From NCBI GenBank assembly GCA_039587315.1, contig JBDHIS010000004.1:32144-96143 (forward strand): a stretch of DNA of 64,000 nt, given 5' to 3'. Source of the stretch: Gemmatimonadota bacterium. Its GTDB lineage: Bacteria > Gemmatimonadota > Gemmatimonadetes > Gemmatimonadales > GWC2-71-9. This document shows, piece after piece, positions 1 to 64,000 of the stretch (position 1 is its first letter; every line of letters begins with the position of its first letter). Below the pieces are notes generated by a model, which saw nothing but the letters and a program-made list of their open reading frames with translations, searched no databases and had not been told where the DNA came from. Both the position numbers and the translations under genes were made by a program.

Positions 1-2003
1 AGTACGACCGCTCCGGCGCGCACGCCGTGGACGGCGAACCCCTCAGTGCCGCCGGTGGGGATTCTCGAATCCTGCAGGTCGCGCTGGCCGAGGCGGTCCT
101 GGGTTGTGGCCCAGCGCAGCAGGTACTCCACCCACACGTTGCTGCGTGGTGGGGTCCACCTCAGGCTCACGCTGCCACCCAGCGGCGGGATCTTGGACAT
201 CGGCTCCTCGACCCCCGCAGCCATCTCCTGCTCGCCGTGGGTATACAGGAGGGTCCCGCGCGCGCGAAACGGCCCGAACAGCGCGAGCGCCTCCGCCTCG
301 AACCCGTAGACATGGGCCTTTCCGACGTTGAGCCCCTGATAGACCCGCTCGCCGTTGAAGAGAGTGTCGCCCTGAAACTCGCCGGGCAGGCGGTCGATGA
401 AGTTCGTGATCCTCGTGTAGTAGCCGGTCAGGTCGAACGCGGCCTTGCTCGTCGCATACCGCAGCGCCAGCTCGCCGCCCAGCGAGCGCTCGGGAACGGC
501 ATCCGGGTTGGGCAAGGCGATGCCGTCCGGAACGGGGCCCGCACGGGTGAGATCGTACAGGTTGGGGGCCCGGAACCCGCCGGCAACCCGCGCCGCCACC
601 CGCCAATACGTGGCGGGGATGAACAGGAGCCCGAGTTGGCCGGTCAGAGCCGAGCTGGTGTTCACCACGTGTCCGCCCAGCTGGGTGCCCACTTCCGCCT
701 CGCTGCGGAAGCCGGCCCAGCGAGCGCCGGCCGAGAGTCTCAGCCACCGGGTGACACCGCCGTCGGCTGCGAGGAACAGCCCGAGCCGGTCGGCACCGGC
801 TCCGTCGGGGAAGTTGCCCGACGGGATGGCACCGGTGACCGTCTGCCTCCTGAGGGGCGTCTGCTCCCCGGAAACCAGATCTTCCTCGAAGCCGTTGCTG
901 CTCATCTCGTCGTGGTAGTAGTCGCCGCCCCAAGTGACCAGCACCGGATCGCCGCCCAGCATCAGGGTGCTGAGTCCCACGACGCTCAATCCGGGTGTGT
1001 ACACGTCGTCGCGCCAGTGCGTGAGGGTCTCGGAGGGAAGGCCGGCGTCGTCGAGTGGAATGCGGTTGCGTCCCTCGCGCTGGACGGCGAGGCTCAGCGT
1101 GGTCTCCAGGCTGGTGACCGCGCTGCCGTCAGGCTTGTAGCGGTAGCGGGCGAACGCGAGCTGCCTGGCCTGCGGCTCGAATACGTGCTCGGCATCCCGC
1201 CCCGGCACGGGAGACCGGAACGTCACGTAGCGGTCGTAGCGCGGCACGTCGTGCATCCCGTAGTACTGCACCACGCCCTTGACCGAGTGCCGGGAGTTGG
1301 GCTCGAACGTGACCGTGGCATCCAATCCTTCGGTCTTGAACCCGGTCGGATCCTGTGCTCCGAGGTCGCCGCCGGGCACCAGATCGCCTACCGACAGCAG
1401 CGATCCCCCGAGCGCCACGCTCCACGCGCCGAGCACAGCGCCCCCCGAAACGCGCGCGCGGTACGAGTTGTCGGCGGACGAGAGAGCGCCCGTGAGCCGC
1501 ACGCTGCGCCGGCCCAGGAAGGGGTGCGTCTTGGTGATGACGTTGATGACCCCGCCCTGAGCGTCACTGCCGTAGAGCACCGAAGCGGCGCCGCGGATCA
1601 CCTCGATGCGCTCTATGGTCGCTGGATCGATGGTGGCCAGATACTGGCCTGGGCCGTCCCGGTAGGTGCCGTTGTTCATTGGGACGCCATCGACCAGGAG
1701 CATCACCTGGTTGCCGATGAGTCCCCTGATGATCACCGATCCCTGGCCGGCCGAGGTGGTCTGTACCTGGACGCCCGCTACGTCGCGCAGCAGGTTGGCC
1801 GTCTGGACTCCGGAGCTCACGTCGCTGAGGCGAGGCTCGACGAAGGAGAGGGCGGTAGCCTGATCGAGCCGGCTCATCTCGGACGAGCGCGTGCCGGTCA
1901 CGACCAGGGCGTCCATCCGCACGGTGTCGCGTACCGCGGACGTGTCCTGCTGGGCGACGGCAAGTATGGCGGAAACGGCGAGTAGCGCCGTGCTGGTCGT
2001 CAT
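1..2003 (-). CDS. TonB-dependent outer membrane receptor, 3' end truncated by window edge
   Basis: Manual translation from ATG at 2003: MTTSTALLAVSAILAVAQQDT signal peptide, TonB-box-like DALVVTGTR, plug motifs (IIRGL..NQVMLLVDGVP; IERIEVIRGAASVLYGSDAQGGVINVIT), barrel motif GFRAPNL. Missing from the ORF track because there is no stop in the window. Confidence 0.93.
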   Translation of the reverse strand, partial: MTTSTALLAVSAILAVAQQDTSAVRDTVRMDALVVTGTRSSEMSRLDQATALSFVEPRLSDVSSGVQTANLLRDVAGVQVQTTSAGQGSVIIRGLIGNQVMLLVDGVPMNNGTYRDGPGQYLATIDPATIERIEVIRGAASVLYGSDAQGGVINVITKTHPFLGRRSVRLTGALSSADNSYRARVSGGAVLGAWSVALGGSLLSVGDLVPGGDLGAQDPTGFKTEGLDATVTFEPNSRHSVKGVVQYYGMHDVPRYDRYVTFRSPVPGRDAEHVFEPQARQLAFARYRYKPDGSAVTSLETTLSLAVQREGRNRIPLDDAGLPSETLTHWRDDVYTPGLSVVGLSTLMLGGDPVLVTWGGDYYHDEMSSNGFEEDLVSGEQTPLRRQTVTGAIPSGNFPDGAGADRLGLFLAADGGVTRWLRLSAGARWAGFRSEAEVGTQLGGHVVNTSSALTGQLGLLFIPATYWRVAARVAGGFRAPNLYDLTRAGPVPDGIALPNPDAVPERSLGGELALRYATSKAAFDLTGYYTRITNFIDRLPGEFQGDTLFNGERVYQGLNVGKAHVYGFEAEALALFGPFRARGTLLYTHGEQEMAAGVEEPMSKIPPLGGSVSLRWTPPRSNVWVEYLLRWATTQDRLGQRDLQDSRIPTGGTEGFAVHGVRAGAVV

Positions 2004-2031
2004 CGGGCCTGAATGTACACAGTTCCCCCGG

Positions 2032-2054
2032 TTGGCGGTGTATAGTACCGCCAA
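2032..2054. promoter_or_regulatory. Perfect 8-bp inverted repeat, putative operator upstream of the TonB-dependent receptor
   Basis: TTGGCGGT-gtatagt-ACCGCCAA about 30 nt upstream of the receptor ATG; the spacer holds a -10-like hexamer (TATAGT on +, TACTAT on -). Confidence 0.4.
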
Positions 2055-2098
2055 GCCGCTCGGAAAGTTGCGCGTGGGGTGTTTAGGGGGGAGCGGGC

Positions 2099-2127
2099 TT
2101 GCATCCGGGGCGGGGCCCGGCGATAAT
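2099..2127 (+). promoter_or_regulatory. sigma70-type promoter of tRNA-Lys
   Basis: TTGCAT (2099-2104), 17-nt spacer, GATAAT (2122-2127), 10 nt before the tRNA. Confidence 0.7.
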
Positions 2128-2136
2128 AAACCCCGC

Positions 2137-2209
<73 letters not shown>

Positions 2210-2246
2210 TTTGACGATGTGACTCTGTGCGATTCAGCGATTCGAG

Positions 2247-2273
2247 AGGTCGCTCTTCGGAGCGGCCTTTCTC
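2247..2273 (+). terminator. Intrinsic terminator after tRNA-Lys
   Basis: Stem AGGTCGCTC/GAGCGGCCT (one G-U pair) with TTCG tetraloop followed by TTCTC. Confidence 0.7.
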
Positions 2274-2398
2274 ATGTTGGCTCCCCTCCGTCGCCGTCTC
2301 GGATCGAGGAAACCTTCTCCTTGGTTTCCCCGTATGCATATATGGTAAGGAGTCCTCCCTAACGCGTTGATGAATAAGCAGATGGAGTAAGCTGAACG

Positions 2399-3649
2399 AT
2401 GAAGAGGAAACGTCTATGGATCGGTGCCGCGGCTGTCGTGGTCGTCGGCGTTGTTGGGAGCGTGGCCCTGCGGGGAGGTGAGGTTGAGACCCTGGCCGTG
2501 CAGACGGCGAAGGTCGATCGGCGGATGATCGTGCAGAAGGTCAGCGCTACCGGGAAGATCCAGCCGAAGACCCAGGTGAGGGTGAGCGCCGATGTTAGCG
2601 CGAAGATCACGAGGCTGGCCGTTGTAGAGGGTCAATGGGTGGAGGAGGGGGAATTCCTGGTGGAGCTGGACCGGGAGCGCTACATCGCTTCGGTCGAGAG
2701 TGCCGAGGCCAGTGTGCGGTCCGCCCAGGCCAACGCCACGCTGGCCCGCCAGAGCATGGAGAGGAGCGAGAGGGAATACACGAGGTCCAGGGAATTGATG
2801 GGGCAAAATCTGGAGTCGCAGGCCGTCTACGAAGAGAAGGAGGCGGCTTACCAGATGGAAGTGTCGCGCCATGAGTTTGCCTTGAATCAGGTGGAGCAGG
2901 CCGACGCGGCATTGAAGCAGGCCCGAGACGATCTCTCCAAGACCACGATCTATGCGCCCATGTCCGGGACCATCAGTGACCTGAACAAGGAAGTCGGTGA
3001 GATCGCCATCGGCTCCCAGTTTCAGGAGGATGTCATTCTCGTCATCGCCGATCTCTCGGAGATGGAGGCCCAGGTCAATGTGGATGAGAACGACATTGTC
3101 TCCATAGCCCTCGACCAGGCGGCGGAAATTGAGGTCGACGCGTTGCTCGATCAGGTGCTGGAAGGTGTTGTCTACGAGATTGCCAGCAGCGCCAATGTCG
3201 CCGGCGCGGGCAGCGCAGAACAGAAGACCGAATTCGAGATCAAGATCAGCATTACCGGTCCCCCGGAGACGCTGCGCCCGGGGATGACGGCGAGCGCGGA
3301 TGTCTTCACCAAGACCAATGAAAACGCGCTGAGCGTTCCCATTCAGAGTGTAGCTGTCCGCACCGTGGATCAGCTCGCGGTGGAGGGTGAGGATCGCGAG
3401 GACGCGGAAGAGCGCTACACGGCGGACCGGGAGGGGTTCGTGGAGGTTGTGTTCTGCATCGAGGACGGGAAGGCGATCGCGAAGCAGGTCGTGACGGGCA
3501 TCCAGAGCGATGACTATATCGAAATCCTCGAGGGCCTGGAGGAAGGCGATGAAGTTGTCACCGGCAGCTATCGCGCCATTTCGAGGGACCTCGGAAACGG
3601 TGCCGTAGTGACCATCAACAACGATGCAGGGCAGTCCGATGGAGCCTAG
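2399..3649 (+). CDS. Efflux periplasmic adaptor subunit (MacA/HlyD-like membrane fusion protein)
   Basis: N-terminal TM anchor, SATGKIQP..VSADVSAKI lipoyl half, coiled coil, IYAPMSGTI, LRPGMTA, VVTGIQSDDYIEILEGLEEGDEVV. Confidence 0.93.
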   Translation: MKRKRLWIGAAAVVVVGVVGSVALRGGEVETLAVQTAKVDRRMIVQKVSATGKIQPKTQVRVSADVSAKITRLAVVEGQWVEEGEFLVELDRERYIASVESAEASVRSAQANATLARQSMERSEREYTRSRELMGQNLESQAVYEEKEAAYQMEVSRHEFALNQVEQADAALKQARDDLSKTTIYAPMSGTISDLNKEVGEIAIGSQFQEDVILVIADLSEMEAQVNVDENDIVSIALDQAAEIEVDALLDQVLEGVVYEIASSANVAGAGSAEQKTEFEIKISITGPPETLRPGMTASADVFTKTNENALSVPIQSVAVRTVDQLAVEGEDREDAEERYTADREGFVEVVFCIEDGKAIAKQVVTGIQSDDYIEILEGLEEGDEVVTGSYRAISRDLGNGAVVTINNDAGQSDGA

Positions 3650-3661
3650 AGAAGACGCGCT

Positions 3662-4900
3662 ATGAGATTAGCGCTTGATCTGGGGGAGTCGTTTCGGATC
3701 GCGTTGGGCGCCATCCGCGCCAACAAGGGCCGCGGTGCGCTGACCACGCTCGGCATCATCATTGGCATTGTCGCGGTCGTTCTCACCATGACCGCCGTCA
3801 ACGGACTGCAGAACGCGGCCCGTCAGGGGTTCTCCGCCGTCGGCACGGACGTGTTCTATGTCTCCCGCATGCCCTGGATCGTCATGGGTGATTTCTTCCT
3901 CTTTCGGAATCGCCCCAACATCGAACTCGGAGAGGCTAGCGAGCTGGAGTACAGATTGCACGGCAGAGGCATCGTCAATCCCACGATGGATACCCGCCGC
4001 GACGTCAAGTACCGATCCGAAGTCATGGAAGGCGTGAGGATCGTTGGCACCACCGAAAAGCAGACGCTGGTGTCCAGCGCGCAGCCGCAGTTGGGCCGGT
4101 TCATGATGGAGTTTGACGTCACCTACAAGAGGAACGTTTGCATCATCGGGACCGACGTCAGGGATGGCCTGTTCGGAGCGGTGAACCCCATCAACAAGAA
4201 GATGAAGATCGGGCGCACGGATTATCGCGTCATCGGCGTCATGGAGGAGCAGGGCGGCAGCTTTCTCGGCGGTCCCAACTTCGACCGACAGATCTTCATC
4301 CCCATTACTTCCTACGTGAAGGCATTTGGCGGACACCATGGACGGGAGGATGTGGGCATCGCTGTCAAAGCGCCCACGCAGGAGGCAATGGAGGAGCTCG
4401 AGTTCGAGGTGATCGGGCAGATGCGGAAGATCCGCAAGTTACGTCCCACGGAATCCGACAACTTCTCCATCAACAAGCTCGAGACCCTGATGGGCGCGTT
4501 CAACAACGTGATGGGCGTGGTGCTTCTTGTGGGGCTGCTCGTCACCAGCATCTCGCTGTTCGTGGGCGGGGTGGGGGTGATGAACATCATGTTCGTCTCA
4601 GTCACGGAGCGCACTCGTGAGATCGGTATCCGCAAGGCCATTGGCGCCAAGCGGCGCAGTATCCTGTTCCAGTTTCTTTTCGAGGCGTGCGCGATCTGTC
4701 TGATGGGTGGGGTGATCGGGATTGTGCTCGCGTCGCTATTGACCGCCGTGATCAACGCCGCGCTGATGCCGGCGAGTGTGAGCCTGCCCATCCTGATCAC
4801 CGCCGTTCTCGTTTCCGTATTCGTCGGTACCCTGGCGGGTTTCGTGCCGGCCTGGAGGGGCGCCAGGCTCAATCCGGTCGAGGCGCTTCGTTATGAGTAG
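3662..4900 (+). CDS. MacB/FtsX-family ABC transporter permease
   Basis: LTTLGIIIGIVAVV TM1, periplasmic MacB domain, VGGVGVMNIMFVSVTERTREIGIRKAIGAK, LNPVEALRYE end. Confidence 0.93.
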   Translation: MRLALDLGESFRIALGAIRANKGRGALTTLGIIIGIVAVVLTMTAVNGLQNAARQGFSAVGTDVFYVSRMPWIVMGDFFLFRNRPNIELGEASELEYRLHGRGIVNPTMDTRRDVKYRSEVMEGVRIVGTTEKQTLVSSAQPQLGRFMMEFDVTYKRNVCIIGTDVRDGLFGAVNPINKKMKIGRTDYRVIGVMEEQGGSFLGGPNFDRQIFIPITSYVKAFGGHHGREDVGIAVKAPTQEAMEELEFEVIGQMRKIRKLRPTESDNFSINKLETLMGAFNNVMGVVLLVGLLVTSISLFVGGVGVMNIMFVSVTERTREIGIRKAIGAKRRSILFQFLFEACAICLMGGVIGIVLASLLTAVINAALMPASVSLPILITAVLVSVFVGTLAGFVPAWRGARLNPVEALRYE

Positions 4901-4923
4901 GTCCGAGCTGGAGAGTAGTTGCC

Positions 4924-6171
4924 ATGCGTCTCTTTGACACGCTCTTCATGTCCTTTGGGTCGCTTGTCAGCCACAAGCTGAGATCCGTACTGACCTTGGT
5001 GGGAATTGTCGCGGGGATCGCCTCGATCATTGCCGTGATGACGGCCATATCCGTAGTGCAGGCCACCATTGAAAGGGAAATGAGCGTGCTGGGCGCGCAG
5101 ACTTTCCAGGTTCAGAAATGGCCGGCCGGCGGATTCAATTCGGCTGAGGAACGACGCAAGGCGATGCTCAGGCCGCCGGTCACGGTTGCGAATGCCGACG
5201 CGATCCGGGAGCAGGTGGAGACCGTAGATCTGGTAGGGGCGGAGCTGTGGGACTTCGGCTACACGGTCGAGTACCGGGGCGAATCCACCAACCCCAATGT
5301 CACGATCTGCGGTGGTACGCCGGAGTACCCGCCCAACAACACGCACTACGTGGGACTGGGACGCAACCTCTCGCAAATGGATATCAGGAGCGGCCGCAGC
5401 GTGGCTGTCATCGGTCATGCGATCGGGCAGAAGCTGTTTCCCTTCGTCGATCCCATCGGCAAGGAAATCCGTCTGGACGGGCGCAAGTACGAAGTGATTG
5501 GCGTGTTCGACGAAAAGAAATCGGCCTTCGGAGGGGGTTTCGACAACTATGTGCTGATCCCCATCACGACGTATCTGGACATCTACGGCATGATCGGTCG
5601 CAATGGATTCTCCCGCTCGGTAAACATAACGGTTCGCGCGAAGTCGCCGGAACTCGTCGCGGACGCGATCGAAGAGACACGCCAGGTGATGCGGCGCGAG
5701 CGGGGCGTGAGAGCCAACGAAGAGGACAACTTCGACTTCTTCAACAGCGAGAGCCTCATTACCGATTTCAATACGATGACACGGGGCATCAAGATCGCGG
5801 CCTTTGTGATCGGGAGTATTGCGCTTGTCGTCGCCGGTATCGGCATCATGAACATCATGCTGGTCTCCGTGACAGAGCGAACGAAGGAAATCGGCATTCG
5901 GAAATCTCTCGGCGCCAAACCGAGGAGCATCCTCACGCAGTTCCTTCTCGAGGCCGTCGTTCTCTGTAACATCGGGGGTGTGTTCGGTGTCCTCGTGGGG
6001 TTCGGTCTGGGAAACTCCATGACTCTCTTTGTTCCCTTTGACAGCAATGTTCCCATGGAATGGGCCGTCATCGGACTTCTCTTCTGCTCCGCTGTCGGAA
6101 TTGTGTTTGGTCTCCTGCCTGCCATCCGGGCCTCCAGGCTCAATCCCGTCGAGGCACTCGGCTACGAGTAG
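4924..6171 (+). CDS. MacB/FtsX-family ABC transporter permease (second paralog)
   Basis: RSVLTLVGIVAGIASII, VAGIGIMNIMLVSVTERTKEIGIRKSLGAK, LNPVEALGYE. Confidence 0.93.
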   Translation: MRLFDTLFMSFGSLVSHKLRSVLTLVGIVAGIASIIAVMTAISVVQATIEREMSVLGAQTFQVQKWPAGGFNSAEERRKAMLRPPVTVANADAIREQVETVDLVGAELWDFGYTVEYRGESTNPNVTICGGTPEYPPNNTHYVGLGRNLSQMDIRSGRSVAVIGHAIGQKLFPFVDPIGKEIRLDGRKYEVIGVFDEKKSAFGGGFDNYVLIPITTYLDIYGMIGRNGFSRSVNITVRAKSPELVADAIEETRQVMRRERGVRANEEDNFDFFNSESLITDFNTMTRGIKIAAFVIGSIALVVAGIGIMNIMLVSVTERTKEIGIRKSLGAKPRSILTQFLLEAVVLCNIGGVFGVLVGFGLGNSMTLFVPFDSNVPMEWAVIGLLFCSAVGIVFGLLPAIRASRLNPVEALGYE

Positions 6172-6233
6172 CACTCTGGACGCTCCGAAAATGGGGCCTT
6201 GGCCCGCGGAAAGGCCGCTGCCCGCCAACGCCT

Positions 6234-6262
6234 TTGACAGGGTGCCAGGGGGTGACTATGCT
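6234..6262 (+). promoter_or_regulatory. sigma70-type promoter
   Basis: TTGACA (6234-6239), 17-nt spacer, TATGCT (6257-6262). Confidence 0.6.
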
Positions 6263-6307
6263 TCAGGAGCGGACGATCGATAGCATCGTCCAATGCAGGG
6301 CCATCCG

Positions 6308-6350
6308 AAGAGCGGGAGTTTCGCCGTAGCGCGGACCCGCTTTTTCCTTT
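6308..6350 (+). terminator. Intrinsic terminator or attenuator hairpin upstream of the 6364 gene
   Basis: AGCGGG (6311-6316)/CCCGCT (6336-6341) outer stem with inner CGC-cgta-GCG, followed by TTTTCCTTT. Confidence 0.55.
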
Positions 6351-6363
6351 GCTGAGGAGAGTC

Positions 6364-6618
6364 ATGTCCGATGTGGCGATGCCGGTGACGAACTCGGTTT
6401 CCTATCACGGATGGATGATCACGCCCCGTACGTTCCAGATCAACGGCAGCTTGCGATGGACCCTGGATCTCGTGATCGCGTACCGCACGAAGCGACGCGC
6501 GTTCAGCGGACCCGCGACGTTCTCGACCGAGCAGGAGGCGATTCGCGGTTGCCATGCTTTCGGGCGTCGTGTCATCGAAGGCCGAGTGCCACACTGTTCC
6601 CTGGAGGGCCTGCGTTGA
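6364..6618 (+). CDS. Small hypothetical protein, 84 aa
   Basis: GAGGAGA RBS then ATG at 6364; MSDVAMPVTNSVSYHGWMITPRTFQ...FSGPATFSTEQEAIRGCHAFGRRVIEG resembles a widespread small alpha/beta domain of unknown function (recalled, not searched). Confidence 0.7.
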   Translation: MSDVAMPVTNSVSYHGWMITPRTFQINGSLRWTLDLVIAYRTKRRAFSGPATFSTEQEAIRGCHAFGRRVIEGRVPHCSLEGLR

Positions 6619-6676
6619 GGTGACCCGACCTCGAGCGCGTGTTTCGAACAAAGCGAAGTGAGAAAGGACGCTCAGG

Positions 6677-6904
6677 ATGGCCAGACGCGGCCCACTGTCA
6701 GCAGCCAAACGCAAGCGGGAAGCCGACAAGCGAGAGAAGCGGCGGCTCAAGCAGGAGAAGCGGGCCAAGCGCGCGGAGGAGCGGGCGCAGGTACGCGACG
6801 CGGCAAAAGCCGATGCCGATGGCCCGGCAGGGTCTTCCCCCCAGGAGTCTCTGGAACCTGGCGATGATCATCCCGGGGTACCGGAGGACACCGGAACCGA
6901 GTAG
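6677..6904 (+). CDS. Small Lys/Arg-rich, probably disordered protein
   Basis: MARRGPLSAAKRKREADKREKRRLKQEKRAK basic helix then acidic/Pro tail; same orientation as neighbours. Confidence 0.6.
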   Translation: MARRGPLSAAKRKREADKREKRRLKQEKRAKRAEERAQVRDAAKADADGPAGSSPQESLEPGDDHPGVPEDTGTE

Positions 6905-7074
6905 TCCAGGGGTCCACCCCCTCTATCTGCCACAGTCCACGCGGCGTTGCGGCAGATCTGTGCCCCCAACCCAGTGAGTCTCGCGCTGGCCGCACATAAC
7001 GCCATCGCAGCAATGCGCGGGGAGACGGCGACGCCAGAGCGAAGGTGAGCTTTGGGTCCCAACCGGGAGCAGCG

Positions 7075-8028
7075 ATGAACCACCCCTCCATTACACCCGA
7101 TGCCTGGCCCGCTCTGCCGCACGAGGAGTGGGCGGACACCCTCGCGACACTCCACATGTGGATGCAGATCGTCGGGAAGGTCCAGTTGGAGTCTTCGCCT
7201 TGGGTCAACCACTCGTGGCACGTGACGTCCTTCGTGGGCGCGCGTGGGATCACCACGCCTCCGATTCCATACGGGGGCGAGGCCTTCCAGGCCGATTTCG
7301 ATTTCATCGATCACGAGCTTCGGATTGCGGTGAGCGACGGCCAGGTCCGCACGCTCGCGCTCGAACCTCAGGCCACCGCCGACTTCTATCGTGAGTTCAT
7401 GGCTGCGCTGGAGTCGCTTGGCATCGAGGTGCGCATCCATGCGGCGCCGAACGAGGTGGAAGAGCCGATCCCGTTCGCGGATGATCGTTCACACGGCACC
7501 TACGAGAAGGATCACGCGCATCTCCTGTGGCGCGCACAGGTGCAATCGGCCCGCGTGTTCAACGCCTTTCGGGCTCGCTTCCTCGGCAAGTGCAGCCCTG
7601 TTCATTTGTTTTGGGGAGCTCCCGACCTGGCCGTGACGCGGTTCTCGGGCCGAGCTGCGCCCAAACACCCCGGAGGGTTTCCGAACCTACCGGACGTGGT
7701 AACAGTGGAGGCCTACTCGCATGAGGTGTCGAGCTGTGGATTCTGGGCCGGCAACGCATCTGCGCCCGATCCGATCTTCTACTCGTACGCCTATCCGACT
7801 CCGGATGGATTCGCAGAGTCCGCGGTGCGTCCCGATACGGCGTTCTGGCTCGCCGACCTGGGCGAGTTCGTACTTCCCTACGAGGCGGTGCGAACGTCGG
7901 GCGATCCGGATGCGGCGCTCATGGCGTTTCTGCAGTCCACTTACGAAGCTGCTGCCAACCTCGCTGGGTGGGATCGCGCTGCATTGGAGCGCCCGGCAGG
8001 CTACACGCCTTACAGTCCGTCCGGGTGA
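7075..8028 (+). CDS. DUF5996 family protein
   Basis: WPALPHEEWADTLATLHMWMQIVGK, NHSWHVT, FLGKCSPVHLFWGAPDLAVTRFSGR, EAYSHEVSSCGFW, FYSYAYPTP; start moved to ATG 7075. Confidence 0.85.
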   Translation: MNHPSITPDAWPALPHEEWADTLATLHMWMQIVGKVQLESSPWVNHSWHVTSFVGARGITTPPIPYGGEAFQADFDFIDHELRIAVSDGQVRTLALEPQATADFYREFMAALESLGIEVRIHAAPNEVEEPIPFADDRSHGTYEKDHAHLLWRAQVQSARVFNAFRARFLGKCSPVHLFWGAPDLAVTRFSGRAAPKHPGGFPNLPDVVTVEAYSHEVSSCGFWAGNASAPDPIFYSYAYPTPDGFAESAVRPDTAFWLADLGEFVLPYEAVRTSGDPDAALMAFLQSTYEAAANLAGWDRAALERPAGYTPYSPSG

Positions 8029-8072
8029 TGGTAGGTGACACGAGGATGCGGCCGGTGAACTGACGAGAACAT

Positions 8073-8795
8073 TCAGCCCTCGTCCGCCAACAGGGCGAGC
8101 GCGATGTATTCCTCCATCTCCTCCAGCGTCTTCACTCCTCGCAGGCGTCGTCCGTTGACGAAGAACGTCGGCGTACCCGACACCCCGTTCTGGAGTCCGT
8201 CGAGCAGGTCGCGCGCGACGATGTCGCGAGTCGCTCCGTCGTCGAGGCATTGGCTGAATGCTATGGCGTCCAACCCCAGATCAGCGGCGTGAGCCCGCAA
8301 TCGCTCCGCGGTCAGAAATTGGAGATCCTGGAACAGCGCGTCGTGGTATTCCCAGAAGCTGCCCTGCCGATGCGCGCACTCGGCCGCCTCGGCCGCATTC
8401 ACGGCATGCATATGGGTGACGGGATTGGGAGAGTTCCTGACGATGTAACGCAGGTTGTCTCCGTGGCGCTCGAGCAGCGCCGGTAGCACCGTGGTGGCGT
8501 ACTCGCGGCAGAAGGAGCACTCGTAGTCGGTGAACTCGACTACTGTCACGGGGGCATCAGCCGGCCCGCGCGCGGGACTGTCCTCTGCGGTCACGCCGAA
8601 GCGGGGAGAATCGACCCAGGAAGTCGGTTCGGGCGCCGTGCTCGGAGCGGCGCCGGTCGGGTCGCCTCTCAAGGCGCCGAATCCGAAGTAGGCTCCCAGC
8701 CCGATCACGATTCCAAACAGCACCGCCAGAGTGGCGCGCAACTGCCGGGCCGTCACGTTCAACACGACACGGTCTCCATCGCCTCGAGTCTCCAC
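8073..8795 (-). CDS. DsbA/BdbD-like thioredoxin-fold oxidoreductase with N-terminal membrane anchor
   Basis: GPADAPVTVVEFTDYECSFC (CxxC) and VSGTPTFFVNG cis-Pro loop; GTG at 8795 preceded by GGAGG. Confidence 0.88.
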   Translation of the reverse strand: METRGDGDRVVLNVTARQLRATLAVLFGIVIGLGAYFGFGALRGDPTGAAPSTAPEPTSWVDSPRFGVTAEDSPARGPADAPVTVVEFTDYECSFCREYATTVLPALLERHGDNLRYIVRNSPNPVTHMHAVNAAEAAECAHRQGSFWEYHDALFQDLQFLTAERLRAHAADLGLDAIAFSQCLDDGATRDIVARDLLDGLQNGVSGTPTFFVNGRRLRGVKTLEEMEEYIALALLADEG

Positions 8796-8972
8796 TCGAC
8801 CAACCTCCGGTTCCAGGTCCTCTAGTCCAACTCCGAAGCGGCGTCGTGTCAAGCGAACGGTGTGACTCTCCCGCCATACACGACGAGCACACTCGGGAAT
8901 ATGGTTGCAGCCTGAATCTGCCAGGGCTACGTTGGCAGCGCGCCCGTTCGGGGCGAAGAAAGGACATGCCAC

Positions 8973-9215
8973 ATGAAGCGGCTTCGACTCTCTTTGCTCA
9001 CGTTTGCGGTTTCCCTCCTCACGTTTGCGGTAGCGTTCGGAATCGCCGCGTGCGGGGACAGTGAGGGCATCGGAGACTCGTGTCCTGGCATCGTGTGCAA
9101 CGACTGCGGCGCCTCGGGTAACTGCGACGTCACGTGCAGTGCCGGCGAGGAGGAGTTTTGCGGTCACTTCGGGTTCTTCGACGACCCGACTCTGCGCTGC
9201 GCGTGGTGCGAGTAG
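8973..9215 (+). CDS. Small cysteine-rich lipoprotein, 80 aa
   Basis: AAGGA RBS, MKRLR n-region, hydrophobic h-region, lipobox IAAC, then 8 further Cys in 53 residues. Confidence 0.75.
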   Translation: MKRLRLSLLTFAVSLLTFAVAFGIAACGDSEGIGDSCPGIVCNDCGASGNCDVTCSAGEEEFCGHFGFFDDPTLRCAWCE

Positions 9216-9234
9216 GGTAGGGTAGGGTAGGGGG
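9213..9234 (+). repeat. (TAGGG)4 tandem repeat, potential G-quadruplex
   Basis: TAGGGTAGGGTAGGGTAGGGGG beginning at the lipoprotein stop codon. Confidence 0.8.
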
Positions 9235-9248
9235 TTGCACCGCAGCAG

Positions 9249-9282
9249 AGAGGCCGGACGCCCGCTCGGGCGCCCGGCCTCT
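9249..9282. terminator. Hairpin between convergent genes, probable bidirectional terminator
   Basis: AGAGGCCGG-A-CGCCC-gctc-GGGCG-C-CCGGCCTCT. Confidence 0.6.
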
Positions 9283-9305
9283 TCTCCTCATGACGGGCGC
9301 GTAGG

Positions 9306-10823
9306 CTATTCCCGCTCGAACTTGCCGAACCCCGGGATCGCGACGGAAGCCACCTCTCCGGAGCCGTTCAGCTCGAACTGCACCCAGTCCTTGCCGAAGT
9401 AAAGGTCCCGCCACGTCGCGCGAAACCGGTTGAAATGCCAGTGCTCCAGGTCGCCCACGAAGTAGGGGCCGACATTGATCACTAGGGCGCCGTCTTCTTC
9501 CTCCACCACCGCAGTGCCGAACAGTTCGCTCGCGTACGTGCCGGTATAGTCCTCCAACGGGTGACTGGGTGAGGTTCCCTCCACGCGCTCCCGCTCGACC
9601 TTCTGGCGTGCGGAGTCGGCTCGTGCACGTGACTTCTCGGCAGCCTCCAGGTAGACCTCGTTCCAGTCTTTTTCCTGTGGCCCGACGTACTGGTCTACCA
9701 CGTGCCACACGATAGCCTGGGGTATGCGGCCGTCGTTCACGTTGGTGATGGCCACTACGCCGAGCTCCTCCTCCGGTACCAAGAGCACGTGTGTGCGCAT
9801 GCCGTCCAGCGCACCTCCGTGCCGCACGATGTAGCGGCCCCGGTAGTCCATCAGCCGCCAGCCGAGTCCGTACGCGCTGAAGTGGGTTTGAGGGAACATT
9901 TCCTCATCGTCCTTGCTGCGGCGCACGATCGTCTGCGGTGTGTGCATCTCCTTCACCACGCTGTCCGACAGGAGCTGCAGTCCCTCGTACGTGCCTTCGC
10001 CGAGTTGGAGCAGCATCCACTGAGCAATGTCCTGCACGCTGGAGTTGATTGAGCCGGCACCGCCCAGGTTGTCGAAGTTGCGCCAGGGAATGGGTGTCAC
10101 CTCTCCGTCTATCTTGCCGTGCGGCATGGCCTTGTTGGTCCGGCCCTCGAGGTCCCGGATCGTAGTCGTGCTCGTGATCATGCCGAGCGGCTCGAAGATG
10201 CGGGCCGTGACGAACTCGTCCCACGTGGTGTCGGTCACCGCCTCGACGATCTCGCCGGCGGTGGTGAACATGATGTTCTGATAGCCGTAGCGGGACCGGA
10301 AGCTCCACACGGGCTCGAGGTCGCGAACGCGGTGGACGACCTCGTCCCGCTCGAACGGCGATGCATACCAGAGCAGGTCGCCGCGCGACAGGCCGCTGCG
10401 GTGGCTCAGCAGATCCCGCACGGTCATCTCACGGGTTACGTACGGATCGAACAGCCGAAACCCGATGAGATGGTCGATCACCCGGTCGTCCCAGCTCAGT
10501 TGGCCCGCGTCCACCAACATCCCGAGGGCGGCGGCCGTGAACGCCTTGGACGTGGAGGCGATCGCAAACACGGTCGCGGCGTCAACCTCCTCCGGACGTC
10601 CCACCTCGCGCACGCCGTATCCGGTAGCCACCACAACACGGCCGTCCTTTACTACGGCGACCGCGATGCCGGGAGCCTCCCAGTCGTGCATTACCTGGCG
10701 GACGTAGTCGTCCAGGTCGGCGAGCGGGTTCTGCTGTGAGGCTGCGGGCACTGGTTGGGCGAGGTGCACGAGGCCGGCGAGGGCAAGCACGGTCGCGATG
10801 CGGGTGAGCGCACGGACAGCCAT
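9306..10823 (-). CDS. Serine hydrolase, beta-lactamase/AmpC-like family with C-terminal DUF3471-like domain
   Basis: Signal peptide, FAIASTSKAF (SxxK), LLSHRSGL, YGYQN (YxN), RHGGALDG. Confidence 0.92.
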   Translation of the reverse strand: MAVRALTRIATVLALAGLVHLAQPVPAASQQNPLADLDDYVRQVMHDWEAPGIAVAVVKDGRVVVATGYGVREVGRPEEVDAATVFAIASTSKAFTAAALGMLVDAGQLSWDDRVIDHLIGFRLFDPYVTREMTVRDLLSHRSGLSRGDLLWYASPFERDEVVHRVRDLEPVWSFRSRYGYQNIMFTTAGEIVEAVTDTTWDEFVTARIFEPLGMITSTTTIRDLEGRTNKAMPHGKIDGEVTPIPWRNFDNLGGAGSINSSVQDIAQWMLLQLGEGTYEGLQLLSDSVVKEMHTPQTIVRRSKDDEEMFPQTHFSAYGLGWRLMDYRGRYIVRHGGALDGMRTHVLLVPEEELGVVAITNVNDGRIPQAIVWHVVDQYVGPQEKDWNEVYLEAAEKSRARADSARQKVERERVEGTSPSHPLEDYTGTYASELFGTAVVEEEDGALVINVGPYFVGDLEHWHFNRFRATWRDLYFGKDWVQFELNGSGEVASVAIPGFGKFERE

Positions 10824-10860
10824 GGCGAAGGTCTCCGGCGAATTCGACGTTGGGATGTCG

Positions 10861-10889
10861 GGCCGGGGGCGGCCGCGCCGCCCCCGGCC
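10861..10889. terminator. 12-bp all-GC hairpin between co-oriented minus-strand genes
   Basis: GGCCGGGGGCGG-ccgcg-CCGCCCCCGGCC; no U-tract, so it may be a stabilising or processing hairpin instead. Confidence 0.4.
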
Positions 10890-10900
10890 GGATGGATGGC

Positions 10901-11458
10901 CTAGAAACTACCGAACTGTACCTGGAATGAGCCAGTGAACGAGCTCAAGTCGTCAGGCCTGAGACTCGGGGTGTCCACGTCCGTGACCCATAGGTAACTG
11001 CCGCCCACGACCATGCGCATGAACGGCGCAACGTTGAGCGCGATATTGAGTTGGGGCTCCACAACGAACACGACGTCGACCGGCTCGTAGAACGGCCTCA
11101 CGCCGCCGCCCCCGAGCAGGGTACTGAAGCTGGCGTGGATGATGCTGTTTGGGGCGATGACGAACTCGAGGTCCATTCCGCCGTAGCCGAACTCGAGTTG
11201 CCGCCCGAAGAACCGCGGGTCCAACCGCACGTCGCTGGCCAGGCCATAGGCCGCCGCGCCCAGCACGAACGAGTGGTTGATGATCCAGCCGCCGCGGCCT
11301 CCGAAGTACACCGAAGACTGCCCCGCGACTTGGGCGAACTTCACCACAGGCGCGCCGAACCCGCCGGATTCCACTCTTCCGCTGACCAGCGTCTGCTGCT
11401 GTGCCACCGCGGGTGAGGCCGCGATGGCTAATGAGAACAACAGGCAGAGCACCCTCAT
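10901..11458 (-). CDS. Small outer-membrane beta-barrel protein, hypothetical
   Basis: GGAG RBS then ATG 11458; signal peptide ending AVA-QQQ; alternating strands (FGYGGMDLEF) and terminal QVQFGSF. Confidence 0.8.
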   Translation of the reverse strand: MRVLCLLFSLAIAASPAVAQQQTLVSGRVESGGFGAPVVKFAQVAGQSSVYFGGRGGWIINHSFVLGAAAYGLASDVRLDPRFFGRQLEFGYGGMDLEFVIAPNSIIHASFSTLLGGGGVRPFYEPVDVVFVVEPQLNIALNVAPFMRMVVGGSYLWVTDVDTPSLRPDDLSSFTGSFQVQFGSF

Positions 11459-11558
11459 GATGTGACTCTCCAGCACTGCCGCGTCCGGTTGCGGTTGCTG
11501 CCAGGATTCCATACACCGATGCATCCGAACTGTTCGGCATGGGGTTTACCTTTAGGCC

Positions 11559-13142
11559 ATGTCAGAACCGCCTGCAGATCTGAAAGCCGCATTAGTTGGT
11601 CGGTATTCGCTCCAGGGCGTGATCGGCCACGGCGGAATGGCCACCGTGTACCTGGCGCAAGACGAGCGCCACGGGCGGAGGGTGGCCGTGAAGGTGCTGC
11701 GTCCCGAGATCAGCGCGTCTATCGGGACCGAGCGGTTCCTCAGGGAGATCGAGATCGCGGCGCAGCTGACCCATCCCCACATCCTGACCCTCATCGACTC
11801 CGGAGAGGCCGCCGGCTTCCTCTACTACGTGATGCCGTACGTGGAAGGGGAGTCGCTGCGCGGCCGCCTGCTGAGGGAGAAGCGGATGAAGCTAGAGGCC
11901 GCGGTGCCGATCGTGGCTGAGGCCGCGGACGCGCTGGACTATGCGCACCGGCAGGGCGTCGTGCACCGGGACATCAAGCCCGAGAACATCCTGCTCTCCG
12001 AGGGGCACGCGGTCGTGGCCGACTTCGGGATAGCCAAAGCGGTGGTCAGCGCGGGTGGAGCCGCGCTGACGCGCTCGGGGTTCCCGCTCGGCACGCCCGG
12101 CTATATGAGCCCCGAGCAGGCGGCGGGCAGCACCGATCTGGACGCCCGCACCGACGTCTACAGCCTGGCCTGCGTGATGTACGAGTTGCTGATCGGTGAG
12201 ACCCCGGGGATGTGGCTCCCAGACGACGCGGTCGAGCTGCGCTATTTCGTGGACGCGTCCTCGGGGCACCGGGAGCGGCTGGACTCGCTCCCCGGGGCGG
12301 CGGAGCAGGTGCTCGTAAGGGCGCTCGCCATGAGGCCGGCGCTTCGGTTTGCCACGCCGGGGGAGTTTGCGGGTGCATTGAGGGCGTCGTCCCACGGCCC
12401 CCGGGTCGGCGGCCGTGAGGCCAGGGAGCTGGTTCGGCGAGCCGCCGAGATCCAGGCTGCGCGTCCCACCGCGGGCGGCCAGCTCTCGCTCGGCGGTGTG
12501 GAGCGGCTCGCCGCTGAAGTCGGGATCCCTCCTCGCGACGTGCGCGCGGCCGCGGGTGAGCTGCAGGCGCCGATGGGAGAGATTGGGCGGGCCGGGATCC
12601 TGGGTACCTCGCCGCAGCTCGAGTTCGAGCAGGTGGTGCCCGGCACGGTGTCGCAGAGCGACCACGGTGCCGTGCTCGAGGAGATCAGGATCACACTGGG
12701 TGAGATCGGCCAGCTCAACGAGACTCTCAGCGAGTCGCTGCTGTGGAGCTCCAAGCCGTCGGGGTACCGCACCCAGGTGCTGGTGAGCTCCGACGCCGGG
12801 AGCACTCGCATTCGTATCACCGACAATGAGGCCGCGCCCGGCACGATGATAATGGTGCCAGTCGCGGTGGTGAGCGGCGTGATGTTTGGAATCACCGGTG
12901 CCGTGCTGGACGGAATGGGCTTCGGAACCGCCGGGACGGTGTCAATCGCTGTCGGCGTCTCCTCGGGCCTGTTCGGAACCGGGTGGGCCGTTGCGCGTGC
13001 CTGGTTCCGACGCCAGGTGACCTCGCGCCGGGACAAGCTGTCGCTGCTGATGCGCCGCCTCGAGGACCTGGCCTCCGGCCGGCGGGCCGCACCGGCGCTC
13101 CCAGATTCGGAGGGTGATGCAAAGCGGCCGCCCAGCGCCTAG
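11559..13142 (+). CDS. Hanks-type Ser/Thr protein kinase with C-terminal membrane region
   Basis: GHGGMATVY, VAVKVL, HRDIKPEN, DFGIAK, GTPGYMSPEQ; two hydrophobic helices near the C-terminus. Confidence 0.95.
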   Translation: MSEPPADLKAALVGRYSLQGVIGHGGMATVYLAQDERHGRRVAVKVLRPEISASIGTERFLREIEIAAQLTHPHILTLIDSGEAAGFLYYVMPYVEGESLRGRLLREKRMKLEAAVPIVAEAADALDYAHRQGVVHRDIKPENILLSEGHAVVADFGIAKAVVSAGGAALTRSGFPLGTPGYMSPEQAAGSTDLDARTDVYSLACVMYELLIGETPGMWLPDDAVELRYFVDASSGHRERLDSLPGAAEQVLVRALAMRPALRFATPGEFAGALRASSHGPRVGGREARELVRRAAEIQAARPTAGGQLSLGGVERLAAEVGIPPRDVRAAAGELQAPMGEIGRAGILGTSPQLEFEQVVPGTVSQSDHGAVLEEIRITLGEIGQLNETLSESLLWSSKPSGYRTQVLVSSDAGSTRIRITDNEAAPGTMIMVPVAVVSGVMFGITGAVLDGMGFGTAGTVSIAVGVSSGLFGTGWAVARAWFRRQVTSRRDKLSLLMRRLEDLASGRRAAPALPDSEGDAKRPPSA

Positions 13143-13179
13143 CCGGGCGGCCGCAGCTGTCACGCGGTGACGGGCCGCG

Positions 13180-13803
13180 TTAGAACCTGAGCACGACTCC
13201 GCCGGACACCTCTCCCTGGCTGATCAGCTCGAACGTCGTAGTCGCCCAACACCCGCCGGGCAGGCCGCACCACCAGCTGGATCCCGAAGGGACGAAAGTA
13301 AACCACCACCGAAGCTGCGCGCGGAGCCCGACGCGGGGGGAGGGCATGAACTTGAGGCCACCCCCGAGGCTGCCGCCGAAGTACCACAGGCTGCCTACGT
13401 TGGGCGTCTTCGGGTCGATCCAGGTGAGGCCGAGAGTGCCCGCGAAGAAAGGCTGGGCTGGGCCCTGCCTGTATGGTGCCGCCGTGCCGCCGATCTGGAA
13501 GTAGTTCATCGCCACTCCCGACAGGGTCGTGTCCGGGAGGCCGACACCTCTGTTGGTGAGCGTTGCATCGGTGTCCTGCCGGTTGTACAGCAGCACTATC
13601 TCGGCCCCCGGCCGGGCGACTATGTCTATCTCGAGCCCGTAGTTTACGGACGGGTCGAGCGCGATTCTACCTTGTGAGGTGTTGATGCCGCCGCCCCATT
13701 GGTAGCCCACGATGGCGCTGACATCGCCCCTGCGCTGAGCCCAGCCCGTTGCGGGGATCGCGAGGAGGCAGATAGCCAAGACGAGCAGACACTTCCGCTT
13801 CAT
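13180..13803 (-). CDS. OmpA/porin-like outer-membrane beta-barrel protein
   Basis: GGAG RBS, ATG 13803, MKRKCLLVLAICLLAIPATGWAQ signal peptide, amphipathic strands, terminal GVVLRF. Confidence 0.8.
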   Translation of the reverse strand: MKRKCLLVLAICLLAIPATGWAQRRGDVSAIVGYQWGGGINTSQGRIALDPSVNYGLEIDIVARPGAEIVLLYNRQDTDATLTNRGVGLPDTTLSGVAMNYFQIGGTAAPYRQGPAQPFFAGTLGLTWIDPKTPNVGSLWYFGGSLGGGLKFMPSPRVGLRAQLRWWFTFVPSGSSWWCGLPGGCWATTTFELISQGEVSGGVVLRF

Positions 13804-13894
13804 GCCGTTTACTCCGAGGTTTGGGAGGGTACTGCGTGAAACGCCGGCACCCATCATGGCGTACGGGATGTGAAAACTCAATAGCCGTGAGAGA

Positions 13895-15460
13895 GTGAAC
13901 GAAGCCCCAAGCGTAGAGTTCCTCGAGCTTCAGGAGGTCCTGGCCGGCCGCTACTCGCTGGAGCGCGAGTTGGGCCGGGGAGGCATGGGTGTCGTCATAC
14001 TCGCTCGCGACGTCGCTCTGGACCGGCTGGTCGCCATCAAGCTGCTGCCGCCGTTCATGGCGGGGCACCCCACCATGCGCGAGCGCTTCCTGAAGGAGGC
14101 GCGGACCGCCGCCGGACTCTCCCACCCGCACATCGTACCAATCCACTCGGTGGAGGAACACGGAGAGATGGTGTTCTTCGTGATGGGATACGTGGATGGC
14201 GAGACCCTGCGAGAGCGGGTCGAGCGGACCGGCCCCCTCACGCCGCGGGCCGCGATGAAGCTGTTCCAGGAGGTGGCATGGGCTCTCTCCTACGCCCACG
14301 AGCACGGCGTGGTGCACCGCGACGTCAAGCCGGAGAACATCATGATCGAGCGCGCCACGGACCGCGCGCTGGTCGCCGACTTTGGCATCGCCCAGATAGG
14401 GGATGATGAGCCATCCACGCCTCGCGGCCAGGTCGTGGGTACCGCCCGCTACATGAGTCCCGAGCAGGCGGCCGGCGAGGAAGTCGATCCGCGCAGCGAC
14501 CTGTACTCTCTCGGCGCCTCCGCGTTCTTTGCGCTGACGGGCCGGCCGCCGTTCGAGGCATCCAACGTACCCGCGCTTCTCGCCAAGCATGTGGCGGAGC
14601 CGGCGCCGCGTCTCGCAGTGGTTCGCAAGGAGGTGCCGGAGAAGCTCGCGTTGGTGGTGGATCGCTGCCTCGAGAAGGCGCCCGAGGCCCGCTTCTCCGA
14701 CGGGCGCGAGTTGGCCGAGGCCCTGGGCGAGGCGCGCGGTCGCGAACTGAGGGCGCCGGCGTTGGTGCGGAGCTTCCTTCGGAACGCCGAAGTGAGCACA
14801 GCGGTCCTCGCCACAGCCGCCATCATATCGCAGGGGCCCGCTGACGAAGGGGCCGTTGCGGTGATAATGCTCGGCACCCTGGCGCAGCTCGGCACCGTGG
14901 CGCGCCGGCTGCTGCGCACGGGGTACACGTTTCCGGACATACGCGAGGCACTCCTCTCCGAGGCCAGGGTCCAGGAAGAGGAGATGGAGGCGACTCAGGA
15001 GGGGAAGTTCTGGCGCCGCGTGTTCAGCTTCTGGAATCGGCTCTGGGCGGGCTGGTTCGGCCGCAAGTTCTTCAAGATCGCGGGCATCGGGCTCAAGCCG
15101 CCCAAGCGGAAAGCTCTGCCCTCTGCCGACGCCACTGAGTTGGTGCTCGGCAGGGCGGCCACCGACGTGTTCAACGAGTTGCCTGCCGACGTACGCTCAC
15201 GGTTTCCCGACGCGCCCGGCGTCATTAGCGGGCTGGAGAAGCGGGCCGAGGCCTTGAGGAAGCGGGGTGACGCGGCGGACGATCTGGCCGACACCGTCGC
15301 CGCGCTCGAGAACGTGCGACTGGGAATGCTGCGCCTCCAGGCCGGTTCGGCCACGATCGCCGACCTCTCCCTCTACCTGGAGCGCGCCCGTGATTTCGGG
15401 GTGCACGTGGACGCCGAGATTGCCGCTCGGCGTGAGGTTGACGAGTTGCTGGAGCGGTAG
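13895..15460 (+). CDS. Hanks-type Ser/Thr protein kinase
   Basis: GRGGMGVV, VAIKLL, HRDVKPEN, DFGIA, GTARYMSPEQ; central hydrophobic segment and helical C-terminus; GTG start. Confidence 0.95.
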   Translation: MNEAPSVEFLELQEVLAGRYSLERELGRGGMGVVILARDVALDRLVAIKLLPPFMAGHPTMRERFLKEARTAAGLSHPHIVPIHSVEEHGEMVFFVMGYVDGETLRERVERTGPLTPRAAMKLFQEVAWALSYAHEHGVVHRDVKPENIMIERATDRALVADFGIAQIGDDEPSTPRGQVVGTARYMSPEQAAGEEVDPRSDLYSLGASAFFALTGRPPFEASNVPALLAKHVAEPAPRLAVVRKEVPEKLALVVDRCLEKAPEARFSDGRELAEALGEARGRELRAPALVRSFLRNAEVSTAVLATAAIISQGPADEGAVAVIMLGTLAQLGTVARRLLRTGYTFPDIREALLSEARVQEEEMEATQEGKFWRRVFSFWNRLWAGWFGRKFFKIAGIGLKPPKRKALPSADATELVLGRAATDVFNELPADVRSRFPDAPGVISGLEKRAEALRKRGDAADDLADTVAALENVRLGMLRLQAGSATIADLSLYLERARDFGVHVDAEIAARREVDELLER

Positions 15461-15474
15461 CGTCCCCGCTCCGC

Positions 15475-16269
15475 CTAGAGTTCCTCCCCCTCGAACCGCC
15501 GCAGCGCCAACAGAACGAAGAGCAGACTCCAAAGGCTCGTCGCGATGAGCGGCATGTACCACCCGTCCGGCAGCGGCACCTCGCGCGCCGTCCGGGCGGC
15601 GAGAGTCATCAGGCCCCACGGCGTCCAACTCATCGTCGACGGGAAGAAGTTCGGCAGGATGAGGCCGGCAAACACAAGCCCCACTGCGATGCCCGAGACC
15701 GGTCCTCGACTCTGGAAGAACGTGCCCAGCGCCAGGGTCAGTGTCAGGTAGAACACCAGGTGGAGCACGTGCATCCCGATGCCCGCCAGGAAGGGCACGA
15801 GGGGCGGCTGCAGGTAGGCATGCAGCAGACTCTGCAGGAAGAACACGACGCTCGGAATCGCGACGGCCAGGAACAGGAACGAGAGTCCGTTCACCAACAA
15901 CTTGGAGAGCAGGAACGCCGGCCTGCTCACCGGCTTCGAAAGCACCCACTCCGCCGTCCCCAGCTCTCGCTCTCCGACGACGGCACTCTGCGTAACCACT
16001 ATGATACCGATCGTGGCGAACAGCCCGCCGACCTGGAAGAACACCTGGAGTAGCTCGCCGAGGGTGGCGTAGGGATCGTGGCCGCGGTAGACCGCCTCGT
16101 CCGTGCCGATCAGGAACAGGAAGGCGTTGATCACGAAGAGCCACAGCATCACGTGCACCATCCAGCGGCGCGTGCGCCACCAGGAGGCGTACTCCTTGTT
16201 CACCATGTTCCGGAAGCCGACGAGCCAGCCCCGGCCGGTGCTGATCTCGAGCGCGATGCTAGCTGCCAT
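15475..16269 (-). CDS. ABC-2 type transporter permease
   Basis: Six hydrophobic segments, VVGERELGTAEWVLSKPVSRPAFLLSK motif; overlaps the ATPase gene. Confidence 0.9.
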   Translation of the reverse strand: MAASIALEISTGRGWLVGFRNMVNKEYASWWRTRRWMVHVMLWLFVINAFLFLIGTDEAVYRGHDPYATLGELLQVFFQVGGLFATIGIIVVTQSAVVGERELGTAEWVLSKPVSRPAFLLSKLLVNGLSFLFLAVAIPSVVFFLQSLLHAYLQPPLVPFLAGIGMHVLHLVFYLTLTLALGTFFQSRGPVSGIAVGLVFAGLILPNFFPSTMSWTPWGLMTLAARTAREVPLPDGWYMPLIATSLWSLLFVLLALRRFEGEEL

Positions 16270-17218
16270 TGCCGTTTCCCTCTACGAGGTCGAGGAACAC
16301 GTCCTCGAGCTTGTACTTGAGGAGACCGAAGCGCGTGACCGTGGTGCTCTCATCAGACAGCACCAGGCGTAGCAGCCGCGCCTCGGCCGCCGCGGCGTCA
16401 CTCACCGATACGTGCCACTCCGTGCGCTCCGTCTCCGGCACGGCGTGGATCTCCAGGACCCACGGCTCGTTCTCGAGCCGCTTGCGGACCTCTGCTTCAC
16501 TCCCCTGCAGCTCGATCTCGTACACGGTGCCGCGCGTGCCGGCCAGCAGATCCTCGATCGGCGCCTGAGCGATCAGTTGCCCCTGGTTGAGGATCGCGAC
16601 CGTGTCGCTGACCCGCTGAACGTCGTCGAGGATGTGGGTCGAGTAGAAGACGGTAGCCCGCTCCCGTAGCCGATCCATGATGGCCAGCACGTCGCGCCGC
16701 CCCATCGGGTCGAGAGACGCGGCCGGCTCGTCCAGGATCAACAGGTCGGGCTCGTTGACCTGGGCCTGGGCGATCCCCAGCCGCTGCCGCTCACCGCCGG
16801 AGAAGCCCTTCACGGGGCGGTCGGCCTTGTCGGCCAGCCCCACGAGGTCGAGTGAATCGCCCACCCGCGCCTCGATTGCGGCCGCCGGGCCCTCGTAGAA
16901 GAAGCGCGCCGTGAACCGGAGAATCTCACGCGCCGACATGTATTCGTAGTAATGGGGCTCCTGTACCAGATACCCGACACGCCTGCGCACCTCTATAGTG
17001 TCGCCCACGATGTCGTGCCCGAAAACGGTTGCCGCGCCGCTGGTCGGACGGATGAGCCCGAGCAGGAGTTTGATCGTGGTGGTCTTCCCGGCGCCGTTCG
17101 GTCCGAGAAAGCCGAAGATGGAGTTGCGCTGGATCTCGAGGTCGAGAGACTCGAGCGCCCGCACGCCGTTGAACGACTTGCTGAGCTTGCGGGTGCTGAT
17201 GACGGCATCTGCGGACAC
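16259..17218 (-). CDS. ABC transporter ATP-binding protein
   Basis: GPNGAGKTT Walker A, FSGGERQRLGIA signature, LLILDEP Walker B, STHILDD; GTG 17218 after AAGGAG. Confidence 0.95.
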   Translation of the reverse strand: MSADAVISTRKLSKSFNGVRALESLDLEIQRNSIFGFLGPNGAGKTTTIKLLLGLIRPTSGAATVFGHDIVGDTIEVRRRVGYLVQEPHYYEYMSAREILRFTARFFYEGPAAAIEARVGDSLDLVGLADKADRPVKGFSGGERQRLGIAQAQVNEPDLLILDEPAASLDPMGRRDVLAIMDRLRERATVFYSTHILDDVQRVSDTVAILNQGQLIAQAPIEDLLAGTRGTVYEIELQGSEAEVRKRLENEPWVLEIHAVPETERTEWHVSVSDAAAAEARLLRLVLSDESTTVTRFGLLKYKLEDVFLDLVEGNGNGS

Positions 17219-17410
17219 GGCCGGCTCCTTGCTCGTTGACGGTCTCTCTGCTGTGGGGCCTACGAGCCCCGCCCTCCGGAGGTTTCGGGTCGCCACGGCG
17301 TCCCGGTGACCGGCGTCACGGTGAGGCCCGCTCCCATGCCGATCTTGGGTTCTGGCGATAACGTTGTCTTCGGCCCCCGAGCAGGGGGCGACTCCAGCAG
17401 GGAAGTGACT

Positions 17411-18106
17411 ATGTCCGACGCGTACCAGGGAGCACCCGAGCAGGACGGCAACGACCGCATCAAGGCGGCGGTGTTCGCAGGCCTCATCGCCGCGGTGGTG
17501 GGCGGCATCGTCTGGGCCGTGATTGTCGTGGTGACCGGCTACGAGGTGGGCTGGGTGGCGTGGGCGGTGGGCGGCCTGGTCGGGATCACGATGGCGGCGG
17601 TCACCCCGGTGCGCAGCCGCTCCCTCGGCACGCGTGCGGCCGTGCTCGCCGCGGTGGGGCTGCTGGTCGGCAAGTGGCTGATCGTGGAGATCGGCTCGCG
17701 GACGACCTTTACGGATGAGGTCGTAGCCGACTCCGAGCTGCTCTCACAGGCCGTGTTCATCGACATGATAGAGCAGGAAGAGGTCCCGGCCGACCTGCTC
17801 GCGGCGATCGAGGGCCTGGGTGAGGAAGAGTACCTGCCCGACTCCCTGATGGCGCAGATTCAGGCGACCGTAGAGGAGCGCCTCGCCGCGATGGACGACG
17901 CTGAGAAGCAGGCCGTGGCGGAGCAATTCGTCCAGATGGCTGTGGGCGACCTGGGCTTCGTGGACAAGATGCTGGCCACCATGAGTGGGTGGGATCTGCT
18001 CTGGTTCTTCCTAGCCGTAGGCACGGCGTGGAAGCTCACGACGCCGACCGTCCGCGAGGAGGAGGGCGTGGTGACGGTCCAGGACGAGGGGAGCGCCGAG
18101 AGCTAG
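17411..18106 (+). CDS. Hypothetical membrane protein
   Basis: ATG 17411; three N-terminal hydrophobic helices (GGIVWAVIVVVTGYEVGWVAWAVGGLVG), acidic soluble domain, C-terminal WDLLWFFLAVGTAWK. Confidence 0.75.
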   Translation: MSDAYQGAPEQDGNDRIKAAVFAGLIAAVVGGIVWAVIVVVTGYEVGWVAWAVGGLVGITMAAVTPVRSRSLGTRAAVLAAVGLLVGKWLIVEIGSRTTFTDEVVADSELLSQAVFIDMIEQEEVPADLLAAIEGLGEEEYLPDSLMAQIQATVEERLAAMDDAEKQAVAEQFVQMAVGDLGFVDKMLATMSGWDLLWFFLAVGTAWKLTTPTVREEEGVVTVQDEGSAES

Positions 18107-18789
18107 TCGCGCGGCGTAGAATCGGCGCCGGCTGCCGGCGCCGGATCGAGGGGCGGCTGCGTGGTGGCGGCCGCCCCGTTTGCGTCGGGCGCAGCCCGAT
18201 CTCCGATCGCGCCTGCGCTGTCGCCCATTAGGGGCGGGACCACCAACCCGGCGGAATCGGTCACCGCCGGCGGTGCCGTCTCGCCGCCATCAGCGGGTCC
18301 CGCCGTACACCTCCATGTTGCCTCTGCCCGCGCGTAGCCGGTCCTCGGCAACACCTCCCGAACGAACAACACACTGCTGAAGGCCACTACTCCCAGGGAA
18401 GCAACGTGCGCGACCGCGCGGCGGCTCTGCCAGGAGGTGATTGAACCCCAGAACGCGGCCACGAGCACGATCGTGACACCTGTCATGTAGAACAGAAGTC
18501 CCCAACCGCATGAGTGCGCGTAGGGCCACTGGGTGAGGCCAACGGCGGCTATCAGGCTGAGAACCACCCAGGCCCATGTCTTGAGGGGTGAGGGCGGGGG
18601 CGTATGGAGGTCGGGCCTGGAAATCGGCTTTGCGGCCGCCATCTGCCCCCGCGGTGTCTGCTGCTTCCTGCTCTGTCCCGTACCCGCCCCGAGAGTGGGG
18701 TCGGCGTGGGGAAGCTGCTTCAGGAGCCTGTCGACGATCTCTGCTTCACTCTTCTTGCGACGCTCCTTCGGATCTTCCTTGTTCGCCAC
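18103..18789 (-). CDS. Hypothetical membrane protein (3 TM, single Cys pair, Pro/Ala tail)
   Basis: Charged N-terminus, WPYAHSCGWGL...ATWRC, three hydrophobic segments. Confidence 0.75.
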   Translation of the reverse strand: MANKEDPKERRKKSEAEIVDRLLKQLPHADPTLGAGTGQSRKQQTPRGQMAAAKPISRPDLHTPPPSPLKTWAWVVLSLIAAVGLTQWPYAHSCGWGLLFYMTGVTIVLVAAFWGSITSWQSRRAVAHVASLGVVAFSSVLFVREVLPRTGYARAEATWRCTAGPADGGETAPPAVTDSAGLVVPPLMGDSAGAIGDRAAPDANGAAATTQPPLDPAPAAGADSTPRD

Positions 18790-18824
18790 TCAACCCCCTC
18801 GCGGTACGGGTCTCGGAATCCGAC

Positions 18825-19583
18825 CTATAGTACCCGGCTCCGGACCCGGAAGTCTACTATCTCCTTCACCCAGCTCCACAGGTCGTCCTGTGCGTCGATG
18901 TCGACCCCTGCGACGACCTTGTCGTGCCAGCCGCGCATGACTTCGTCGTCCACGGTCCACATGCGCACGCGCTGGCGGTCGACCTGCCGCTCCCAGTTCA
19001 CGGAGACGGTGGGAGTTGCGTACAGCATTCTGACCGTGACGCTGCGAGAAATGTACTCGAGCGGCCCCAGGTCTATGTGGGCGTACTCCGATCCGTCGTC
19101 GCTGGCAGACCGGGTATCCGGTACTCCATCCGTGAGGATCACGACGTTGAGCGGCGCCAGCGTGAGACCCTGGCGCTTGACCAACGTGGCCACTCGGTCG
19201 AAGAAGACATTGAAGTCGGTATATGCGTCCTGCTGCGGATACAGCTCCCGCAGGAACGCGGCGATCTCATCCACGCTCTTGTCCTCGAACGCCTGGATTG
19301 GCTGGAACGATTTCGCCTCTCCAGGGCGCTCTCCGCCCACGGACCCGACGAACACCGCCGACGGCTGGGTCAACCCGCCCAGGCCGTGAATGTGTCCGTA
19401 CAGGTAGTGGGCGGCGAAATCGATCGCCTCATCGTAGTGCCCTCGGAACGAGCCACTCACGTCTACGCCGAGCACGAGAGTGCTGCGTGTCACGCCCGGT
19501 CGCTCGGACGGGGCGGCGCACGCCGCAAGGAGGCCGGCGAGGGCGAGGGCGACGGGCAGTCGCCAGGATTGTCTCTCGCTCAT
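18825..19583 (-). CDS. Lipoprotein with vWA-like (MIDAS) domain
   Basis: ATG 19583 overlaps the upstream stop (ATGA); lipobox LAAC; LVLGVDVSGS (DxSxS), YTDF and VVILTDG. Confidence 0.8.
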   Translation of the reverse strand: MSERQSWRLPVALALAGLLAACAAPSERPGVTRSTLVLGVDVSGSFRGHYDEAIDFAAHYLYGHIHGLGGLTQPSAVFVGSVGGERPGEAKSFQPIQAFEDKSVDEIAAFLRELYPQQDAYTDFNVFFDRVATLVKRQGLTLAPLNVVILTDGVPDTRSASDDGSEYAHIDLGPLEYISRSVTVRMLYATPTVSVNWERQVDRQRVRMWTVDDEVMRGWHDKVVAGVDIDAQDDLWSWVKEIVDFRVRSRVL

Positions 19584-20851
19584 CGAATGCCTCCATGCGA
19601 AATGCCGCTGCCGGTCGGCTCCAGGCCCGGGACTGGATCGGAGTCCTTCTTGCCCCAGTGGGGCGTCACGGCGAGCGCATCGTCGATGCTGGTGAACGGA
19701 AGCCTGAACAGCGGCCGCGACCGGATCACGATCACGATCATGTTCACCGCGGCGGCCAGAAGCTGCATCACGGGCAGCGTGATCAGCTCGAATCCGCGCT
19801 TGGCCTCCTGCTTGAACCAATCCACCTCTTCCTTGAGCGCGTTCACCGGACCCCGCCACAGATCGGGCTGCGGCGTCATCGGCGTCATCGGCGTGGACGC
19901 GCCTTCCTTGATGGTGTCGCGCGCCAGGATCGCCAGCACTGCCGGCGTGCCGTAACGGCCGAACAGGAACCACGTCATGCCGCGTACACCGACCCAGCCA
20001 AAGCAGGCCAGCGCCAGGGTGGACACCAGTCCGAGGCGCACCCCTTCGTTGGTCTGCTGGGCGATCCACGGCGTGATGGCGTCGATCAGCTCACGGTAGA
20101 GGAACATCACCTCGAAGAACATCACCGAGAGCTCGACGAACACCATCTGGATGATCTCGCCAATGTTGCGGCTCTTGATGGCCTGCTGCAGCACCTGAAT
20201 GCAGGCGAAGCTGCCGAGGATCAGGAAGTAGAGGAAGATCCAGAGCAGCGGCCCCACGAGGCGCGGGTTCGGCTCGTATCCGGTTATGCCCGACAACACC
20301 TCGGACAGGGTGGGGCTCAGGGTGTACATGAAGATGGTTGCCTCGACTGCCGTCCATGCCAGCAGCGCGAGGAACGCCAACCACGGGACACCCGGCTTGA
20401 AGTAGCTCCTCGACGTCCAGTCGAGCACCGCCAGCGGCGAGCGGAACGTCCCCTTGATTCCCGCCGCCATGAGCTGGAACGCCAGGCGAATCGTGGCCCA
20501 GGTCCAACCGAGGAGCACGAACACGAAGCGGACCATTCCGGCCCAGAACAGCCAGACGGAGCGCCCCACGTCCCACCAGCCGAGCAGCATCGCGGTGAGG
20601 AAGCTCCCGCGCTGCGACCGGAACGGGATCGTGTATAGAGACACCATCGTGGACCACATCGCGGCCAGAAGGAGCATCATCGGAAGCAGGACCAGCACCC
20701 GCTTGATGAAGAGCTCCCCGAACGAGTCGCCATACCAGACGAAGTTCACCATCTGGCTGTGCCAGCTCGGGATCCACGCGACCGGTGTGGCCAGCAGATC
20801 GAGCGTGCTGCGCCACTCGTTGGGCACGAAGGCCTGCATGAACAGTGGCAT
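19580..20851 (-). CDS. Polytopic membrane protein of unknown function
   Basis: 423 aa, roughly 7-8 hydrophobic helices, coding-like bias, translationally coupled to the vWA lipoprotein. Confidence 0.8.
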   Translation of the reverse strand: MPLFMQAFVPNEWRSTLDLLATPVAWIPSWHSQMVNFVWYGDSFGELFIKRVLVLLPMMLLLAAMWSTMVSLYTIPFRSQRGSFLTAMLLGWWDVGRSVWLFWAGMVRFVFVLLGWTWATIRLAFQLMAAGIKGTFRSPLAVLDWTSRSYFKPGVPWLAFLALLAWTAVEATIFMYTLSPTLSEVLSGITGYEPNPRLVGPLLWIFLYFLILGSFACIQVLQQAIKSRNIGEIIQMVFVELSVMFFEVMFLYRELIDAITPWIAQQTNEGVRLGLVSTLALACFGWVGVRGMTWFLFGRYGTPAVLAILARDTIKEGASTPMTPMTPQPDLWRGPVNALKEEVDWFKQEAKRGFELITLPVMQLLAAAVNMIVIVIRSRPLFRLPFTSIDDALAVTPHWGKKDSDPVPGLEPTGSGISHGGIR

Positions 20852-21177
20852 GAACCAACTCCTTAATGATGAGAACGCGCGGATTACGCCGGAGAGGGCG
20901 CTCGACCTGAGGGGGTCGGCCCCGGTGCTCGCGCGCTACAGGCCCCATGCTGCGGTGGATCGAGGGGGGGTACTATGACGCAAGTCACAGGGGTTGGTGG
21001 GGTTTACGTATGTGCTTGTCATTCAAGGTGTTATGAGCACTAACAAAGAGGTGCAGCCCGCGGAAATCTGCCGCTCCCAATCAGTTGCGTTCGGGCCCTC
21101 CGATTGGTTCCCGGTCGCCCTGCCGGGGGACACCTGATTAGCTTTGCAGGCTCGTGGACACCAATCGGAGGATGGAA

Positions 21178-21804
21178 ATGCGACGCACGCTATTGAATGC
21201 CGCTACGCTGCTCCTCGTGGCGCTGCCGGCTATGGCACAGGACGCTCCGCCGCCCCCGCCGGAGCATCAGATGCGCATGAAGCAAGAGATGGGGCAGATG
21301 CACCAGATGCAGATGCGGCACATGGACCCGATGGCACAGGTGGCAGTGTACGCGCCGCCGCACTTGCTCGAGCGCAAGGATGCGTTGGAGTTGTCGGATG
21401 AGCAGGTGAGCCGGCTCGAGGCCCTCGCGGCCGAGTTCAAGGAAGGCCACCATCAGGCTGTCGCGGATGCCGAGGCGCACCACAAGCAGGCGATGGAGAT
21501 CTGGATGACCGACTCGCCCGACATCGATCAGCTGCGCGCCCATGCCGAAGCGGCCATGCAGGCACAGCAGACCGCGCACATGGTGCTGCTCGTCGCGGCG
21601 GCGCAGGGCAAGGCGCTGCTCGACGCAGAGCAGCGGGGTCATGTGGCCGGATGGCTGGAGGCCCAGCAGCACATGATGCACCAGCGCATGCAGGGGATGC
21701 AGGGCATGCACCAGGGCATGGGTGAGATGAAGTGTCACATGCCGCACGACATGGAGAAGGAAGAGGGCGAGCACCACGACGACGACGACGACGATCGCCG
21801 GTAA
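21178..21804 (+). CDS. Periplasmic Spy/CpxP-like helical protein, Met/His/Gln-rich
   Basis: GGAGGA RBS, ATG 21178, signal peptide ending AMA-QD, LELSDEQ and LLDAEQR (LTxxQ-like) motifs, Met/His-rich ends, tail HHDDDDDRR. Confidence 0.75.
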   Translation: MRRTLLNAATLLLVALPAMAQDAPPPPPEHQMRMKQEMGQMHQMQMRHMDPMAQVAVYAPPHLLERKDALELSDEQVSRLEALAAEFKEGHHQAVADAEAHHKQAMEIWMTDSPDIDQLRAHAEAAMQAQQTAHMVLLVAAAQGKALLDAEQRGHVAGWLEAQQHMMHQRMQGMQGMHQGMGEMKCHMPHDMEKEEGEHHDDDDDDRR

Positions 21805-21806
21805 TC

Positions 21807-22379
21807 ATGACACTTCTCAGAGCTACGGCGGTCGGGCTGGCGCTGGCGACGCTCGCGGCCGTGCCGGAGCCGCTCGAGGGGCAGCAGCAGGTGCTCCAGG
21901 TCGGGGTGGTAGCGCCCGACTTCGAGCTGCCAGGGGCCACTCGCTACGGCGTGTTGAGCAGTCCGGTCCGGTTGAGCGAGTTCCGCGGCATGACCGTGGT
22001 GCTGTCGTTCTTCTACCGGGCGCGGACGCCTGGCTGAACGGTTCAACTGAATGCGTACCGTGATCAGTACGCAAAGTTGTTCCACGGTGGCCGCAACGTC
22101 GTGCTGATCGCCATCAGCACGGACAGCCCGGAGGAGTTGGCGGCGTGGGCGCGAGACGACGAGTTCCCATTCCTGCTCGCCAGCGACGAGGGCGCCGAGG
22201 TCGGAAAGGCGTACGGCGCGATGGTCGAGGGGGCGAGGGTTCCGACGGACAACCGATCGCTCTTCGTCGTGGGCCCGGATGGCCGCATCGCCTATGTGGA
22301 TGCGCCCTTCGACGAGGACGATCCCGGCGCGTACGAGGAGCTGGGCGAGGCGGTGGATCGCCTGGCGGCTCCGGAGTAG
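21807..22379 (+). CDS. Selenocysteine-containing peroxiredoxin (BCP/PrxQ-like, AhpC/TSA fold) with signal peptide
   Basis: One frame from ATG 21807 to TAG 22379 interrupted only by TGA at 22035-22037, exactly at the peroxidatic Cys position: APDFELP...SFFYRARTPG-U-TVQLNAYRD...VLIAISTD...FPFLLASD...NRSLFVVGPDGRI. Confidence 0.85.
22040..22083 (+). promoter_or_regulatory. Candidate bacterial SECIS hairpin
   Basis: CAACT(22044-48)-GAA-TGCGTAC(22052-58)-loop CGTGATCA-GTACGCA(22067-73)-A-AGTTG(22075-79); the loop starts 22 nt after the TGA and has G at position 2. Confidence 0.65.
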
Positions 22380-22418
22380 CGCAAGAATCTGTGCACTCGA
22401 CGGCTCTCGATGAGCATG

Positions 22419-22444
22419 GAGGGCCCGGCGGTCGCCGGGCCCTC
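22419..22444 (+). terminator. Hairpin terminating the Spy-like/peroxiredoxin unit
   Basis: GAGGGCCCGGCG-gt-CGCCGGGCCCTC perfect inverted repeat followed by GTTCGTCT. Confidence 0.55.
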
Positions 22445-22501
22445 GTTCGTCTCCCTATATTCCCCGGGTCATTGGGCGGACCAACTGGGAAAGGAGTGGG
22501 A

Positions 22502-23155
22502 TTGCGCGGAAGGTCGTGGGTTCGGTTGGTCGCTTGCCTGGGTGCGGCGGGCCTCTTGGTGGCGCACGCCACCCCAGCCCATGCGCAGGAGACCTCGGGC
22601 TCGACCTGGGCTGCTATTGGTGGTGGGGCGTTGGGGCTCTACTCGGGCGCCATGCTTGGATCCATGGGATCCTGGCTGCCTTGCAACCGGACGTACCAGA
22701 GCATGACCTGCGTGCGCGTGTCCACGGTGGCCGCTGGCGTGGTGGGGGCGGCGAGCGGGATCGTAATAGGCGCAGTGGATAGCGAAACGTTGGGGGACGC
22801 CGCGGTGGGGTCGGGAGTCGGCTTCGCCATCGGTGCTGTGGCCGGGCTTGCCATGAAGCCGTTTGCGGAGGGGTTCACCTGGCTCGACGTGGCGGCCGTG
22901 GCCGGCATGGGAGGCGCCATAGGTGCCTCGCCGGTGGGAGCGGCGGTCGGGTTCGGGGCCGGCACTCTCGTCGGCGTCGTGCTGTGGCAGGTGATTCCGT
23001 CCATAGAGCTGTCTGACGCGCTGGCCTTCAGCGTCGGCGGCATGGCGCTCGGCGGCCTCACCGGCTGGGTCTACCGGGCGTTGGACGTCGAGAGCAATCA
23101 GCCTTCGGGGATGGCACGTGCCGCCATCCCGATCGGTTTCACGCTTACGTTTTGA
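22502..23155 (+). CDS. Glycine-zipper-rich membrane or secreted protein
   Basis: AAGGAG RBS then TTG 22502; signal peptide ending AHA-QE; repeated GxxxG helices; Cys pair; terminal GFTLTF. Confidence 0.65.
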   Translation: MRGRSWVRLVACLGAAGLLVAHATPAHAQETSGSTWAAIGGGALGLYSGAMLGSMGSWLPCNRTYQSMTCVRVSTVAAGVVGAASGIVIGAVDSETLGDAAVGSGVGFAIGAVAGLAMKPFAEGFTWLDVAAVAGMGGAIGASPVGAAVGFGAGTLVGVVLWQVIPSIELSDALAFSVGGMALGGLTGWVYRALDVESNQPSGMARAAIPIGFTLTF

Positions 23156-23250
23156 CCGGTGGGCGCCGAGCGCTTGCCTGACCTCGCACACGAGTGGCAC
23201 AATTGGAGCCACCGTCCCATTGTCCCGGTTGTGACCGAGGGTATCCCCAG

Positions 23251-24642
23251 ATGATGCAAATCAGACGCATATCGCGGTACGCAGTCCCGCTGGCCTTGGC
23301 GCTCTCGGCCGGCGTACCCGACGCAGCCGCCCAGGACGCCCAGTACTGGACGAACCAGTACGGCACCACCGGGAACCTGATTGGAGGGGCGGTGGTCGGG
23401 TCGGTAGCGGACTTGAGCGCCGTCTTCTACAACCCCGGGGCCGTGAGTCTCATAACGGATCCCGAGCTGATCGCGACCTCGCACGTGTTCGAGGCGGTGG
23501 ATGTGAGCATCGATGGCAGAGGGGAGCTGAACATTGACCTCAACGACTTGTCCATCGGCAACGCTCCCGGGTTCTTTGCAGGTTTGATCCCCCTCAATGC
23601 GTTGGGCAAGCACACGATTGGCTATTCGTTCCTCACGCGGTACAAGTTCGACGCCGAGCTCCGGGCGGCTGGTAGCGGCACCGCGGACCTGTTGGGCGAC
23701 GGAACGGATGAGGACTATTACGTGGAGCTGGGATTCACCTCGAGGCTGAACGAGAGCTGGGCCGGGCTCACCTGGTCATACCCGCTCGGCCGGAGGTTCG
23801 GGATCGGTGTATCCACGTTCGTCACCATCCGCAGCCAACGCGCGCGCTCGGCGATCACCGGGCAGGCGTTCCAATCGCCAGGAACCACTGGTGGGGTGAC
23901 GCAGTCGGACCTCGGCTACAAGTACAATCACTACGGGATCCTTTGGAAGGCCGGCTTGACGTACGACTGGTTGGGGTTCAGCCTCGGGGCGACCGTGACC
24001 ACGCCGAGGATCAAGGTCTTTGGATCAGGGGAGACACTGGTCAACAGGCTCGTGGTGGGTCAGGACGCTGACGGCGACGGGACTCCGGATCCTCTCTTCA
24101 TAGCGGATGTGCAGTCTGATCTGCCCGCGATCTACAAGTCCCCCTTTTCCCTTGCGGGTGGTGCGTCCAAGATGGTCGGGCGCAACACGACGCTGCACGC
24201 GACTGTCGAGTGGTTCAACGACGTGCCGCTCTATGACGTGATGCTAACCGAGCCGTTCGTGGGGCAGAGCACCGGCGACACGCTGCAAGCCGATGTCACG
24301 CAGGAGCTCGAAGACGTGATCAACTTCGGCATCGGCGTGGAGGAGCGCTTCACTCCCGGATTCTCGTTGATGGCCAGTTTCCGCACCGACAACTCGGCGC
24401 TTACAACCGGCGAGATCACTGACGTATCGGTCGCGTCCTGGAACATCTACTTCGTGACTGTGGGCTCCACGTTCAGGCTGGGGGGCGGGGAGTTCACGCT
24501 GGGGTTGGCCTACGGGTTCGGCGGCGAGGACCCGACCAAGTTCATGGAGAATCCTCCGGACGATGAGATCATAGAGCCGCTGCCCGACGATGCGCGGATC
24601 AGGTACAGCAGCTTGCGGTTCATCATCGCGTTCTCGTTCTAG
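23251..24642 (+). CDS. FadL/OmpP1-like outer-membrane beta-barrel
   Basis: Signal peptide ending AAA-QD, GGAVVGSVADLSAVFYNPGA (hatch motif like FadL NPA), many amphipathic strands, terminal IIAFSF; ATG 23251. Confidence 0.75.
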   Translation: MMQIRRISRYAVPLALALSAGVPDAAAQDAQYWTNQYGTTGNLIGGAVVGSVADLSAVFYNPGAVSLITDPELIATSHVFEAVDVSIDGRGELNIDLNDLSIGNAPGFFAGLIPLNALGKHTIGYSFLTRYKFDAELRAAGSGTADLLGDGTDEDYYVELGFTSRLNESWAGLTWSYPLGRRFGIGVSTFVTIRSQRARSAITGQAFQSPGTTGGVTQSDLGYKYNHYGILWKAGLTYDWLGFSLGATVTTPRIKVFGSGETLVNRLVVGQDADGDGTPDPLFIADVQSDLPAIYKSPFSLAGGASKMVGRNTTLHATVEWFNDVPLYDVMLTEPFVGQSTGDTLQADVTQELEDVINFGIGVEERFTPGFSLMASFRTDNSALTTGEITDVSVASWNIYFVTVGSTFRLGGGEFTLGLAYGFGGEDPTKFMENPPDDEIIEPLPDDARIRYSSLRFIIAFSF

Positions 24643-24648
24643 AGCGAA

Positions 24649-25857
24649 ATGGCAAGGACTATGAAGACGAGCGTGTACTCGAGACATCTGCGGATTCTGA
24701 CAGGACGCCGTGCTGCGGCCGCCGCCGTGTTAGTAGTGCTCGCGGCCTGCCTCAAAGTCCCGACACAGACGCCGACGATGAAGGAGGTGGGAGTCGAGCA
24801 CGTCACGGCGACGCAGCTGAGGGAGATGGTCCTGGAGTACGCCACGCAGTTCGGCCAGGCCGTCGAGTATATGTCGGACAGCATCATCAAAACCAACGAC
24901 GATGCCGATGTCCAATACCGCGCCTTGATGTGGAAATCCGTCTCCATTGCGACCGTGCGGGAGGCGGCGCTGATCTCGGATCCCCTCCTCGCGCTGGTGG
25001 ATGTGTGGCTGTACACGGTCCAGATGACCGCGTTCGTCGAGTCGCCACCCGAGAATTACGACCAACTCCCGGAGGAGTATCGGGAGGTCGCGTTGGCGCT
25101 GGTACGCCGATTGAGGACACGGGCCCATGATCTGGCGGTGCACGTGGTGGGACCTGAGGTTGCGGCGCGCGCCGAGCCCAAGATCGAGGCCTTCGCCGCC
25201 GCCAATCCCATCGATCCGATCACGCTCAATCGGACATCCATCATGTCGGCCGACTCCTCGACGCTGAGGCAAGTCGGCGGTGGCATCGGCGGCGCAATCG
25301 GCGCGACCTACTGGAGCATGCGGGACGTGGCCGACCGCGCCGGCGCCATCAACGACGCGCTGGGCAAGGAGCTGCGCTGGAATCTGCAGTTGATGGCCTA
25401 CGAGCTGGCGCGGATGCCGGCGGTGGACAGCACACTGACGAGTGTGCGCACATCCCTGGACCGCATCGCCGCCCTGGCCGACACGCTGCCGCCGCTGGTG
25501 AGCGGCGAGCGGGCCGCGGTGCTGGACGCGCTGCACACGGAGCTGGTCAACCTCACGCTATCCATTGATGCGATGCGCACTGAGACGCTCGACGCCGTCA
25601 CCCAGGAACGGGTCGCGGTGATGGAAGCGCTCACCGTGCAGCGGATAGCGGTGATCGCCGCAGTGCACGAGCAGCGCATCGCCACGCTCATGACGATGGA
25701 CTCGATCGTCACCCGAGCGATCGATCAATCCAACCAGGTTGTGGACCACATCTTCTGGCGCGCATTCCAGCTCATCGCGGTGATGGGTGTGGGTATCGTG
25801 CTGCTCGTGTTGCTGCTGCTGCGCGCACGGCCCGGTGGCCGGGAGCGCGTGAGCTAA
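24649..25857 (+). CDS. Helical lipoprotein with C-terminal transmembrane segment, unknown function
   Basis: Lipobox LAAC, long helical or coiled-coil body, C-terminal hydrophobic helix followed by RARP. Confidence 0.75.
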   Translation: MARTMKTSVYSRHLRILTGRRAAAAAVLVVLAACLKVPTQTPTMKEVGVEHVTATQLREMVLEYATQFGQAVEYMSDSIIKTNDDADVQYRALMWKSVSIATVREAALISDPLLALVDVWLYTVQMTAFVESPPENYDQLPEEYREVALALVRRLRTRAHDLAVHVVGPEVAARAEPKIEAFAAANPIDPITLNRTSIMSADSSTLRQVGGGIGGAIGATYWSMRDVADRAGAINDALGKELRWNLQLMAYELARMPAVDSTLTSVRTSLDRIAALADTLPPLVSGERAAVLDALHTELVNLTLSIDAMRTETLDAVTQERVAVMEALTVQRIAVIAAVHEQRIATLMTMDSIVTRAIDQSNQVVDHIFWRAFQLIAVMGVGIVLLVLLLLRARPGGRERVS

Positions 25858-25870
25858 AGGAGCTCGGTGA

Positions 25871-27820
<1,950 letters not shown>

Positions 27821-27829
27821 GCGAGCGGA

Positions 27830-28558
27830 GTGATCCCGCTCTCGCTCACCGAGTGGGCGTTGGCCGTGGCGGCGGTGACCGTGGGGGCCACCCTACAGGG
27901 GTCCATCGGGTTCGGCCTCGGGCTGATCGCCGTGCCGTTCCTGGTGCTCATCAACGAGAGGTTTATCCCTGGGCCGTTGCTGCTGGCATCGGTCGTGCTC
28001 ACGTTGTTGCTCACTCACCGCGAGTGGCATTCCGTACGGTTCAAGGACCTGGGTTGGGCCATTACGGGGCGTGTTCTAGGGATAGGGCTCGCCGTCCTGG
28101 CGCTCACCGCCATTCCGCGGGACCGTATAGGCCTTGCGTTCGGCGCACTGATCCTGCTGATGGTGGGGCTCAGCGCCTCCGGATGGCACCTTCCGCCCAC
28201 GAGACAGGTGCTCTTCGGCGCCGGCACGCTCTCGGGATTCAGCGGCACGGCAGTCTCCATCGGCGGGCCGCCGATGGCTCTCGTATACCAGCGGGAGTCG
28301 GGCGCGAGCCTGAGAGGCACGCTATCCGCGTTCTTCGTCGTGGGAGTGTCGCTGTCCGTCGTGGGGCTCAGCCTCGCCGGGCGGTTCGGCCGGGAAGAGT
28401 TGGTCCTGGCATTCTCCCTCCTTCCGGGCATCCTGCTCGGGTATTTGATTTCCCGCCATACGGCTCGCCTGCTGGACCGGGGGTACACGCGGACCGCGGT
28501 GCTCTTCGTGTCAGCAGCGGCGGGCGTAGTGGTGATCCTGAAACAACTGTGGAGATGA
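27830..28558 (+). CDS. TauE/SafE family (sulfite exporter-like) membrane protein
   Basis: GATLQGSIGFGLGLIAVP and GTLSGFSGTAVSIGGPP motifs, about 8 TM. Confidence 0.88.
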   Translation: MIPLSLTEWALAVAAVTVGATLQGSIGFGLGLIAVPFLVLINERFIPGPLLLASVVLTLLLTHREWHSVRFKDLGWAITGRVLGIGLAVLALTAIPRDRIGLAFGALILLMVGLSASGWHLPPTRQVLFGAGTLSGFSGTAVSIGGPPMALVYQRESGASLRGTLSAFFVVGVSLSVVGLSLAGRFGREELVLAFSLLPGILLGYLISRHTARLLDRGYTRTAVLFVSAAAGVVVILKQLWR

Positions 28559-28562
28559 AGTC

Positions 28563-30614
<2,052 letters not shown>

Positions 30615-30668
30615 ACGCCGGGTGACCCGCGTCTCGCGCTGCGGGGCGACGAGAACGGCATGAAGAGG

Positions 30669-30702
30669 AGCGGGCGGCTGAACCAGCCGCCCGCTTTCTT
30701 TT
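30669..30702 (+). terminator. Intrinsic terminator
   Basis: AGCGGGCGGCTG-aac-CAGCCGCCCGCT followed by TTCTTTT. Confidence 0.85.
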
Positions 30703-30766
30703 CGCTCGGCACTAAGGCTCGCAAAGGCCCGTTGCGATTCTCGACCTCCCTCCTTTCCTTTCCCCC

Positions 30767-32539
30767 ATGGACATGACAGTACCGGCCACAGCAGCGTCCG
30801 AACTGGCTGCCCTGTTCTTCCAGGCGACGATCACTCTCGGCCTGGCGCTGCTGTGTGCCTTTCTCTACCGACAGTACCGCAAGCCGTGGCTTGGATGGCT
30901 CGCCCTGGCGTGGTCGCTGTACACGCTGCGCATGGGCGCGATCATCAGTTTCGTGCTAACGACACAGCGTCACTGGCTGTACTGGCACCAGGTCACGACG
31001 GGTTGGACCGCGCTCGCGTTGCTGTGGGCGGCACTGGTGTTCTCGCAGCAGCTGCGCTGGCGCGACGCCTATTGGCTGGTGGTTCTGTTCCCGGCGCTGT
31101 GGTCGTACCTGGCCATCTACCGGCTCGACAACTTCATGCTCGCCGCGGGACCGGCGGTGCTGTTTCTCAGCGTCGCCACGATGTGGACCGGTTGGGCTTT
31201 CTTGCGTTATCGGCGCCAGGTAGGCTCCGGCAGTGCCGCTCTCCTGGCCGTCGCTTTGTTCCTGTGGGGCCTGCATCACCTCGACTATCCCTTCCTTCGC
31301 GCGCGCGGGGTCTGGAACCCGTGGGGCTATTACCTCGACATCTTGTTCGAGCTGGTGCTTGGTACCGGGATACTGCTGCTGGTGCTCGAGGATGTACGCC
31401 GCGGGCTGGGAACGCTTTCGGCGCTGTCGGGTGACCTGCAGCGCGGTGGCAGCGAGGGCGACGTGCTGGCCCGGCTACTCGAGCGGCCGCTCACACTTCC
31501 CGGAGTCCGTGGTAGCGCAGTGGTGCTTGCTGGGGGTGAGTCGGCCCGGTTCGCGGCTGGAGCGGGACTGTGCGCGAGTTGGGCGGGGCGAGAGCCGGAG
31601 GGTGCGGCCGCACAGGCATTGGCGCGCGCGGTGGAGGTCGGACGACCATCGATGGCGCGGGATGGGAGCGGGTCGAAGGGCGGTGTCGGCCCCTACTCGT
31701 ACGCAACCGCCCTTCCGATTCTGCAGGGTGCGAAGGTCACGGGTGCGATGCTCATCGTCGGCGACGCCCGGGATCCGTTCGCCGCACTGGACGACAGGTT
31801 CCTCGTTGCGCTGGGGCAGCAGGTGGGGGCGGCGCTGGAGAGCGCCGACCTGTACCGCCGCCTGGCCGAGCGCACTCACGAGTTCGAGCGGTTGGCCGCG
31901 CGCATGGTTCAACAGCACGAGACCGAGCGCCGCCGCCTTTCGCGGGAGCTGCACGACGAGACGGGCCAGGTCTTCTCGGCTGTGCGACTCAAGCTCGGGG
32001 TGATACGAGAGGACGCGGCCTCGGAGTTGGCCGACAGCCTGGACGACGCACTTGGGCTCATGGATACGGGGATTCGCAGCATCCGGGACGTGACGAATGC
32101 GCTGCGGCCTTCATTGCTCGACGATCTCGGATTGCTGCCGGCCCTTAGGGCATTGGTCGCAGACTTCGGTGAGCGCTCCGGCCTGTTCAGCCGCGTTACG
32201 GTCCCCGAGGAGTTGCCGCGACTGTCCGACGAGGCCGAGGTGGCCCTGTTCCGGGCCCTGCAGGAAGGTCTTTCCAACGTGGCCAGGCATGCCGACGCCA
32301 GGTCGGTGACCATCAAGCTCTCGCTCAAGGAAGGCGAGATCATGCTCAGCGTGCTGGACGACGGTCAGGGTCCGCCCGATGAGGAGCTAGCGGAGTTGGA
32401 GCGTCGAGGCCACCAGGGACTCGCCGGCATGCGCGAGCGGATTTCGGCGTTGGGCGGGACCGTGCAGATGAACGGAGCTTCGGGTGAGGGCACACACCTT
32501 CTGGTCCACCTTCCAGTCGGTGGAGGGGAAGACTCGTGA
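30767..32539 (+). CDS. Membrane sensor histidine kinase (HisKA_3, NarX/UhpB class) with about 7 TM and a GAF-like domain
   Basis: ERRRLSRELHDETGQ H-box, LRPSLLDDLGL, QEGLSNVARHA N-box, DDGQG, GLAGMRER. Confidence 0.93.
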   Translation: MDMTVPATAASELAALFFQATITLGLALLCAFLYRQYRKPWLGWLALAWSLYTLRMGAIISFVLTTQRHWLYWHQVTTGWTALALLWAALVFSQQLRWRDAYWLVVLFPALWSYLAIYRLDNFMLAAGPAVLFLSVATMWTGWAFLRYRRQVGSGSAALLAVALFLWGLHHLDYPFLRARGVWNPWGYYLDILFELVLGTGILLLVLEDVRRGLGTLSALSGDLQRGGSEGDVLARLLERPLTLPGVRGSAVVLAGGESARFAAGAGLCASWAGREPEGAAAQALARAVEVGRPSMARDGSGSKGGVGPYSYATALPILQGAKVTGAMLIVGDARDPFAALDDRFLVALGQQVGAALESADLYRRLAERTHEFERLAARMVQQHETERRRLSRELHDETGQVFSAVRLKLGVIREDAASELADSLDDALGLMDTGIRSIRDVTNALRPSLLDDLGLLPALRALVADFGERSGLFSRVTVPEELPRLSDEAEVALFRALQEGLSNVARHADARSVTIKLSLKEGEIMLSVLDDGQGPPDEELAELERRGHQGLAGMRERISALGGTVQMNGASGEGTHLLVHLPVGGGEDS

Positions 32540-33195
32540 GCGAGCAGCAAATCCGGGTCCTCGTTGCGGATGATCACGCGGTCGTGCGGGAGGGCATCCG
32601 CACTGTGCTGGCTTCCCAGCAGGACCTCGATGTCGTGGGTGAGGCCGCCGACGGCGCGGAAGCCATGGTGCTGGCCGAGCAGCACGAGCCGGACGTGGTG
32701 GTCCTGGACATCACGATGCCCGGAGAGTCAGGCCTTCAGGTCACGGCCCGACTGCGCCAGAAGCTCCCCGCTGCACGCGTGCTGATCCTCAGCATGCACG
32801 ATCGAACCGAGTACGTGCTCGAAGCGGTTCGGGCGGGAGCGAGCGGCTACCTGCTCAAGGACGCGAGCCCCGGGGAGGTTCGAGAGGCGGTGCGCACGGT
32901 ACATCGGGGCGAGACGTACTTCTGCCAGGCGGTGCTGGAACGGATCGGCGCTGCGCTCCGGGGTGACCTCGAGCGGGAGGAGAAGCGTGGTACGCTCGAG
33001 CTCCTGACGCCGCGCGAGCGAGAGGTGCTCGCCCTCATCGTAGACGGTTGCACCAACAAGGAGGCGGCCGCTGCGCTCGGGATCAGCCCGCGGACCGTAG
33101 AGACCCATCGCGAGAGCATCATGCGAAAACTGAGAATACGGACAGTGGCGGGCCTCACCCGCTTCGCGCTGGAGTCCGGCCTCACAAGTGATTAG
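32536..33195 (+). CDS. NarL/LuxR-family response regulator
   Basis: VLVADDH, DVVVLDITMPG, GASGYLLK, LTPREREVL..GCTNKEAAAALGISPRTVETHR; GTGA overlap with the kinase gene. Confidence 0.96.
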   Translation: MSEQQIRVLVADDHAVVREGIRTVLASQQDLDVVGEAADGAEAMVLAEQHEPDVVVLDITMPGESGLQVTARLRQKLPAARVLILSMHDRTEYVLEAVRAGASGYLLKDASPGEVREAVRTVHRGETYFCQAVLERIGAALRGDLEREEKRGTLELLTPREREVLALIVDGCTNKEAAAALGISPRTVETHRESIMRKLRIRTVAGLTRFALESGLTSD

Positions 33196-33226
33196 GGCTC
33201 ACCAAGTTACGCGATCTCAGTATTTC

Positions 33227-33247
33227 TACGGAGGGGTTCTCTCCGTA
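33227..33247. promoter_or_regulatory. 7-7-7 inverted repeat, putative regulator binding site
   Basis: TACGGAG-gggttct-CTCCGTA, 35 nt upstream of an AATAAT -10-like hexamer (33282-33287) that lacks a good -35. Confidence 0.4.
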
Positions 33248-33292
33248 CTACTCCGAATACCGCGGCGGGGCCGAATGGCCTAATAATCAATC

Positions 33293-33396
33293 GCGGCGAC
33301 CGGGGTGGTAACCACCCCCCCCTTTCCCTATCACTTCGGTCTACGCTTATCTAGACGAAGAAGGCCGTCCTCCTGCTGGAGGGCGGCCTTTCTTCT
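33293..33396 (+). ncRNA. Candidate small RNA
   Basis: ORF-free unit after a -10 box: hairpin GGGGTGG-taa-CCACCCC, C/U-rich linker, hairpin GTCTA/TAGAC, then a terminator. Confidence 0.35.
33357..33396. terminator. Bidirectional intrinsic terminator
   Basis: GAAG-AAGGCCGTCCTCC-tgct-GGAGGGCGGCCTT-TCTTCT. Confidence 0.75.
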
Positions 33397-33471
33397 CATC
33401 AAGGAACGGTCCGTCTTCCCGCTCCGTTATCCCAGTTGGCGGTGCTCATGCATTGGCCGCCGCTTCGCCGC

Positions 33472-33894
33472 TCAGCGCAGGAAGATCAGGTTGCTGCCCA
33501 AGAGGCGGTTGGTTGCGCTGAGGACCGCCCTGACGGCGGCTGCGGCGGATTCGCCTTCGATGACCGTCGAGCCCACGACGCGTTGGGAGTGATCGCTGAA
33601 GCGCGATGCCAATGAGACGACCACCACTATCGTGTCGAAGGCCTTTATCGTCGTGATCCCCTGGAGCTCCAGCGTGACCCGGTTGTCCACCGCCGCCTCG
33701 AGCGCGCGGGAGGTGGCCTCTGCGGCGCATCGGAGCAGGCCGATCTCCGACGTCACACCCTCCGCTGCGCCCGTGAACCGGGGTCCCTCGGCCTCCCACG
33801 CCAATTGCACGGTGGCCGTGCAGCGGCCGTTGGGCAGCTCGTCGAGCTCCAGGCCCTCGAACCGAATGCGGGCGTCGGGGTCGTTATCTGGCAA
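33472..33894 (-). CDS. Hypothetical protein, possibly LeuA regulatory-domain-like fold
   Basis: TTG start; two similar beta-beta-alpha halves (FTGAAEG..LRCAAEATSRAL; VGSTVIEG..AAAAVRAVLSATNR). Confidence 0.65.
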   Translation of the reverse strand: MPDNDPDARIRFEGLELDELPNGRCTATVQLAWEAEGPRFTGAAEGVTSEIGLLRCAAEATSRALEAAVDNRVTLELQGITTIKAFDTIVVVVSLASRFSDHSQRVVGSTVIEGESAAAAVRAVLSATNRLLGSNLIFLR

Positions 33895-33990
33895 AGCGGC
33901 AGATCACCGAGTGAGGTCCATGGTGGACCCAAGATATCACCTCGGGGGGCGGCCCGGAACACGGAGTTCCGCTGGCTCCACCGAGGCCCG

Positions 33991-34572
33991 TCACGCGGCC
34001 GCCGGCGGCTTCCCGACCCAATACGTGAGTGCCACGAGGTCGTACAGCGCGTGCACGAGGACGGGCGCCAGCAGGTTCCCCGAGTAGAGCGCCAGGGCGC
34101 CCAGGTACAGCCCCAGAAGCCCGGCGAGGGCCGCGTAGGTGGGCGTGATGAGGTGCACCAGTCCGAACAGCAAGCTGGTCGCGAGTAGGCCGATGGCCGG
34201 TCCCGACCAACCGATCAGCGCTTCCTGAACTACCCCCCGGAACAGGACTTCCTCACCAAGGCCCGCGGCCACGGCCACCACTGCCAACTGGACGGGAGTG
34301 CTGCCTGCGAAGAGCGGAGCGACCGTATGCTCGATCTCACGGTTGAGTCGCGTAATCGGCGCCCACGTCGTGCGGAGGAGCCACCACATGAGGAGAAGTG
34401 GGGGCACGGTTGCCAGGACACCCAACCCGGCCGCCCGCCACGTGACTCGCAGCGTGGCCAAGGCGGGTGTGTCAAGCAGCCATCCGAGGCCGAGGGCCAC
34501 GACGAACAGGCCACCCTCGAACGCTATGGCGAGCGGAACGATCGTGCGCAATGCGCCGCGAGGTTCGGACAC
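33991..34572 (-). CDS. CPBP (CAAX/Abi) intramembrane glutamic endopeptidase
   Basis: GLGEEVLFRG, LLFGLVH, PVLVHALYD; GTG 34572. Confidence 0.92.
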   Translation of the reverse strand: MSEPRGALRTIVPLAIAFEGGLFVVALGLGWLLDTPALATLRVTWRAAGLGVLATVPPLLLMWWLLRTTWAPITRLNREIEHTVAPLFAGSTPVQLAVVAVAAGLGEEVLFRGVVQEALIGWSGPAIGLLATSLLFGLVHLITPTYAALAGLLGLYLGALALYSGNLLAPVLVHALYDLVALTYWVGKPPAAA

Positions 34573-34674
34573 CCATCCAGGGTATCGCCCTCCGGTCCGG
34601 TACGGAAGCACGCGGGCTTGCGGGTAGCGAGACCAGGCAAGAGACTGTGAGGGTCACCATCGGGGAGCAGGCGC

Positions 34675-35751
34675 GTGCGGGCTATTGTGATAGCGGTGTT
34701 TCTGGCGGCGACGCCCCTGTTCGAGGCGGCGGCTCAGCAGGGTGCGGCCGACTCCGCCGGGGCCGTGGCCGCCGCGCCTCTGTTCCTGGGAGACGAGGTT
34801 CTGGAGCTTCGTCTGGACGCGCCGTTCTCGACCATCTTTCGGGAGCGCGGAGAGCGGCGAACCTATCGGGACGCTGTGCTGCAGGTTCAAGGGCCCGCGG
34901 CAGACGCACTCGCGGTCCACGTCCAGGTGCGCACGCGCGGCAACTTCCGGGCCGATCCGGAGAACTGTGACTTCCCACCGCTGCGCGTCAACCTCCCCCG
35001 GGATTCGCTCGAGGGTACCGTGCTCGAGGGGCTGGATCGACTCTGGGTCACGACGCACTGCAGGGACCGCGACCCACTCTATGAGCAGCTGGTGCTGCGC
35101 GAGTACTTCGCGTATCGCGTCTACAACCTCTTGACCGATATCAGCGTGCGAGTGCGGCTCGTGCGCATCACATACGTGGATAGCGACGGCCGGCGGGACC
35201 CTGTCACGCGGTATGCCTTCATCGCGGAGGACTACAACGACACGGCCGGCCGGCATGGCTGGGAGGTGCTCCGAGTGAGAGGAGTGCTGCCCAACCAATA
35301 CGAGCAGGACCAGCTCAGCCTCTACGAGGTCTACCAGTACATGATCGGCAACACGGACTGGGCCGTAGTCAGACCACGGCGAGGGGAGGAATGGTGCTGC
35401 CACAACAGCATCCCAGTGGGCACGTTCGTGGGTCCCGTGCTCCCGCTTCCCTTCGATTTCGATTGGTCGGGCCTGGTGAACGCGCCCTACGCGCGCCCCA
35501 ACGAGCGGCTGGGCATCCGCTCGGTACGCGAGCGCAGGTTCTGGGGGATCTGCCGACCCCGCGAGGAGCTGGAAGCCGCCTTTCCCATCTTCAACGAACG
35601 ACGCCAAGACATCTACGATCTGTTCCGCAACCAACAGGACCTGGATCCGCGTTACCTAGAGGAGACCGTCGAGTACCTCGACGAGTTCTACGACGTCATC
35701 AACGATCCTGACGAGGTCACCCGAGAGATGATGCGCGAGTGCCGCTCGTGA
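34675..35751 (+). CDS. Secreted CotH-like atypical kinase-fold protein (paralog A)
   Basis: Signal peptide; RTRGNFR, CDFPPLR, THC, EYFAYRVYN, YMIGNTDW, CCHN, PFDFD, matching the order of CotH RG / NxD / HN / PWDxD motifs. Confidence 0.7.
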   Translation: MRAIVIAVFLAATPLFEAAAQQGAADSAGAVAAAPLFLGDEVLELRLDAPFSTIFRERGERRTYRDAVLQVQGPAADALAVHVQVRTRGNFRADPENCDFPPLRVNLPRDSLEGTVLEGLDRLWVTTHCRDRDPLYEQLVLREYFAYRVYNLLTDISVRVRLVRITYVDSDGRRDPVTRYAFIAEDYNDTAGRHGWEVLRVRGVLPNQYEQDQLSLYEVYQYMIGNTDWAVVRPRRGEEWCCHNSIPVGTFVGPVLPLPFDFDWSGLVNAPYARPNERLGIRSVRERRFWGICRPREELEAAFPIFNERRQDIYDLFRNQQDLDPRYLEETVEYLDEFYDVINDPDEVTREMMRECRS

Positions 35752-36839
35752 GCCTGGTTCCGCCTCTGGCGCGTGTCGTTCTGATCTTGACGGTGCTCCC
35801 GGTGGCTGTGGCGGGAGCGCAGCTTCCGGCCGCTGCCGCACCGGAAGGCGCTGCCCCCCGCCCGCTGTTTGCGTCCGACGACGTGGTCTCCCTGACCGTG
35901 GAGCTGCCGCTTCGCCTGCTGCGCGGCGACCGCGGGCAGGACAGTCCCGAGCGCCCGGCCGTAGCCGTGTTCCCGGGTCCTGAAGGCCAACTCGTTCGGG
36001 TAGACGTGCAAGTTCGCACCCGCGGACGGTTCCGGCTCCAACGCCAGATATGCGACTTTCCGCCGCTTCGCCTGGACTTCCCGCGCGGCGAGGTGCAGAA
36101 CACCGTGTTCGAAGGGCAGGGCAAGCTGAAGCTCGTCACCCACTGTCGCGACCGGGACCTGGCTTACCAGCAATACGTGTTGCAGGAGTACCTCGCCTAC
36201 CGCCTCTACAACATCCTCACGGAGGCGAGCTATAGGGTGCGTCTCGCTTGGATCACTTACGTTGACAGCGAAGGCCGCAGGGATCCCATGTCACGCTTTG
36301 CGTTCTTCATCGAGGATGCCGAGGACATGGCGGCGCGCACCGGATGGGACCTTCTCGAGGTGCGGAATGTTCACCCGTACGACTATCGGGCGAGCCAACT
36401 GCGGATGTTGGAGGTCTTCCACTACATGATCGGAAACACCGATTGGTCCGTGGTGGCGCCCGAGCGAGGCAAGGATTACTGCTGCCACAACGGAAGGGTG
36501 ATCGGAAACTTGCAGGGCGTGGCGTTGCCGGTGCCGTACGACTTTGACCTGGCGGGGGTGGTCGATGCCCGCTACGCGCGGCCCGCCCCGGATCTCCCCA
36601 TCCGTTACGTGCGCGAGCGGCTGTTCCGCGGGTTCTGCTCGTCGCGGGAGGAGGTGGAGGCCGCTTTCGGACCCTACCAGCAGTTGCGGCCGGCCATCTA
36701 CGACCTGTATCGGAGCCAGGTCGGACTGGATTCGGCGCAGCTTCGGATCACGACCGAGTACTTCGACGAGTTCTATTCAGTGATCGCCGACTCCGCCCAG
36801 GTGACGACCGAGTTCATGGAGAACTGCATCCCGCTCTGA
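35748..36839 (+). CDS. Secreted CotH-like atypical kinase-fold protein (paralog B)
   Basis: GTGA overlap with paralog A; signal peptide; RTRGRFR, CDFPPLR, KLKLVTHC, EYLAYRLYN, YMIGNTDW, CCHN, PYDFD. Confidence 0.72.
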   Translation: MSLVPPLARVVLILTVLPVAVAGAQLPAAAAPEGAAPRPLFASDDVVSLTVELPLRLLRGDRGQDSPERPAVAVFPGPEGQLVRVDVQVRTRGRFRLQRQICDFPPLRLDFPRGEVQNTVFEGQGKLKLVTHCRDRDLAYQQYVLQEYLAYRLYNILTEASYRVRLAWITYVDSEGRRDPMSRFAFFIEDAEDMAARTGWDLLEVRNVHPYDYRASQLRMLEVFHYMIGNTDWSVVAPERGKDYCCHNGRVIGNLQGVALPVPYDFDLAGVVDARYARPAPDLPIRYVRERLFRGFCSSREEVEAAFGPYQQLRPAIYDLYRSQVGLDSAQLRITTEYFDEFYSVIADSAQVTTEFMENCIPL

Positions 36840-36844
36840 CGAGA

Positions 36845-36879
36845 GAAGGGCGACACCCGCAAGACGGGAGTCGCCCTTC
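36845..36879. terminator. Hairpin between convergent genes
   Basis: GAAGGGCGAC-A-CCCG-caaga-CGGG-A-GTCGCCCTTC. Confidence 0.6.
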
Positions 36880-36902
36880 GCAAGCAGATGCCTGGGGGTG
36901 CC

Positions 36903-37670
36903 TCAGTTCCGGCCCGCTGCCAACTCCAGGCCTTCCCGGTTGCTGATAGTGATGGTGCGGCGGGACACCTCGACCATGTCTCCACTCCCGGAGCTGCGGC
37001 CGGCCCGGGCCGCCTTGCGGCGGTTGGGAATGGAAGCGGTCTGGCGGGTCACCGCGACGAGTCCCTGGTTCATGAGGTCACCCATCGCGCGCGACACGGT
37101 TTCCCGGCTGGAGCCCACCATCTGCGCGATCAGGTGGTGAGTGAGCTGCTGTGAGATGTGGACACCGTCGTTCTGGTCGGCCATATCCAGCAGCAGGCCC
37201 GCTACGCGGGCGGGCACGTCCTGCAGCACCAGGCTCGAGATCTTGTTGTCGGCTTGCCGCAGCCGCTTGCAGAATGCGCGCAGCAGGCCGAACGCCACCA
37301 TCGGCATCTCTTCGAGGCAGCGCTGGAAGTCCTCCCTGTGCAGGACCAACAACTCGGAGTCCTCCATCGCGATGACGTTCGCCGAGAGCGGCTGGTCGTC
37401 GATCAGCGACATCTCTCCGAAGAAGTCGCCCTTGCTCCGCGTGGACAGGATCACCTCGCGGCCGTCCTCGGCCGTGAGCACGATCTTGACCTGTCCGGTG
37501 ATGACCACGTACAGGGCCTCTCCCGGTCGGTCCTCGAACGCGATGATACTGTTCTTGGCGAAGCTCCGTGTGTGTGCGGCCTGCGCGATCCGCTGGAGGT
37601 CGCCGTCACGCACCTGCGTGAACAGCGGTACATCCCTGAGGGCATCGGCGACTTGAGCAGTCTCGGTCAT
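36903..37670 (-). CDS. Crp/Fnr-family transcriptional regulator
   Basis: cNMP domain (LYVVITGQVKI, GDFFGEMSLID..PLSANVIA), C-helix, HTH LTHHLIAQMVGSSRETVSR; ATG 37670. Confidence 0.93.
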   Translation of the reverse strand: MTETAQVADALRDVPLFTQVRDGDLQRIAQAAHTRSFAKNSIIAFEDRPGEALYVVITGQVKIVLTAEDGREVILSTRSKGDFFGEMSLIDDQPLSANVIAMEDSELLVLHREDFQRCLEEMPMVAFGLLRAFCKRLRQADNKISSLVLQDVPARVAGLLLDMADQNDGVHISQQLTHHLIAQMVGSSRETVSRAMGDLMNQGLVAVTRQTASIPNRRKAARAGRSSGSGDMVEVSRRTITISNREGLELAAGRN

Positions 37671-37720
37671 TTTTGGCTCGGCTGGATTCGGCACAAGCTT
37701 AAGGCAGGCCGCCCGGCCCG

Positions 37721-37990
37721 TCAATCTTCTTTAGACTCTGTGGTCTTCTCCACGACGATCGTGAAGTTCGCCGCGAGGGCAGCGATGGCGCCGACCGCGG
37801 CCCAGATCGGAGCAAACGCAGCCCCCACCAGGCCCCACGTGAGGGGAATCTCGATGAGTGTCTGCCCCTCGTCGTTCCGAATGATGACGCGGCGAATGTT
37901 GCCCTGGCGGATGAGCTCCTTGATCTTGGCGAGGAGGCCCTCGCCTGCGACCTGATACTCCTCCGTTTGGACGTCTTCCTGATCCGTCAT
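37721..37990 (-). CDS. DUF4342 domain protein
   Basis: KIKELIRQGNIRRVII..TLIEIPLT.G..GA..AP.WAAVGAIAAL..FTIVVEK. Confidence 0.88.
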   Translation of the reverse strand: MTDQEDVQTEEYQVAGEGLLAKIKELIRQGNIRRVIIRNDEGQTLIEIPLTWGLVGAAFAPIWAAVGAIAALAANFTIVVEKTTESKED

Positions 37991-38077
37991 GCTCGCCCCC
38001 TGTTCTCTCCCCGCAATCTCGACATCCTGCGCTCCCCGTACAATAATGTGACGGGCGCCGAGAAGGGGAGTGGCCGG

Positions 38078-38518
38078 ATGAGCGAGATCAAGATCAAGCT
38101 GACGGGCTGGAAGGCCCTAGTGGCGCTCGTCGTCGTGGCGGGCTTCCTCGGGTACAGGTATTACGCACTGCACACCACTGTTGCCACCGAGGCGGCCGAC
38201 GAGCTGCGCTTCTGGCTGGCTGCCGAGTACATCGCCGCGGGGTTGCCGGCCCTGGAGGAGGCCGTGGAGAGCGGGGACGCCGTGGCCGCCGAGCTGCAGG
38301 CCCAGGAGATCCTGGCGCGGGAGCGGATCGAATTCACCGAGATCTCCGCGCGGGGGAGCGCCGATGATGTCGTCGTCCGGGTAGAGCTCCTGGTGGACGG
38401 GCGGGCCCCGCCCGTCGGCAAGCCGGTGCGGTTCTTTCGGATGAAGCACTCGATGGTGACCGGCTGGCGCATGCAGCGGGAGGTGCACGCGATCTCGTAC
38501 TACCTGAGGTTCATCTAG
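38078..38518 (+). CDS. Hypothetical protein with N-terminal TM anchor
   Basis: GGGAG RBS, ATG 38078, one TM helix; candidate promoter TCGACA-17-AATAAT at 38019-38047. Confidence 0.72.
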   Translation: MSEIKIKLTGWKALVALVVVAGFLGYRYYALHTTVATEAADELRFWLAAEYIAAGLPALEEAVESGDAVAAELQAQEILARERIEFTEISARGSADDVVVRVELLVDGRAPPVGKPVRFFRMKHSMVTGWRMQREVHAISYYLRFI

Positions 38519-38522
38519 CTCG

Positions 38523-38545
38523 ACGGGCCCCTTCGCGGGGCCCGT
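38523..38545. terminator. Hairpin between convergent genes
   Basis: ACGGGCCCC-ttcgc-GGGGCCCGT. Confidence 0.55.
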
Positions 38546-38546
38546 T

Positions 38547-41500
38547 CTACTTGCAGGGCAGAAACCGGACGGTGGTCTCCATCTCCTCCAGCACCTGAGC
38601 GAGCGCCGACACAGTGTCGTCTATGTCCTGTTCGGTCGTTTCGGCGGAGAGGGAAAACCGCACGGAACAGTGCACGTCATCAGCGTCGCGCCCCATGGCG
38701 AGCAGCACGTGGGTCGGCTCGGGCGAGCCCGACTTGCAGGCCGATCCCGATGACAGCGAGATGCCGTGTTGATCGAGGGCGACCACGACTGACTCACCTC
38801 GTAGGCCGGGCAGCGTGAGATTGAGCGTGTTGGGGAGGCGCCGCTCCCGCTCGCCGTTCAGCGTCGCGTCGGGGATCAGCCCCCGGACTCCTGACTCGAG
38901 CCTGTCTCGCAACTGCCGCATCTGGCCGGTGTCCTGTGCCGCCTGGAGCGCCAGCTCGGCTGCCTTGCCCAACCCTACTATGGCCGGGACGTTCTCCGTC
39001 CCCGCGCGCAGTCCACCTTCCTGTTTGCCGCCGTGGATCAGCGGGTCCAGCTTCACGCCGCGGCGTGCGTACAGCACCCCAACCCCCTTTGGTCCGTGGA
39101 ACTTGTGCCCGGACAGGGTGAGGAGGTCGACGCCGAGGCTCTCGACGTCGATCGGGACCTTCCCGGCTGCCTGCACCGCGTCGGTGTGGAACAGTACGCC
39201 GTGTTCGTGTGCCACAGCACACAGGTCGGCGATAGGCTGGACGGTCCCTACCTCGTTGTTGGCCATCATCACGGAAACCAGGGTCGTCTCGGCGGTGAGT
39301 GCTCCACGCAACGCATCCGGGTGCACGAGCCCGTACTCGTCCACGTTCAGGTAGGTGACGCGGAATCCGACCCGTTCCAGGAAACGGCAGGTCTCGAGAA
39401 CCGCCGGGTGCTCGATGGTGCTCGTGATGATGTGGTTGCCCTTCTCCCTCTGTGCGAATGCCACGCCCTTCAGGGCCTGGTTGTCGGCCTCCGACCCGCC
39501 TCCGGTGAATGTCATGCGCCGCGGGCGGGCGTTGATGAGTCGTCCAACCTGGCGCCGCGCGTTCTCCACGGCATCGCGCGCGTCGCGGCCCACTCCGTGG
39601 ATGCTCGACGGGTTGCCGTGGGTGGCGTCCAGGAAAGGCAGCATCGCTTCGCGCACCGCGTCGGCGACGCGAGTCGTGGCATTGTTGTCGAGGTATATGC
39701 TCCGCTGCGGCGTCCTGATCATGGGCACGCTAAGCGTCACGGGGCCGCATGCCTCGGCGGCGAGAGCCGCCGTCCGCCGAGTGGCGGCGGTGCCGGCTTC
39801 CACCTTGACCACCTCGCACAGCAATGCCTTGTAGACGGGAAAGCCCGACACCTCGTCGTAGTTACCCAGGTCCGTGAGCTCGTTCACGTTCCATTCTTGC
39901 CAGGCCTTCGATCCTACCGGCGTGCCGCCGCCCATGTTGCATTCGACCGCGCCGCGCACGATGTCGTCGGTGACGCGCGCCCTGAACGGCACCGATCCCC
40001 GCGGAGTGTGCACCTCGACGAGATCGCCGGTGCTTATGTCGCGCGCTGCCGCGTCCGCCGCGTTGATCTCCACCGTCGGCTCCGGGTTGTCCTTTGCCAA
40101 CCCGTCGATACCGTGGTGCTGGGACCGAAAATCGGTGTGCGGTCGCGCGCCGGAGTTGAACACGAGCGGGAACCGATCAGCCAGGTCGGGACGCGCGACG
40201 GGACCCTCCGTGGGCTCGGTGTACTTGGGCAGCGGCTCGTACCCGTACTCCTCGAGAGTCGTCGACCAGATCTCGAACTTTCCTGTCGGCGTCTCGAACC
40301 CCGGCTCGCCGTCCGTCCGCAGCCCTCCCTTCTCCCACTTCTTGAACTCCATCATCGACGTTGGGAGCTTCACCCAGCCACCGGCCGCACGCACACTCTC
40401 CGGAGTGTGGCCCGAGCCCTCGAGCGCAAACCGCACCAGCTCTTCCTCTGTCTGAGGATAGAGGTGCCCGTATCCCAGCCGGCGGGCCAGCTCCGCCATG
40501 ATCAGATAATCGTTGCGTGCCTCGCCCACGGGCTCGACGAGCTTCTCGCGCAAGCGGAATATCGGGCCGTACACCATGTAGGAGTCGATCTCGAACATGG
40601 TCGTTGCCGGAAGCACGATGTCCGCCCACGCTGCGTCGGCGGTGAGCTGCCTGTCCACGCACACGAGAAAGTCGAGCTTGCTCAGCGTCTCACGCCACAC
40701 CGCCGTTTCGGGCCACGATGTGAGGAGCGAGGCGCCGTGGACGACGAGACCCCGAATGCGATACGGGTCTCCCTCCAACACCGACTTGACCAGGCCACTG
40801 GCGTGGGACTCGCCCCGGAAATCCGAGTATACCGGGAAGGTCTCGCGCGCCACCGCCCGGTCGAGGTCCGGATTCTCCTGGTTGCAGGAGCGGTTGATCG
40901 GGAAGTGCGAGTCGAGCATCGCGAGACCGATTCCGCCCGGCACGTCGAGCTGGCCGGCCAGCGCGAACAGCGTGAATACGGCCCGGATCGCCTGGATGCC
41001 GCTGTTGGAGTACTCGAGACCCGTGTATATGACCGGGCAGGCACCGGTGGCGCTGCAGATGCGGCGCGCGAGGTCGCGGATCGTATCGGCCGGCACACCG
41101 GTGATCGATTCGGCTACCTCCGGCCGGAAGTGTTGCACATACGTAGCCAACTCATCGAAACCGTGGCACCACTGTTCGGCGAAGGCCTCGTCGAACAGCT
41201 CCTCGTCGATCATCACCTCGATCATGCTGAGCGCCAGCGCCGCGTCAGTCCCGGGCCGGATAGGGATCCATTGGGCGCCGGTACGGGTCGCGGTCTCGGT
41301 GCGGCGCGGGTCTATCACCACGATGTCGGCGCCCCGCTTGGCGGCGGCCTCCAGCCGGTGCATGTCCAGCGGCGGGGAGTCCGTGGCGGGATTGGCGCCC
41401 CACACGACGAGCATCTCCGCGTTCTCCATGTCCGTGAACATGTTGACCAGCATCCGCCCCAGCGTCACCGACGGCGCGATCATCGCAAACGACACGTAGC

Positions 41501-41954
41501 AGAGCGCGCCCACGCCCATCGTGTTGGGTGAACCGAAAGGGAACAGGACGTTGGAGGCGGAGGAAACCGCCACGCCCTTGGGCTGGAACATGTCGCACAG
41601 CGAGAGCTCGAACGCACCGCGACCGGTGTAGATGGAGACGGCCTCGGGTCCGGATTCCTGTTTTATGGCGTTCAGCCGCTCTACGATGGTGTCGTAGGCT
41701 TCATCCCAGCTGATACGCTCGAACTCGTGGGTCCCCTTGGGACCCACGCGCTTCATTGGGTAGCGCAGACGGTGCTCGGAGTAGATGATCTCCGGCGCGT
41801 GCGAGCCCCGCCGGCAGATCATTCCGAGGGGGTGTCCGGTGTCGGCGCGGATGTCCTCGATCTTCCCGTTGCCGACCCCCACCTCCACCCAGCAACCGGC
41901 CGGGCAAATGCCGCAGATGCCCTTCTTCCAATCGAGCTGACCTGAGTCCATCAT
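38547..41954 (-). CDS. Fusion of a Mo/W-bisPGD oxidoreductase and an IscS/NifS-type cysteine desulfurase
   Basis: N-terminal CGICPAGC...C 4Fe-4S motif, RLRYPMKR, GALCY, WGANP, VIDPR, PGTD, DIVLP, domain IV FNSGAR..FRSQH; then YLDNNATT, HTDAVQ, SGHKFHGPKG (PLP Lys), RAGTENV, SSGSAC (catalytic Cys). Single ORF. Confidence 0.93.
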   Translation of the reverse strand: MMDSGQLDWKKGICGICPAGCWVEVGVGNGKIEDIRADTGHPLGMICRRGSHAPEIIYSEHRLRYPMKRVGPKGTHEFERISWDEAYDTIVERLNAIKQESGPEAVSIYTGRGAFELSLCDMFQPKGVAVSSASNVLFPFGSPNTMGVGALCYVSFAMIAPSVTLGRMLVNMFTDMENAEMLVVWGANPATDSPPLDMHRLEAAAKRGADIVVIDPRRTETATRTGAQWIPIRPGTDAALALSMIEVMIDEELFDEAFAEQWCHGFDELATYVQHFRPEVAESITGVPADTIRDLARRICSATGACPVIYTGLEYSNSGIQAIRAVFTLFALAGQLDVPGGIGLAMLDSHFPINRSCNQENPDLDRAVARETFPVYSDFRGESHASGLVKSVLEGDPYRIRGLVVHGASLLTSWPETAVWRETLSKLDFLVCVDRQLTADAAWADIVLPATTMFEIDSYMVYGPIFRLREKLVEPVGEARNDYLIMAELARRLGYGHLYPQTEEELVRFALEGSGHTPESVRAAGGWVKLPTSMMEFKKWEKGGLRTDGEPGFETPTGKFEIWSTTLEEYGYEPLPKYTEPTEGPVARPDLADRFPLVFNSGARPHTDFRSQHHGIDGLAKDNPEPTVEINAADAAARDISTGDLVEVHTPRGSVPFRARVTDDIVRGAVECNMGGGTPVGSKAWQEWNVNELTDLGNYDEVSGFPVYKALLCEVVKVEAGTAATRRTAALAAEACGPVTLSVPMIRTPQRSIYLDNNATTRVADAVREAMLPFLDATHGNPSSIHGVGRDARDAVENARRQVGRLINARPRRMTFTGGGSEADNQALKGVAFAQREKGNHIITSTIEHPAVLETCRFLERVGFRVTYLNVDEYGLVHPDALRGALTAETTLVSVMMANNEVGTVQPIADLCAVAHEHGVLFHTDAVQAAGKVPIDVESLGVDLLTLSGHKFHGPKGVGVLYARRGVKLDPLIHGGKQEGGLRAGTENVPAIVGLGKAAELALQAAQDTGQMRQLRDRLESGVRGLIPDATLNGERERRLPNTLNLTLPGLRGESVVVALDQHGISLSSGSACKSGSPEPTHVLLAMGRDADDVHCSVRFSLSAETTEQDIDDTVSALAQVLEEMETTVRFLPCK

Positions 41955-42046
41955 GCCGTCCTGCGCTACACGGGGGTAGCGCGTTTCGGGGGCACCACGG
42001 TGCCCCGACTCGGGAGTGTCGGGTGGTCAGAGCGGAAGGCTGACCG

Positions 42047-42688
42047 CTAGGGGCTCGTCTCTTCTTCTTCCGCCACGTAGGCGCTCGTGATGACGACGGG
42101 TTCGACCGGGAGAGCCTCGTGGCGGCCCACGCGCCGCGCCGGCACCGCCACTATCGCGTCCACCACGTCCAAGCCATCCACGACGCGGCCGAACACGGCG
42201 TAGCCCCAGCCGTCCGAGAACGTGCCGTAATCCAGCTTCTGGTTGTCCACGACGTTGATGAAGAACTGGGTCGTGGCGCTGTGCGGGTCGGGCAGGCGGG
42301 CCATGGCGACCGTGCCGCGCATATTGCTCAGGCCGTTATCGGCCTCGTTTGTGATGCCGCCGACCGAGCTGGACCGGCCCTGCATCTCGGCGGTGTACTT
42401 GCCGGCCTGGATCATGAACCCGGGACGCACTCTGTGGAACGTGAGCCCGTTGTAGAAGCCGATCCGCACGTGGGCCACGAAGTTGTCCACCGTGATCGGC
42501 GCCTTCTCGCGATCGAGCTCCATTACGATGCGGCCTTGGGTCGTCTCGAGGACTATGGTGGGCGTCGGGTCGGGCGCCACGGCCTCGCCGGCCGGCCGGG
42601 CGGCATCACCTTGGCCGCCTCCTCCCTGGCATGCAGTCAGCAGCACGGCCAGTGCGCCAAATGCCATCGAACAGTGCTTGAATCTCAC
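42047..42688 (-). CDS. Cyclophilin-type peptidyl-prolyl isomerase, lipoprotein
   Basis: GGAGGA RBS, GTG 42688, lipobox LTAC, APITVDNF, FYNGLTFHRV.PGFMIQAG, RGTVAMAR..DPHSATTQFFIN, GYAVFGRVVDG. Confidence 0.93.
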   Translation of the reverse strand: MRFKHCSMAFGALAVLLTACQGGGGQGDAARPAGEAVAPDPTPTIVLETTQGRIVMELDREKAPITVDNFVAHVRIGFYNGLTFHRVRPGFMIQAGKYTAEMQGRSSSVGGITNEADNGLSNMRGTVAMARLPDPHSATTQFFINVVDNQKLDYGTFSDGWGYAVFGRVVDGLDVVDAIVAVPARRVGRHEALPVEPVVITSAYVAEEEETSP

Positions 42689-42817
42689 GCTTCCTCCGTG
42701 CACGGTGTTTTGGACGAACAATAGGGTTCGCTGGACGGCCCCGCCGCGTCAAGTCCTGCGGGCGGTCCCGTTGGCGGGTCCAGCAGCTATTATAGGGGAC
42801 CTCACGAGGAGAGAGAG

Positions 42818-45091
42818 TTGAGTCCCGCCGATCGCGCCACCAAGACAGCCGTCGTATCAGCTGTGGTAACCGCAGCCGCCATGATTGCGTTCCAGATGGC
42901 GGCCAAGGCGACCCGCGACGCGCTGTTTCTGTCCACTTTCGATGTGTCGGCGCTGCCGCGCATGGTGATGGTGTCGGCGTTGGTGTCAATGGCCTTCGCA
43001 CTTCTGGCGTCGCGTCGGATGACCGCGATCGGGCCGGCGAGGCTCGTACCCGCCGCGTTCGCGGTGAGCGCGGCGCTCCTGATCGTGTGGTGGGTGCTCG
43101 TGGGCCAGTTCCGCCGCCCCGTGGCTGTGGCGCTGTACCTGCACTACGCGGCCCTGGGCGCCGTGCTCATCTCCGGGTTCTGGTCGGTCGTGAACGAGCG
43201 CTTCGACCCGCGTACCGCCAAGCGCTACGTGGGCCGTATCGCGGCCGGCGCCACCGTGGGCGGGCTCCTGGGGGGCCTGCTGGCCGAGCGTGTGGCCGTG
43301 CTGTTCACCATGGAAACGATGTTCCCGATTCTCGCCGGGATACACTTGCTCTGCGCGGTACTCGTGCTCGGCGTTCCCGCCCAGTGGCAGCGGCGGCCTG
43401 CAGTCAGCGCGCCGAGGCGGGCCGCCGAGAAGCCGGCCCGGTCGGGGATCAAGGTCATCGCCGAGACCCCGTACCTGCGCGGGCTGGTGACGCTCGTTCT
43501 GTTGGCTACGGTCAGCGAGGTCTTCATCGACTACGTATTCAAGGCGCGCGCCACCGGCACCATTGGTAGGGGCGACGACCTGCTGCGCTTCTTCGCCGTG
43601 TTCTACGCCGGTGCGGCGTTCCTCACCGTCATCGTTCAGGCAGTCGGGGCCCGCGTTCTGCTGCAGCGGCTCGGACTCACCCGTACGGTGGGCCTGCTGC
43701 CGACAGCGGCCGGCCTCGGCAGTGCTGCAGCCATCGCGATACCCGGGCTGCCCTCGGCGGCGGCTGCCCGCGGCGTGGAGCAGGTGACCCGCAACGGGCT
43801 CTACCGCACCGGATACGAGTTGCTCTTCACGCCGCTTCAGCCGGAGCACAAGCGGTCCACCAAGGCTCTGGTGGACGTGGGCGTCGTTCGCCTGGGCGAC
43901 ATCGCCGGCAGTGCGGTCGTGCAGTTGACCCTGGTGGTCGCCGCGGTGGGGGTGATCAACATCCTGCTCGGGCTCGCTATACTGCTGTCGATCGCCGGGG
44001 TCATCGTGGCGAGTCGGTTGCACAAGGGCTACGTAGCGACTCTCGAGAAGAGCCTCCTGTCGCGAGCGGTCGACCTGGACGACCTGGACGACGTCCAGGA
44101 CGTCGCCACGCGAACGGCTGTTCTCCACTCAGCGGGGGCGTTGGGTCTCACTCAAGCGCCGCCGCGCTACACCGCCGAGTTGGAGGCGGTGGCGCACGAG
44201 GCGGCAGCGCTGGCGGTGTCGGGCGAACAGCCGGTGCCGCAGCGCCAGCAGCTCGATCCTGAAATGGAGCGGATCGTGGAGCTCCGGTCGCGCGACGCGA
44301 AGCGCGTTCGGAGGGCCTTGAGAGCAGGGCCAGTCACCCAGGCGTTGGTGCCGCACGTCGTTCCGTTGCTGGCATGGCAGGACGTGGTGGCGGACGTGCT
44401 CCACGCGCTGCGTGAAGTAGCCACCGAGGCGACCGGGCAGCTGGTGGACCACCTGCTCGACCCCGACGAGGAGTTTGCCGTCAGGCGCAGGCTGCCCCTT
44501 GTGCTGGTTGCGAGCCCAACCGAGCGGGCGATGGACGGCCTTTTCCGCGGGCTCGACGACAAACGCTTCGAGGTCCGCTACCGCTGCGGGCGGGGGCTCG
44601 TGCGGTTGCTGGAGCTCAATCCGCAGCTGGGAGTGACTGAGGACCGAGTCTATGCGGCGGTCGTTCGTGAAGTAGCTGTGGACAGGGGCGTGTGGGAGAG
44701 TCACCGCCTACTGGATACGACGGAGGACGATTGGTCTCCCGTTGTGGACGAAGTCTTGAGCGAGCGCGCCAACCGCAGCCTGGAGCACGTGTTCACAGTG
44801 CTGTCGCTGGTGCTGCCGCGGCAACCACTCAAGATCGCCTTCCGCGGGCTCCACACCAACGACATGATGCTGCGCGGGACGGCACTGGAGTACCTGGAAA
44901 CGGCCCTGCGGGAGGACGTGCGAGAGGCGCTGTGGCCGTTCCTGGAAGACAACCGTCCCAAGCGGCGGGAGTCGCGTCCGACGAACGAGATCCTCGAGAA
45001 TCTGCTCCACTCGCAGCACTCGATCGTGATGAATCTCGAGGAGCTGAAGAAGCTGCAGCGGTCCAAGGGTGGAGAGCCGGACGACAACTAG
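42818..45091 (+). CDS. NTT/TLC-family (ATP/ADP translocase-like) carrier fused to a HEAT-repeat domain
   Basis: About 12 TM with AKATRDALFL, FWSVVNERFDPRTAKRY and LYRTGYELLFTPL..HKRSTKALVD; C-terminal helical repeats (DDKRFEVRYRCGRGL, LRGTALEYLE). Confidence 0.8.
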   Translation: MSPADRATKTAVVSAVVTAAAMIAFQMAAKATRDALFLSTFDVSALPRMVMVSALVSMAFALLASRRMTAIGPARLVPAAFAVSAALLIVWWVLVGQFRRPVAVALYLHYAALGAVLISGFWSVVNERFDPRTAKRYVGRIAAGATVGGLLGGLLAERVAVLFTMETMFPILAGIHLLCAVLVLGVPAQWQRRPAVSAPRRAAEKPARSGIKVIAETPYLRGLVTLVLLATVSEVFIDYVFKARATGTIGRGDDLLRFFAVFYAGAAFLTVIVQAVGARVLLQRLGLTRTVGLLPTAAGLGSAAAIAIPGLPSAAAARGVEQVTRNGLYRTGYELLFTPLQPEHKRSTKALVDVGVVRLGDIAGSAVVQLTLVVAAVGVINILLGLAILLSIAGVIVASRLHKGYVATLEKSLLSRAVDLDDLDDVQDVATRTAVLHSAGALGLTQAPPRYTAELEAVAHEAAALAVSGEQPVPQRQQLDPEMERIVELRSRDAKRVRRALRAGPVTQALVPHVVPLLAWQDVVADVLHALREVATEATGQLVDHLLDPDEEFAVRRRLPLVLVASPTERAMDGLFRGLDDKRFEVRYRCGRGLVRLLELNPQLGVTEDRVYAAVVREVAVDRGVWESHRLLDTTEDDWSPVVDEVLSERANRSLEHVFTVLSLVLPRQPLKIAFRGLHTNDMMLRGTALEYLETALREDVREALWPFLEDNRPKRRESRPTNEILENLLHSQHSIVMNLEELKKLQRSKGGEPDDN

Positions 45092-46548
45092 GTGGTCGCT
45101 GCCGCCAGCCGTTCGTAGCGCCGCCCGATCAGGACCGCCAGCACGAGCCAGCATAGCACGAGCGCCACGTTGACCAGCGCGAAGCCCCCGATGCTCAACA
45201 TCAGGACGTTGGCCCCCACGGCGACGACGGCCGCCGACAGCACGTCGCCCGCCCGCCAGAAGAAGGAGTCGATTGCCTGCTTGGCCTTGTACTTCTCCTC
45301 ACGCGTAGTGGGGAGGAACAACGTCTGGCGCACAGTGTTGTTGAGCGAGTAGTCGGTTGCGTTCTCGGCGGTCTTGATCAACCGGATCACCATCAGAATC
45401 GGCACGAAGGCGATCACCGAATAGCCTATGAGGGCGATCACCGGGAGGAACATCAGCGCCCTACTGATTCCCACGTACTTGATGATCCGCGACACCACGA
45501 AGGCCTGGAGCAGGAGTCCCAGCACGTTTACGATGGTGAAGAACGTGGAGTAGAAGGCCGCGATCCGCGCCTGGACGTCCTCCGGTCCCCCTCCCTCGGC
45601 AGCCACCGATTGCTCCGTGAGAGTCTCCACCGTTCGTCCGAGGATGTACTCACCGTTCGTGTTCACCCAGTTGAGCAAGAGGATCAGGAAGGCGATCATC
45701 AGGAGGTAGCGACTGCGAAACACGAGCTGGAATGCGCCGCCTTCGGACTCCTGCTCCAGCGGCTCGACCTGCGGCTCCTCGCCGGGCTCCACGACCTGGA
45801 AGATGCCGCTCTCTCTCTTGTAATCGGATTCGGGAACCCTGAACTCGCCGGTCGCGGCTCGAAACTGTCCTGTAGCGGCGGGCATCGTCCCGGTCGTGAA
45901 CGGGTCCGGCAGGTGCGCCTCGGTCCTGTAACGCTCGCGGCCGTCCACGACGTTCGTGATGACGGCGGCCAGCAGCAGAAATACCGCAGAGATGATGAAC
46001 AACTGGTAGATGCCGATGCCACTCAGCAGGTTCGGTATGTAGCTGCCCACCACGGCGCCAGCCGACGCCCCGAAGCCCAGAATTGGGAAGAGGCGTTTGC
46101 CCTCCTCGGTGGTGTACACGTCGTTGGCGAACGCCCAGAACTGGGCGACCATCATCACGTTGAAGATCCCGACCCAGACGAAGAACGCCACTCCCAGCGC
46201 GAAGCCGGAAAAGCCGGAGACTGCGAGAGCGTAGAACACCCCGAGACAGGCGACGAAGAAAGCTGTGACGCCGTTGATGAGGCGCCGCCGCGGCACGCGC
46301 GCCGCAAAGGCTCCGTAGGCTGGAACGAGGATGAGCAGCAGGACGACCTGGCCCGCAGACGTGTAGCTCTTCACCTCCGCGGTCGCGCCGCCCAGGATCA
46401 GCGCCTCGCGCACCACCTTCAGCACGTAGTAGGCGCTGAGAATGAGAAAGACGTTGAGCGTGAGGAGGAGGACGTTCACGCTCTCCCCGGCGCGTACCTC
46501 CGTGAACAGGCGAAGGAGTCTGTCGACCGGGCTGGGCCGGGAGTTCAT
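45088..46548 (-). CDS. NTT/TLC-family (Npt1/Npt2-like) nucleotide transporter
   Basis: YYVLKVVRE, QFWAFANDVYTTEEGKRLFPILG (cf. NTT FWGFANQIT..EAKRFY), DYSLNNTVRQTLFLPTTREEKYKAKQAID (cf. KYSLFD..KEMAYIPL..KGKAAID). Confidence 0.88.
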   Translation of the reverse strand: MNSRPSPVDRLLRLFTEVRAGESVNVLLLTLNVFLILSAYYVLKVVREALILGGATAEVKSYTSAGQVVLLLILVPAYGAFAARVPRRRLINGVTAFFVACLGVFYALAVSGFSGFALGVAFFVWVGIFNVMMVAQFWAFANDVYTTEEGKRLFPILGFGASAGAVVGSYIPNLLSGIGIYQLFIISAVFLLLAAVITNVVDGRERYRTEAHLPDPFTTGTMPAATGQFRAATGEFRVPESDYKRESGIFQVVEPGEEPQVEPLEQESEGGAFQLVFRSRYLLMIAFLILLLNWVNTNGEYILGRTVETLTEQSVAAEGGGPEDVQARIAAFYSTFFTIVNVLGLLLQAFVVSRIIKYVGISRALMFLPVIALIGYSVIAFVPILMVIRLIKTAENATDYSLNNTVRQTLFLPTTREEKYKAKQAIDSFFWRAGDVLSAAVVAVGANVLMLSIGGFALVNVALVLCWLVLAVLIGRRYERLAAATT

Positions 46549-46576
46549 GACTCTCGCCTCCTGCTCGTCACGTGCT

Positions 46577-48031
46577 CTACCGCGCGCCTTCCGCGGCCGG
46601 GTGCGAGCCCGACCACAACTCGGCCGTGGCTTCCACGGAGCTCTCCGATATGCCCTCGGCCGCGGCCACCGAGTCGGCCGGTAGTAGCACGCGACCCAGT
46701 ATCAAAGCCAAGGCGCCCGCTACGGCCGTGGCTACCAGCACGCCCAACTTCTCGACACCCAGCAGGTACGATCCGCTGAATGCCAGCTCCGCGATGAAGA
46801 TGGCCATCGTGAACCCGATGCCGGCGGCGAACCCCACCACCAGCATTCCGCGCCAATTCACCCCCTGCGGCAGAACGCAGAGCTTGAGCTTGATGGCCAG
46901 CCAACTGAGCGCGAGCACGCCAACCGGCTTGCCGACGAGCAGGCCCAATGTCACGCCGATCAAGGCGGCCATCGCGCCGGGTGCCTCGAGGCTGATTCCC
47001 GCCAGGGCCACGCCCGCGTTGGCCAGTGCGAACAGCGGCATGATTCCGTAGGCGACCCAGGAGTGCAACTGGTGCTCGAGCCGGATCACGGGCGCCACCG
47101 CCTCGCGACTCGCGAATCCGATCTCCTCGAGCGGCTCGATCAATGCGGTGCCCGTCTCGCCCTCCTCCGCCCGCTGCTTGAACTTCTGCAGCGACTTCTG
47201 CGCCGTCTTGAGGAAGCCCATCGGTCCGTACCAGGCGCGTGCCGGCGCCATCAGTCCCACTATCACCCCGGCAATCGATGGGTGGATTCCGGCGTGGTAG
47301 AGCCCGCCCCAGATGAGCAGGAAGGGCGGGATCAAAGTGGCCCCGGGCCGCACGCCCATTCGGCCGTACAACCAGACTACGAAGACGCCGCCGAGCGCGA
47401 TGAAAAGCCCCTCCACGGCGAACCCGGTCGTGTAGAACAGTGCGATCACCAGAATCGCACCGAGGTCGTCGATCACGGCGAAGGCCAACAGCAGAACCCG
47501 CAGGGCGGGGTGGACCCTCCTGCCGAGCAGCGCCAGCACCCCGACCGCGAACGCGATGTCGGTCGCCATCGGCACTCCCCAGCCGTGCTGCGCTGGTCCG
47601 CCCATGGTGATGGCTGCGTAGATGGTTGCCGGGACCAGCATCCCGCCGATCGCGGCCGCAATTGGAAGGGCTGCGCGCTTCATGTCCGAAAGCGCGCCGT
47701 CCACCATCTCTCGCTTGATCTCCAGGCCCGCCACCAGGAAGAACACTGCCATCAGGAGATCGTTGATCCAGAAGTGCAGCGACTTGTCCATCGTCCACTC
47801 GCCGATCCCGATCCGGAACGGCGTGTACCACAGCGCCTCGTAGCTGTGGGCCCACGGCGAGTTGGCCCAGAACAAGGCCGTCGCCGCGGCGATTATCAGC
47901 AGAATCCCGCTTGCCGCCTCGATGTGTAGGAAACGCTCGATGGGGCGTCGCATCGCCTGGGCGACGCGGAGTGCCGGAAGCCGGGCCTCGGGCGGGATCG
48001 TCGGGAACCCCGGGGAGCTATCGTCGTTCAC
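46577..48031 (-). CDS. nhaA: Na+/H+ antiporter NhaA
   Basis: EAASGILL, WINDLLMAVFFLVAGLEIKRE, GWGVPMATDIAF, AVIDDLGAI, PLFALANAG, GIGFTMAIFIA; GTG 48031. Confidence 0.95.
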   Translation of the reverse strand: MNDDSSPGFPTIPPEARLPALRVAQAMRRPIERFLHIEAASGILLIIAAATALFWANSPWAHSYEALWYTPFRIGIGEWTMDKSLHFWINDLLMAVFFLVAGLEIKREMVDGALSDMKRAALPIAAAIGGMLVPATIYAAITMGGPAQHGWGVPMATDIAFAVGVLALLGRRVHPALRVLLLAFAVIDDLGAILVIALFYTTGFAVEGLFIALGGVFVVWLYGRMGVRPGATLIPPFLLIWGGLYHAGIHPSIAGVIVGLMAPARAWYGPMGFLKTAQKSLQKFKQRAEEGETGTALIEPLEEIGFASREAVAPVIRLEHQLHSWVAYGIMPLFALANAGVALAGISLEAPGAMAALIGVTLGLLVGKPVGVLALSWLAIKLKLCVLPQGVNWRGMLVVGFAAGIGFTMAIFIAELAFSGSYLLGVEKLGVLVATAVAGALALILGRVLLPADSVAAAEGISESSVEATAELWSGSHPAAEGAR

Positions 48032-48159
48032 AGTGCGCGTATCCGTCCTGGGTTGGGGTGTTGGTATTCGAGGGACAATATCACTCCGGGTGAACGGCGC
48101 AAGGCGCGGCCGGTTCCCAATCGAGCCCCGGGCGTGATACTGTTGCTGGAGGAGCAACC

Positions 48160-49764
48160 ATGACTGACATCCAGATCCCGGACAAGCGACCGCGCCACGC
48201 CCCAACCGGGAGCGGCGGCGCGCTCCCGCCCGATCTGCTCGAGGCTGCCTCGCGCCGGCTGGGAGTGGCGAGCCTGCTATGGGCTGGCCTATGGGTGCTG
48301 GCGTTGGTCATGAACAACGTGGTGGGGCCGGCGCTCTCGCCTGGCACGCCGCTCGACGACGCATGGCCGTGGCCCGGGAACCCCGTGGCCATCGGCGTGA
48401 TCGTGATCTCTCTCGCGCTGTTTGCCTACACGCGGTGGCATGCGTGCGACTGCGAGCTCTCGCTCGATCTCGGACTCGTCTACGAGGTCGTGTTGGCCTT
48501 CGCGATCGGGTTCGTGAACCAGTGGACGCCCAACGTGATCGGTCTGTCGTGGATATGCGTCCTGGTGCTGGTGCATCCGATGATCGTGCCGCACACCAGG
48601 GGGAAGACGTTGGTGGCGGCCCTCATCGCGGCGTCCATGGACCCGGTGGGCCTCGCGATCACGGCCGCTCGTGGCGTCGCGCTCCCACCCGCGGCGGTGC
48701 TCCTATGGGCCGTGCTCCCCAACTACATCTGCGCCCTCATAGCAGTCGTGCCGGTAGGGATCATCACGCGGCTGGGCCGGCAGGTGCGTGATGCTCGCGA
48801 ACTCGGCAGCTATCAGATGGGTGACCTGCTGGGTCGGGGGGGGATGGGAGAGGTGTATGGGGCCAACCACCGGTTGCTGCGGCGACCGGCCGCAATCAAG
48901 GTGATCCGACGTGACGCGCTGGGCGCGCGCAGTAGCGAGGGAGCGAGCACCATTGTCCAGCGCTTCAAGCGCGAGGCGGAAGCGGCCGCGCGGCTATACT
49001 CGCCGCATACGACAGCCCTATACGACTTCGGCGTGACCGAGGACGGGAACTTCTACACCGTGATGGAGCTCCTGCGGGGGATCGATCTCGATTCGCTGGT
49101 GGATCGGTTCGGGCCGGTGCCGCCAGCCCGTGTGGTGTACCTGCTCACTCAGGCGTGCCACTCCCTCGCTGAGGCGCACGCGCTCGGTCTGGTCCATAGG
49201 GACGTGAAGCCGGCCAACCTGTACACCTGTTGGGTTGGGCTCGAGGCGGACTTCGTCAAGGTGCTCGATTTCGGCCTCGTGAAGCCCCCGCCCGAAGAGG
49301 AGGACCAGGTCAAGCTCACCGCGCCGGATCTCACTACAGGCACGCCTGCGTACATGGCGCCCGAGCTCGCTCTGCGGCAGGATCCAGACTGGCGCGCGGA
49401 CGTCTACTCGCTGGGCTGCGTCGCATACTGGCTGCTCACCGGCAATCTCGTGTTCCAGGCCGACACTCCGATGAAGATGATGCTGCGTCACGTGGATACG
49501 CCGCCGCTGCCGCCCTCGCGCCAAAGCGAGCTGGACATCCCGCCGTCGCTAGATGATGTGGTGATGGCGTGCCTGGAGAAGGACCGGCGGCGGAGGCCGT
49601 CGAGTGCGGAGGCACTGGCGCGCCAACTATCGGAGTGTGACGTGGGTGAGCCGTGGAGCCGGGAGCGGGCCGACGTGTGGTGGCGTGCTCATCTGCCCGA
49701 CCTGGTACCGAGCCGCGCAGGAGGTGCGTCCGAACCGAGAGCGTCGGCGACAGCCAACGCCTGA
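48160..49764 (+). CDS. Ser/Thr kinase with N-terminal multi-TM sensor domain
   Basis: About 6 TM, then LGRQVRDARELGSY, GRGGMGEVY, AAIKVI, HRDVKPAN, DFGLVK, GTPAYMAPE. Confidence 0.95.
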   Translation: MTDIQIPDKRPRHAPTGSGGALPPDLLEAASRRLGVASLLWAGLWVLALVMNNVVGPALSPGTPLDDAWPWPGNPVAIGVIVISLALFAYTRWHACDCELSLDLGLVYEVVLAFAIGFVNQWTPNVIGLSWICVLVLVHPMIVPHTRGKTLVAALIAASMDPVGLAITAARGVALPPAAVLLWAVLPNYICALIAVVPVGIITRLGRQVRDARELGSYQMGDLLGRGGMGEVYGANHRLLRRPAAIKVIRRDALGARSSEGASTIVQRFKREAEAAARLYSPHTTALYDFGVTEDGNFYTVMELLRGIDLDSLVDRFGPVPPARVVYLLTQACHSLAEAHALGLVHRDVKPANLYTCWVGLEADFVKVLDFGLVKPPPEEEDQVKLTAPDLTTGTPAYMAPELALRQDPDWRADVYSLGCVAYWLLTGNLVFQADTPMKMMLRHVDTPPLPPSRQSELDIPPSLDDVVMACLEKDRRRRPSSAEALARQLSECDVGEPWSRERADVWWRAHLPDLVPSRAGGASEPRASATANA

Positions 49765-49773
49765 GCCGTCGCG

Positions 49774-51480
49774 CTAGCGGTCCAGCTCGACCACGAGCCC
49801 GGCTTCGCGTGCGGCGTACACCGTAACTGACGGAAGCCAGCGCTCGCCGAAGTTGGCCTGTAACTCCACCTGAACGAACGGGAACTCCGATGCCGGCGCG
49901 GCGCCGAGGGCGCCGCTTCCGGCGACGTCGATGGTGCGCTGCGCCGTCTCGATCCATTCCGTGCGGCCTGCTCGGTCTCGCTCCGGAGTCACCGCCGCGA
50001 CGCGGTAGCGGTACCGTGGAGTCTGACCCGGGTAGATGTCTCGCTCCGAGCCGAGATCGTGGAACCGCAGGATCCCGTCCTCGTAGCGGAAGAAGTCCAG
50101 CGGGGAGGCGCGGTCGAAGAAGTACCGGGCGATCCTGTCGCGGCGCTCGGCCAGCGTGCGCGCGATGTAGCGCGCCGCCTCCGTGTTCGGGTACTTCCCC
50201 TCGGCAACTGCGGCCTCGATGTGCGCGTCGGTGAAAGCGGAGATGATCTTGGCCGCCCAGTAGCCGTCCCGGTTGGTGAAGTTGGCGAACGCGGTGTTGG
50301 GCTCCAGCGGCTTGAATGCCATCGGATGGAACTTGCTGCTCTCGAAGTAGCCCAGCTGTTCCAGCCCCTGGGGCGGCGCCAGCTCCCGCCACAGATCCTG
50401 CTTCACTCCAAGTGAGATAGCGCGCCCGAAGGAGCGAATGAGATCGAGGGTGTACTCATGGCAGGCCATCGGGAACGGACCGAGAGCCGCCGACCCTAGA
50501 CTGCTTGCGAAGTCTATGAGGTAGTGTCGCAAGAAGCGGCGGCCATCCTCCTCGACGTACATGTCGAGGGTGTTGCCCTGCTTGGTGTCGAAGTGACACA
50601 CCCATGCGGAGAAGATCCGCAGGCCGCGCAGCTCGCGCCGATCCTCGTGCTTCACGAGGTCGTTGGGATCGTCTCCGCGTCGGCCCTTCCAGTCGAACGG
50701 TCCCATCCATTCGCCGCCCAGGCGCCGGCTCGCGAGCGCGCGCCATGAGCCGTCCGGCAGACGCTCGACGCGGGAGAGCACGCTGTCGAGGTCCACGACC
50801 GTCATGATGCGCTCGCGCCCCTCCGCATCCGTGAACTCCACGCTGTCAGCCAACACCAGCTGTCTGCGCTCAAAGGTCGAGACGACGTCCTCCGGGACGT
50901 TGTAGCCGGCTGCATGGAACAGCCGGCCCGATATGACGCCCGCCGCCGTCGTAGTGCCGAAGAAACCGGGCGGGTCGAACTTGATGAAGTAGGTGTCGCC
51001 CCTGCCGTCCTCGATGGTGAAGCCGGGGGTCACTCCTTCCGTCTTCGCACCGACGACGGTCCACGGGCTCGTCGTGTCGGGGCCTGGTCTGGTGAGCGGC
51101 CCGCGCGCCGCCGCCTGGGGTGACATCGGGAAGAGCCCGATGCGGTTCGTGAACCAGGTCGAGTTGGGGACCTCGTCCAGGCTGTTGATGTTCCGGGCGG
51201 GTCCCGCCTGGTCGCCACCGAACCAGGCTCCGACTCCGCGCACGAGGCGAGCTGGATCGAACATCCGGCCGATCGGCCGGTTGATCGAAGCATCCACGCC
51301 GGAACGGAGGATGTTGGGGTCGCGGGGAGCGGGGGGCTCGATGTCGCGCCTGTCGTCGGCGTGCCACACGACCGGACCGTCCCCGAGCGGCGGCTCCCCG
51401 GCGTACGCCGCGATCCCGGCGCCGACACAGAGGGCGATGGCTAGCCCCCGCCTACCGCGGCGGTACCGGGTCCTTGCCAT
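49774..51480 (-). CDS. Exported protein with atypical (HipA/PI3K-like) kinase motifs, unknown function
   Basis: Arg-rich n-region plus hydrophobic signal; KTEGVTPGF..DGRGDTYFIKFD (G-loop and beta3 Lys), RLFHAAGYNVP, HFDTKQGN (catalytic-loop-like), YLIDFASSLG (DFG-like). Confidence 0.7.
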   Translation of the reverse strand: MARTRYRRGRRGLAIALCVGAGIAAYAGEPPLGDGPVVWHADDRRDIEPPAPRDPNILRSGVDASINRPIGRMFDPARLVRGVGAWFGGDQAGPARNINSLDEVPNSTWFTNRIGLFPMSPQAAARGPLTRPGPDTTSPWTVVGAKTEGVTPGFTIEDGRGDTYFIKFDPPGFFGTTTAAGVISGRLFHAAGYNVPEDVVSTFERRQLVLADSVEFTDAEGRERIMTVVDLDSVLSRVERLPDGSWRALASRRLGGEWMGPFDWKGRRGDDPNDLVKHEDRRELRGLRIFSAWVCHFDTKQGNTLDMYVEEDGRRFLRHYLIDFASSLGSAALGPFPMACHEYTLDLIRSFGRAISLGVKQDLWRELAPPQGLEQLGYFESSKFHPMAFKPLEPNTAFANFTNRDGYWAAKIISAFTDAHIEAAVAEGKYPNTEAARYIARTLAERRDRIARYFFDRASPLDFFRYEDGILRFHDLGSERDIYPGQTPRYRYRVAAVTPERDRAGRTEWIETAQRTIDVAGSGALGAAPASEFPFVQVELQANFGERWLPSVTVYAAREAGLVVELDR

Positions 51481-52858
51481 GGAACAGTCCTTTGGTCCAT
51501 TGGAAGATCTGCTCGCTCTTCATGCGGAACACGGAGCCCTCGCCGCTGCGCGCCCACTCGAACCGCAGCACGAAGCCCGACCCGCTCACGAGACGGATGC
51601 CCAGCCCGTAGGAGAGAGTGAGGTTGTCGAAGCTGAGCTTGTTGAAGCTGTCGAACACCTGCCCCACGTCGCCGAGTACGTACATGTCGAGACCGGGTCC
51701 TGCGGCGCGCTGGAACACCCACAGCGGCCAGCGATACTCGACGCTCAGCACTGCGAGACCCCGGTCGCGCCACCGGAAGTCATTGAAGCCGCGCAGCAGG
51801 TCGGGATCGTCGTTGGTGAGCATGCGCTGGAACGGGATCTCGCCGTCTCCGGCGCGCTGAATCCACGAAACGTAGCCGCGCAAGGCGAGAGTGTGATGCT
51901 CGTACCAGAAGGGGACGAATTGCTGCAACTCCCCTCTGAAGGTCCAGAGGTCGGCCTCGCCGCTGTTGGTCGCGATCATGTACGATGCGCGCAGCTGCCT
52001 AAGTCCGCCACGAGTGGGACGCCCGGTTGGCAGCCCGTCCGACTGACCCAGGAGAAGCTCAAGGCTCAGGCCTTCCGACCGCTCGCCGAATCCGGGCGGC
52101 ACGTCATCGGGGAACTGCTCGGGGAGGGACGGCTCGAAGTCGTCGTCCGGCAGGCCGGCGGCAACACCCGAGTAGAGGAACTTGCCGCGGAGGGCGAATC
52201 CGGAACCGAAGTCCCCGCGGTAGCTGAGTCCTGCCCAGGTGAGCTTCTGACGGTAGAAAGACTCGTCGAAGACGCTGCTGTTCGGTCCGATGCCGAAGTA
52301 ACGCGCGTTCGCCCTGTCCCGGAATCCCGCTCCTAGTACAATGCTGCCACGTCTGCCCGCGGGCGCGCGCGCCCCGAAAGTGATGCGCTGGTCGCCGTTC
52401 ACGGTGGCGTAGCCGCGCAGGCGCATCTGGACGCCCGGAAAGCCGACGTCGTTCAACTGAATCGCGAGACCGCCGCCGAACCCCGACAGGCCGCCGGCAT
52501 TGATGGCCGGCATGAGCTGGATGTTTCCCGGGGGACGGAAGAAGATGTTGAGGATTCGGGTTTCATCGGTCCACTGCACCGCCGCGAGCATCCCGTCCCC
52601 AACGAGCTTCACGGGGTAGGTGAAGAACCTGAAGGGAACTACGAGGATGCCCTCCCACACCGGCATCGCGGGGTCGCGGAACCGAGCCGTGGTCGAGCCG
52701 CTGGCCGTGGGGATCTCGCCCCAGTAACTTGCGCCGACCCCATCGGCAACGGAGTCGGCGCGGGCGTGAGGCTCTTGCGCCACTGCGGTGCCGGCCGGGA
52801 GGGACACGAGCACCGCGGCGATTATCGGGAGGCCGGACCCACGAAGCGCAGCGGCCAC
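51452..52858 (-). CDS. Omp85/BamA-TamA family outer-membrane beta-barrel without POTRA domains
   Basis: Signal peptide ending AVA-QE, barrel strands, LLRGFNDFRWRD (VRGF/Y lid motif), SVEYRWP, GDVGQV, SYGLGIR; overlaps the downstream gene by 29 nt. Confidence 0.82.
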   Translation of the reverse strand: MAAALRGSGLPIIAAVLVSLPAGTAVAQEPHARADSVADGVGASYWGEIPTASGSTTARFRDPAMPVWEGILVVPFRFFTYPVKLVGDGMLAAVQWTDETRILNIFFRPPGNIQLMPAINAGGLSGFGGGLAIQLNDVGFPGVQMRLRGYATVNGDQRITFGARAPAGRRGSIVLGAGFRDRANARYFGIGPNSSVFDESFYRQKLTWAGLSYRGDFGSGFALRGKFLYSGVAAGLPDDDFEPSLPEQFPDDVPPGFGERSEGLSLELLLGQSDGLPTGRPTRGGLRQLRASYMIATNSGEADLWTFRGELQQFVPFWYEHHTLALRGYVSWIQRAGDGEIPFQRMLTNDDPDLLRGFNDFRWRDRGLAVLSVEYRWPLWVFQRAAGPGLDMYVLGDVGQVFDSFNKLSFDNLTLSYGLGIRLVSGSGFVLRFEWARSGEGSVFRMKSEQIFQWTKGLFHGKDPVPPR

Positions 52859-52869
52859 CCGCGCCCTCC

Positions 52870-54294
52870 TTACTCGATCTCGAACACGACGAACCTGAGC
52901 TGGCCCCTGCGGTCCACGTGCAGTACGACCGGGTCGCCGCGCTGGAGTTGGCGCAGTGCCTGCGAGAGTTGCCCGATCGAAGTGATGTCCTGGCCGTTGA
53001 CAGCGTGGATTACGTCAGCCACCGCAAGTCCGGTCGCGACCGTTGGGACGCCAGCAGCCTGGGCCACCACTGCGATGCCGCCTTGGCGCCTCAGCCACGG
53101 CAGCATCGCGGCGATGTCCTCATCCACTTCGACCACTAGGATGCCGAGCTCGCGCACGAGGTTGCGCTCCTGTCCCACCACGTCGGCAAATGCGCTGGGG
53201 TCGTTGGCGCGCTCGACCACCGCTACGTCCATGTTCAAGCGGTTCAGCCCGCGGCGCACGTCGAGGGTGACCACGTCGTTCACGCGCCGCTGATACACGT
53301 TTACGTTGAACTGGCGAGCGTTCTCCATCGGCTTGCCGTTGAGCGAGACGATCACGTCGCCCACCTGTATGCCTGCTTGAGCGGCCGGGGAGCGCGGGTA
53401 CACGTCGGAAACCACAACGCCCCAGTTCCGCGTGAGTCTGAGGCCGTGAGCGAGCCGCGGCGTAATGGTCTGGGCGTTGACGCCGATCATTCCGCGGCGC
53501 ACGTGGCCGTTGTCGCGGATCTGCTCCCACACCGCGCGCACGATGTTGCTGGGCGATGCGAAGCCGATTCCCTCGCTACCTCCCGACTGGGACAGGATCA
53601 GCGTGTTGATGCCGATCAGTCGTCCATGCGTGTCGATGAGCGGACCGCCACTGTTGCCGGGGTTGATGGGAGCGTCGGTCTGGATGTATGCCATTGGGTG
53701 GTCATCTGCCAGCTGACGTCCGACAGCGCTCACCACGCCCATTGTCACCGACATCTCGAGTCCGAGCGGGCTCCCGAATGCAAAGACGAGGTTCCCGGGA
53801 CGAACCTCGTCGGAATCTCCCAACTCGAGGTACGGCAGGTCGGTTGCCTCGATCTTGATCAGCGCCAAATCGGTTTCCAGGTCGGTGCCGACGATCACGC
53901 CGTCCACACGGCGCCCGACCGGCTTCACCAGCGAGCGTCCGGGTTGCTCGCCCGACGCGGGCTCGGCGAGCACCACGGACAGCTGCCGCGCGCCTTCCAC
54001 CACGTGGTTGTTGGTGACGATGTAGCCGTCCGCCGACACGATGACGCCCGACCCGCCGCGGCGCTGCCGTCCTATGGCGGGAGCCGCTCCTGCACTCGCC
54101 TGTACCGGCCCGATTGCGGTGACGTAGATCTCGACCACGGAGCGCCCGACCTGATCGGTCATTGCCTCCATGAACTCGCTCAGCTCGACCAATACCGATG
54201 GAGGCGCGGCAGTCTCCTGCGCGTTCGCGGCGGGATTCCATACGAGCGAGGCGAGAACTAGCACCACACCGATGCGGGTGCCTATCCGATTCAT
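52870..54294 (-). CDS. HtrA/DegP-family periplasmic serine protease with two PDZ domains
   Basis: ATG 54294, signal peptide, GSGVI, TNNHV, TDLALIK, QTDAPINPGNSGGPL, PAAQAGIQVGDVI. Confidence 0.95.
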   Translation of the reverse strand: MNRIGTRIGVVLVLASLVWNPAANAQETAAPPSVLVELSEFMEAMTDQVGRSVVEIYVTAIGPVQASAGAAPAIGRQRRGGSGVIVSADGYIVTNNHVVEGARQLSVVLAEPASGEQPGRSLVKPVGRRVDGVIVGTDLETDLALIKIEATDLPYLELGDSDEVRPGNLVFAFGSPLGLEMSVTMGVVSAVGRQLADDHPMAYIQTDAPINPGNSGGPLIDTHGRLIGINTLILSQSGGSEGIGFASPSNIVRAVWEQIRDNGHVRRGMIGVNAQTITPRLAHGLRLTRNWGVVVSDVYPRSPAAQAGIQVGDVIVSLNGKPMENARQFNVNVYQRRVNDVVTLDVRRGLNRLNMDVAVVERANDPSAFADVVGQERNLVRELGILVVEVDEDIAAMLPWLRRQGGIAVVAQAAGVPTVATGLAVADVIHAVNGQDITSIGQLSQALRQLQRGDPVVLHVDRRGQLRFVVFEIE

Positions 54295-54338
54295 GCGACG
54301 ATTCCTTTCCTGACCAGTGATTGTCGCTCCGCTGACCG

Positions 54339-55955
54339 TCAACCGTCCGACACAGCGGGCGCGAGCTCTCCCTTGTCGCAGGGCGCTCTCTCTGCTTTCT
54401 CGGGCAAGTGGGTGTCCCACCAGCGGTGCGCCCGCGTGGTTGTCCACGGCTCGGCAAACCCGATGGACTCCAGACGGCGCGCGAGCTCGTACGCGCCGGC
54501 CGGCCGGTCCTCGGGCAGCTTCTCGAGACACTGGAGCACCAACTCGTCGAGCTCCGGCGGGATCTCCAGTTCCGAACGAGCGGACGGTGGCTCGGGCGTC
54601 TCCGAGATGTGCTTGTGCATCATCTTGAGTGGGTTGTCCGCCTCGAACACGAGCTGCCCCGTGATCAACCAGTACAGTACAGCACCGAGCGCATACACGT
54701 CTACTTGGCCGTCCACCGTGCGCTCTCCCATGGCCATCTCGGGAGCCATGAATGCCGGCGTGCCCGTCGTCATGTGCGGCTGCGTGAGCATGGTGTCTTC
54801 GGGGGCCTGGGCGCCCTTCACGAGCCCGAAATCGAGCACCTTCACGTAGTCTACGGATACGCCCATACGGCACGTATGGATGTTGGACGGCTTGATGTCG
54901 CGGTGTATGAGACCCTTCATGTGGGCTTCTGCGAGCGAATCGCACGCCTGAGCTACCAGCCGTGCGGCGCGCTCCGGCGGGATCGGTCCGTGCTGCTTCA
55001 CGAGGTCCTCGAAGCCCAGCCCGTCCAGCAGCTCCATCACATAGTAGAACGTGCCGTTCTCGGCCACACCGAAATCGTACAGCTCGATCGTGTGCGGTGA
55101 GCGGAGCGTGGCCGCGGCCTGCGCCTCGCGCTTGAACCGCTCGACGGCGACGTGCTGGGTCATCGACGAGCCAGCCCCGAGCACCTCGGGTCGGATGAGC
55201 TTGATGGCGGCCGGGCGCGCCAGCAGGCGATGCTCGGCGTGGTACACCTCGCCCATTCCGCCGCGGCCGATCTGGTCACCCAGCTTGTAGGCGCCGAGCT
55301 GCTTGGCAGCGCGCACCTGGCGTCCCAGCCCGTAGATGATCTTGGCCGGCAGCACGGCCAGGAATGCCGTGAAGTACGTCGGAGCGAACGCGAAGACGGC
55401 CTCGGTGGCGCCCCACGCCACCTCCACGCCGCGCAGCTGCGCGATGGCCAGACCAAGTGGATCCATGGATGCCGCAATGAGCGATGCGATGAGGATCTTG
55501 TGCGGCGTGTTGGGCGCGATGCTGGGATAGACCAGGATGACGATCGTGATCCAGGACAGCTCGTGGGGTGTGATGGGTGGCACCCACATCTGGAGCAGTC
55601 CGATGAGGAAGGCCGTCACGACCTCGAATCCCAATCCGATGTCGAGCAGCAGCTTGGGTCTGTGGTGCAGCCGTCCGGCCACGAACACCATTGCCACAGA
55701 GAGTACCAATCCGGTACCGGCGATCGCGTTGCCCGGCATGGGCCACGGGCGGTCGCTCATGAGCAGCGGCATGTCGATGAACCGCGTGGCCAGGTTTGCC
55801 ATCAGCAGGCCGAACGCCCACAGCGATGCGACCGCCAGGCTGGCGATGCCGACCCGCCTGCACGACTGCGACAGAACCTCGGTGGGCAGCGACATACGCC
55901 CGCTACCCGTGGTGGTCGCGGGGGTGTGGGCCGCGTGCAGGTTCCTGGAGCTCAT
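54339..55955 (-). CDS. Ser/Thr kinase with N-terminal multi-TM sensor domain (paralog of 48160..49764)
   Basis: About 6 TM, LGRQVRAAKQLGAY, GRGGMGEVY, AAIKLI, HRDIKPSN, DFGLVK, GTPAFMAPE. Confidence 0.95.
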   Translation of the reverse strand: MSSRNLHAAHTPATTTGSGRMSLPTEVLSQSCRRVGIASLAVASLWAFGLLMANLATRFIDMPLLMSDRPWPMPGNAIAGTGLVLSVAMVFVAGRLHHRPKLLLDIGLGFEVVTAFLIGLLQMWVPPITPHELSWITIVILVYPSIAPNTPHKILIASLIAASMDPLGLAIAQLRGVEVAWGATEAVFAFAPTYFTAFLAVLPAKIIYGLGRQVRAAKQLGAYKLGDQIGRGGMGEVYHAEHRLLARPAAIKLIRPEVLGAGSSMTQHVAVERFKREAQAAATLRSPHTIELYDFGVAENGTFYYVMELLDGLGFEDLVKQHGPIPPERAARLVAQACDSLAEAHMKGLIHRDIKPSNIHTCRMGVSVDYVKVLDFGLVKGAQAPEDTMLTQPHMTTGTPAFMAPEMAMGERTVDGQVDVYALGAVLYWLITGQLVFEADNPLKMMHKHISETPEPPSARSELEIPPELDELVLQCLEKLPEDRPAGAYELARRLESIGFAEPWTTTRAHRWWDTHLPEKAERAPCDKGELAPAVSDG

Positions 55956-56060
55956 GTCTGCTTCTCTCTCCGGGGATCCGGCCGAACGATTGCGAACATT
56001 ATCATAACGCGTGGCGCAACGGAAAGTTCGCCCGGAGCGAGCGGTGCCGACAGGGCCGGT

Positions 56061-56891
56061 CTATGCCTGCTTGCGCTTGCGGGCGGCCTTCTTGGCCGGC
56101 TTCTGTGCTTCCGTCTCCCCGCTCTTGGCGATGCTCGCCTTGAGGGCCTCCATCAGATCGATGATCTGTGTCTGCGGCTCCTCGGCGGGCGCGGCGGTGA
56201 TCTCCTCGCCCTCGATCTTGCGCTGGATCTGCTCCATCATGCGGTTGCGGACGTCGTCCTGGAAACTCTCCGGCTTGAACTCGTCCGAGGCCGCCTGCTT
56301 CACCAGTTGAACGGCGAGCTGGAGCTCCTCGTCCTTGACCTCTCCCTCGCCGAGCGGGACCTCGGAGAAGGCCCTCAACTCGTCCGCGTAATGGAGCTGC
56401 TCCATCGCGAGCCCGTCACCCATGGGACGCACCAGTACGAGGTACTGTTTTCCGCGCGCGGCGTAGCGTGCCAGCGCGGAGAGCCCGGTCTCCCGCATCG
56501 CCTGACTCAACAGCCGATAGGCGCGCTCCCCGCCCTTGTCGGGGCCGAGATAGTAGATCTTGCTGAGGTATTGTCGCTCGACCTGCTCGGCGGGCACGAA
56601 TTCGGCGATGTCGATCGTCTCGGTGGCCTTCTCTTCGAGTGCTTTGAGCTCGTCGGGGGTGAACAGGACGTATTGGTCCTTGGCGAACTCGTAGCCCTTG
56701 ACCATGTCCTCCCGCTCCACGACCTCTCCATCCTTCTTGCAGACGTACTGCTGCTTGAGACGGGAGCCGCAGTCCCGGTGGACCCAATTGAAGCTGACCT
56801 TCGACTTCGGCTCCGCGGCCGAGTAGAGCTTGATCGGCACGGATACCAGGCCGAAAGAGACGGTTGCGGCTGCTATGGGACGAGCACTCAT
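56061..56891 (-). CDS. ku: Non-homologous end joining protein Ku
   Basis: ATG 56891; SFGLVSVPIKLYSA, VKGYE, YYLGPD..AYRLLSQAM, QIIDLMEALKAS, basic tail. Confidence 0.96.
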   Translation of the reverse strand: MSARPIAAATVSFGLVSVPIKLYSAAEPKSKVSFNWVHRDCGSRLKQQYVCKKDGEVVEREDMVKGYEFAKDQYVLFTPDELKALEEKATETIDIAEFVPAEQVERQYLSKIYYLGPDKGGERAYRLLSQAMRETGLSALARYAARGKQYLVLVRPMGDGLAMEQLHYADELRAFSEVPLGEGEVKDEELQLAVQLVKQAASDEFKPESFQDDVRNRMMEQIQRKIEGEEITAAPAEEPQTQIIDLMEALKASIAKSGETEAQKPAKKAARKRKQA

Positions 56892-57079
56892 GGCGGTGGC
56901 CCCGCGTTCGTGAGGGGCGGTAGAATAAGGACAGCGGGGGCCCGTCGCAAGGCTCGACGCCTGGGCGGACTCCCATATCTGTTTATGGTGCAACTGCTTA
57001 GCTGGTAAGAGATAAACCGTAGTACGGTAGTCCCGTTATTGCCTGTGGCGCTTCCGCGCGGCTATGATTCCCGGCAACC

Positions 57080-59602
57080 ATGGCGCCTCCTCCAGAGCCC
57101 GGATCGGATCGTCTAACCGCATACCGGGCAAAGCGTTCTGCGGACCGCACTCCGGAGCCTGCCGGCACCGTATCGGAACAGGCGGGCCGGCTCTTCGTGG
57201 TGCACAAGCACGCTGCCACACGGCTCCACTTCGACCTGCGCCTCGAGATGAACGGGGTGCTGGAGTCGTGGGCCGTCCCGAAGGGGCCTTCCAGGAATCC
57301 CAAGGACAAACGGTTGGCGGTGAAGGTCGAGGACCATCCGCTGGAGTACGGTGACTTCGAGGGCGTGATCCCCGAGGGCAACTACGGCGCGGGCGCTGTC
57401 GTCCTGTGGGACCGCGGCGTGTGGGTGCCGGTGGAGGACATGGACGAGGGCTTCGAGAAGGGGAAGCTTCTCTTCGAGCTCCGCGGCTACAAGCTGCGCG
57501 GGCGCTGGACGCTCGTGAAGATCAAGAAGAGCGAGAAGGAGTGGCTGCTGATCAAGGAGCGCGACTCCCTCGTGGCGGAGGAGGGCGACGAGTTCCCGCA
57601 GGACTCGGTGCTGTCGGGGCTCACCGTGGAGCAGCTCAAGGAGGGTGTGCATCCGGCGGAGTCACTAATCGGCGAGCTGGAGGGGGCCGGCGCCAAGCGG
57701 CGCCGCGTAGACGCCACCGAGGTGAAGCCGATGCTGGCGGACACGCGTGAGAAACCGTTCTCGAAGCCCGGCTGGATCTTCGAGATCAAGTACGACGGCT
57801 ATCGCATGATCGCCGGGCTCGACCAGGGCGAGGCCAGCCTGACCACGCGGAACGGGCACGACGCGACGCACGCCTTCCCCGAAGTCATTCGCGCGCTCGA
57901 GGCGCTGCCGTTCGAGCGGCTGGTGCTGGACGGGGAAGTCGTCGTACACGACGAGGCCGGGCGCCCCAGCTTCGGTCGGCTGCAGAAGCGCGCTCGGCTT
58001 ACGCGGCCCGCCGACATCCGGAGAGCATCCATCGAGCTCCCCGCCACGCTCTATCTCTTCGACCTGCTCGGACTCGAAGGCCACGACGTGCGCCGGGTGC
58101 CTCTCGTGGAGCGCAAGGCTGCGCTGCAGCGGGTGCTCCCATCCGTGGGGCCGCTGCGCTACTCGGATCACGTCGAGGAGCACGGCGCGCCCTTCTTCGA
58201 CGGCGTGCGCGAGATGGCGCTAGAGGGGATGATCGCCAAGAAGGCGGACAGCCCGTACCGCTCCGGGCGTTCGCCGAGCTGGATAAAGGTGCGCGCCGAT
58301 CGGACCGGCGACTTCGTGGTCGTGGGCTTCACGCGGCCGAAGGGGTCGCGCGGAGGGTTCGGCGCCCTGCACCTGGCGGCGTACGAAGGCCGCGAGCTCA
58401 TCTACGTGGGCCGGGCGGGCAGCGGGTTCACCACCGCGCAACTCGAGCAGGTTCGCGAGGCGCTGGATTCGCTCACCCGCGAGGCGCCGCCTTGCCGCGG
58501 GGCACCTGGTGGAGCGCAGCACACTTGGGTGGACCCCGAGATAGTGTGCGAGGTGCGTTACCGGGAGTGGACCGAAGAGGGGCTGCTGCGCCACCCGGTC
58601 TTCCTGCGCTTCCGCGACGACAAGCCGGCACGGGAATGCGAGCACCCAGGGACGGGAAAGAGGGAAGAGGGAAGTGACGAGTTCCCGGAAGCGGCTGCCT
58701 CCGAGGCAGCTCCGCCCGACCTCAAGCTCACGAACCTCGACAAGACGTTCTGGCCCGAGGAAGGCTACACCAAGGGCGACCTGCTCGAGTACTACCGAGC
58801 CATCGCCCCCTGGATCCTCCCTTACCTGTCCGATCGGCCCGTCGTGATGACCCGCTTTCCCGACGGGATCGAAGGCAAGTCGTTCTTCCAGAAGGACGCG
58901 CCGGGGTTCGCGCCCGACTGGATCAGGCGGGAGCAGATGTGGAACGAGGATACAGGGCGCGAGCTCAACTACTTCGTAGCTGATGACGAGGCTTCGCTGC
59001 TCTACATCGTGAACCTCGGCTCCATCCCGTTGCACGTTTGGGCAAGCCGGGCCGGGTCGCTGGAGCACCCCGACTGGTGCATCCTCGATCTGGATCCCAA
59101 GGAAGCGCCGTTCAAGCACGTCGTGAAGATCGCCCGGTTCCTGCGCAAGTTGTGCGATGAGATCGAGCTTCCCAGCTTCGTGAAGACGAGCGGGAGGTCC
59201 GGCCTCCACGTGATGCTCCCGCTGGGACGCCAGATGACGCACGAGCAGTCGCGGACCCTCGGTGAGCTGCTGGCCCGGGTCGTAGCCGCCGAGCTTCCCG
59301 AGATCGCCACGATCGCGCGGCTGCCGGCGCAGCGGGAGGGCAAGGTATACGTGGACTACCTGCAGAACGGGCACGGCAAGCTCCTCGTATCACCCTTCTG
59401 CGTGCGACCCTATCCGGGTGCGCGAGTTTCCATGCCGCTGCGGTGGAGCGAGGTGAACTCCAAGCTGGACCTGGCCAAGTACACTATCCAGAACGCGCCC
59501 TCGCGCATGAAGCGTCTGGGTGAGGATCCGTTGCTACCCGTGCTGTCCACCAAGCCCGATCTGGGAGCTGCGCTGGGGCGGCTGCAGGGGAAGCTCGGCT
59601 AG
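57080..59602 (+). CDS. ligD: DNA ligase D (phosphoesterase-ligase-polymerase)
   Basis: PE domain (YRAKR..TPEP, HAATRLHFDLRLE, SWAVPKGP), ligase EIKYDGYR and EGMIAKK, OB fold, polymerase domain (FFQKD, DLDP, KTSGRSGLHV, VDYLQN). Confidence 0.97.
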   Translation: MAPPPEPGSDRLTAYRAKRSADRTPEPAGTVSEQAGRLFVVHKHAATRLHFDLRLEMNGVLESWAVPKGPSRNPKDKRLAVKVEDHPLEYGDFEGVIPEGNYGAGAVVLWDRGVWVPVEDMDEGFEKGKLLFELRGYKLRGRWTLVKIKKSEKEWLLIKERDSLVAEEGDEFPQDSVLSGLTVEQLKEGVHPAESLIGELEGAGAKRRRVDATEVKPMLADTREKPFSKPGWIFEIKYDGYRMIAGLDQGEASLTTRNGHDATHAFPEVIRALEALPFERLVLDGEVVVHDEAGRPSFGRLQKRARLTRPADIRRASIELPATLYLFDLLGLEGHDVRRVPLVERKAALQRVLPSVGPLRYSDHVEEHGAPFFDGVREMALEGMIAKKADSPYRSGRSPSWIKVRADRTGDFVVVGFTRPKGSRGGFGALHLAAYEGRELIYVGRAGSGFTTAQLEQVREALDSLTREAPPCRGAPGGAQHTWVDPEIVCEVRYREWTEEGLLRHPVFLRFRDDKPARECEHPGTGKREEGSDEFPEAAASEAAPPDLKLTNLDKTFWPEEGYTKGDLLEYYRAIAPWILPYLSDRPVVMTRFPDGIEGKSFFQKDAPGFAPDWIRREQMWNEDTGRELNYFVADDEASLLYIVNLGSIPLHVWASRAGSLEHPDWCILDLDPKEAPFKHVVKIARFLRKLCDEIELPSFVKTSGRSGLHVMLPLGRQMTHEQSRTLGELLARVVAAELPEIATIARLPAQREGKVYVDYLQNGHGKLLVSPFCVRPYPGARVSMPLRWSEVNSKLDLAKYTIQNAPSRMKRLGEDPLLPVLSTKPDLGAALGRLQGKLG

Positions 59603-60259
59603 GTGGAATCCGGATTCGAGGTGCCGGGTGCAGGAAGTGTCTCTGCCCTCCTCGTGCGGCCCGACGATGCGCGGTGGTTGTACGTGGTGGCCCACGGCGC
59701 GGGCGCCGGGATGCGGCACCCGTTCATGGAGCGCGTCGCCGTGGCTTTGGCGGGGAAGGGGATCGCCACGTTCCGCTACCAGTTTCCCTATATGGAGCAG
59801 GGGAAGAGGCGGCCCGATCCGCCGGCCGTCGCGACCGAGACCGTGCGAGCGGCTGTCGATGCGGCGCGTGACGCGGCACCCGGTATGCGGCTCATCGCCG
59901 GCGGCAAGTCGTTCGGGGGTCGGATGACATCCACCGCGCAGGCTGAAGAGCCGCTGCCTGGAGTGCGGGGACTCGCCTTCCTGGGGTTCCCGCTTCACCC
60001 TCCAGGGAGACCGGGCACAGGGAGAGCAACGCACCTCGAGCAGGTCCGCATCCCGATGTTGTTTCTGCAGGGGACGCGTGACACGTTTGTAGGTCTGGAC
60101 TTGCTGACACCGCTGTGCGACGGGCTCGCCCAGGCCACGCTGCACGTCGTTGAAGGCGGCGACCACTCATTCAAGGTGCCGAAGCGATCGGGGCGCACCG
60201 AGGAGGATGTGATGGAGGAGCTCGCCGGGACGATCGCAGACTGGACTGAAAAGCCATGA
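59603..60259 (+). CDS. Alpha/beta hydrolase (KANSL3/dienelactone hydrolase-like)
   Basis: AHGAGAG, GGKSFGGR nucleophile elbow, GFPLHP, QGTRDTF, GGDHSF; GTG immediately after the ligD stop. Confidence 0.9.
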   Translation: MESGFEVPGAGSVSALLVRPDDARWLYVVAHGAGAGMRHPFMERVAVALAGKGIATFRYQFPYMEQGKRRPDPPAVATETVRAAVDAARDAAPGMRLIAGGKSFGGRMTSTAQAEEPLPGVRGLAFLGFPLHPPGRPGTGRATHLEQVRIPMLFLQGTRDTFVGLDLLTPLCDGLAQATLHVVEGGDHSFKVPKRSGRTEEDVMEELAGTIADWTEKP

Positions 60260-60266
60260 GGTCGTG

Positions 60267-60683
60267 ATGCCGAACTATTGGATCCTCAAGACAGAGCCCA
60301 CCACCTACAGTTACGGCGACCTGGTCCGCGACAAGAGCACCGCGTGGGACGGGGTGAAGAACAACCTCGCCCTCAAACACATCAAACAGATGAGCCCCGG
60401 CGACGAGGCCCTCATCTATCACTCGGGCAAGGAAAAAGCCGCGGTCGGCCTGGCCCGAATCAAATCCGTAGCGTATCCGGACCCCGGCGCCAACGACCCG
60501 AAGCTCTTTGTGATGGACATCGAAGCGGCCGGCGGGCTGTCCCGTCCCGTGACGCTCAAGGAGATCAAGGCGGATCCCGCCTTCAAGGACCTCGCGCTGG
60601 TGCGGATGCCGCGGTTGTCGGTGGTCCCGGCTACTGCGGCGCAGTGGAAGCGCCTGCTGAAGTTGGCGGGTAGCCCAGACTAG
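60267..60683 (+). CDS. EVE domain protein
   Basis: YWILKTEP..YSY.DL, WDGVKNNLA, MSPGDEALIYHSG, YPDP, RMPRLSVVP. Confidence 0.93.
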   Translation: MPNYWILKTEPTTYSYGDLVRDKSTAWDGVKNNLALKHIKQMSPGDEALIYHSGKEKAAVGLARIKSVAYPDPGANDPKLFVMDIEAAGGLSRPVTLKEIKADPAFKDLALVRMPRLSVVPATAAQWKRLLKLAGSPD

Positions 60684-61378
60684 ACCGGCAGCAACTCCTC
60701 GAAGCGGCGCGCCAGCGCCGGGCCGGCGCCGGCGTCCTCGTGCTTGAAGAACACGAATGCCTGCTCCCAGGGCTGGCTCGTGATTCGGGCCGCCCACTCG
60801 CGCAGAGCGTCGTCGTCGTAGGCTTCGCGGCGCAGCCGCACGTAACCGATGTTCCCGGTCGGAACGAGCGGGGTCTCGCCGTCGTCCGTGTCGGCGATGC
60901 AGAGCGCCGCGCCCTTGGAGCGGAGCGCCTCGTACACCGCTTCATCGAACCACGACTGGTGCCGAAACTCGAACGCTGCGGGCCAGCCCTTCGGTAGCAG
61001 GTCGAGAAACTCCCCTAGCCGTTCCAGATCCTGCTTCATGTTGGGAGGCAGTTGAAACAACATCGCACCCAGCTTGGCGCCCAGAACCGACGCGTTGTTC
61101 ACGAGGTACGAGAGCGGGTCGTCGACGTTCTTCAGTCGCTGCATGTGCGTGATGCGGCGGGAGGCCTTGAGTACGAAGCGGAAGCCATCTGGAACGCGCT
61201 CCCCCCATTGAACGAGCACCTTCTCGGACGGCATGCGGTAGAACGTGTTGTTGATCTCTACGGTGCGAAACTGCTCGCCGTAGAAGCGAAGCATGTCATC
61301 GCTGGCCAGGTCCTCAGGGTAGAAGCTGCCCTTCCACTCCTTGTAGGAGTATCCGCTCGTGCCGGTTAGTACCTGCAT
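60680..61378 (-). CDS. DUF72 domain protein
   Basis: ATG 61378; GTSGYSYKEWKGSFYP, TVEINNTFYRMP, FVLKASRRITH, LFQLPP, AFEFRHQSW, YVRLR, VFFKHE. Confidence 0.93.
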   Translation of the reverse strand: MQVLTGTSGYSYKEWKGSFYPEDLASDDMLRFYGEQFRTVEINNTFYRMPSEKVLVQWGERVPDGFRFVLKASRRITHMQRLKNVDDPLSYLVNNASVLGAKLGAMLFQLPPNMKQDLERLGEFLDLLPKGWPAAFEFRHQSWFDEAVYEALRSKGAALCIADTDDGETPLVPTGNIGYVRLRREAYDDDALREWAARITSQPWEQAFVFFKHEDAGAGPALARRFEELLPV

Positions 61379-61513
61379 CGCAAATCCCGGGAGGTGGTGG
61401 AAGCCGTATTGTCCGCCCCGGCTGGAAGGAATGCAAGGGCACGATGCGTGCGGCTTGCCGAAGCGGTTGATTCGGGCATACTTGTGACGGGAAGTCTTCA
61501 CGTGAGCAAAGCC

Positions 61514-63181
61514 ATGTCGCACCGCCTCAATCGTTTCGACGGATTGTTGGTCGCCGCCGGCGTCGCCGGCCTCGCGGCCTTCCTGCTGCTGTATGCCAGC
61601 GCGAGCCCGCAGGCCGCGGTGACGCTCGACGTCACACGCGAGGAAGCTCTCGCTACGGCCAGGGATTACCTCGATGCCCGGGGAGCCGAACTCGACGGCT
61701 TCAAGGGAGCCGTTCAGTTCACAGGTAACAACGTCGGCCTCGTGTTCCTGCAGCGCACCCTTGGGTTGGACGAAGCCAGCCGCTGGGCACGTGAGGAAGT
61801 GCCCATCTGGTCGTGGATCATGAGGTGGTTCGAGCCCGGGGAGAAGGAGGAGTGGCAGGTTCGGGTTGCGGTGGACGGAACAGTAGTGGGGCTCGCGCAC
61901 CTGGTCGAGGAAGCTGCGGCCGGTTCCGACCTGGAGCAGGACTCGGCGCAGGTGATTGCCGAGGCCTTCGTGGCGGACCGGGGATGGGACCTCGAGACGC
62001 TGGAGATGGTTGAGGCGTCCAGCGAGAAGCTGGACAACCGGACCGACCACCACTTCTCGTGGGAGAAGACGGGGTCCTCCGTGGCTTGGCAACCTGACGA
62101 AGACGAGACCGGGACGGGCTCGGTGCGGGTGCTAGTGGACCTGCAGGGCGACGAGGTGGGTCGCTACCGCCACTACATGCACGTGCCGGAGGACTTCCAG
62201 CGTGATCTCGAGGGAGCGGGCAGCATGGGCACGGTATTGGCGGTGGGGAGCCTTGCCCTCACGTTGGTGCTGCTTCTCGCGGCGCTGGGCGTCACGATAG
62301 TCCGATACCGCGCCGACGACATCCGTTGGGGGCCGGCCCTGCGGGTTGCGGCATTGGTGTCTCTCTTGATGGTCGTTCAAGGGGTCTTGTTGTGGCCCAA
62401 CGCCAAGTTCAACTACGCAACGGAGATCGACTGGGTCGCCTTCATCGGCCTGTTGTTGATCGGTCTCCTCGTGGTCGGTGTGATCTACGGTGTATGGGTT
62501 CTGTTCACCGCCGCGGCGGGTGAGTCGCTGGCGCGGGAGACGTTCCCTGACAGTCTCACCGGATACGAGGATGCGGCGCGAGGACGGCTGTTGAGCCCGA
62601 GTGTCGCGGTGGCCAGCCTGCGCGGCTACGCCCTGGGGTTCCTGATACTGGGATACCTCACGGTGTTCTATGTGCTGGCCAGGAAGTATTTTGGTGCGTG
62701 GTTGCCTGCCGAGGGGCCGTACTCCGAGATCTTCAACAGCTACCTCCCGTTCCTGGCCCCGCTCACGGTGAGCCTGGTCGCGGCGCTGACCGAGGAGCTC
62801 ACCTATCGCCTCTTCGGCATCTCGCTGTTCAAGAAGTACCTGAAGTCCACCGCCGTCGCGCTGCTCATCCCGGCGGTGATCTGGGCCTTCGCACACTCCA
62901 ACTACCCTGTCTTCCCCGTGTACATGCGGGGCATCGAGCTCACCATCGGCGGGCTCATATTCGGGATCGGGTTCCTTCGTCTCGGTCTGCTCGCGTGCGT
63001 GATCGCGCACTTCGTGATTGACGCGGTGATCATTGGCATGCCGCTCCTCTCGTCGGGGAACACGGCCTACGTGATCTCGGGTGCCATCGTGATGGGGATC
63101 GCCCTGCTGCCGGCGGTCCTGGGGCTCGCCGCCCGCGCGCGTGCACCTGGCGCCGTAGGTGCGCCGCCGGCGGCGGGCTGA
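61514..63181 (+). CDS. CPBP-family intramembrane protease with a large extracytoplasmic N-terminal domain
   Basis: ATG 61514; TM, about 220-aa soluble domain, multiple TM, ALTEELTYRLF, IWAFAHSNY, IAHFVID. Confidence 0.88.
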   Translation: MSHRLNRFDGLLVAAGVAGLAAFLLLYASASPQAAVTLDVTREEALATARDYLDARGAELDGFKGAVQFTGNNVGLVFLQRTLGLDEASRWAREEVPIWSWIMRWFEPGEKEEWQVRVAVDGTVVGLAHLVEEAAAGSDLEQDSAQVIAEAFVADRGWDLETLEMVEASSEKLDNRTDHHFSWEKTGSSVAWQPDEDETGTGSVRVLVDLQGDEVGRYRHYMHVPEDFQRDLEGAGSMGTVLAVGSLALTLVLLLAALGVTIVRYRADDIRWGPALRVAALVSLLMVVQGVLLWPNAKFNYATEIDWVAFIGLLLIGLLVVGVIYGVWVLFTAAAGESLARETFPDSLTGYEDAARGRLLSPSVAVASLRGYALGFLILGYLTVFYVLARKYFGAWLPAEGPYSEIFNSYLPFLAPLTVSLVAALTEELTYRLFGISLFKKYLKSTAVALLIPAVIWAFAHSNYPVFPVYMRGIELTIGGLIFGIGFLRLGLLACVIAHFVIDAVIIGMPLLSSGNTAYVISGAIVMGIALLPAVLGLAARARAPGAVGAPPAAG

Positions 63182-63186
63182 GCGTC

Positions 63187-64000
63187 GTGGCTGAGCGACC
63201 CTCCGCCGTGCTGCGGCGCCTGGAGCGCCTCAAGGACGACTTCGGCGGCGAGATCCCCGGCCGCAGGCTCGAGCTGCTGCGCGCTCTGGAGCGGCGCCGG
63301 CTCGAGAGCGCTGGGCACGTACTGCGGCTCCACGAGTTGCTCTGCTTCAGCCGGGCATATCCCGACGACGCGCCGGTTCTCTCACAGGTCGAGCGCATGC
63401 TCGATGGTTTCGAGAGGCGCGGGGACCTCAGGCGCTTCCGCACCGCGCTCGCCGACTCGGGGATAGCGGGCACGGCCATCAATTACTCCTTCTTCTGGTT
63501 CACGGCCGAGTGGCTGGCGCGACGCTGGCCGAAGGACCTGACCATTGATTGGCCGCTGTTCGCCGGCAAGGAGAAGCTGCAGGAGCTGCTGCACCTGCTG
63601 CTGCCCTACACCGAGACCCTGACCGTGGATGAGCTCGGCTTCTCCTCGCGCGAGTGGATCACGCTGCTCAAAGGGCCGACCCAGACCGATGCCGAGTTCC
63701 TGATCCGGCGCTTCGCCGCTCTCCGGTCTGACGCGTTTGTGCGCGAGACCGTCTACGAGCTACTCGACGTACCGGTTCGCATCGCTCCCGGACGCGACAC
63801 CCCGTCGCGTACGAAGGCGCGGTACGACGGCCTGCCCGCCGTATTCCAGACCGGTCCACTCTCGCGGGGGCGACCGAACCTGCGGCGCGAGGTGGAGCGG
63901 CCTCCGGTCGCCGTGCGCCCGGTGTCGCCGCGCGAGGGACAGCACCTGGTGGACCTCGCTCGCGAGGCGATGGTCACCCGCAGCCGCGACCTCGACATCT
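63187..64000 (+). CDS. Hypothetical protein, truncated by window end
   Basis: GTG 63187, 5 nt after the previous stop; open frame MAERPSAVLRRLERLKDDF..LHELLCFSRAYPDD..LADSGIAGT..AREAMVTRSRDLD running to the edge; absent from the ORF track because it has no stop. Confidence 0.8.
   Translation, partial: MAERPSAVLRRLERLKDDFGGEIPGRRLELLRALERRRLESAGHVLRLHELLCFSRAYPDDAPVLSQVERMLDGFERRGDLRRFRTALADSGIAGTAINYSFFWFTAEWLARRWPKDLTIDWPLFAGKEKLQELLHLLLPYTETLTVDELGFSSREWITLLKGPTQTDAEFLIRRFAALRSDAFVRETVYELLDVPVRIAPGRDTPSRTKARYDGLPAVFQTGPLSRGRPNLRREVERPPVAVRPVSPREGQHLVDLAREAMVTRSRDLDI

What the first reader, a model, noticed from the sequence alone, without database searches (positions are those of the whole stretch)
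21807..22379. Hidden selenoprotein: exported BCP/PrxQ-like peroxiredoxin with UGA at the peroxidatic site and a SECIS-like hairpin
Seen: the ORF track splits this gene, but one frame continues through TGA 22035-22037 (codon 77 of 190): FFYRARTPG-U-TVQ, matching the Prx motif FYP...TPGCT.Q. Downstream is a 7-bp plus 5-bp stem with an 8-nt loop CGUGAUCA starting 22 nt after the UGA, consistent with the general bacterial SECIS model. The protein has no Cys residue at all and has an N-terminal signal-like segment, implying an extracytoplasmic 1-Sec peroxidase. Established: Sec/Cys swaps occur in Prx families.
Basis: partly seen in the sequence, partly recalled or inferred. Interest (0 to 1): 0.7.

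Follow-up and report, generated by a model that had tools for sequence, protein, structure and literature searches.

The report
Exported selenocysteine peroxiredoxin of Gemmatimonadota
This is a real gene for a probably exported peroxide-detoxifying enzyme whose catalytic residue is selenocysteine, encoded by a UGA "stop" codon and a nearly invariant RNA hairpin; it occurs throughout the phylum Gemmatimonadota, gene callers routinely split it in two, and it is a new member of an already known class of selenoproteins.

Summary
Window 21807-22379 (+) is one 190-codon AhpC/TSA (BCP/PrxQ-like) gene with an in-frame TGA at 22035-22037, at the peroxidatic position (T74-P-G-U77). The protein has no Cys and a signal-peptide-like N-terminus.

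The genome encodes tRNA-Sec, SelA, SelB and SelD. In 47 orthologues from three families the TGA sits in the same column. It is followed, after 14 nt, by the hairpin GCGUAC-CGUGAUCA-GUACGC. Six pairs are invariant, and the outer seventh pair covaries through all four Watson-Crick types. Synonymous sites there are frozen (CGT/GAT).

Cys-form orthologues have TGC at that column and lack the hairpin, even when they encode the same residues AYRDQY. The exact TGA+hairpin pattern occurs in at least 120 species genomes, almost all Gemmatimonadota. Gene callers split the gene into pieces of about 80 and 113 aa.

In about 60% of orthologous loci a CcdA plus TlpA-like thioredoxin pair lies next to it, which suggests a PprX-like periplasmic reducing pathway. 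The window's genome has lost that pair.

Most Sec forms replace the canonical Pro of PxxxTxxC with Phe or Tyr (Y70 here).

Sec-peroxiredoxins are already known, so this is a new member with variant features. Interest is moderate.

The parts
21807..22379 (+). Complete coding sequence of the Sec-containing BCP/PrxQ-like peroxiredoxin (190 codons including U77; stop TAG 22377-22379)
   Evidence: Pfam AhpC-TSA 1.4e-27 at 96.5 bits (cut-off 26) and Redoxin 2.2e-19. AF2 model pLDDT 90, pTM 0.83, continuous across the UGA. Foldseek top hits are BCP/PrxQ and AhpE.
21807..21887 (+). Signal-peptide-like N-terminus and low-complexity linker (residues 1-27); the cleavage site is not determined
   Evidence: A basic residue followed by an Ala/Leu-rich hydrophobic run. 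Orthologues have canonical ...A-x-A|Q ends. pLDDT is 54-71 for residues 1-30 against above 95 for the domain. No SignalP was available.
22014..22016 (+). Tyr70 codon (TAC) at the position of the canonical Pro of PxxxTxxC/U
   Evidence: HMMER alignment to PDB 2ywn and 2cx3 puts Y70 opposite Pro. At -7, the 47 Sec relatives have F 25, Y 17, P 3, S 1, I 1 and the 118 pattern loci have F 63, Y 38, P 11, I 4, V 1, S 1. Cys forms have Pro in 16/16 and 83/87.
22026..22028 (+). Thr74 codon (catalytic Thr of TxxU)
   Evidence: T or S in all 47 orthologues and in 89/89 database homologues.
22035..22037 (+). UGA codon 77, read as selenocysteine (the peroxidatic residue)
   Evidence: Same column in 47/47 TGA orthologues and TGC in 6/6 TGA-free orthologues. 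It lies at the N-terminus of helix 75-86 in the model. The full Sec machinery is in the genome.
22052..22073 (+). SECIS hairpin: 5' arm 22052-22058 (U-GCGUAC), loop 22059-22066 (CGUGAUCA), 3' arm 22067-22073 (GUACGC-A)
   Evidence: Six pairs are invariant. The outer pair is CG 30, GC 10, UA 5, AU 1, with 1 mismatch (0/500 shuffles reach the covariation score). The loop is identical in 46/47. Codons +6..+11 are frozen as GCG TAC CGT GAT CAG TAC. Cys forms encoding the same AYRDQY use CGG/CGC and GAC and lose the outer part of the 3' arm.
22044..22079 (+). Window-specific lower stem (22044-22048 with 22075-22079) that encloses the SECIS hairpin
   Evidence: It is in the MFE fold of the window sequence. 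The RNAalifold consensus of 47 orthologues does not retain it, and symmetric positions mostly mismatch.
22254..22256 (+). Arg150 codon (conserved catalytic Arg of peroxiredoxins)
   Evidence: Invariant in 89/89 database homologues.
22421..22442 (+). GC-rich 9-bp hairpin (GGGCCCGGC-GGUC-GCCGGGCCC) followed by a U-containing tail; probable terminator of the gene
   Evidence: Read from the sequence. The consensus GGGCCCGG...CCGGGCCC is present downstream of many orthologues. The simple terminator scan did not call it because the T run is interrupted.
21154..21804 (+). Upstream co-oriented gene: exported Met/His-rich protein with LTXXQ-like repeats; its stop is 2 nt before the Prx ATG, so it is probably co-transcribed and translationally coupled
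   Evidence: Translation. PF07813 LTXXQ E 0.0023 at 19.1 bits, below the 24.3 cut-off. An orthologue sits upstream of the Sec-Prx in same-genus locus L026 (62% identity by tblastn).

Best explanation
The locus encodes one protein, a BCP/PrxQ-type peroxiredoxin whose peroxidatic residue is selenocysteine. SelB with Sec-tRNA(Sec) recodes UGA 22035-22037, directed by the hairpin at 22052-22073, which starts 14 nt after the UGA. The hairpin sequence is held nearly invariant across Gemmatimonadota because it must both bind SelB and encode A-Y-R-D-Q-Y. An N-terminal Sec-type signal peptide exports the product to the cell envelope (inferred). There the selenolate U77, activated by T74 and R150, reduces a peroxide to give a selenenic acid (inferred). 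No resolving Cys exists, so an external thiol must regenerate the enzyme. In most relatives the likely donor is the neighbouring TlpA-like WCxxC thioredoxin, fed by CcdA from cytoplasmic thioredoxin. This is the same logic as Caulobacter ScsB-TlpA-PprX. The window's genome has lost that pair and must use another envelope reductant. Shown: gene continuity, Prx fold and motifs, Sec machinery, TGA/Cys column, SECIS conservation specific to TGA forms, and synteny. Inferred: Se incorporation, export, peroxidase activity and the reductant.
For: Single frame with TGA at codon 77. AhpC-TSA 96.5 bits. Confident Prx model with U77 at the helix N-terminus and BCP/PrxQ/AhpE as structural neighbours. tRNA-Sec, SelB, SelA and SelD, the last itself with a TGA. 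47 orthologues with exactly one TGA and 6 with none; same column, TGC in the TGA-free ones. Hairpin invariant, with a covarying outer pair. Synonymous sites frozen only in TGA forms. At least 120 species genomes carry the exact element. Relatives end the same gene with a TGA stop, so the recoding is position-specific. Signal-peptide-like N-termini in all orthologues and no other Cys. CcdA and a TlpA-like gene adjacent in 28/47 relatives and 49/85 loci. A Cys-form orthologue is followed on the same strand by ccdA (G059). PprX precedent in PMC3322552.
Against: There is no direct evidence of selenium incorporation, export or peroxidase activity. The single-sequence fold is not significant. No Rfam SECIS family matches. 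Six of the seven stem pairs never vary, so structural covariation rests on one pair, and that pair is A.A in 29 of 118 loci of a wider set. The canonical active-site Pro is missing (Y70). The proposed CcdA/TlpA reductant is absent from this genome, and where present it is convergent rather than operonic. The window's copy is the most divergent in its genus.
Confidence: 0.88

Rival explanations
1. The protein is a genuine exported selenoprotein with a Prx fold, but its physiological role is not bulk peroxide removal. It could be a redox relay or sensor, a reductase for another envelope oxidant (peroxynitrite, HOCl-derived species, lipid hydroperoxides), or part of a copper/oxidative-stress module with the Met/His-rich neighbour. 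Replacement of the active-site Pro by Phe/Tyr would reflect a changed substrate pocket.
For: Pro at -7 is replaced in about 90% of Sec forms, whereas it is described as absolutely conserved in Prxs (PMC3322552; PMC13188914). The gene scores below the cut-offs of the BCP and PrxU equivalog models. The upstream exported Met/His-rich LTXXQ-like gene is conserved in the genus.
Against: Thr, Sec/Cys and Arg of the peroxidatic site are all conserved. The closest structures are bona fide peroxidases, including the 1-Cys AhpE. The Cys forms of the same orthologous group have the full canonical motif.
Confidence: 0.1
2. The N-terminal hydrophobic segment is an uncleaved signal anchor or is not used at all. 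The enzyme would then be membrane-tethered or cytoplasmic rather than soluble in the periplasm.
For: The window's own N-terminus lacks a clean A-x-A site. No signal-peptide predictor was available. The adjacent Thioredoxin_9 gene in sister family f3 is cytoplasmic.
Against: Orthologues have typical n-h-c regions ending A-x-A|Q. Synteny is with the envelope reducing pair CcdA/TlpA. Exported BCP-type Prx exist.
Confidence: 0.08
3. The TGA is a true stop: a pseudogene, a sequencing error, or two separate small genes as automated pipelines annotate (about 76-81 aa plus 100-113 aa).
For: Table-11 ORF calling splits the gene. Public gene calls list an N-part and a 113-aa C-part.
Against: The TGA is conserved in the same column in 47 relatives and in at least 120 species genomes, with purifying selection on both sides. 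The Prx fold needs both halves. Cys stands at this column in homologues. The Sec machinery and a TGA-specific hairpin are present.
Confidence: 0.01
4. The conserved 20-nt hairpin is maintained for a reason other than Sec insertion, such as amino-acid constraint on AYRDQY or an mRNA stability or attenuation element. UGA would then be read by another mechanism such as near-cognate read-through.
For: The Y-R-D-x-Y residues are conserved in Cys forms too. Six of seven pairs are invariant and so uninformative.
Against: Cys forms that encode the same AYRDQY use different synonymous codons and lose the stem ends. Other invariant residues in the Sec forms use 3-4 codons. CGT and GAT are otherwise minority codons in these genes. 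The outer pair covaries. This genome's selD also has a hairpin after its UGA, with a G-U-starting loop at a similar distance.
Confidence: 0.02

Closest known systems
Sec-containing peroxiredoxins (Prx selenoprotein family, PF00578/COG1225, TxxU motif; e.g. PrxU of Eubacterium acidaminophilum, Sohling et al. 2001; 43 genes in the Sargasso Sea selenoproteome)
   Same: AhpC/TSA fold, Sec at the peroxidatic position in T-x-x-U, Cys homologues widespread, bacterial SECIS directly downstream (PMC1088965 and PMC13188914).
   Different: It is not an equivalog of PrxU (NF040737: 56 bits against a cut-off of 270). It has a signal peptide and no second redox Cys. The motif is [F/Y]xxxTxxU instead of the 'highly conserved PxxxTxxU'. 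It is a near phylum-wide marker of Gemmatimonadota with a nearly invariant SECIS. No paper in the searched library links Gemmatimonadetes to a Sec-Prx.
PprX, the periplasmic BCP/PrxQ peroxiredoxin of Caulobacter crescentus, reduced by TlpA, which is reduced by ScsB/DsbD (Cho et al. 2012, PMC3322552)
   Same: Exported BCP/PrxQ-type enzyme. A TlpA-like thioredoxin and a DsbD-superfamily membrane electron transporter are the inferred electron supply.
   Different: PprX uses Cys with a resolving Cys and the canonical Pro. Here the enzyme is a 1-Sec form. The transporter is the minimal CcdA type rather than ScsB. The pair is a convergent neighbour and is missing from the window's genome.
Mycobacterium tuberculosis AhpE (1-Cys peroxiredoxin; PDB 1xxu, 1xvw, 4x0x)
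   Same: One-redox-residue Prx with no resolving Cys. It is among the best structural matches (target-normalised TM-score 0.86-0.88, about 30% identity).
   Different: AhpE is cytoplasmic, uses Cys, retains the Pro, and belongs to a different Prx subfamily.
Archaeal and bacterial BCP/PrxQ structures (S. tokodaii 2ywn/4g2e, A. pernix 2cx3/4gqf, S. solfataricus Bcp4 3hjp, X. campestris PrxQ 5iiz)
   Same: Best sequence and fold matches (E 1e-15; Foldseek E 1e-14 to 1e-12).
   Different: They are cytoplasmic Cys enzymes, mostly with a resolving Cys. The E. coli BCP equivalog model NF006960 scores 64.6 bits against a cut-off of 140.
General bacterial SECIS (E. coli fdhF type; the bSECISearch model, recalled from memory)
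   Same: A hairpin shortly downstream of UGA within the coding region, with G (here G-U) near the start of the apical loop about 20 nt from the UGA. This genome's selD has a comparable hairpin with loop GUCU.
   Different: No curated Rfam SECIS family matches. The spacer is 14 nt and the loop 8 nt. The degree of sequence invariance across a phylum is unusual for bacterial SECIS elements.

Membership tests
Peroxiredoxin (AhpC/TSA, PF00578), BCP/PrxQ-like | Sequence matches the family HMM above the curated threshold | tested here: met
   PF00578 at 96.5 bits against a cut-off of 26, covering 123 of 124 profile positions.
Peroxiredoxin (AhpC/TSA, PF00578), BCP/PrxQ-like | Thioredoxin-type Prx fold with the peroxidatic residue in the first turn of helix alpha2 | tested here: met
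   AF2 pLDDT 90, with U77 at the start of helix 75-86. Foldseek top hits are BCP/PrxQ/AhpE at target-normalised TM-score 0.85-0.88.
Peroxiredoxin (AhpC/TSA, PF00578), BCP/PrxQ-like | Catalytic Thr (TxxC/U) and conserved Arg | tested here: met
   T74 and R150. T/S in all orthologues and R in 89/89 homologues.
Peroxiredoxin (AhpC/TSA, PF00578), BCP/PrxQ-like | Conserved Pro of the PxxxTxxC motif | tested here: not met
   Y70 aligns with the Pro. About 90% of Sec forms have F or Y here; Cys forms keep P.
Peroxiredoxin (AhpC/TSA, PF00578), BCP/PrxQ-like | Thiol-dependent peroxidase activity | not testable with these tools
   Needs purified protein and an assay.
NCBIfam equivalogs BCP (NF006960) and selenoprotein PrxU (NF040737) | Score above the equivalog cut-off | tested here: not met
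   64.6 against 140 bits, and 56.3 against 270 bits. It is a distinct subfamily.
Bacterial selenoprotein (SelB/SECIS-dependent UGA recoding) | In-frame UGA aligned with Cys in homologues and conserved among orthologues | tested here: met
   47/47 TGA in one column, 6/6 TGC in TGA-free orthologues, and Cys in 87/89 database homologues.
Bacterial selenoprotein (SelB/SECIS-dependent UGA recoding) | Stem-loop immediately downstream of the UGA, under selection at the RNA level | tested here: met
   Invariant hairpin, covarying outer pair, frozen synonymous sites, absent from Cys forms. Caveat: the outer pair is A.A in 29/118 of the wider set.
Bacterial selenoprotein (SelB/SECIS-dependent UGA recoding) | Genome encodes selA, selB, selC (tRNA-Sec) and selD | tested here: met
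   selA 516.8 bits, selB 307+39 bits, tRNA-Sec 75.6 bits with anticodon TCA, selD 362 bits; all above cut-off.
Bacterial selenoprotein (SelB/SECIS-dependent UGA recoding) | Selenium actually incorporated | not testable with these tools
   Needs 75Se labelling or mass spectrometry.
Rfam curated SECIS families | Match to a covariance model | tested here: not met
   No SECIS family among hits up to E=10 on 21700-22500.
PprX-type envelope peroxiredoxin system | N-terminal signal sequence (export) | tested here: inconclusive
   Signal-like n-h-c regions in all orthologues, many with A-x-A|Q. No predictor or experiment.
PprX-type envelope peroxiredoxin system | Dedicated TlpA-like thioredoxin and DsbD-family transporter as electron donors | tested here: inconclusive
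   Adjacent in 28/47 relatives and 49/85 loci, but absent from the window's genome. Electron transfer was not tested.

The most novel reading that the evidence does not exclude
Having selenium instead of sulfur at the peroxidatic position makes the otherwise 'absolutely conserved' active-site Pro of peroxiredoxins dispensable or disfavoured. In this family Sec goes with Phe/Tyr at -7 and Cys goes with Pro. The two characters appear to have switched together more than once, including reversions that need two nucleotide changes. This would be a natural experiment on what the PxxxTxxC proline does for thiolate but not selenolate chemistry, in the first recognised Sec-pathway-exported 1-Sec peroxidase system (CcdA to TlpA to Sec-Prx) of a whole phylum.
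Probability: 0.3. Interest if true: 0.6.

Novelty: new member of a known kind. Interest (0 to 1): 0.45.

Why it matters
First, annotation. A near phylum-wide Gemmatimonadota gene is systematically split into two meaningless ORFs in public collections. A 38-nt pattern (TGAAC-N4-CA-N2-TG-N3-GCGTACCGTGAYCAGTACGC) recovers it with very few hits outside the phylum, and could serve as a selenoprotein and SECIS marker for the phylum.

Second, biology. It extends Sec-peroxiredoxins to the cell envelope and links them to a CcdA/TlpA reducing module. This suggests that these soil and sediment bacteria invest selenium in extracytoplasmic peroxide defence.

Third, enzymology. The association of Sec with loss of the canonical Pro, with interleaved Cys+Pro relatives, offers matched natural variants to test why Prxs need that Pro and what Sec buys.

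Fourth, RNA. An almost invariant SECIS across hundreds of species is a good substrate for defining SelB recognition rules outside Proteobacteria and Firmicutes.

Tried and rejected
1. Single-sequence folding as evidence for the SECIS. The z-score is -1.47, which is not significant, so I replaced it with comparative analysis.
2. It is not conserved.
3. Rfam SECIS families. No hit.
4. Thioredoxin_9 (PF14595) as the periplasmic reductant. It is adjacent in only 7 of 11 genomes of sister family f3 and not in the window's family. The protein has no signal peptide and a monothiol WC(G/W)D motif. Rejected.
5. My first protein alignment contained minus-strand loci read on the wrong strand. I redid it through oriented DNA alignments.
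6. Pfam on seven neighbouring ORFs gave nothing at E<=0.001. Only a sub-threshold LTXXQ hit appeared for the upstream gene.
7. Phylogenetically independent contrasts for the Sec/non-Pro coupling. There were only 4 supported pairs; about 2.7 went the same way and none the opposite way, p 0.25. The test is underpowered, so the coupling stays a suggestion. The coupling is also not absolute: 4 Cys+F/Y and 3-11 Sec+Pro forms exist.
8. The DNA of Cys form P0003 could not be fetched. P0014, P0017 and P0002 were used instead.
9. I did not lay reads to check the TGA, because conservation in more than 160 independent assemblies answers the sequencing-error question.

Full report
**Observation.** Window 21807-22379 (+) reads as one frame of 190 codons. 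It has a single internal TGA at 22035-22037 (codon 77) in the context FFYRARTPG-U-TVQ, and it ends at TAG 22377-22379. Under table 11 the frame is split into 21732..22037 and 22077..22379. The protein has no Cys and matches AhpC-TSA (E 1.4e-27, 96.5 bits against a cut-off of 26) and Redoxin. There is a 7-bp stem at 22052-22058/22067-22073, an 8-nt loop CGUGAUCA, and a 5-bp lower stem. On this sequence alone the fold is unremarkable (z -1.47).

**Sec machinery.** The genome (G000, 3.2 Mb, 97.7% complete) has a tRNA-Sec at 75.6 bits, which ARAGORN calls as tRNA-SeC with anticodon TCA. It also has SelB (307+39 bits), SelA (516.8 bits) and SelD (362 bits), all above curated cut-offs. SelD itself contains one in-frame TGA, followed by a hairpin whose loop GUCU begins 17 nt after the UGA.

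**Comparative test of the UGA.** I searched 60 related genomes with the protein, reading through stops. In 46 of them (47 with the window) the best orthologue (44-68% identity) has exactly one TGA. Six have none. Oriented DNA alignments show that all 47 TGAs fall in one column, and the six TGA-free orthologues have TGC (Cys) there. Several relatives end the same gene with a TGA stop, so the recoding is position-specific and not a genome-wide reassignment. Record titles place the relatives in Gemmatimonadota: Gemmatimonadales, Longimicrobiales and Gemmatimonas.

**The SECIS.**
- In all 47 TGA forms the UGA is followed by a 14-nt spacer and then N-GCGUAC-CGUGAUCA-GUACGC-N'.
- The six inner pairs never vary.
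- The outer pair is C-G 30, G-C 10, U-A 5, A-U 1, with one mismatch. None of 500 shuffles reaches the observed covariation score, and sliding the 3' partner collapses pairing from 99.7% to 3-54%.
- The loop is identical in 46/47.
- Codons +6 to +11 are GCG-TAC-CGT-GAT-CAG-TAC in 47/47 (GAT in 46/47). Other invariant residues (Arg-4, Thr-14, Gly-1, Ala+12) use three or four synonymous codons. Elsewhere in these genes CGT and GAT are mostly minority codons; CGT at Arg −2 is an exception (see Noticed in passing).
- The sharpest control is the set of close Cys forms (about 65% identity) that encode the same residues AYRDQY. They use CGG/CGC for Arg and GAC for Asp, and they lose the outer GC of the 3' arm. 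The more distant Cys forms differ even more. The RNA-level constraint is therefore specific to UGA-bearing genes, which is what a SECIS predicts.
- Caveat 1: six of the seven pairs are invariant and so uninformative about pairing.
- Caveat 2: in a wider set of 118 loci the outer pair is Watson-Crick in 81 but A.A in 29, all from one lower-GC subclade. The universal core is therefore 6 bp plus the loop.
- Caveat 4: no Rfam SECIS family matches.

**Distribution and annotation state.** Nearly all are Gemmatimonadota. A few short contigs are labelled Phycisphaerae or Acidobacteria; these may be mis-binned, which I did not check. In public protein collections the Sec forms appear only as 113-116-aa fragments starting at the Met four codons after the UGA, plus an unannotated N-terminal ORF of about 80 aa. 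One record reads the codon as W.

**The protein.** AlphaFold2 with 90 sequences gives pLDDT 90 and pTM 0.83. Residues 30-190 score above 95 in almost every block, and U77 lies at the N-terminus of helix 75-86. Foldseek and HMMER place it nearest to archaeal and bacterial BCP/PrxQ enzymes and to the 1-Cys Prx AhpE, with target-normalised TM-scores of 0.85-0.88. Thr74 and Arg150 are conserved. It is not an equivalog of E. coli BCP or of the selenoprotein PrxU. Neither Sec forms (117/118) nor Cys forms (87/89) have a second Cys in the mature part, so the whole orthologous group is of the 1-Cys/1-Sec type. All orthologues start with a basic residue, an Ala/Leu-rich hydrophobic run and often A-x-A|Q. 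The first roughly 30 residues are low-confidence in the model. Export is therefore likely but inferred.

**An unexpected feature: the active-site Pro.**
- The Pro of PxxxTxxC is called absolutely or highly conserved in the literature (PMC3322552; PMC13188914). In the window it is Tyr70.
- Among Sec forms, position -7 is F 25, Y 17, P 3, S 1, I 1 in the relatives, and F 63, Y 38, P 11, I 4, V 1, S 1 in the wider set.
- Among Cys forms it is Pro in 16/16 and 83/87.
- On a maximum-likelihood tree Sec and Cys forms interleave. Well-supported branches force at least 3 switches, and parsimony needs 7-12.
- Because all Sec forms share one SECIS, nested Cys+Pro forms look like reversions.
- With the two trait columns masked, independent contrasts give only four supported pairs. 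About 2.7 go the same way and none the opposite way, p 0.25. The coupling is suggestive, not established.

**Context and likely electron supply.** In same-genus locus L026 the order is: exported Met/His-rich protein, then Sec-Prx, then (convergent) a TlpA-like thioredoxin with WCTVC and a signal anchor, then a 239-aa CcdA. I compared coordinates. The high-scoring CcdA (145-177 bits) lies 0.6-2.3 kb from the Sec-Prx in 28 of 47 TGA-bearing genomes across three families. In the pattern-derived set, 49 of 85 loci with enough downstream sequence carry both CcdA and the TlpA-like gene. In 47 of those 49 the pair is convergent, at a median of 596 nt. A Cys-form orthologue (G059) is followed on the same strand by ccdA. 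This matches the experimentally shown pathway from ScsB or DsbD through TlpA to the exported BCP-type PprX in Caulobacter (PMC3322552).

**The window's genome is an exception.** It has no close homologue of either partner; the best matches are 27% identity, elsewhere in the genome. Its best DsbD_TM hits are two lower-scoring matches on other contigs, at about 60 bits. It keeps the upstream Met/His-rich gene (21154-21804), which gives only a sub-threshold LTXXQ hit, and whose stop lies 2 nt before the Prx ATG. The window's Sec-Prx is also the outlier of its genus: 67-72% identity to orthologues that are 79-93% identical to each other. The UGA, the SECIS, Thr and Arg are all intact. A GC-rich hairpin at 22421-22442, conserved in many orthologues, probably terminates transcription.

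**Comparison with what is known.** Sec-containing peroxiredoxins with a TxxU motif are an established bacterial selenoprotein family: PrxU of E. acidaminophilum, 43 genes in the Sargasso Sea survey, and the 2026 review. An exported BCP-type Prx fed by TlpA and a DsbD-family protein is also known. I found no paper in the searched library that links Gemmatimonadetes to a Sec-Prx, or that describes an exported Sec-Prx linked to CcdA. The finding is therefore a new, phylum-wide member of a known kind. Its variant features are export, 1-Sec chemistry, loss of the canonical Pro, a nearly invariant SECIS and CcdA/TlpA synteny.

**Verdict.** Confidence that this is a genuine SECIS-decoded selenoprotein peroxiredoxin is about 0.9. 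Export, peroxidase activity and the reductant are inferred. Interest is moderate at 0.45: the kind is known, but the annotation gap, the Sec/Pro relationship and the envelope context are worth a specialist's attention.

Noticed in passing
G000 contig C66:105564-106493 (-), locus L020: SelD of this genome is itself a selenoprotein. It has one in-frame TGA (…LSHGAG-U-ACKLSS…) followed directly by a hairpin with loop GUCU.
   Followed up: partly
window 22380-24642, compared with L026 2100-3400: Same-genus relatives carry a convergent TlpA-like thioredoxin and CcdA right after the Sec-Prx. In the window these are replaced by a Gly-rich membrane protein (about 22500-23155) and an outer-membrane-barrel-like ORF ending ...IIAFSF (23194-24642). 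No close homologue of the lost pair exists elsewhere in the 97.7%-complete genome.
   Followed up: partly
window 21154-21804 (+); paralogue at G000 C55:37972-38406: Exported Met/His-rich protein with LTXXQ-like repeats and a C-terminal HHDDDDDD tail. It resembles Spy/CpxP/ZraP-type or Cu-binding periplasmic stress proteins. It is conserved upstream of the Sec-Prx within the genus and has a 39%-identical paralogue elsewhere.
   Followed up: partly
window 22044-22049 (codons +3/+4 after the UGA): Gln+3 is CAA in 40 of 47 Sec forms and CAG in all 3 Cys forms that keep Gln, in very GC-rich genes. The stretch CAAAUG between the UGA and the hairpin may be under extra RNA-level or decoding-context constraint.
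   Followed up: no
window 22026-22034 and orthologues (codons -3 to -1): Where residue -2 is Arg it is CGT in 17 of 23 Sec forms, often giving ACGCGU just upstream of the UGA. This is identical and self-complementary to the ACGCGU at the 5' arm of the SECIS, so an alternative pairing is possible. Its significance is unknown.
   Followed up: no
L260 5105-5653, L262 5076-5612 and 7 of 11 genomes of sister family f3: A cytoplasmic monothiol Thioredoxin_9 protein (WCGD motif, no signal peptide) sits immediately upstream of the Sec-Prx in one family only. It may be a co-regulated oxidative-stress gene rather than the reductant.
   Followed up: partly
G022:C35:15046-15384; G025:C4:61242-61673; G056:C61:4733-5116; G041:C2:315950-316351; G035:C21:6598-6981; G016:C251:1597-1977: Other thioredoxin-fold or AhpC/TSA-like hits in relatives also contain a single in-frame TGA. 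This suggests further Prx-like or Trx-like selenoproteins in Gemmatimonadota.
   Followed up: no
protein P0008 (database homologue): One full-length database homologue has Leu at the Sec/Cys column (…ARTSG-L-TVQMNAYRDQY…), with Phe at -7 and otherwise the same sequence as the W-translated record P0011 over the stretch shown. This is either a translation artefact of a Sec form or an inactivated copy.
   Followed up: no

What the first reader, a model, noticed from the sequence alone, without database searches (positions are those of the whole stretch)
38547..41954. Single-chain Mo/W-bisPGD oxidoreductase-cysteine desulfurase fusion
Seen: an uninterrupted 1135-aa ORF with a complete DMSO-reductase-family catalytic subunit (4Fe-4S motif, probable Cys ligand GALCY, no Tat signal), an Ala-rich linker, an intact IscS-type domain (PLP Lys, SSGSAC) and an extra terminal Cys (RFLPCK). 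No partner electron-transfer subunits are adjacent. Established: several bisPGD enzymes need a terminal sulfido ligand supplied by IscS via FdhD-type chaperones. Inference: in-cis sulfuration or a coupled cysteine-to-sulfide/persulfide reductase. I recall similar fusions as database annotations but no functional study.
Basis: partly seen in the sequence, partly recalled or inferred. Interest (0 to 1): 0.62.

Follow-up and report, generated by a model that had tools for sequence, protein, structure and literature searches.

The report
Known ergothioneine synthase (MES) fusion gene
The fused molybdenum/tungsten-enzyme plus cysteine-desulfurase gene is real, but it belongs to an enzyme family described in 2022, the metallopterin-dependent ergothioneine synthase, which moves sulfur from cysteine onto trimethylhistidine to make the antioxidant ergothioneine; this is an ordinary new member of that family.

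Summary
Window 38547-41954 on the minus strand is one uninterrupted 1135-aa ORF. It has a 4Fe-4S motif, a Mo/W-bisPGD catalytic module closest to acetylene hydratase, an Ala-rich linker and a complete NifS/IscS-type desulfurase ending in RFLPCK.

It is not a misassembly. About 3,900 homologues were found, and 389 genome loci from many phyla match it. All 120 listed proteins carry both Pfam domains, and 78 of the 80 fetched loci give full-length ORFs.

This is the MES family (Beliaeva & Seebeck, JACS Au 2022, PMC9516567).
- All residues tested there by mutation are present: Cys152, Lys951, Cys1073, Cys1096, Cys1134.
- The protein is 54-67% identical to all four experimentally active MES enzymes and lies among them in a tree.
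- The same genome encodes a bona fide EgtD on another contig, has no EgtB, and has Moco genes.
- Among 121 genomes of the order, three of the four EgtD-positive, EgtB-negative genomes carry MES.

Verdict: an MES orthologue, a new member of a known kind, of low interest. One minor point: the host also has an aa3-type cytochrome c oxidase, although MES was reported only from anaerobes.

The parts
38547..41954 (-). MES gene: metallopterin-dependent ergothioneine synthase orthologue, 1135 aa (P0001)
   Evidence: Single ORF. Domains. 54-67% identity over the full length to four experimentally active MES enzymes. Lies among them in the tree.
39825..41954 (-). N-terminal Mo/W-bisPGD module (residues 1-710): 4Fe-4S cysteines 14, 17, 21, 47 and metal-ligand Cys152
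   Evidence: Pfam PF04879, PF00384 and PF01568. The closest solved structure is acetylene hydratase 2e7z, followed by PsrA 2vpw. Cys152 is invariant in 78 of 78 homologues.
39699..39824 (-). Ala-rich interdomain linker (about residues 711-752)
   Evidence: Sequence ...VKVEAGTAATRRTAALAAEACGPVTLSVPMIRTPQ.... Its Cys736 is not conserved (32 of 78).
38547..39698 (-). C-terminal class-V PLP cysteine desulfurase module (residues 753-1135): PLP Lys951, persulfide Cys1073, Cys1096, relay Cys1134
   Evidence: PF00266 E = 3.7e-81. TIGR03402 NifS scores 511 bits. PDB IscS/NifS matches at E about 1e-100. Lys951, Cys1073 and Cys1134 are invariant in 78 of 78, Cys1096 in 76 of 78.
42047..42721 (-). Cyclophilin-type PPIase gene directly upstream on the same strand. 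It is a conserved neighbour in Gemmatimonadota, and no functional link was shown.
   Evidence: PF00160 E = 2e-42. Found next to MES in L002, L003, L009, L013, L052 and L074.

Best explanation

Inferred by homology to CaMES:
- The C-terminal PLP domain (Lys951) removes sulfur from L-cysteine and holds it as a persulfide on Cys1073.
- The persulfide is relayed through the penultimate Cys1134 on the flexible C-terminal tail to the Mo or W bis-pyranopterin centre of the N-terminal module of the same polypeptide. That centre is ligated by Cys152.
- The resulting metal-sulfido is attacked by C2 of the imidazole ring of N-alpha-trimethylhistidine (hercynine), which releases ergothioneine without any need for O2.

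Shown here:
- The substrate comes from an EgtD histidine methyltransferase encoded elsewhere in the same genome.
- The genome has no EgtB, the O2-dependent sulfoxide synthase that forms the C-S bond in the aerobic route. This leaves MES as the only recognised C-S bond-forming enzyme of ergothioneine synthesis found in this organism. EanB was not searched for.
- The architecture, every catalytic residue, the relationship to assayed enzymes, and the presence of EgtD and Moco genes.

The catalytic activity itself is inferred.
For: Family description and experiments: PMC9516567. CaMES, hvMES, EaMES and AbMES each make ergothioneine from trimethylhistidine in E. coli. C153S, K952A, C1074S and C1135S abolish production, and C1097S only halves it.

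This protein:
- It has the same domain order, and acetylene hydratase is the nearest solved Mo/W module, as reported for CaMES.
- The equivalents Cys14/17/21/47, Cys152, Lys951, Cys1073, Cys1096 and Cys1134 all align with CaMES and hvMES and are invariant or nearly so in 78 homologues.
- Full-length identity is 67% to hvMES, 58% to CaMES, 56% to EaMES and 54% to AbMES. These are lower bounds because the reference sequences were read from a machine-read PDF. The four active enzymes are only 51-59% identical to each other.
- In the tree the query sits in a Gemmatimonadota subclade inside the large clade that holds hvMES, while CaMES, EaMES and AbMES lie on the other side. It is therefore bracketed by assayed enzymes.

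Pathway context:
- Own-genome EgtD scores TIGR03438 330 bits against an equivalog cut-off of 290.9. It aligns to M. smegmatis EgtD structures with the GSTIGN, YD...F, PEYYPT and E-x-S motifs kept.
- There is no EgtB: the best hit is 70 bits against a cut-off of 360.
- MoaC, MoeA and an adjacent MobA-like gene are present, as are seven other PF00384 (molybdopterin oxidoreductase domain) matches.
- EgtD lies beside MES in 34 of 80 relatives' loci.
- Across 121 genomes of the order, MES is in 4, and all 4 have EgtD. Of the four EgtD-positive, EgtB-negative genomes, three have MES.
Against: No activity was measured for this protein or for any Gemmatimonadota member. EgtD is not adjacent here; it lies on another contig, and in two relatives it is 25-48 kb away, so there is no operon evidence in this lineage. 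EanB, the rhodanese-type anaerobic ergothioneine synthase, was not searched for. The genome encodes an aa3-type cytochrome c oxidase, whereas the original paper reported MES only in anaerobes. The Met252 equivalent of M. smegmatis EgtD is Ile in this genome's EgtD, which is a conservative change. Co-occurrence counts are small and are not corrected for phylogeny.
Confidence: 0.9

Rival explanations
1. An MES-like enzyme with a different physiological role in this lineage. It could sulfurise another imidazole or betaine substrate, use scavenged hercynine, or run in reverse to take sulfur out of imported ergothioneine.
For: MES and EgtD are unlinked in all Gemmatimonadota loci. The trimethylhistidine/ergothioneine sulfur exchange is chemically reversible in CaMES. 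Two MFS/TLC-like transporters are conserved neighbours. One relative, G083, has EgtD-EgtB as well as MES.
Against: hvMES, which is in the same large clade and has the same RFLPCK end, makes ergothioneine. All four MES-bearing genomes of the order have EgtD, and three of them lack EgtB, which is the pattern expected if MES supplies the missing step. Substrate-pocket residues could not be compared because no structure with bound substrate exists.
Confidence: 0.06
2. Either this is a redox Mo/W enzyme (polysulfide, thiosulfate or selenite reductase type) whose fused desulfurase only installs a terminal sulfido once during maturation, or it is a cysteine-to-sulfide/persulfide reductase.
For: PsrA/PhsA are among the nearer Mo-module relatives. 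Sulfido ligands supplied by IscS are established for formate dehydrogenases (background cited in PMC9516567).
Against: There is no electron-transfer partner and no Tat signal. All redox-family NCBIfam scores are far below their cut-offs, for example PhsA 270 against 694 and Fdh-alpha 291 against 666. In CaMES, desulfurase-dead K952A still exchanges sulfur between ergothioneine and trimethylhistidine but makes no new ergothioneine, which shows that the desulfurase is needed for every turnover and not for maturation.
Confidence: 0.03
3. An assembly or frameshift artefact that joins two separate genes.
For: None found. Read coverage could not be examined.
Against: The same full-length fusion occurs in hundreds of independent assemblies, including complete chromosomes, at 69-93% identity. 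Composition is even across the junction. The linker and tail cysteine are conserved.
Confidence: 0.005

Closest known systems
hvMES (hydrothermal-vent metagenome MES, UniProt A0A3B1C0R1; Beliaeva & Seebeck 2022)
   Same: Same length class (1136 against 1135 aa), the same domain order and the same C-terminal ...RFLPCK. It shares at least 67% identity over the full length and lies in the same large clade of the tree. It produced 85-153 uM ergothioneine in E. coli.
   Different: It comes from a different host lineage: its nearest genome locus is a Gammaproteobacteria MAG (L040), whereas this gene is from Gemmatimonadota. The gene here has not been assayed.
CaMES, metallopterin-dependent ergothioneine synthase of Caldithrix abyssi (UniProt A0A7V4WV16), the type enzyme
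   Same: About 58% identity over the full length. Cys14/17/21/48, Cys153, Lys952, Cys1074, Cys1097 and Cys1135 all have equivalents here, shifted by one residue after the first three.
   Different: CaMES lies on the other main branch of the MES tree and ends in RFIPCR. The paper describes its hosts as anaerobes, whereas this genome also encodes an aa3-type cytochrome c oxidase.
Acetylene hydratase (W-bisMGD, PDB 2e7z)
   Same: It is the closest solved structure for the N-terminal module (E = 2.5e-66). Like that module it is cytoplasmic, has one 4Fe-4S cluster and a Cys ligand to the metal, and catalyses a reaction with no net redox change (PMC9516567).
   Different: It has no desulfurase domain, is only distantly similar (27% reported for CaMES), and hydrates acetylene instead of transferring sulfur.
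Moco sulfurases ABA3/MOCOS (NifS-like domain fused to a MOSC domain)
   Same: A class-V desulfurase delivers cysteine sulfur to a molybdenum centre.
   Different: Those enzymes carry a MOSC domain and sulfurate the cofactor once, for xanthine-oxidase-family enzymes. No MOSC domain is present here, and in MES sulfuration recurs in every catalytic cycle.
EgtB and EanB, the other two ergothioneine C-S bond-forming enzymes
   Same: They belong to the same pathway, act on the same substrate from EgtD and lead to the same product.
   Different: They are unrelated folds with unrelated chemistry: an O2-dependent non-haem iron sulfoxide synthase and a rhodanese-type persulfide transferase. EgtB is absent from this genome. 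EanB was not tested.

Membership tests
MES (metallopterin-dependent ergothioneine synthase) | Single chain with an N-terminal acetylene-hydratase-like Mo/W-bisPGD module and a C-terminal class-V PLP cysteine desulfurase | tested here: met
   Pfam domains in that order. 2e7z is the best Mo-module structure, and IscS/NifS match the C-terminus.
MES (metallopterin-dependent ergothioneine synthase) | Four N-terminal cysteines for a 4Fe-4S cluster (CaMES Cys14, 17, 21, 48) | tested here: met
   Cys14, 17, 21 and 47 align with CaMES and hvMES. They are conserved in 76-77 of 78 homologues, and the exceptions are gaps.
MES (metallopterin-dependent ergothioneine synthase) | Cysteine ligand to the metal (CaMES Cys153, essential) | tested here: met
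   Cys152 in GVGALCYVSF, invariant in 78 of 78.
MES (metallopterin-dependent ergothioneine synthase) | PLP lysine (CaMES Lys952, essential) | tested here: met
   Lys951 in LSGHKFHGPKG, invariant in 78 of 78.
MES (metallopterin-dependent ergothioneine synthase) | Persulfide cysteine and penultimate relay cysteine (CaMES Cys1074 and Cys1135, both essential), plus the conserved Cys1097 | tested here: met
   Cys1073 (SSGSACKSG) and Cys1134 (RFLPCK) are invariant in 78 of 78. Cys1096 is conserved in 76 of 78.
MES (metallopterin-dependent ergothioneine synthase) | Sequence relationship to the assayed enzymes | tested here: met
   54-67% identity to all four, against 51-59% among the four themselves. 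Bracketed by them in the tree.
MES (metallopterin-dependent ergothioneine synthase) | Genome also encodes a histidine-specific methyltransferase, EgtD | tested here: met
   G000:C37 hit, TIGR03438 330 bits against a cut-off of 290.9. Active-site motifs are kept against 4uy7. It is unlinked here but adjacent in 34 of 80 relatives.
MES (metallopterin-dependent ergothioneine synthase) | Converts trimethylhistidine plus cysteine sulfur into ergothioneine | not testable with these tools
   This needs the published in vivo assay (E. coli K-12, trimethylhistidine feeding, LC-MS).
MES (metallopterin-dependent ergothioneine synthase) | Host is an anaerobe (a distribution claim in the 2022 paper, not a property of the enzyme) | tested here: not met
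   The genome encodes CtaD (729 bits against a cut-off of 670.75) and CoxB. This bears on ecology, not on membership.
Moco sulfurase ABA3/MOCOS type | NifS-like domain fused to a C-terminal MOSC domain | tested here: not met
   No MOSC domain was found by Pfam. The partner is a complete bisPGD catalytic subunit.
Respiratory polysulfide/thiosulfate reductase (PsrA/PhsA) or formate dehydrogenase alpha subunit | Score above the curated family cut-off, a Tat signal or partner FeS/membrane subunits | tested here: not met
   PhsA scores 270 against 694 and Fdh-alpha 291 against 666. There is no twin-arginine motif and there are no partner genes.

The most novel reading that the evidence does not exclude
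In this Gemmatimonadota lineage MES is the only ergothioneine C-S bond-forming enzyme in a bacterium that also respires oxygen: it has an aa3 cytochrome c oxidase and no EgtB. If so, MES is not confined to anaerobes. The enzyme would have to tolerate O2 or work only in anoxic phases, or, less likely, serve a different role such as sulfur exchange with imported ergothioneine or hercynine.
Probability: 0.35. Interest if true: 0.3.

Novelty: new member of a known kind. Interest (0 to 1): 0.15.

Why it matters
It matters little beyond correct annotation. Public records call these genes 'cysteine desulfurase NifS', 'IscS subfamily' or 'aminotransferase class V-fold enzyme', names that hide a complete oxygen-independent ergothioneine pathway (EgtD plus MES). 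Recognising it adds Gemmatimonadota with aerobic respiratory genes to the hosts of MES. It also shows a complementary distribution with EgtB within one order, which is modest ecological information about who makes ergothioneine in sediments and soils.

Tried and rejected
- **Misassembly:** rejected, because hundreds of independent assemblies encode the same fusion.
- **Respiratory or redox Mo-enzyme assignments:** rejected on sub-threshold family scores, the lack of a Tat signal and the lack of partner genes.
- **Functional link to the neighbours:** the PPIase, two MFS/TLC-like transporters, a 183-aa membrane ORF and a Crp-type regulator are conserved only within Gemmatimonadota and gave no informative family hits. 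The regulator has no FNR-type cysteine cluster, so no oxygen-sensing link can be drawn.
- **The EgtD neighbourhood on contig C37:** it holds unrelated genes for BNR/sortilin-like proteins, an ATP-grasp ligase and an SRPBCC protein.
- **First literature query:** 'cysteine desulfurase' + 'molybdopterin oxidoreductase' + 'fusion' found nothing. 'Acetylene hydratase' + 'cysteine desulfurase' found the key paper.
- **Structure prediction:** not run, because it would not change the verdict.
Full report
**Observation.** Window 38547-41954 holds one uninterrupted ORF of 1135 aa on the minus strand. The long ORFs on the opposite strand, such as 39033-41531 (+), are the usual by-product of about 66% G+C.
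- Pfam finds Molybdop_Fe4S4 (9-59), Molybdopterin (62-491), Molydop_binding (604-710) and Aminotran_5 (753-1112, E = 3.7e-81).
- NCBIfam places the C-terminus nearest NifS/IscS. TIGR03402 scores 511 bits, just under its cut-off of 530.75.
- The N-terminus is far below the cut-off of every named Mo enzyme: Fdh-alpha 291 against 666, PhsA 270 against 694.
Only the strand was left unstated.

**Is the fusion real?** Yes.
- A database search returned about 3,900 homologues. All 120 listed carry both domains, most at 1090-1200 aa and 76-93% identity, and they come from many phyla.
- A scan of one genome per species found 389 loci. 78 of the 80 fetched give full-length ORFs at 69-92% identity to the query.
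The independent assemblies, some of them complete chromosomes, make a chimeric junction untenable.

**What it is.** The nearest solved structure for the N-terminal module is the tungsten enzyme acetylene hydratase (2e7z), followed by PsrA (2vpw). The C-terminus matches IscS/NifS structures at E about 1e-100. A full-text search for 'acetylene hydratase' plus 'cysteine desulfurase' found Beliaeva & Seebeck, JACS Au 2022 (PMC9516567). Notes from earlier runs of this scan on look-alike genes pointed to the same paper.

The paper describes exactly this architecture as the metallopterin-dependent ergothioneine synthase, MES:
- Four homologues (CaMES, hvMES, EaMES, AbMES) made ergothioneine from trimethylhistidine in E. 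coli.
- The isolated C-terminal domain is an active cysteine desulfurase.
- C153S (metal ligand), K952A (PLP lysine), C1074S and C1135S abolish production, and C1097S only halves it.
- K952A and C153S chains do not complement each other, so sulfur travels within one polypeptide.
- K952A still shuttles 34S between ergothioneine and trimethylhistidine, so the desulfurase is needed for each turnover and not for maturation.

**Membership tests.**
- Sequences taken from the paper's supplement are machine-read and contain some errors, so the identities are lower bounds. Full-length BLASTP identities are 67% (hvMES), 58% (CaMES), 56% (EaMES) and 54% (AbMES). The four assayed enzymes share only 51-59% with each other.
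- The equivalents of all functionally probed residues are present: Cys14/17/21/47, Cys152, Lys951, Cys1073, Cys1096 and Cys1134.
- In 78 genome-derived homologues, Cys152, Lys951, Cys1073 and Cys1134 are invariant. Cys1096 is 76 of 78. The FeS cysteines are missing only where the N-terminus is gapped. Other cysteines, including Cys736 in the linker, vary.
- A FastTree tree (LG+CAT model) of 83 sequences places the query in a Gemmatimonadota subclade (support 98). That subclade sits inside the large clade containing hvMES, with CaMES, EaMES and AbMES on the other side of the tree. The query is thus bracketed by enzymes of proven activity.
- hvMES also ends in RFLPCK, so the 'RFLPCK' subgroup is represented by an assayed member.

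**Pathway context in the same genome.** The assembly is 3.2 Mb in 82 contigs, 97.7% complete.
- It encodes one EgtD (G000:C37:49334-50233). This scores TIGR03438 330 bits against an equivalog cut-off of 290.9.
- It aligns over its whole length to M. smegmatis EgtD structures. The substrate-binding motifs are kept, and only the Met252 equivalent is changed, to Ile.
- There is no EgtB: the best hit is 70 bits against a cut-off of 360.
- Cofactor supply is present: MoaC, MoeA with an adjacent MobA-like gene, and seven further PF00384 (molybdopterin oxidoreductase domain) matches.
- EgtD is not next to MES here, and its own neighbours are unrelated.
- EgtD lies directly beside MES in 34 of 80 relatives' loci. 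These are Dehalococcoidia, Aminicenantes, Planctomycetota, Electronema and others, interleaved in the tree with unlinked cases.

**Distribution in the order.** In 121 genomes of the same order:

| Feature | Genomes |
|---|---|
| Full-length MES | 4 (G000, G087, G095, G083) |
| EgtD | 52 |
| EgtB-like gene | 49 |
| EgtD present, EgtB absent | 4 (G000, G087, G095, G096) |

- All four MES genomes have EgtD. In G087 and G095 it is on the same contig, 48 and 25 kb away.
- Three of the four EgtD-positive, EgtB-negative genomes are MES carriers.
- The fourth MES genome, G083, has both routes.
- This is the pattern expected if MES replaces EgtB as the sulfur-inserting step. The counts are small and not corrected for phylogeny.
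- This result also answers a doubt raised in earlier notes of this scan, that Gemmatimonadota MES genes without an adjacent egtD might lack EgtD altogether. They do not.

**Mechanism.**
- Shown by sequence: all the parts are present.
- Inferred from CaMES: cysteine is desulfurated on PLP-Lys951, giving a persulfide on Cys1073. This is relayed via Cys1134 on the C-terminal tail to the Cys152-ligated Mo or W bis-pyranopterin centre of the same chain. The metal-sulfido is attacked by C2 of the imidazole ring of trimethylhistidine, and ergothioneine leaves. The 4Fe-4S cluster is retained as in acetylene hydratase. No external electron partner is needed, which fits the lack of partner genes.
- Rivals are scored in their own sections.

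**Surroundings.**
- A cyclophilin PPIase gene lies 92 bp upstream on the same strand.
- Two MFS/TLC-like transporter genes, a 183-aa single-helix ORF convergent with MES, and a Crp-type regulator without FNR cysteines are conserved around MES only in the closest Gemmatimonadota loci.
- None of these gives a functional link.

**Novelty and score.**
- The architecture, its chemistry and even Gemmatimonadetes members (Table S1 of the paper) are published.
- The one mildly unexpected point concerns the host. It encodes an aa3-type cytochrome c oxidase, with CtaD at 729 bits against a cut-off of 670.75 and CoxB beside it. The paper states that MES occurs exclusively in anaerobes.
- MES is also patchy in the order (4 of 121 genomes), and its tree mixes phyla, which points to horizontal transfer.
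- Interest: 0.15.

Noticed in passing
G000:C29:65915-67252 (L086 1111-2916, minus strand; CoxB at L086 2931-4025, minus strand): The genome encodes an aa3-type cytochrome c oxidase: CtaD scores 729 bits against an equivalog cut-off of 670.75, with CoxB adjacent. A second, divergent haem-copper oxidase lies on C66. By gene content the host is not a strict anaerobe, although the 2022 paper reports MES only from anaerobes.
   Followed up: partly
G083:C5:73188-75358 and G083:C8:41595-44984: One genome of the same family carries an adjacent EgtD-EgtB pair (the O2-dependent route) as well as a full-length MES (the O2-independent route), so it may have two routes to ergothioneine.
   Followed up: no
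order-level search; tree: MES is patchy: 4 of 121 genomes of the order have it. Its tree interleaves Gemmatimonadota, Calditrichota, Pseudomonadota, Chloroflexota, Planctomycetota and others at 70-80% identity, which suggests frequent horizontal transfer.
   Followed up: partly
window 42818-45091 (+) and 45088-46548 (-): Two divergently placed MFS/TLC-like transporter genes (757 and 486 aa), with only weak similarity to NTP/NDP exchangers, are conserved next to the PPIase-MES pair in the closest Gemmatimonadota loci (L002, L003, L009, L013, L074). Their substrate is unknown. A role in hercynine or ergothioneine transport is pure speculation.
   Followed up: partly
window 37967-38518 (+): A 183-aa ORF with one predicted membrane helix and no family match lies convergent with the 3' end of MES. 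It is conserved at 63-83% identity in five Gemmatimonadota loci.
   Followed up: partly
G000:C6:1079-2350 (+): This is the strongest PF00384 match in the genome (258 bits), in a 911-aa frame with one in-frame TGA. It is probably a selenocysteine-containing formate dehydrogenase alpha subunit.
   Followed up: no
window 48160-49764 (+): A 534-aa Ser/Thr protein kinase of the PknB/Stk1 type (kinase domain at 210-500), with no evident link to MES.
   Followed up: no
names given by sources: Public annotations label MES homologues 'cysteine desulfurase NifS', 'IscS subfamily cysteine desulfurase' or 'aminotransferase class V-fold PLP-dependent enzyme'. None of the names shown for the 120 listed hits reflects the ergothioneine synthase function.
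   Followed up: no

Follow-up and report, generated by a model that had tools for sequence, protein, structure and literature searches.

A gene cluster conserved across several bacterial phyla suggests an envelope module around an Omp85 barrel and a putative exported kinase

Results

Organization of the gene cluster

The window analyzed here, a stretch of 64,000 nucleotides from a Gemmatimonadota bacterium that comes from marine sediment according to its run labels, contains eight neighboring genes in which a first-pass annotation had seen a candidate extracytoplasmic phosphorylation system. ORF calls together with Pfam and NCBIfam searches located all eight genes, and the gaps and the overlap that the annotation had described between them were found on reading the junctions directly. 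A minus-strand run starts with STK_B (54339..55955), a membrane Ser/Thr kinase (Pkinase at residues 223-486, E 3e-41), and continues with HtrA/DegP (52870..54294), a periplasmic serine protease with two PDZ domains (TIGR02037, E 2.5e-109; Trypsin_2, PDZ), an Omp85-type outer-membrane barrel (51452..52858) and a protein of 568 residues, here called X568 (49774..51480). The STK_B stop and the HtrA ATG (54294), which is preceded by a Shine-Dalgarno sequence (GGAAAGGA), are separated by 44 nt, and 11 nt lie between HtrA and Omp85. The Omp85 stop codon (TAG, 51454-51452) falls 29 nt within X568, whose own ATG at 51480 is preceded by AAGGA; this 29-nt overlap suggests translational coupling of Omp85 and X568.

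STK_A (48160..49764, plus strand), a Hanks Ser/Thr kinase (Pkinase at residues 218-488, E 4e-37), converges on X568, with the two stop codons 9 nt apart. On the minus strand, the Na+/H+ antiporter NhaA (46577..~47953, the start being placed by the beginning of the domain; PF06965, E 1e-133; TIGR00773, E 6e-115) precedes the inner-membrane carrier TLC2 (45088..46548) by 28 nt, and the two genes, probably co-transcribed, share a transcription unit apart from that of X568. TLC2 and a second carrier, TLC_HEAT (42818..45091, plus strand), are convergent, and their ends overlap by 4 nt.

STK_A and STK_B are paralogues of the same architecture; in STK_B about six N-terminal transmembrane helices are followed by the C-terminal Hanks kinase domain, which we infer to be cytoplasmic. 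We therefore ruled out the two membrane kinases as envelope kinases, as their catalytic domains would lie on the cytoplasmic side behind the six helices.

X568 is predicted to be an exported protein with a kinase-like fold

X568 has no sequence match in Pfam, NCBIfam or the PDB. Its family is unannotated and large, with over 3,181 close homologues, a total of 3,687 representative clusters and 50-70% identity across phyla; the window's genome has a single copy. Three kinase-like motifs, IKFD, HFDTKQGN and IDFAS, which represent a β3-type Lys, an HxDxKQxN motif and a DFA motif, are invariant among 30 homologues of 53-72% identity, and so are residues K167, H296, D298, K300, Q301, N303, D323 and F324. 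In Foldseek searches with an AlphaFold model (pLDDT 80, pTM 0.83), CtkA (E 5e-5) and then Fam20C/Fam20A were the top matches, and all matches at E ≤ 0.001 were CtkA or Fam20 chains; PI4KII chains were also among the fold matches. The fold match to CtkA is modest, with TM scores of 0.30 (query length) and 0.55 (target length) at ~11% identity. In addition, the N-terminus is tripartite, signal-like and of the Sec type in 30 of 30 homologues. Both properties that the first-pass annotation had ascribed to X568, a kinase fold and export, are thus upheld by the matches, the invariant catalytic residues and the conserved N-terminus: the protein is a putative enzyme with a predicted protein-kinase-like fold and a complete kinase-like active site, and its N-terminus predicts Sec-dependent export.

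The nearest known proteins are CtkA of Helicobacter pylori (3akj, 3akk, 3akl), a kinase located outside the bacterial cytoplasm, and the HipA-like atypical Ser/Thr kinases grouped with it, to neither of which X568 is related at the sequence level in the searches above. X568 is twice as long as CtkA and, unlike CtkA, features a WFTNR motif in a conserved N-terminal segment, a C-terminal β-sandwich and a Sec-type signal, and an Omp85 gene is its obligate partner. Secretory-pathway kinases, namely Fam20C, Fam20A and Fam20B (4kqa, 5yh0, 5wrs), make up the second group of fold matches.

The outer-membrane barrel and the NTT/TLC-family carriers

The Omp85 protein carries a signal peptide and matches PF01103 (36.8 bits, cut-off 24) as well as NF047779. 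It shares the C-terminal barrel domain with the other members of the Omp85 superfamily (BamA/TamA, TpsB, PlpD), but no POTRA, ShlB or TPS domain was detected in profile searches, with no POTRA family appearing even at E ≤ 10. As in TpsB-TpsA systems, the Omp85 gene is coupled to that of a specific partner predicted to be exported; this partner, however, has a kinase-like fold instead of a TPS domain. Omp85 classes described by Heinz and Lithgow in 2014 reportedly include one without the N-terminus and one termed 'Metallo'.

Both carriers pass the Pfam threshold for the TLC family (PF03219; TLC2, 42 bits over a partial stretch, the cut-off being 21; TLC_HEAT, 35.5 bits). They match the profile across short signature blocks only, however, with 15-18% identity to NTT1, and with 25-31 bits they fail the NCBIfam cut-off of 387 for the NTP/NDP exchanger family TIGR00769. 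The TLC2 model (pLDDT 86) contains 12 long helices, and its five best PDB matches in Foldseek were NTT1 ATP/ADP translocators (E 2e-11 to 3e-8; the family includes AtNTT1 and Chlamydia pneumoniae NTT1, 9j3j-9j3o), including an entry deposited with ADP/Pi bound; the next-best match was an MFS protein (E 4e-7). For TLC2, the assignment to NTT/TLC carriers in the first-pass annotation therefore holds at the level of structure, and the protein appears to be a 12-helix carrier of this family that is closest to NTT1. However, where NTT1 has a conserved Lys (AKYSLFD block), the alignment shows an invariant Asp in TLC2, whose substrate may therefore be other than ATP.

TLC_HEAT has a C-terminal tail of ~340 residues with HEAT-like helical repeats, which is presumably cytoplasmic. 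The HEAT fusion proposed for this carrier is weak on the protein itself (HEAT_2, PF13646, E 0.0074), but many of its homologues carry both PF03219 and PF13646 and go under the JGI name 'ATP/ADP translocase/HEAT repeat protein'. They share their architecture with an NTT-HEAT clade that is widespread in free-living bacteria, of unknown function and without a characterized member (Major et al. 2017, PMC5381601). The window's genome contains only two TLC genes, both within the cluster.

Linkage across genomes

At 71 of 71 loci with room for it, an Omp85 gene immediately precedes X568 in the same orientation. Within 8-10 kb of X568, a TLC carrier is encoded at 30 of 36 full-flank loci and a membrane Ser/Thr kinase with six helices at 20; TLC_HEAT is present at 20 of the 36, and TLC2 directly follows X568 at 34 of 68 loci. 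The X568 loci are found in records labelled Gemmatimonadota, Eisenbacteria, Krumholzibacteriota, Latescibacterota and Fibrobacteraceae, with gene order rearranged among these groups. The arrangement is beyond chance, because it recurs across phyla, and the comparison of gene neighborhoods that the first-pass annotation had called for thus came out in favor of linkage. Moreover, X568 and TLC genes co-occur in a phylum sample of 151 genomes (odds ratio 20, Fisher p 3e-7, uncorrected for phylogeny), and of the nine genomes in which TLC2 is not next to X568, six encode a close orthologue of TLC2 elsewhere. The link between X568 and TLC carriers is not obligate, since Omp85-X568 occurs in the absence of any TLC gene in one Latescibacterota genome of chromosome level.

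Within Gemmatimonadota, part of the gene-order conservation is inherited synteny; STK_A is syntenic in the window's clade (11 loci). HtrA and NhaA, which the first-pass annotation had listed with the other genes, occur at only 11 and five of the 36 full-flank loci, respectively, and are clade-specific accessories outside the core.

A sister module with a fused barrel protein

At four inspected loci that have TLC2 but lack X568, the order is STK, TLC2, a lipoprotein metallophosphoesterase of the calcineurin type, an 850-residue protein and TLC_HEAT; a kinase of the STK_B type directly upstream of TLC2 is thus also found in genomes without X568. The phosphoesterase and the 850-residue protein occupy the slot of X568. 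The latter protein bears an N-terminal domain with GDWDRHxxQW and DRDQAF motifs on an Omp85 barrel, a fused kinase-like/Omp85 form that resembles the passenger-barrel fusion of PlpD-type (type Vd) proteins. CtkA was again the best, albeit weak, PDB sequence match of this domain (E 0.16), and profile-profile comparison revealed no homology between the domain and X568. The window's own genome also encodes the fused gene and the phosphoesterase, with a third six-helix Ser/Thr kinase ~4 kb away from them.

Discussion

Our observations suggest that the cluster is an envelope module around a two-gene core, consisting of a POTRA-less Omp85 barrel and X568, and we consider it likely that the cluster genes form one functional module. 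X568 would be its core enzyme, a role for which the invariant residues and the modelled fold argue. In most lineages the core is accompanied by one or two NTT/TLC-family carriers and by at least one six-helix membrane Ser/Thr kinase. The cluster, conserved across several phyla, unites an outer-membrane barrel, a predicted exported enzyme of kinase-like fold and carriers resembling ATP/ADP translocases, and it suggests nucleotide-dependent phosphorylation outside the cytoplasm in these bacteria. It is apparently undescribed; as the first-pass annotation had maintained, the literature searched holds no description of a system of such composition.

As to mechanism, Sec would export X568, which the dedicated Omp85 barrel would hold or handle, with the kinase domain in the periplasm or at the cell surface. 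The NTT-type carriers would swap cytoplasmic ATP for periplasmic ADP (plus Pi) and thereby give X568 a phosphate donor where normally none exists; its target might be a protein, a lipid or a glycan. The membrane Ser/Thr kinases could modulate the carriers from within the cytoplasm, by way of the HEAT tail or of the long central loop in TLC2, and HtrA and NhaA would be local additions in the window's clade. A similar logic, with a kinase beyond the cytosol and a dedicated ATP/ADP exchanger, operates in the endoplasmic reticulum, where SLC35B1 (AXER) supplies lumenal ATP to Fam20 kinases. That system, however, is eukaryotic, employs an SLC35 rather than an NTT carrier, has no outer-membrane barrel and has been linked to X568 by the fold alone. 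Against the mechanism, ATP in the periplasm could leak through porins, at a cost to the cell, and TLC2 in the window shares its transcription unit with NhaA and not with X568. The complete scheme, in which the carriers export ATP and X568 phosphorylates in the periplasm, is put forward tentatively, as plausible but somewhat short of probable.

The same module might perform a different chemistry, in which X568 modifies a lipid, the lipopolysaccharide or a glycan of the envelope or uses a donor other than ATP, and the TLC carriers move some other anionic metabolite, for instance NAD, a different nucleotide or a cofactor that resembles one. Sugar kinases (Fam20B) and lipid kinases (PI4KII) are among the kinase-fold families, Fam20 and PI4KII chains both appear among the fold matches of X568, characterized NTTs carry varied substrates, and TLC2 departs from NTT1 at the conserved Lys. 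However, most of this evidence is common to the ATP-supply mechanism, from which only the substrate differs, and the data indicate no particular alternative donor. In addition, protein Ser/Thr kinases typically have a Lys two residues past the catalytic Asp (HxDxK), as X568 does. We regard such a chemistry as unlikely.

Two-partner and type V secretion employ Omp85 proteins as translocators, and the barrel might thus export X568 to the surface or the medium, from where it would act in another cell that contains ATP, in the manner of CtkA or HipA and unrelated to the TLC carriers and membrane kinases. This possibility would fit with CtkA, a secreted kinase, as the nearest solved structure, with the existence of the fused passenger-barrel form and with Omp85-X568 pairs that stand without any TLC gene. 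We nevertheless consider it improbable: the barrel and its partner lack detectable POTRA, ShlB and TPS domains, X568 is a single-copy gene whose conservation across phyla is unlike that of fast-evolving effectors or polymorphic toxins, a conserved immunity-like small gene was not seen beside it, and PADLOC matched nothing save for the generic kinase-domain similarity of the Ser/Thr kinases. Secretion of an effector would also leave the recurrent, rearranged TLC linkage unexplained.

Alternatively, the cluster might serve the uptake of nucleotides or organic phosphates, with the barrel as the entry channel through the outer membrane, X568 (and, in the sister module, the phosphoesterase) binding or processing nucleotides or phosphorylated compounds from outside the cell in the periplasm, and the carriers importing the products, much as intracellular bacteria do with their proton-coupled NTT importers. 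In marine sediment, the source of this organism, extracellular nucleic acids serve as a nutrient, and the calcineurin-type phosphoesterase superfamily, to which the sister-module enzyme belongs, includes the periplasmic 5'-nucleotidase UshA. Moreover, all characterized NTTs import nucleotides into their own cell or organelle (PMC5381601), whereas we propose export, and in a free-living organism. However, mere binding needs no complete, invariant kinase set (Lys, HxDxK..N, DFx), no function as a solute channel is known for Omp85 barrels, and a periplasmic kinase reaction would still require a phosphate donor, all of which leaves uptake with a low probability. Finally, although synteny in the window's clade extends over the entire 42-60 kb stretch and takes in unrelated genes such as those for Ku, LigD, a cyclophilin and a molybdoenzyme, it is very unlikely that the genes are neighbors merely through synteny inherited in one lineage, given that outside this clade the flanks change while Omp85, X568 and TLC2 stay adjacent and co-directional with short gaps, and Ser/Thr kinase and TLC_HEAT genes recur in other orders and orientations.

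The first-pass annotation had also pointed to a further pair of exported kinase-fold genes at a distance of 6 kb. Their kinase fold was not confirmed, with no match in Pfam or the PDB, but the genes themselves (34675-35751 and 35739-36839) are present as tandem paralogues of 52% identity, both with signal-like N-termini.

An overlapping Omp85-X568 gene pair lies within a compact cluster

ORF listing and profile searches resolved eight genes in this region. The TLC/MFS carrier TLC_HEAT, which bears a C-terminal tail of ~340 aa (42818-45091, plus strand), is followed by a second TLC/MFS carrier, TLC2 (45088-46548, minus), by NhaA (46577-~47953, minus) and by the Hanks Ser/Thr kinase STK_A (48160-49764, plus). 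Then come X568, a 568-aa protein without a family match (49774-51480, minus), an Omp85 protein (51452-52858, minus), HtrA/DegP (52870-54294, minus) and a second Ser/Thr kinase, STK_B (54339-55955, minus). This arrangement, described in the first-pass annotation, was borne out on the DNA, including the gaps of 44 and 11 nt and the overlap of 29 nt. Shine-Dalgarno-like motifs were read directly from the DNA 5' of the start codons of X568 and HtrA. At 3.2 Mb, the genome is 98% complete; records of relatives are labeled Gemmatimonadota or Gemmatimonadales, and the sequencing runs that contain the window sequence are, by their labels, exclusively marine and marine-sediment DNA metagenomes, with no clear RNA run among them.

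In one X568 homologue from a metagenome contig (P0094), the called N-terminus reaches 5' into the stretch that encodes the C-terminal strands of Omp85, a gene-calling artefact that arises because the Omp85 and X568 genes overlap. The extension independently shows that the two genes are adjacent on that contig too.

X568 represents a family with a predicted kinase fold

X568 matched nothing in Pfam, NCBIfam, PADLOC or the PDB sequences; no Pfam or NCBIfam family was hit at E≤0.01, and the HipA_C, Fam20, CotH and Pkinase Pfam profiles likewise gave no significant match at that threshold. Because it lacks a Pfam or NCBIfam match, X568 is not assigned to any named kinase family. More than 3,181 close homologues exist, every one labeled hypothetical, and a Pfam domain was absent from 120 of 120 homologues among the matches listed. 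When 1.84 billion representative proteins were searched with a profile, 3,687 clusters passed a threshold of E≤0.001, of which 1,191 also passed E≤1e-30; among the 150 clusters listed, most lengths are 530-610 aa.

Against the PDB, single-sequence and profile searches alike gave nothing meaningful, and fold comparison alone was informative. An AlphaFold model of X568 (pLDDT 80, pTM 0.83) yielded 16 Foldseek matches at E≤0.001, all of them CtkA or Fam20 chains. The best was the secreted Helicobacter pylori kinase CtkA (E 5e-5, TM 0.55 by target length), followed by the Golgi kinases Fam20C and Fam20A and, more weakly, by RIO2, PI4KII and AAK1; the model is thus bilobal and kinase-like at modest TM-scores (0.30 and 0.55). 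Confidence is low for its conserved N-terminal segment (residues 30-120), and a beta-sandwich forms the C-terminal part. Residue conservation among 30 homologues (53-72% identity) points to the same fold. Invariant positions comprise K167 (IKFD), which lies in a predicted strand (E163-167) as expected of an ATP-anchoring N-lobe lysine, H296-x-D298-x-K300-Q301-x-N303, which forms an HxDxxxxN catalytic loop, and D323-F324, which supplies a DFG-like metal-binding aspartate, as well as WFTNR, DDPxD and RDGYW blocks. The kinase fold that the first-pass annotation had ascribed to the exported protein is therefore upheld at the level of predicted structure, by the CtkA/Fam20 matches and the invariant catalytic residues. 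X568 resembles CtkA and the Fam20 kinases in its modeled fold but does not belong to their sequence families; failing every sequence-family test, it would therefore constitute a new family in the kinase-like superfamily.

All 30 homologues carry a positive N-terminus, a hydrophobic stretch of at least 12 residues and small residues ahead of a conserved mature N-terminus, as judged by a heuristic rather than by a trained signal-peptide predictor. A lipoprotein assignment was discarded, given that leucine precedes the cysteine of the hydrophobic stretch and that more distant homologues do not keep this cysteine. The N-terminus is more probably a type I signal or else an anchor that stays uncleaved; the mature protein would span residues ~28-568. 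We regard X568 as an exported, kinase-fold enzyme that may catalyse phosphotransfer.

A role in anti-phage defence was likewise set aside: the sole PADLOC matches were generic kinase-domain hits to the two Ser/Thr kinases, and neither X568 nor the Omp85 protein nor either carrier had any.

The partner barrel has no detectable POTRA domains, and the Ser/Thr kinases are membrane proteins

The protein encoded upstream of X568 matched the Omp85 barrel profile PF01103 with 36.8 bits (cut-off 24) as well as NF047779, and its N-terminal hydrophobic stretch is followed by a signal-peptide cleavage motif (AVAQ|EP). Two-partner secretion systems combine a TpsB protein, in which two POTRA domains precede a ShlB-type barrel, and a TpsA protein with an N-terminal TPS domain. 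No POTRA, ShlB or TPS profile matched either Omp85 or X568, and the barrel is not a TpsB.

STK_A and STK_B matched PF00069 with E-values of 4e-37 and 3e-41, respectively, and contain HRDVKPAN/HRDIKPSN and DFG motifs. About six N-terminal transmembrane helices precede the kinase domain in both proteins, and the positive-inside rule places the catalytic domain of each in the cytoplasm.

The Omp85-X568 pair is conserved and its association with carriers is facultative

A pattern scan of species-representative genomes retrieved 448 X568 relatives; the best 80 of the 448 loci were examined, and the window proteins were mapped onto them by tblastn. These 80 loci bear Gemmatimonadota, Eisenbacteria, Krumholzibacteriota, Latescibacterota and Fibrobacteraceae labels and include one Acidobacteriota and one Dormiibacterota bin. 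Omp85 was encoded on the same strand immediately 5' of X568 in 71 of the 71 loci with room for it, and TLC2 on the same strand immediately 3' in 34 of 68. Among 36 loci with full flanks, the 8-10 kb around X568 contained any TLC gene in 30, TLC_HEAT in 20, a membrane Ser/Thr kinase in 20, HtrA in 11 and NhaA in five, and at these last two frequencies HtrA and NhaA were rejected as core parts. STK_A and NhaA separate X568 from TLC2 in the window's clade; outside it the flanks differ, with Omp85, X568 and TLC2 contiguous and with the Ser/Thr kinase and TLC_HEAT in other orders. Among divergent X568-like genes (35-44% identity), an Omp85-like gene lay immediately 5' in eight of nine inspected loci.

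The co-occurrence of X568 homologues with Omp85 and carrier genes, on which the first-pass proposal had depended, thus held throughout for Omp85 and at most loci for the TLC genes, with one Latescibacterota genome lacking the latter. Nine X568 genomes had no adjacent TLC2: six encoded a close orthologue elsewhere, two had distant TLC genes only and one, the chromosome-level Latescibacterota genome, had none. Locus L052 (8523-11698), from that chromosome (CP070631), contains a bare Omp85-X568 pair, with a soluble-type Hanks kinase and RND pumps downstream, and no TLC-family gene was detectable in the genome, which makes it a natural test of whether X568 needs carriers. Across 151 Gemmatimonadota genomes, X568-like genes occurred in 17, close TLC2 orthologues in 22 and both in 11 (odds ratio 20, Fisher p 3e-7, uncorrected for phylogeny). 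These data firmly establish a two-gene core of an Omp85 barrel and an exported enzyme of predicted kinase fold; the link from this core to NTT-type carriers, and to six-helix Ser/Thr kinases, is strong without being obligatory.

Both carriers are distant members of the NTT/TLC family

TLC2 and TLC_HEAT passed the PF03219 gathering score of 21 bits with 42.0 and 35.5 bits, respectively, in matches that span just 50-73 residues each and cover the family signature blocks only. Both scored far under the TIGR00769 cut-off of 387 bits (31.1 and 24.7 bits) and are therefore distant superfamily members, not exchanger orthologues. As compared by signature blocks alone, the FWxFAN..KR block and the helix-1 [KR]xx[KR][DE] motif are kept, and a conserved NTT1 lysine (AKYSLFD) aligns with an invariant aspartate in TLC2. 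The TLC2 model (pLDDT 86) has 12 long helices in an MFS-type arrangement, and its five top PDB matches in Foldseek were all NTT1, comprising the Arabidopsis and Chlamydia pneumoniae ATP/ADP translocators (E 2e-11 to 3e-8), with the next MFS protein at E 4e-7. Homologues of TLC_HEAT combine PF03219 with PF13646 (HEAT_2), and the JGI name is ATP/ADP translocase/HEAT repeat protein. This pairing of PF03219 with PF13646 is the NTT-HEAT architecture, which is widespread in free-living bacteria and uncharacterised (Major et al. 2017, PMC5381601). The genome encodes no TLC-family protein besides TLC2 and TLC_HEAT, and we class both as remote members of the NTT/TLC family, of the NTT-HEAT type.

A sister module fuses a kinase-like domain to an Omp85 barrel

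Four inspected loci with TLC2 and without X568 (L084, L086, L087 and L101) are apparent exceptions that contain a sister module. Its genes encode, in order, a six-helix Ser/Thr kinase, TLC2, a lipoprotein-like metallophosphoesterase and an 850-aa protein, with TLC_HEAT following in those loci that reach far enough. The 850-aa protein consists of a signal peptide, a conserved N-domain (GDWDRHxxQW ... DRDQAF) and an Omp85 barrel, and the top PDB sequence match of the N-domain was CtkA, albeit weakly (E 0.16). An hhalign comparison of X568 with this N-domain was not significant (probability 3%, one short shared helix), and we claim no homology between them; the two are analogous in position, with homology unproven.

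The fused gene lies beside X568 clusters together with the phosphoesterase in two loci (L016, L024) and without it in two others (L012, L013). In the window's own genome, an 858-aa version with the kinase-like N-domain and the barrel is encoded on another contig (C29, 85355-87829; 8352-10928 of locus L113). A metallophosphoesterase gene (10904-12064 of L113) lies directly upstream and overlaps it, and a third six-helix Ser/Thr kinase (2845-4455) is encoded ~4 kb away.

A possible route for ATP to the cell envelope

We consider it very probable that the cluster genes form one functional unit. To our knowledge, the textbook view is that the periplasm contains no ATP, and envelope processes are therefore held to be powered indirectly. 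NTT1, of which an ADP/Pi-bound structure exists in the PDB, reportedly exchanges ATP against ADP plus Pi, as described by Trentmann and colleagues in 2008. We infer that the NTT-type carriers may export ATP and take back ADP plus Pi; where a free-living cell keeps its cytoplasmic ATP high, an exchanger of this kind would be driven to export whenever a periplasmic enzyme makes ADP. That the carriers supply ATP in this way is a tentative reading, to which we give somewhat less than even credence. Kinase-fold enzymes on Omp85 barrels, split (X568) or fused (the 850-aa protein), would transfer phosphate from this ATP to proteins or lipids of the envelope, and the lipoprotein metallophosphoesterase would strip the phosphate again. 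The six-helix membrane Ser/Thr kinases, whose catalytic domains face the cytoplasm, could regulate the carriers and would gate the ATP supply from that side. It is rather doubtful that periplasmic ATP supply, Omp85-tethered kinases, phosphoesterase reversal and Ser/Thr kinase gating all hold jointly in Gemmatimonadota and neighbouring diderm phyla.

X568 may alternatively act with another donor, substrate or cargo, a reading that overlaps with ATP supply by the carriers and that we consider unlikely in its own right. Secretion of X568 as an effector, as with its best structural match CtkA, is still less probable. We give just as little weight to a pathway for the uptake of nucleotides or organic phosphate, in which the same carriers and phosphoesterase would take part. 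Mere synteny is very improbable.

The nearest functional parallel to ATP supply by the carriers is Fam20C in the eukaryotic secretory pathway, which an ATP/ADP exchanger of the ER supplies. In the literature searched, neither an Omp85-linked kinase nor any bacterial system that brings ATP to the periplasm was found described. The cluster unites an exported enzyme whose predicted kinase active site is complete, a dedicated barrel in the outer membrane and the genome's only two ATP/ADP-translocase-like carriers. Should the carriers export ATP, bacteria would have a new route by which energy and signals reach their envelope; the joint reading with tethered kinases, phosphoesterase and gating, if it held, would be the first reversible nucleotide-driven phosphorylation system in a bacterial periplasm. 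ATP export would likewise assign a function, for the first time, to the NTT-HEAT carriers common in free-living bacteria, to the POTRA-less Omp85 class and to the unannotated X568 family with its thousands of representative clusters.

Neighbouring genes

Two tandem paralogues (34675-35751 and 35739-36839, both plus strand; 52% identity) have signal-like N-termini and share a conserved GNTDW ... CCHN ... P(F/Y)DFD pattern, which may be reminiscent of CotH-type kinases. Neither protein had a Pfam or a PDB sequence match, and the CotH-like identity suggested by these motifs was not adopted. They are probably the two further exported kinase-fold genes of the first-pass annotation, of which the signal-like N-termini are upheld; for the kinase fold, no profile or PDB support was found. 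A homologue of the first was found near the cluster in just two of the 80 loci (L012, L013).

On the other side of the cluster, a divergent Ku gene (56061-56993, minus) and a LigD gene with phosphoesterase, ligase and primase-polymerase domains (57080-59602, plus) form a non-homologous end-joining pair; a 618-aa ORF (55152-57008, plus) was dismissed as spurious, being antisense to the Ku gene. A cyclophilin-type peptidyl-prolyl isomerase (42047-42721, minus) just upstream of TLC_HEAT is syntenic in the window's clade only. Beyond it, a single 1,135-aa ORF (38547-41954, minus) joins a molybdopterin oxidoreductase part (Fe4S4, Molybdopterin and Molydop_binding domains) to a class V aminotransferase (cysteine-desulfurase-like) domain, an unusual fusion that is 82-88% identical among syntenic relatives.
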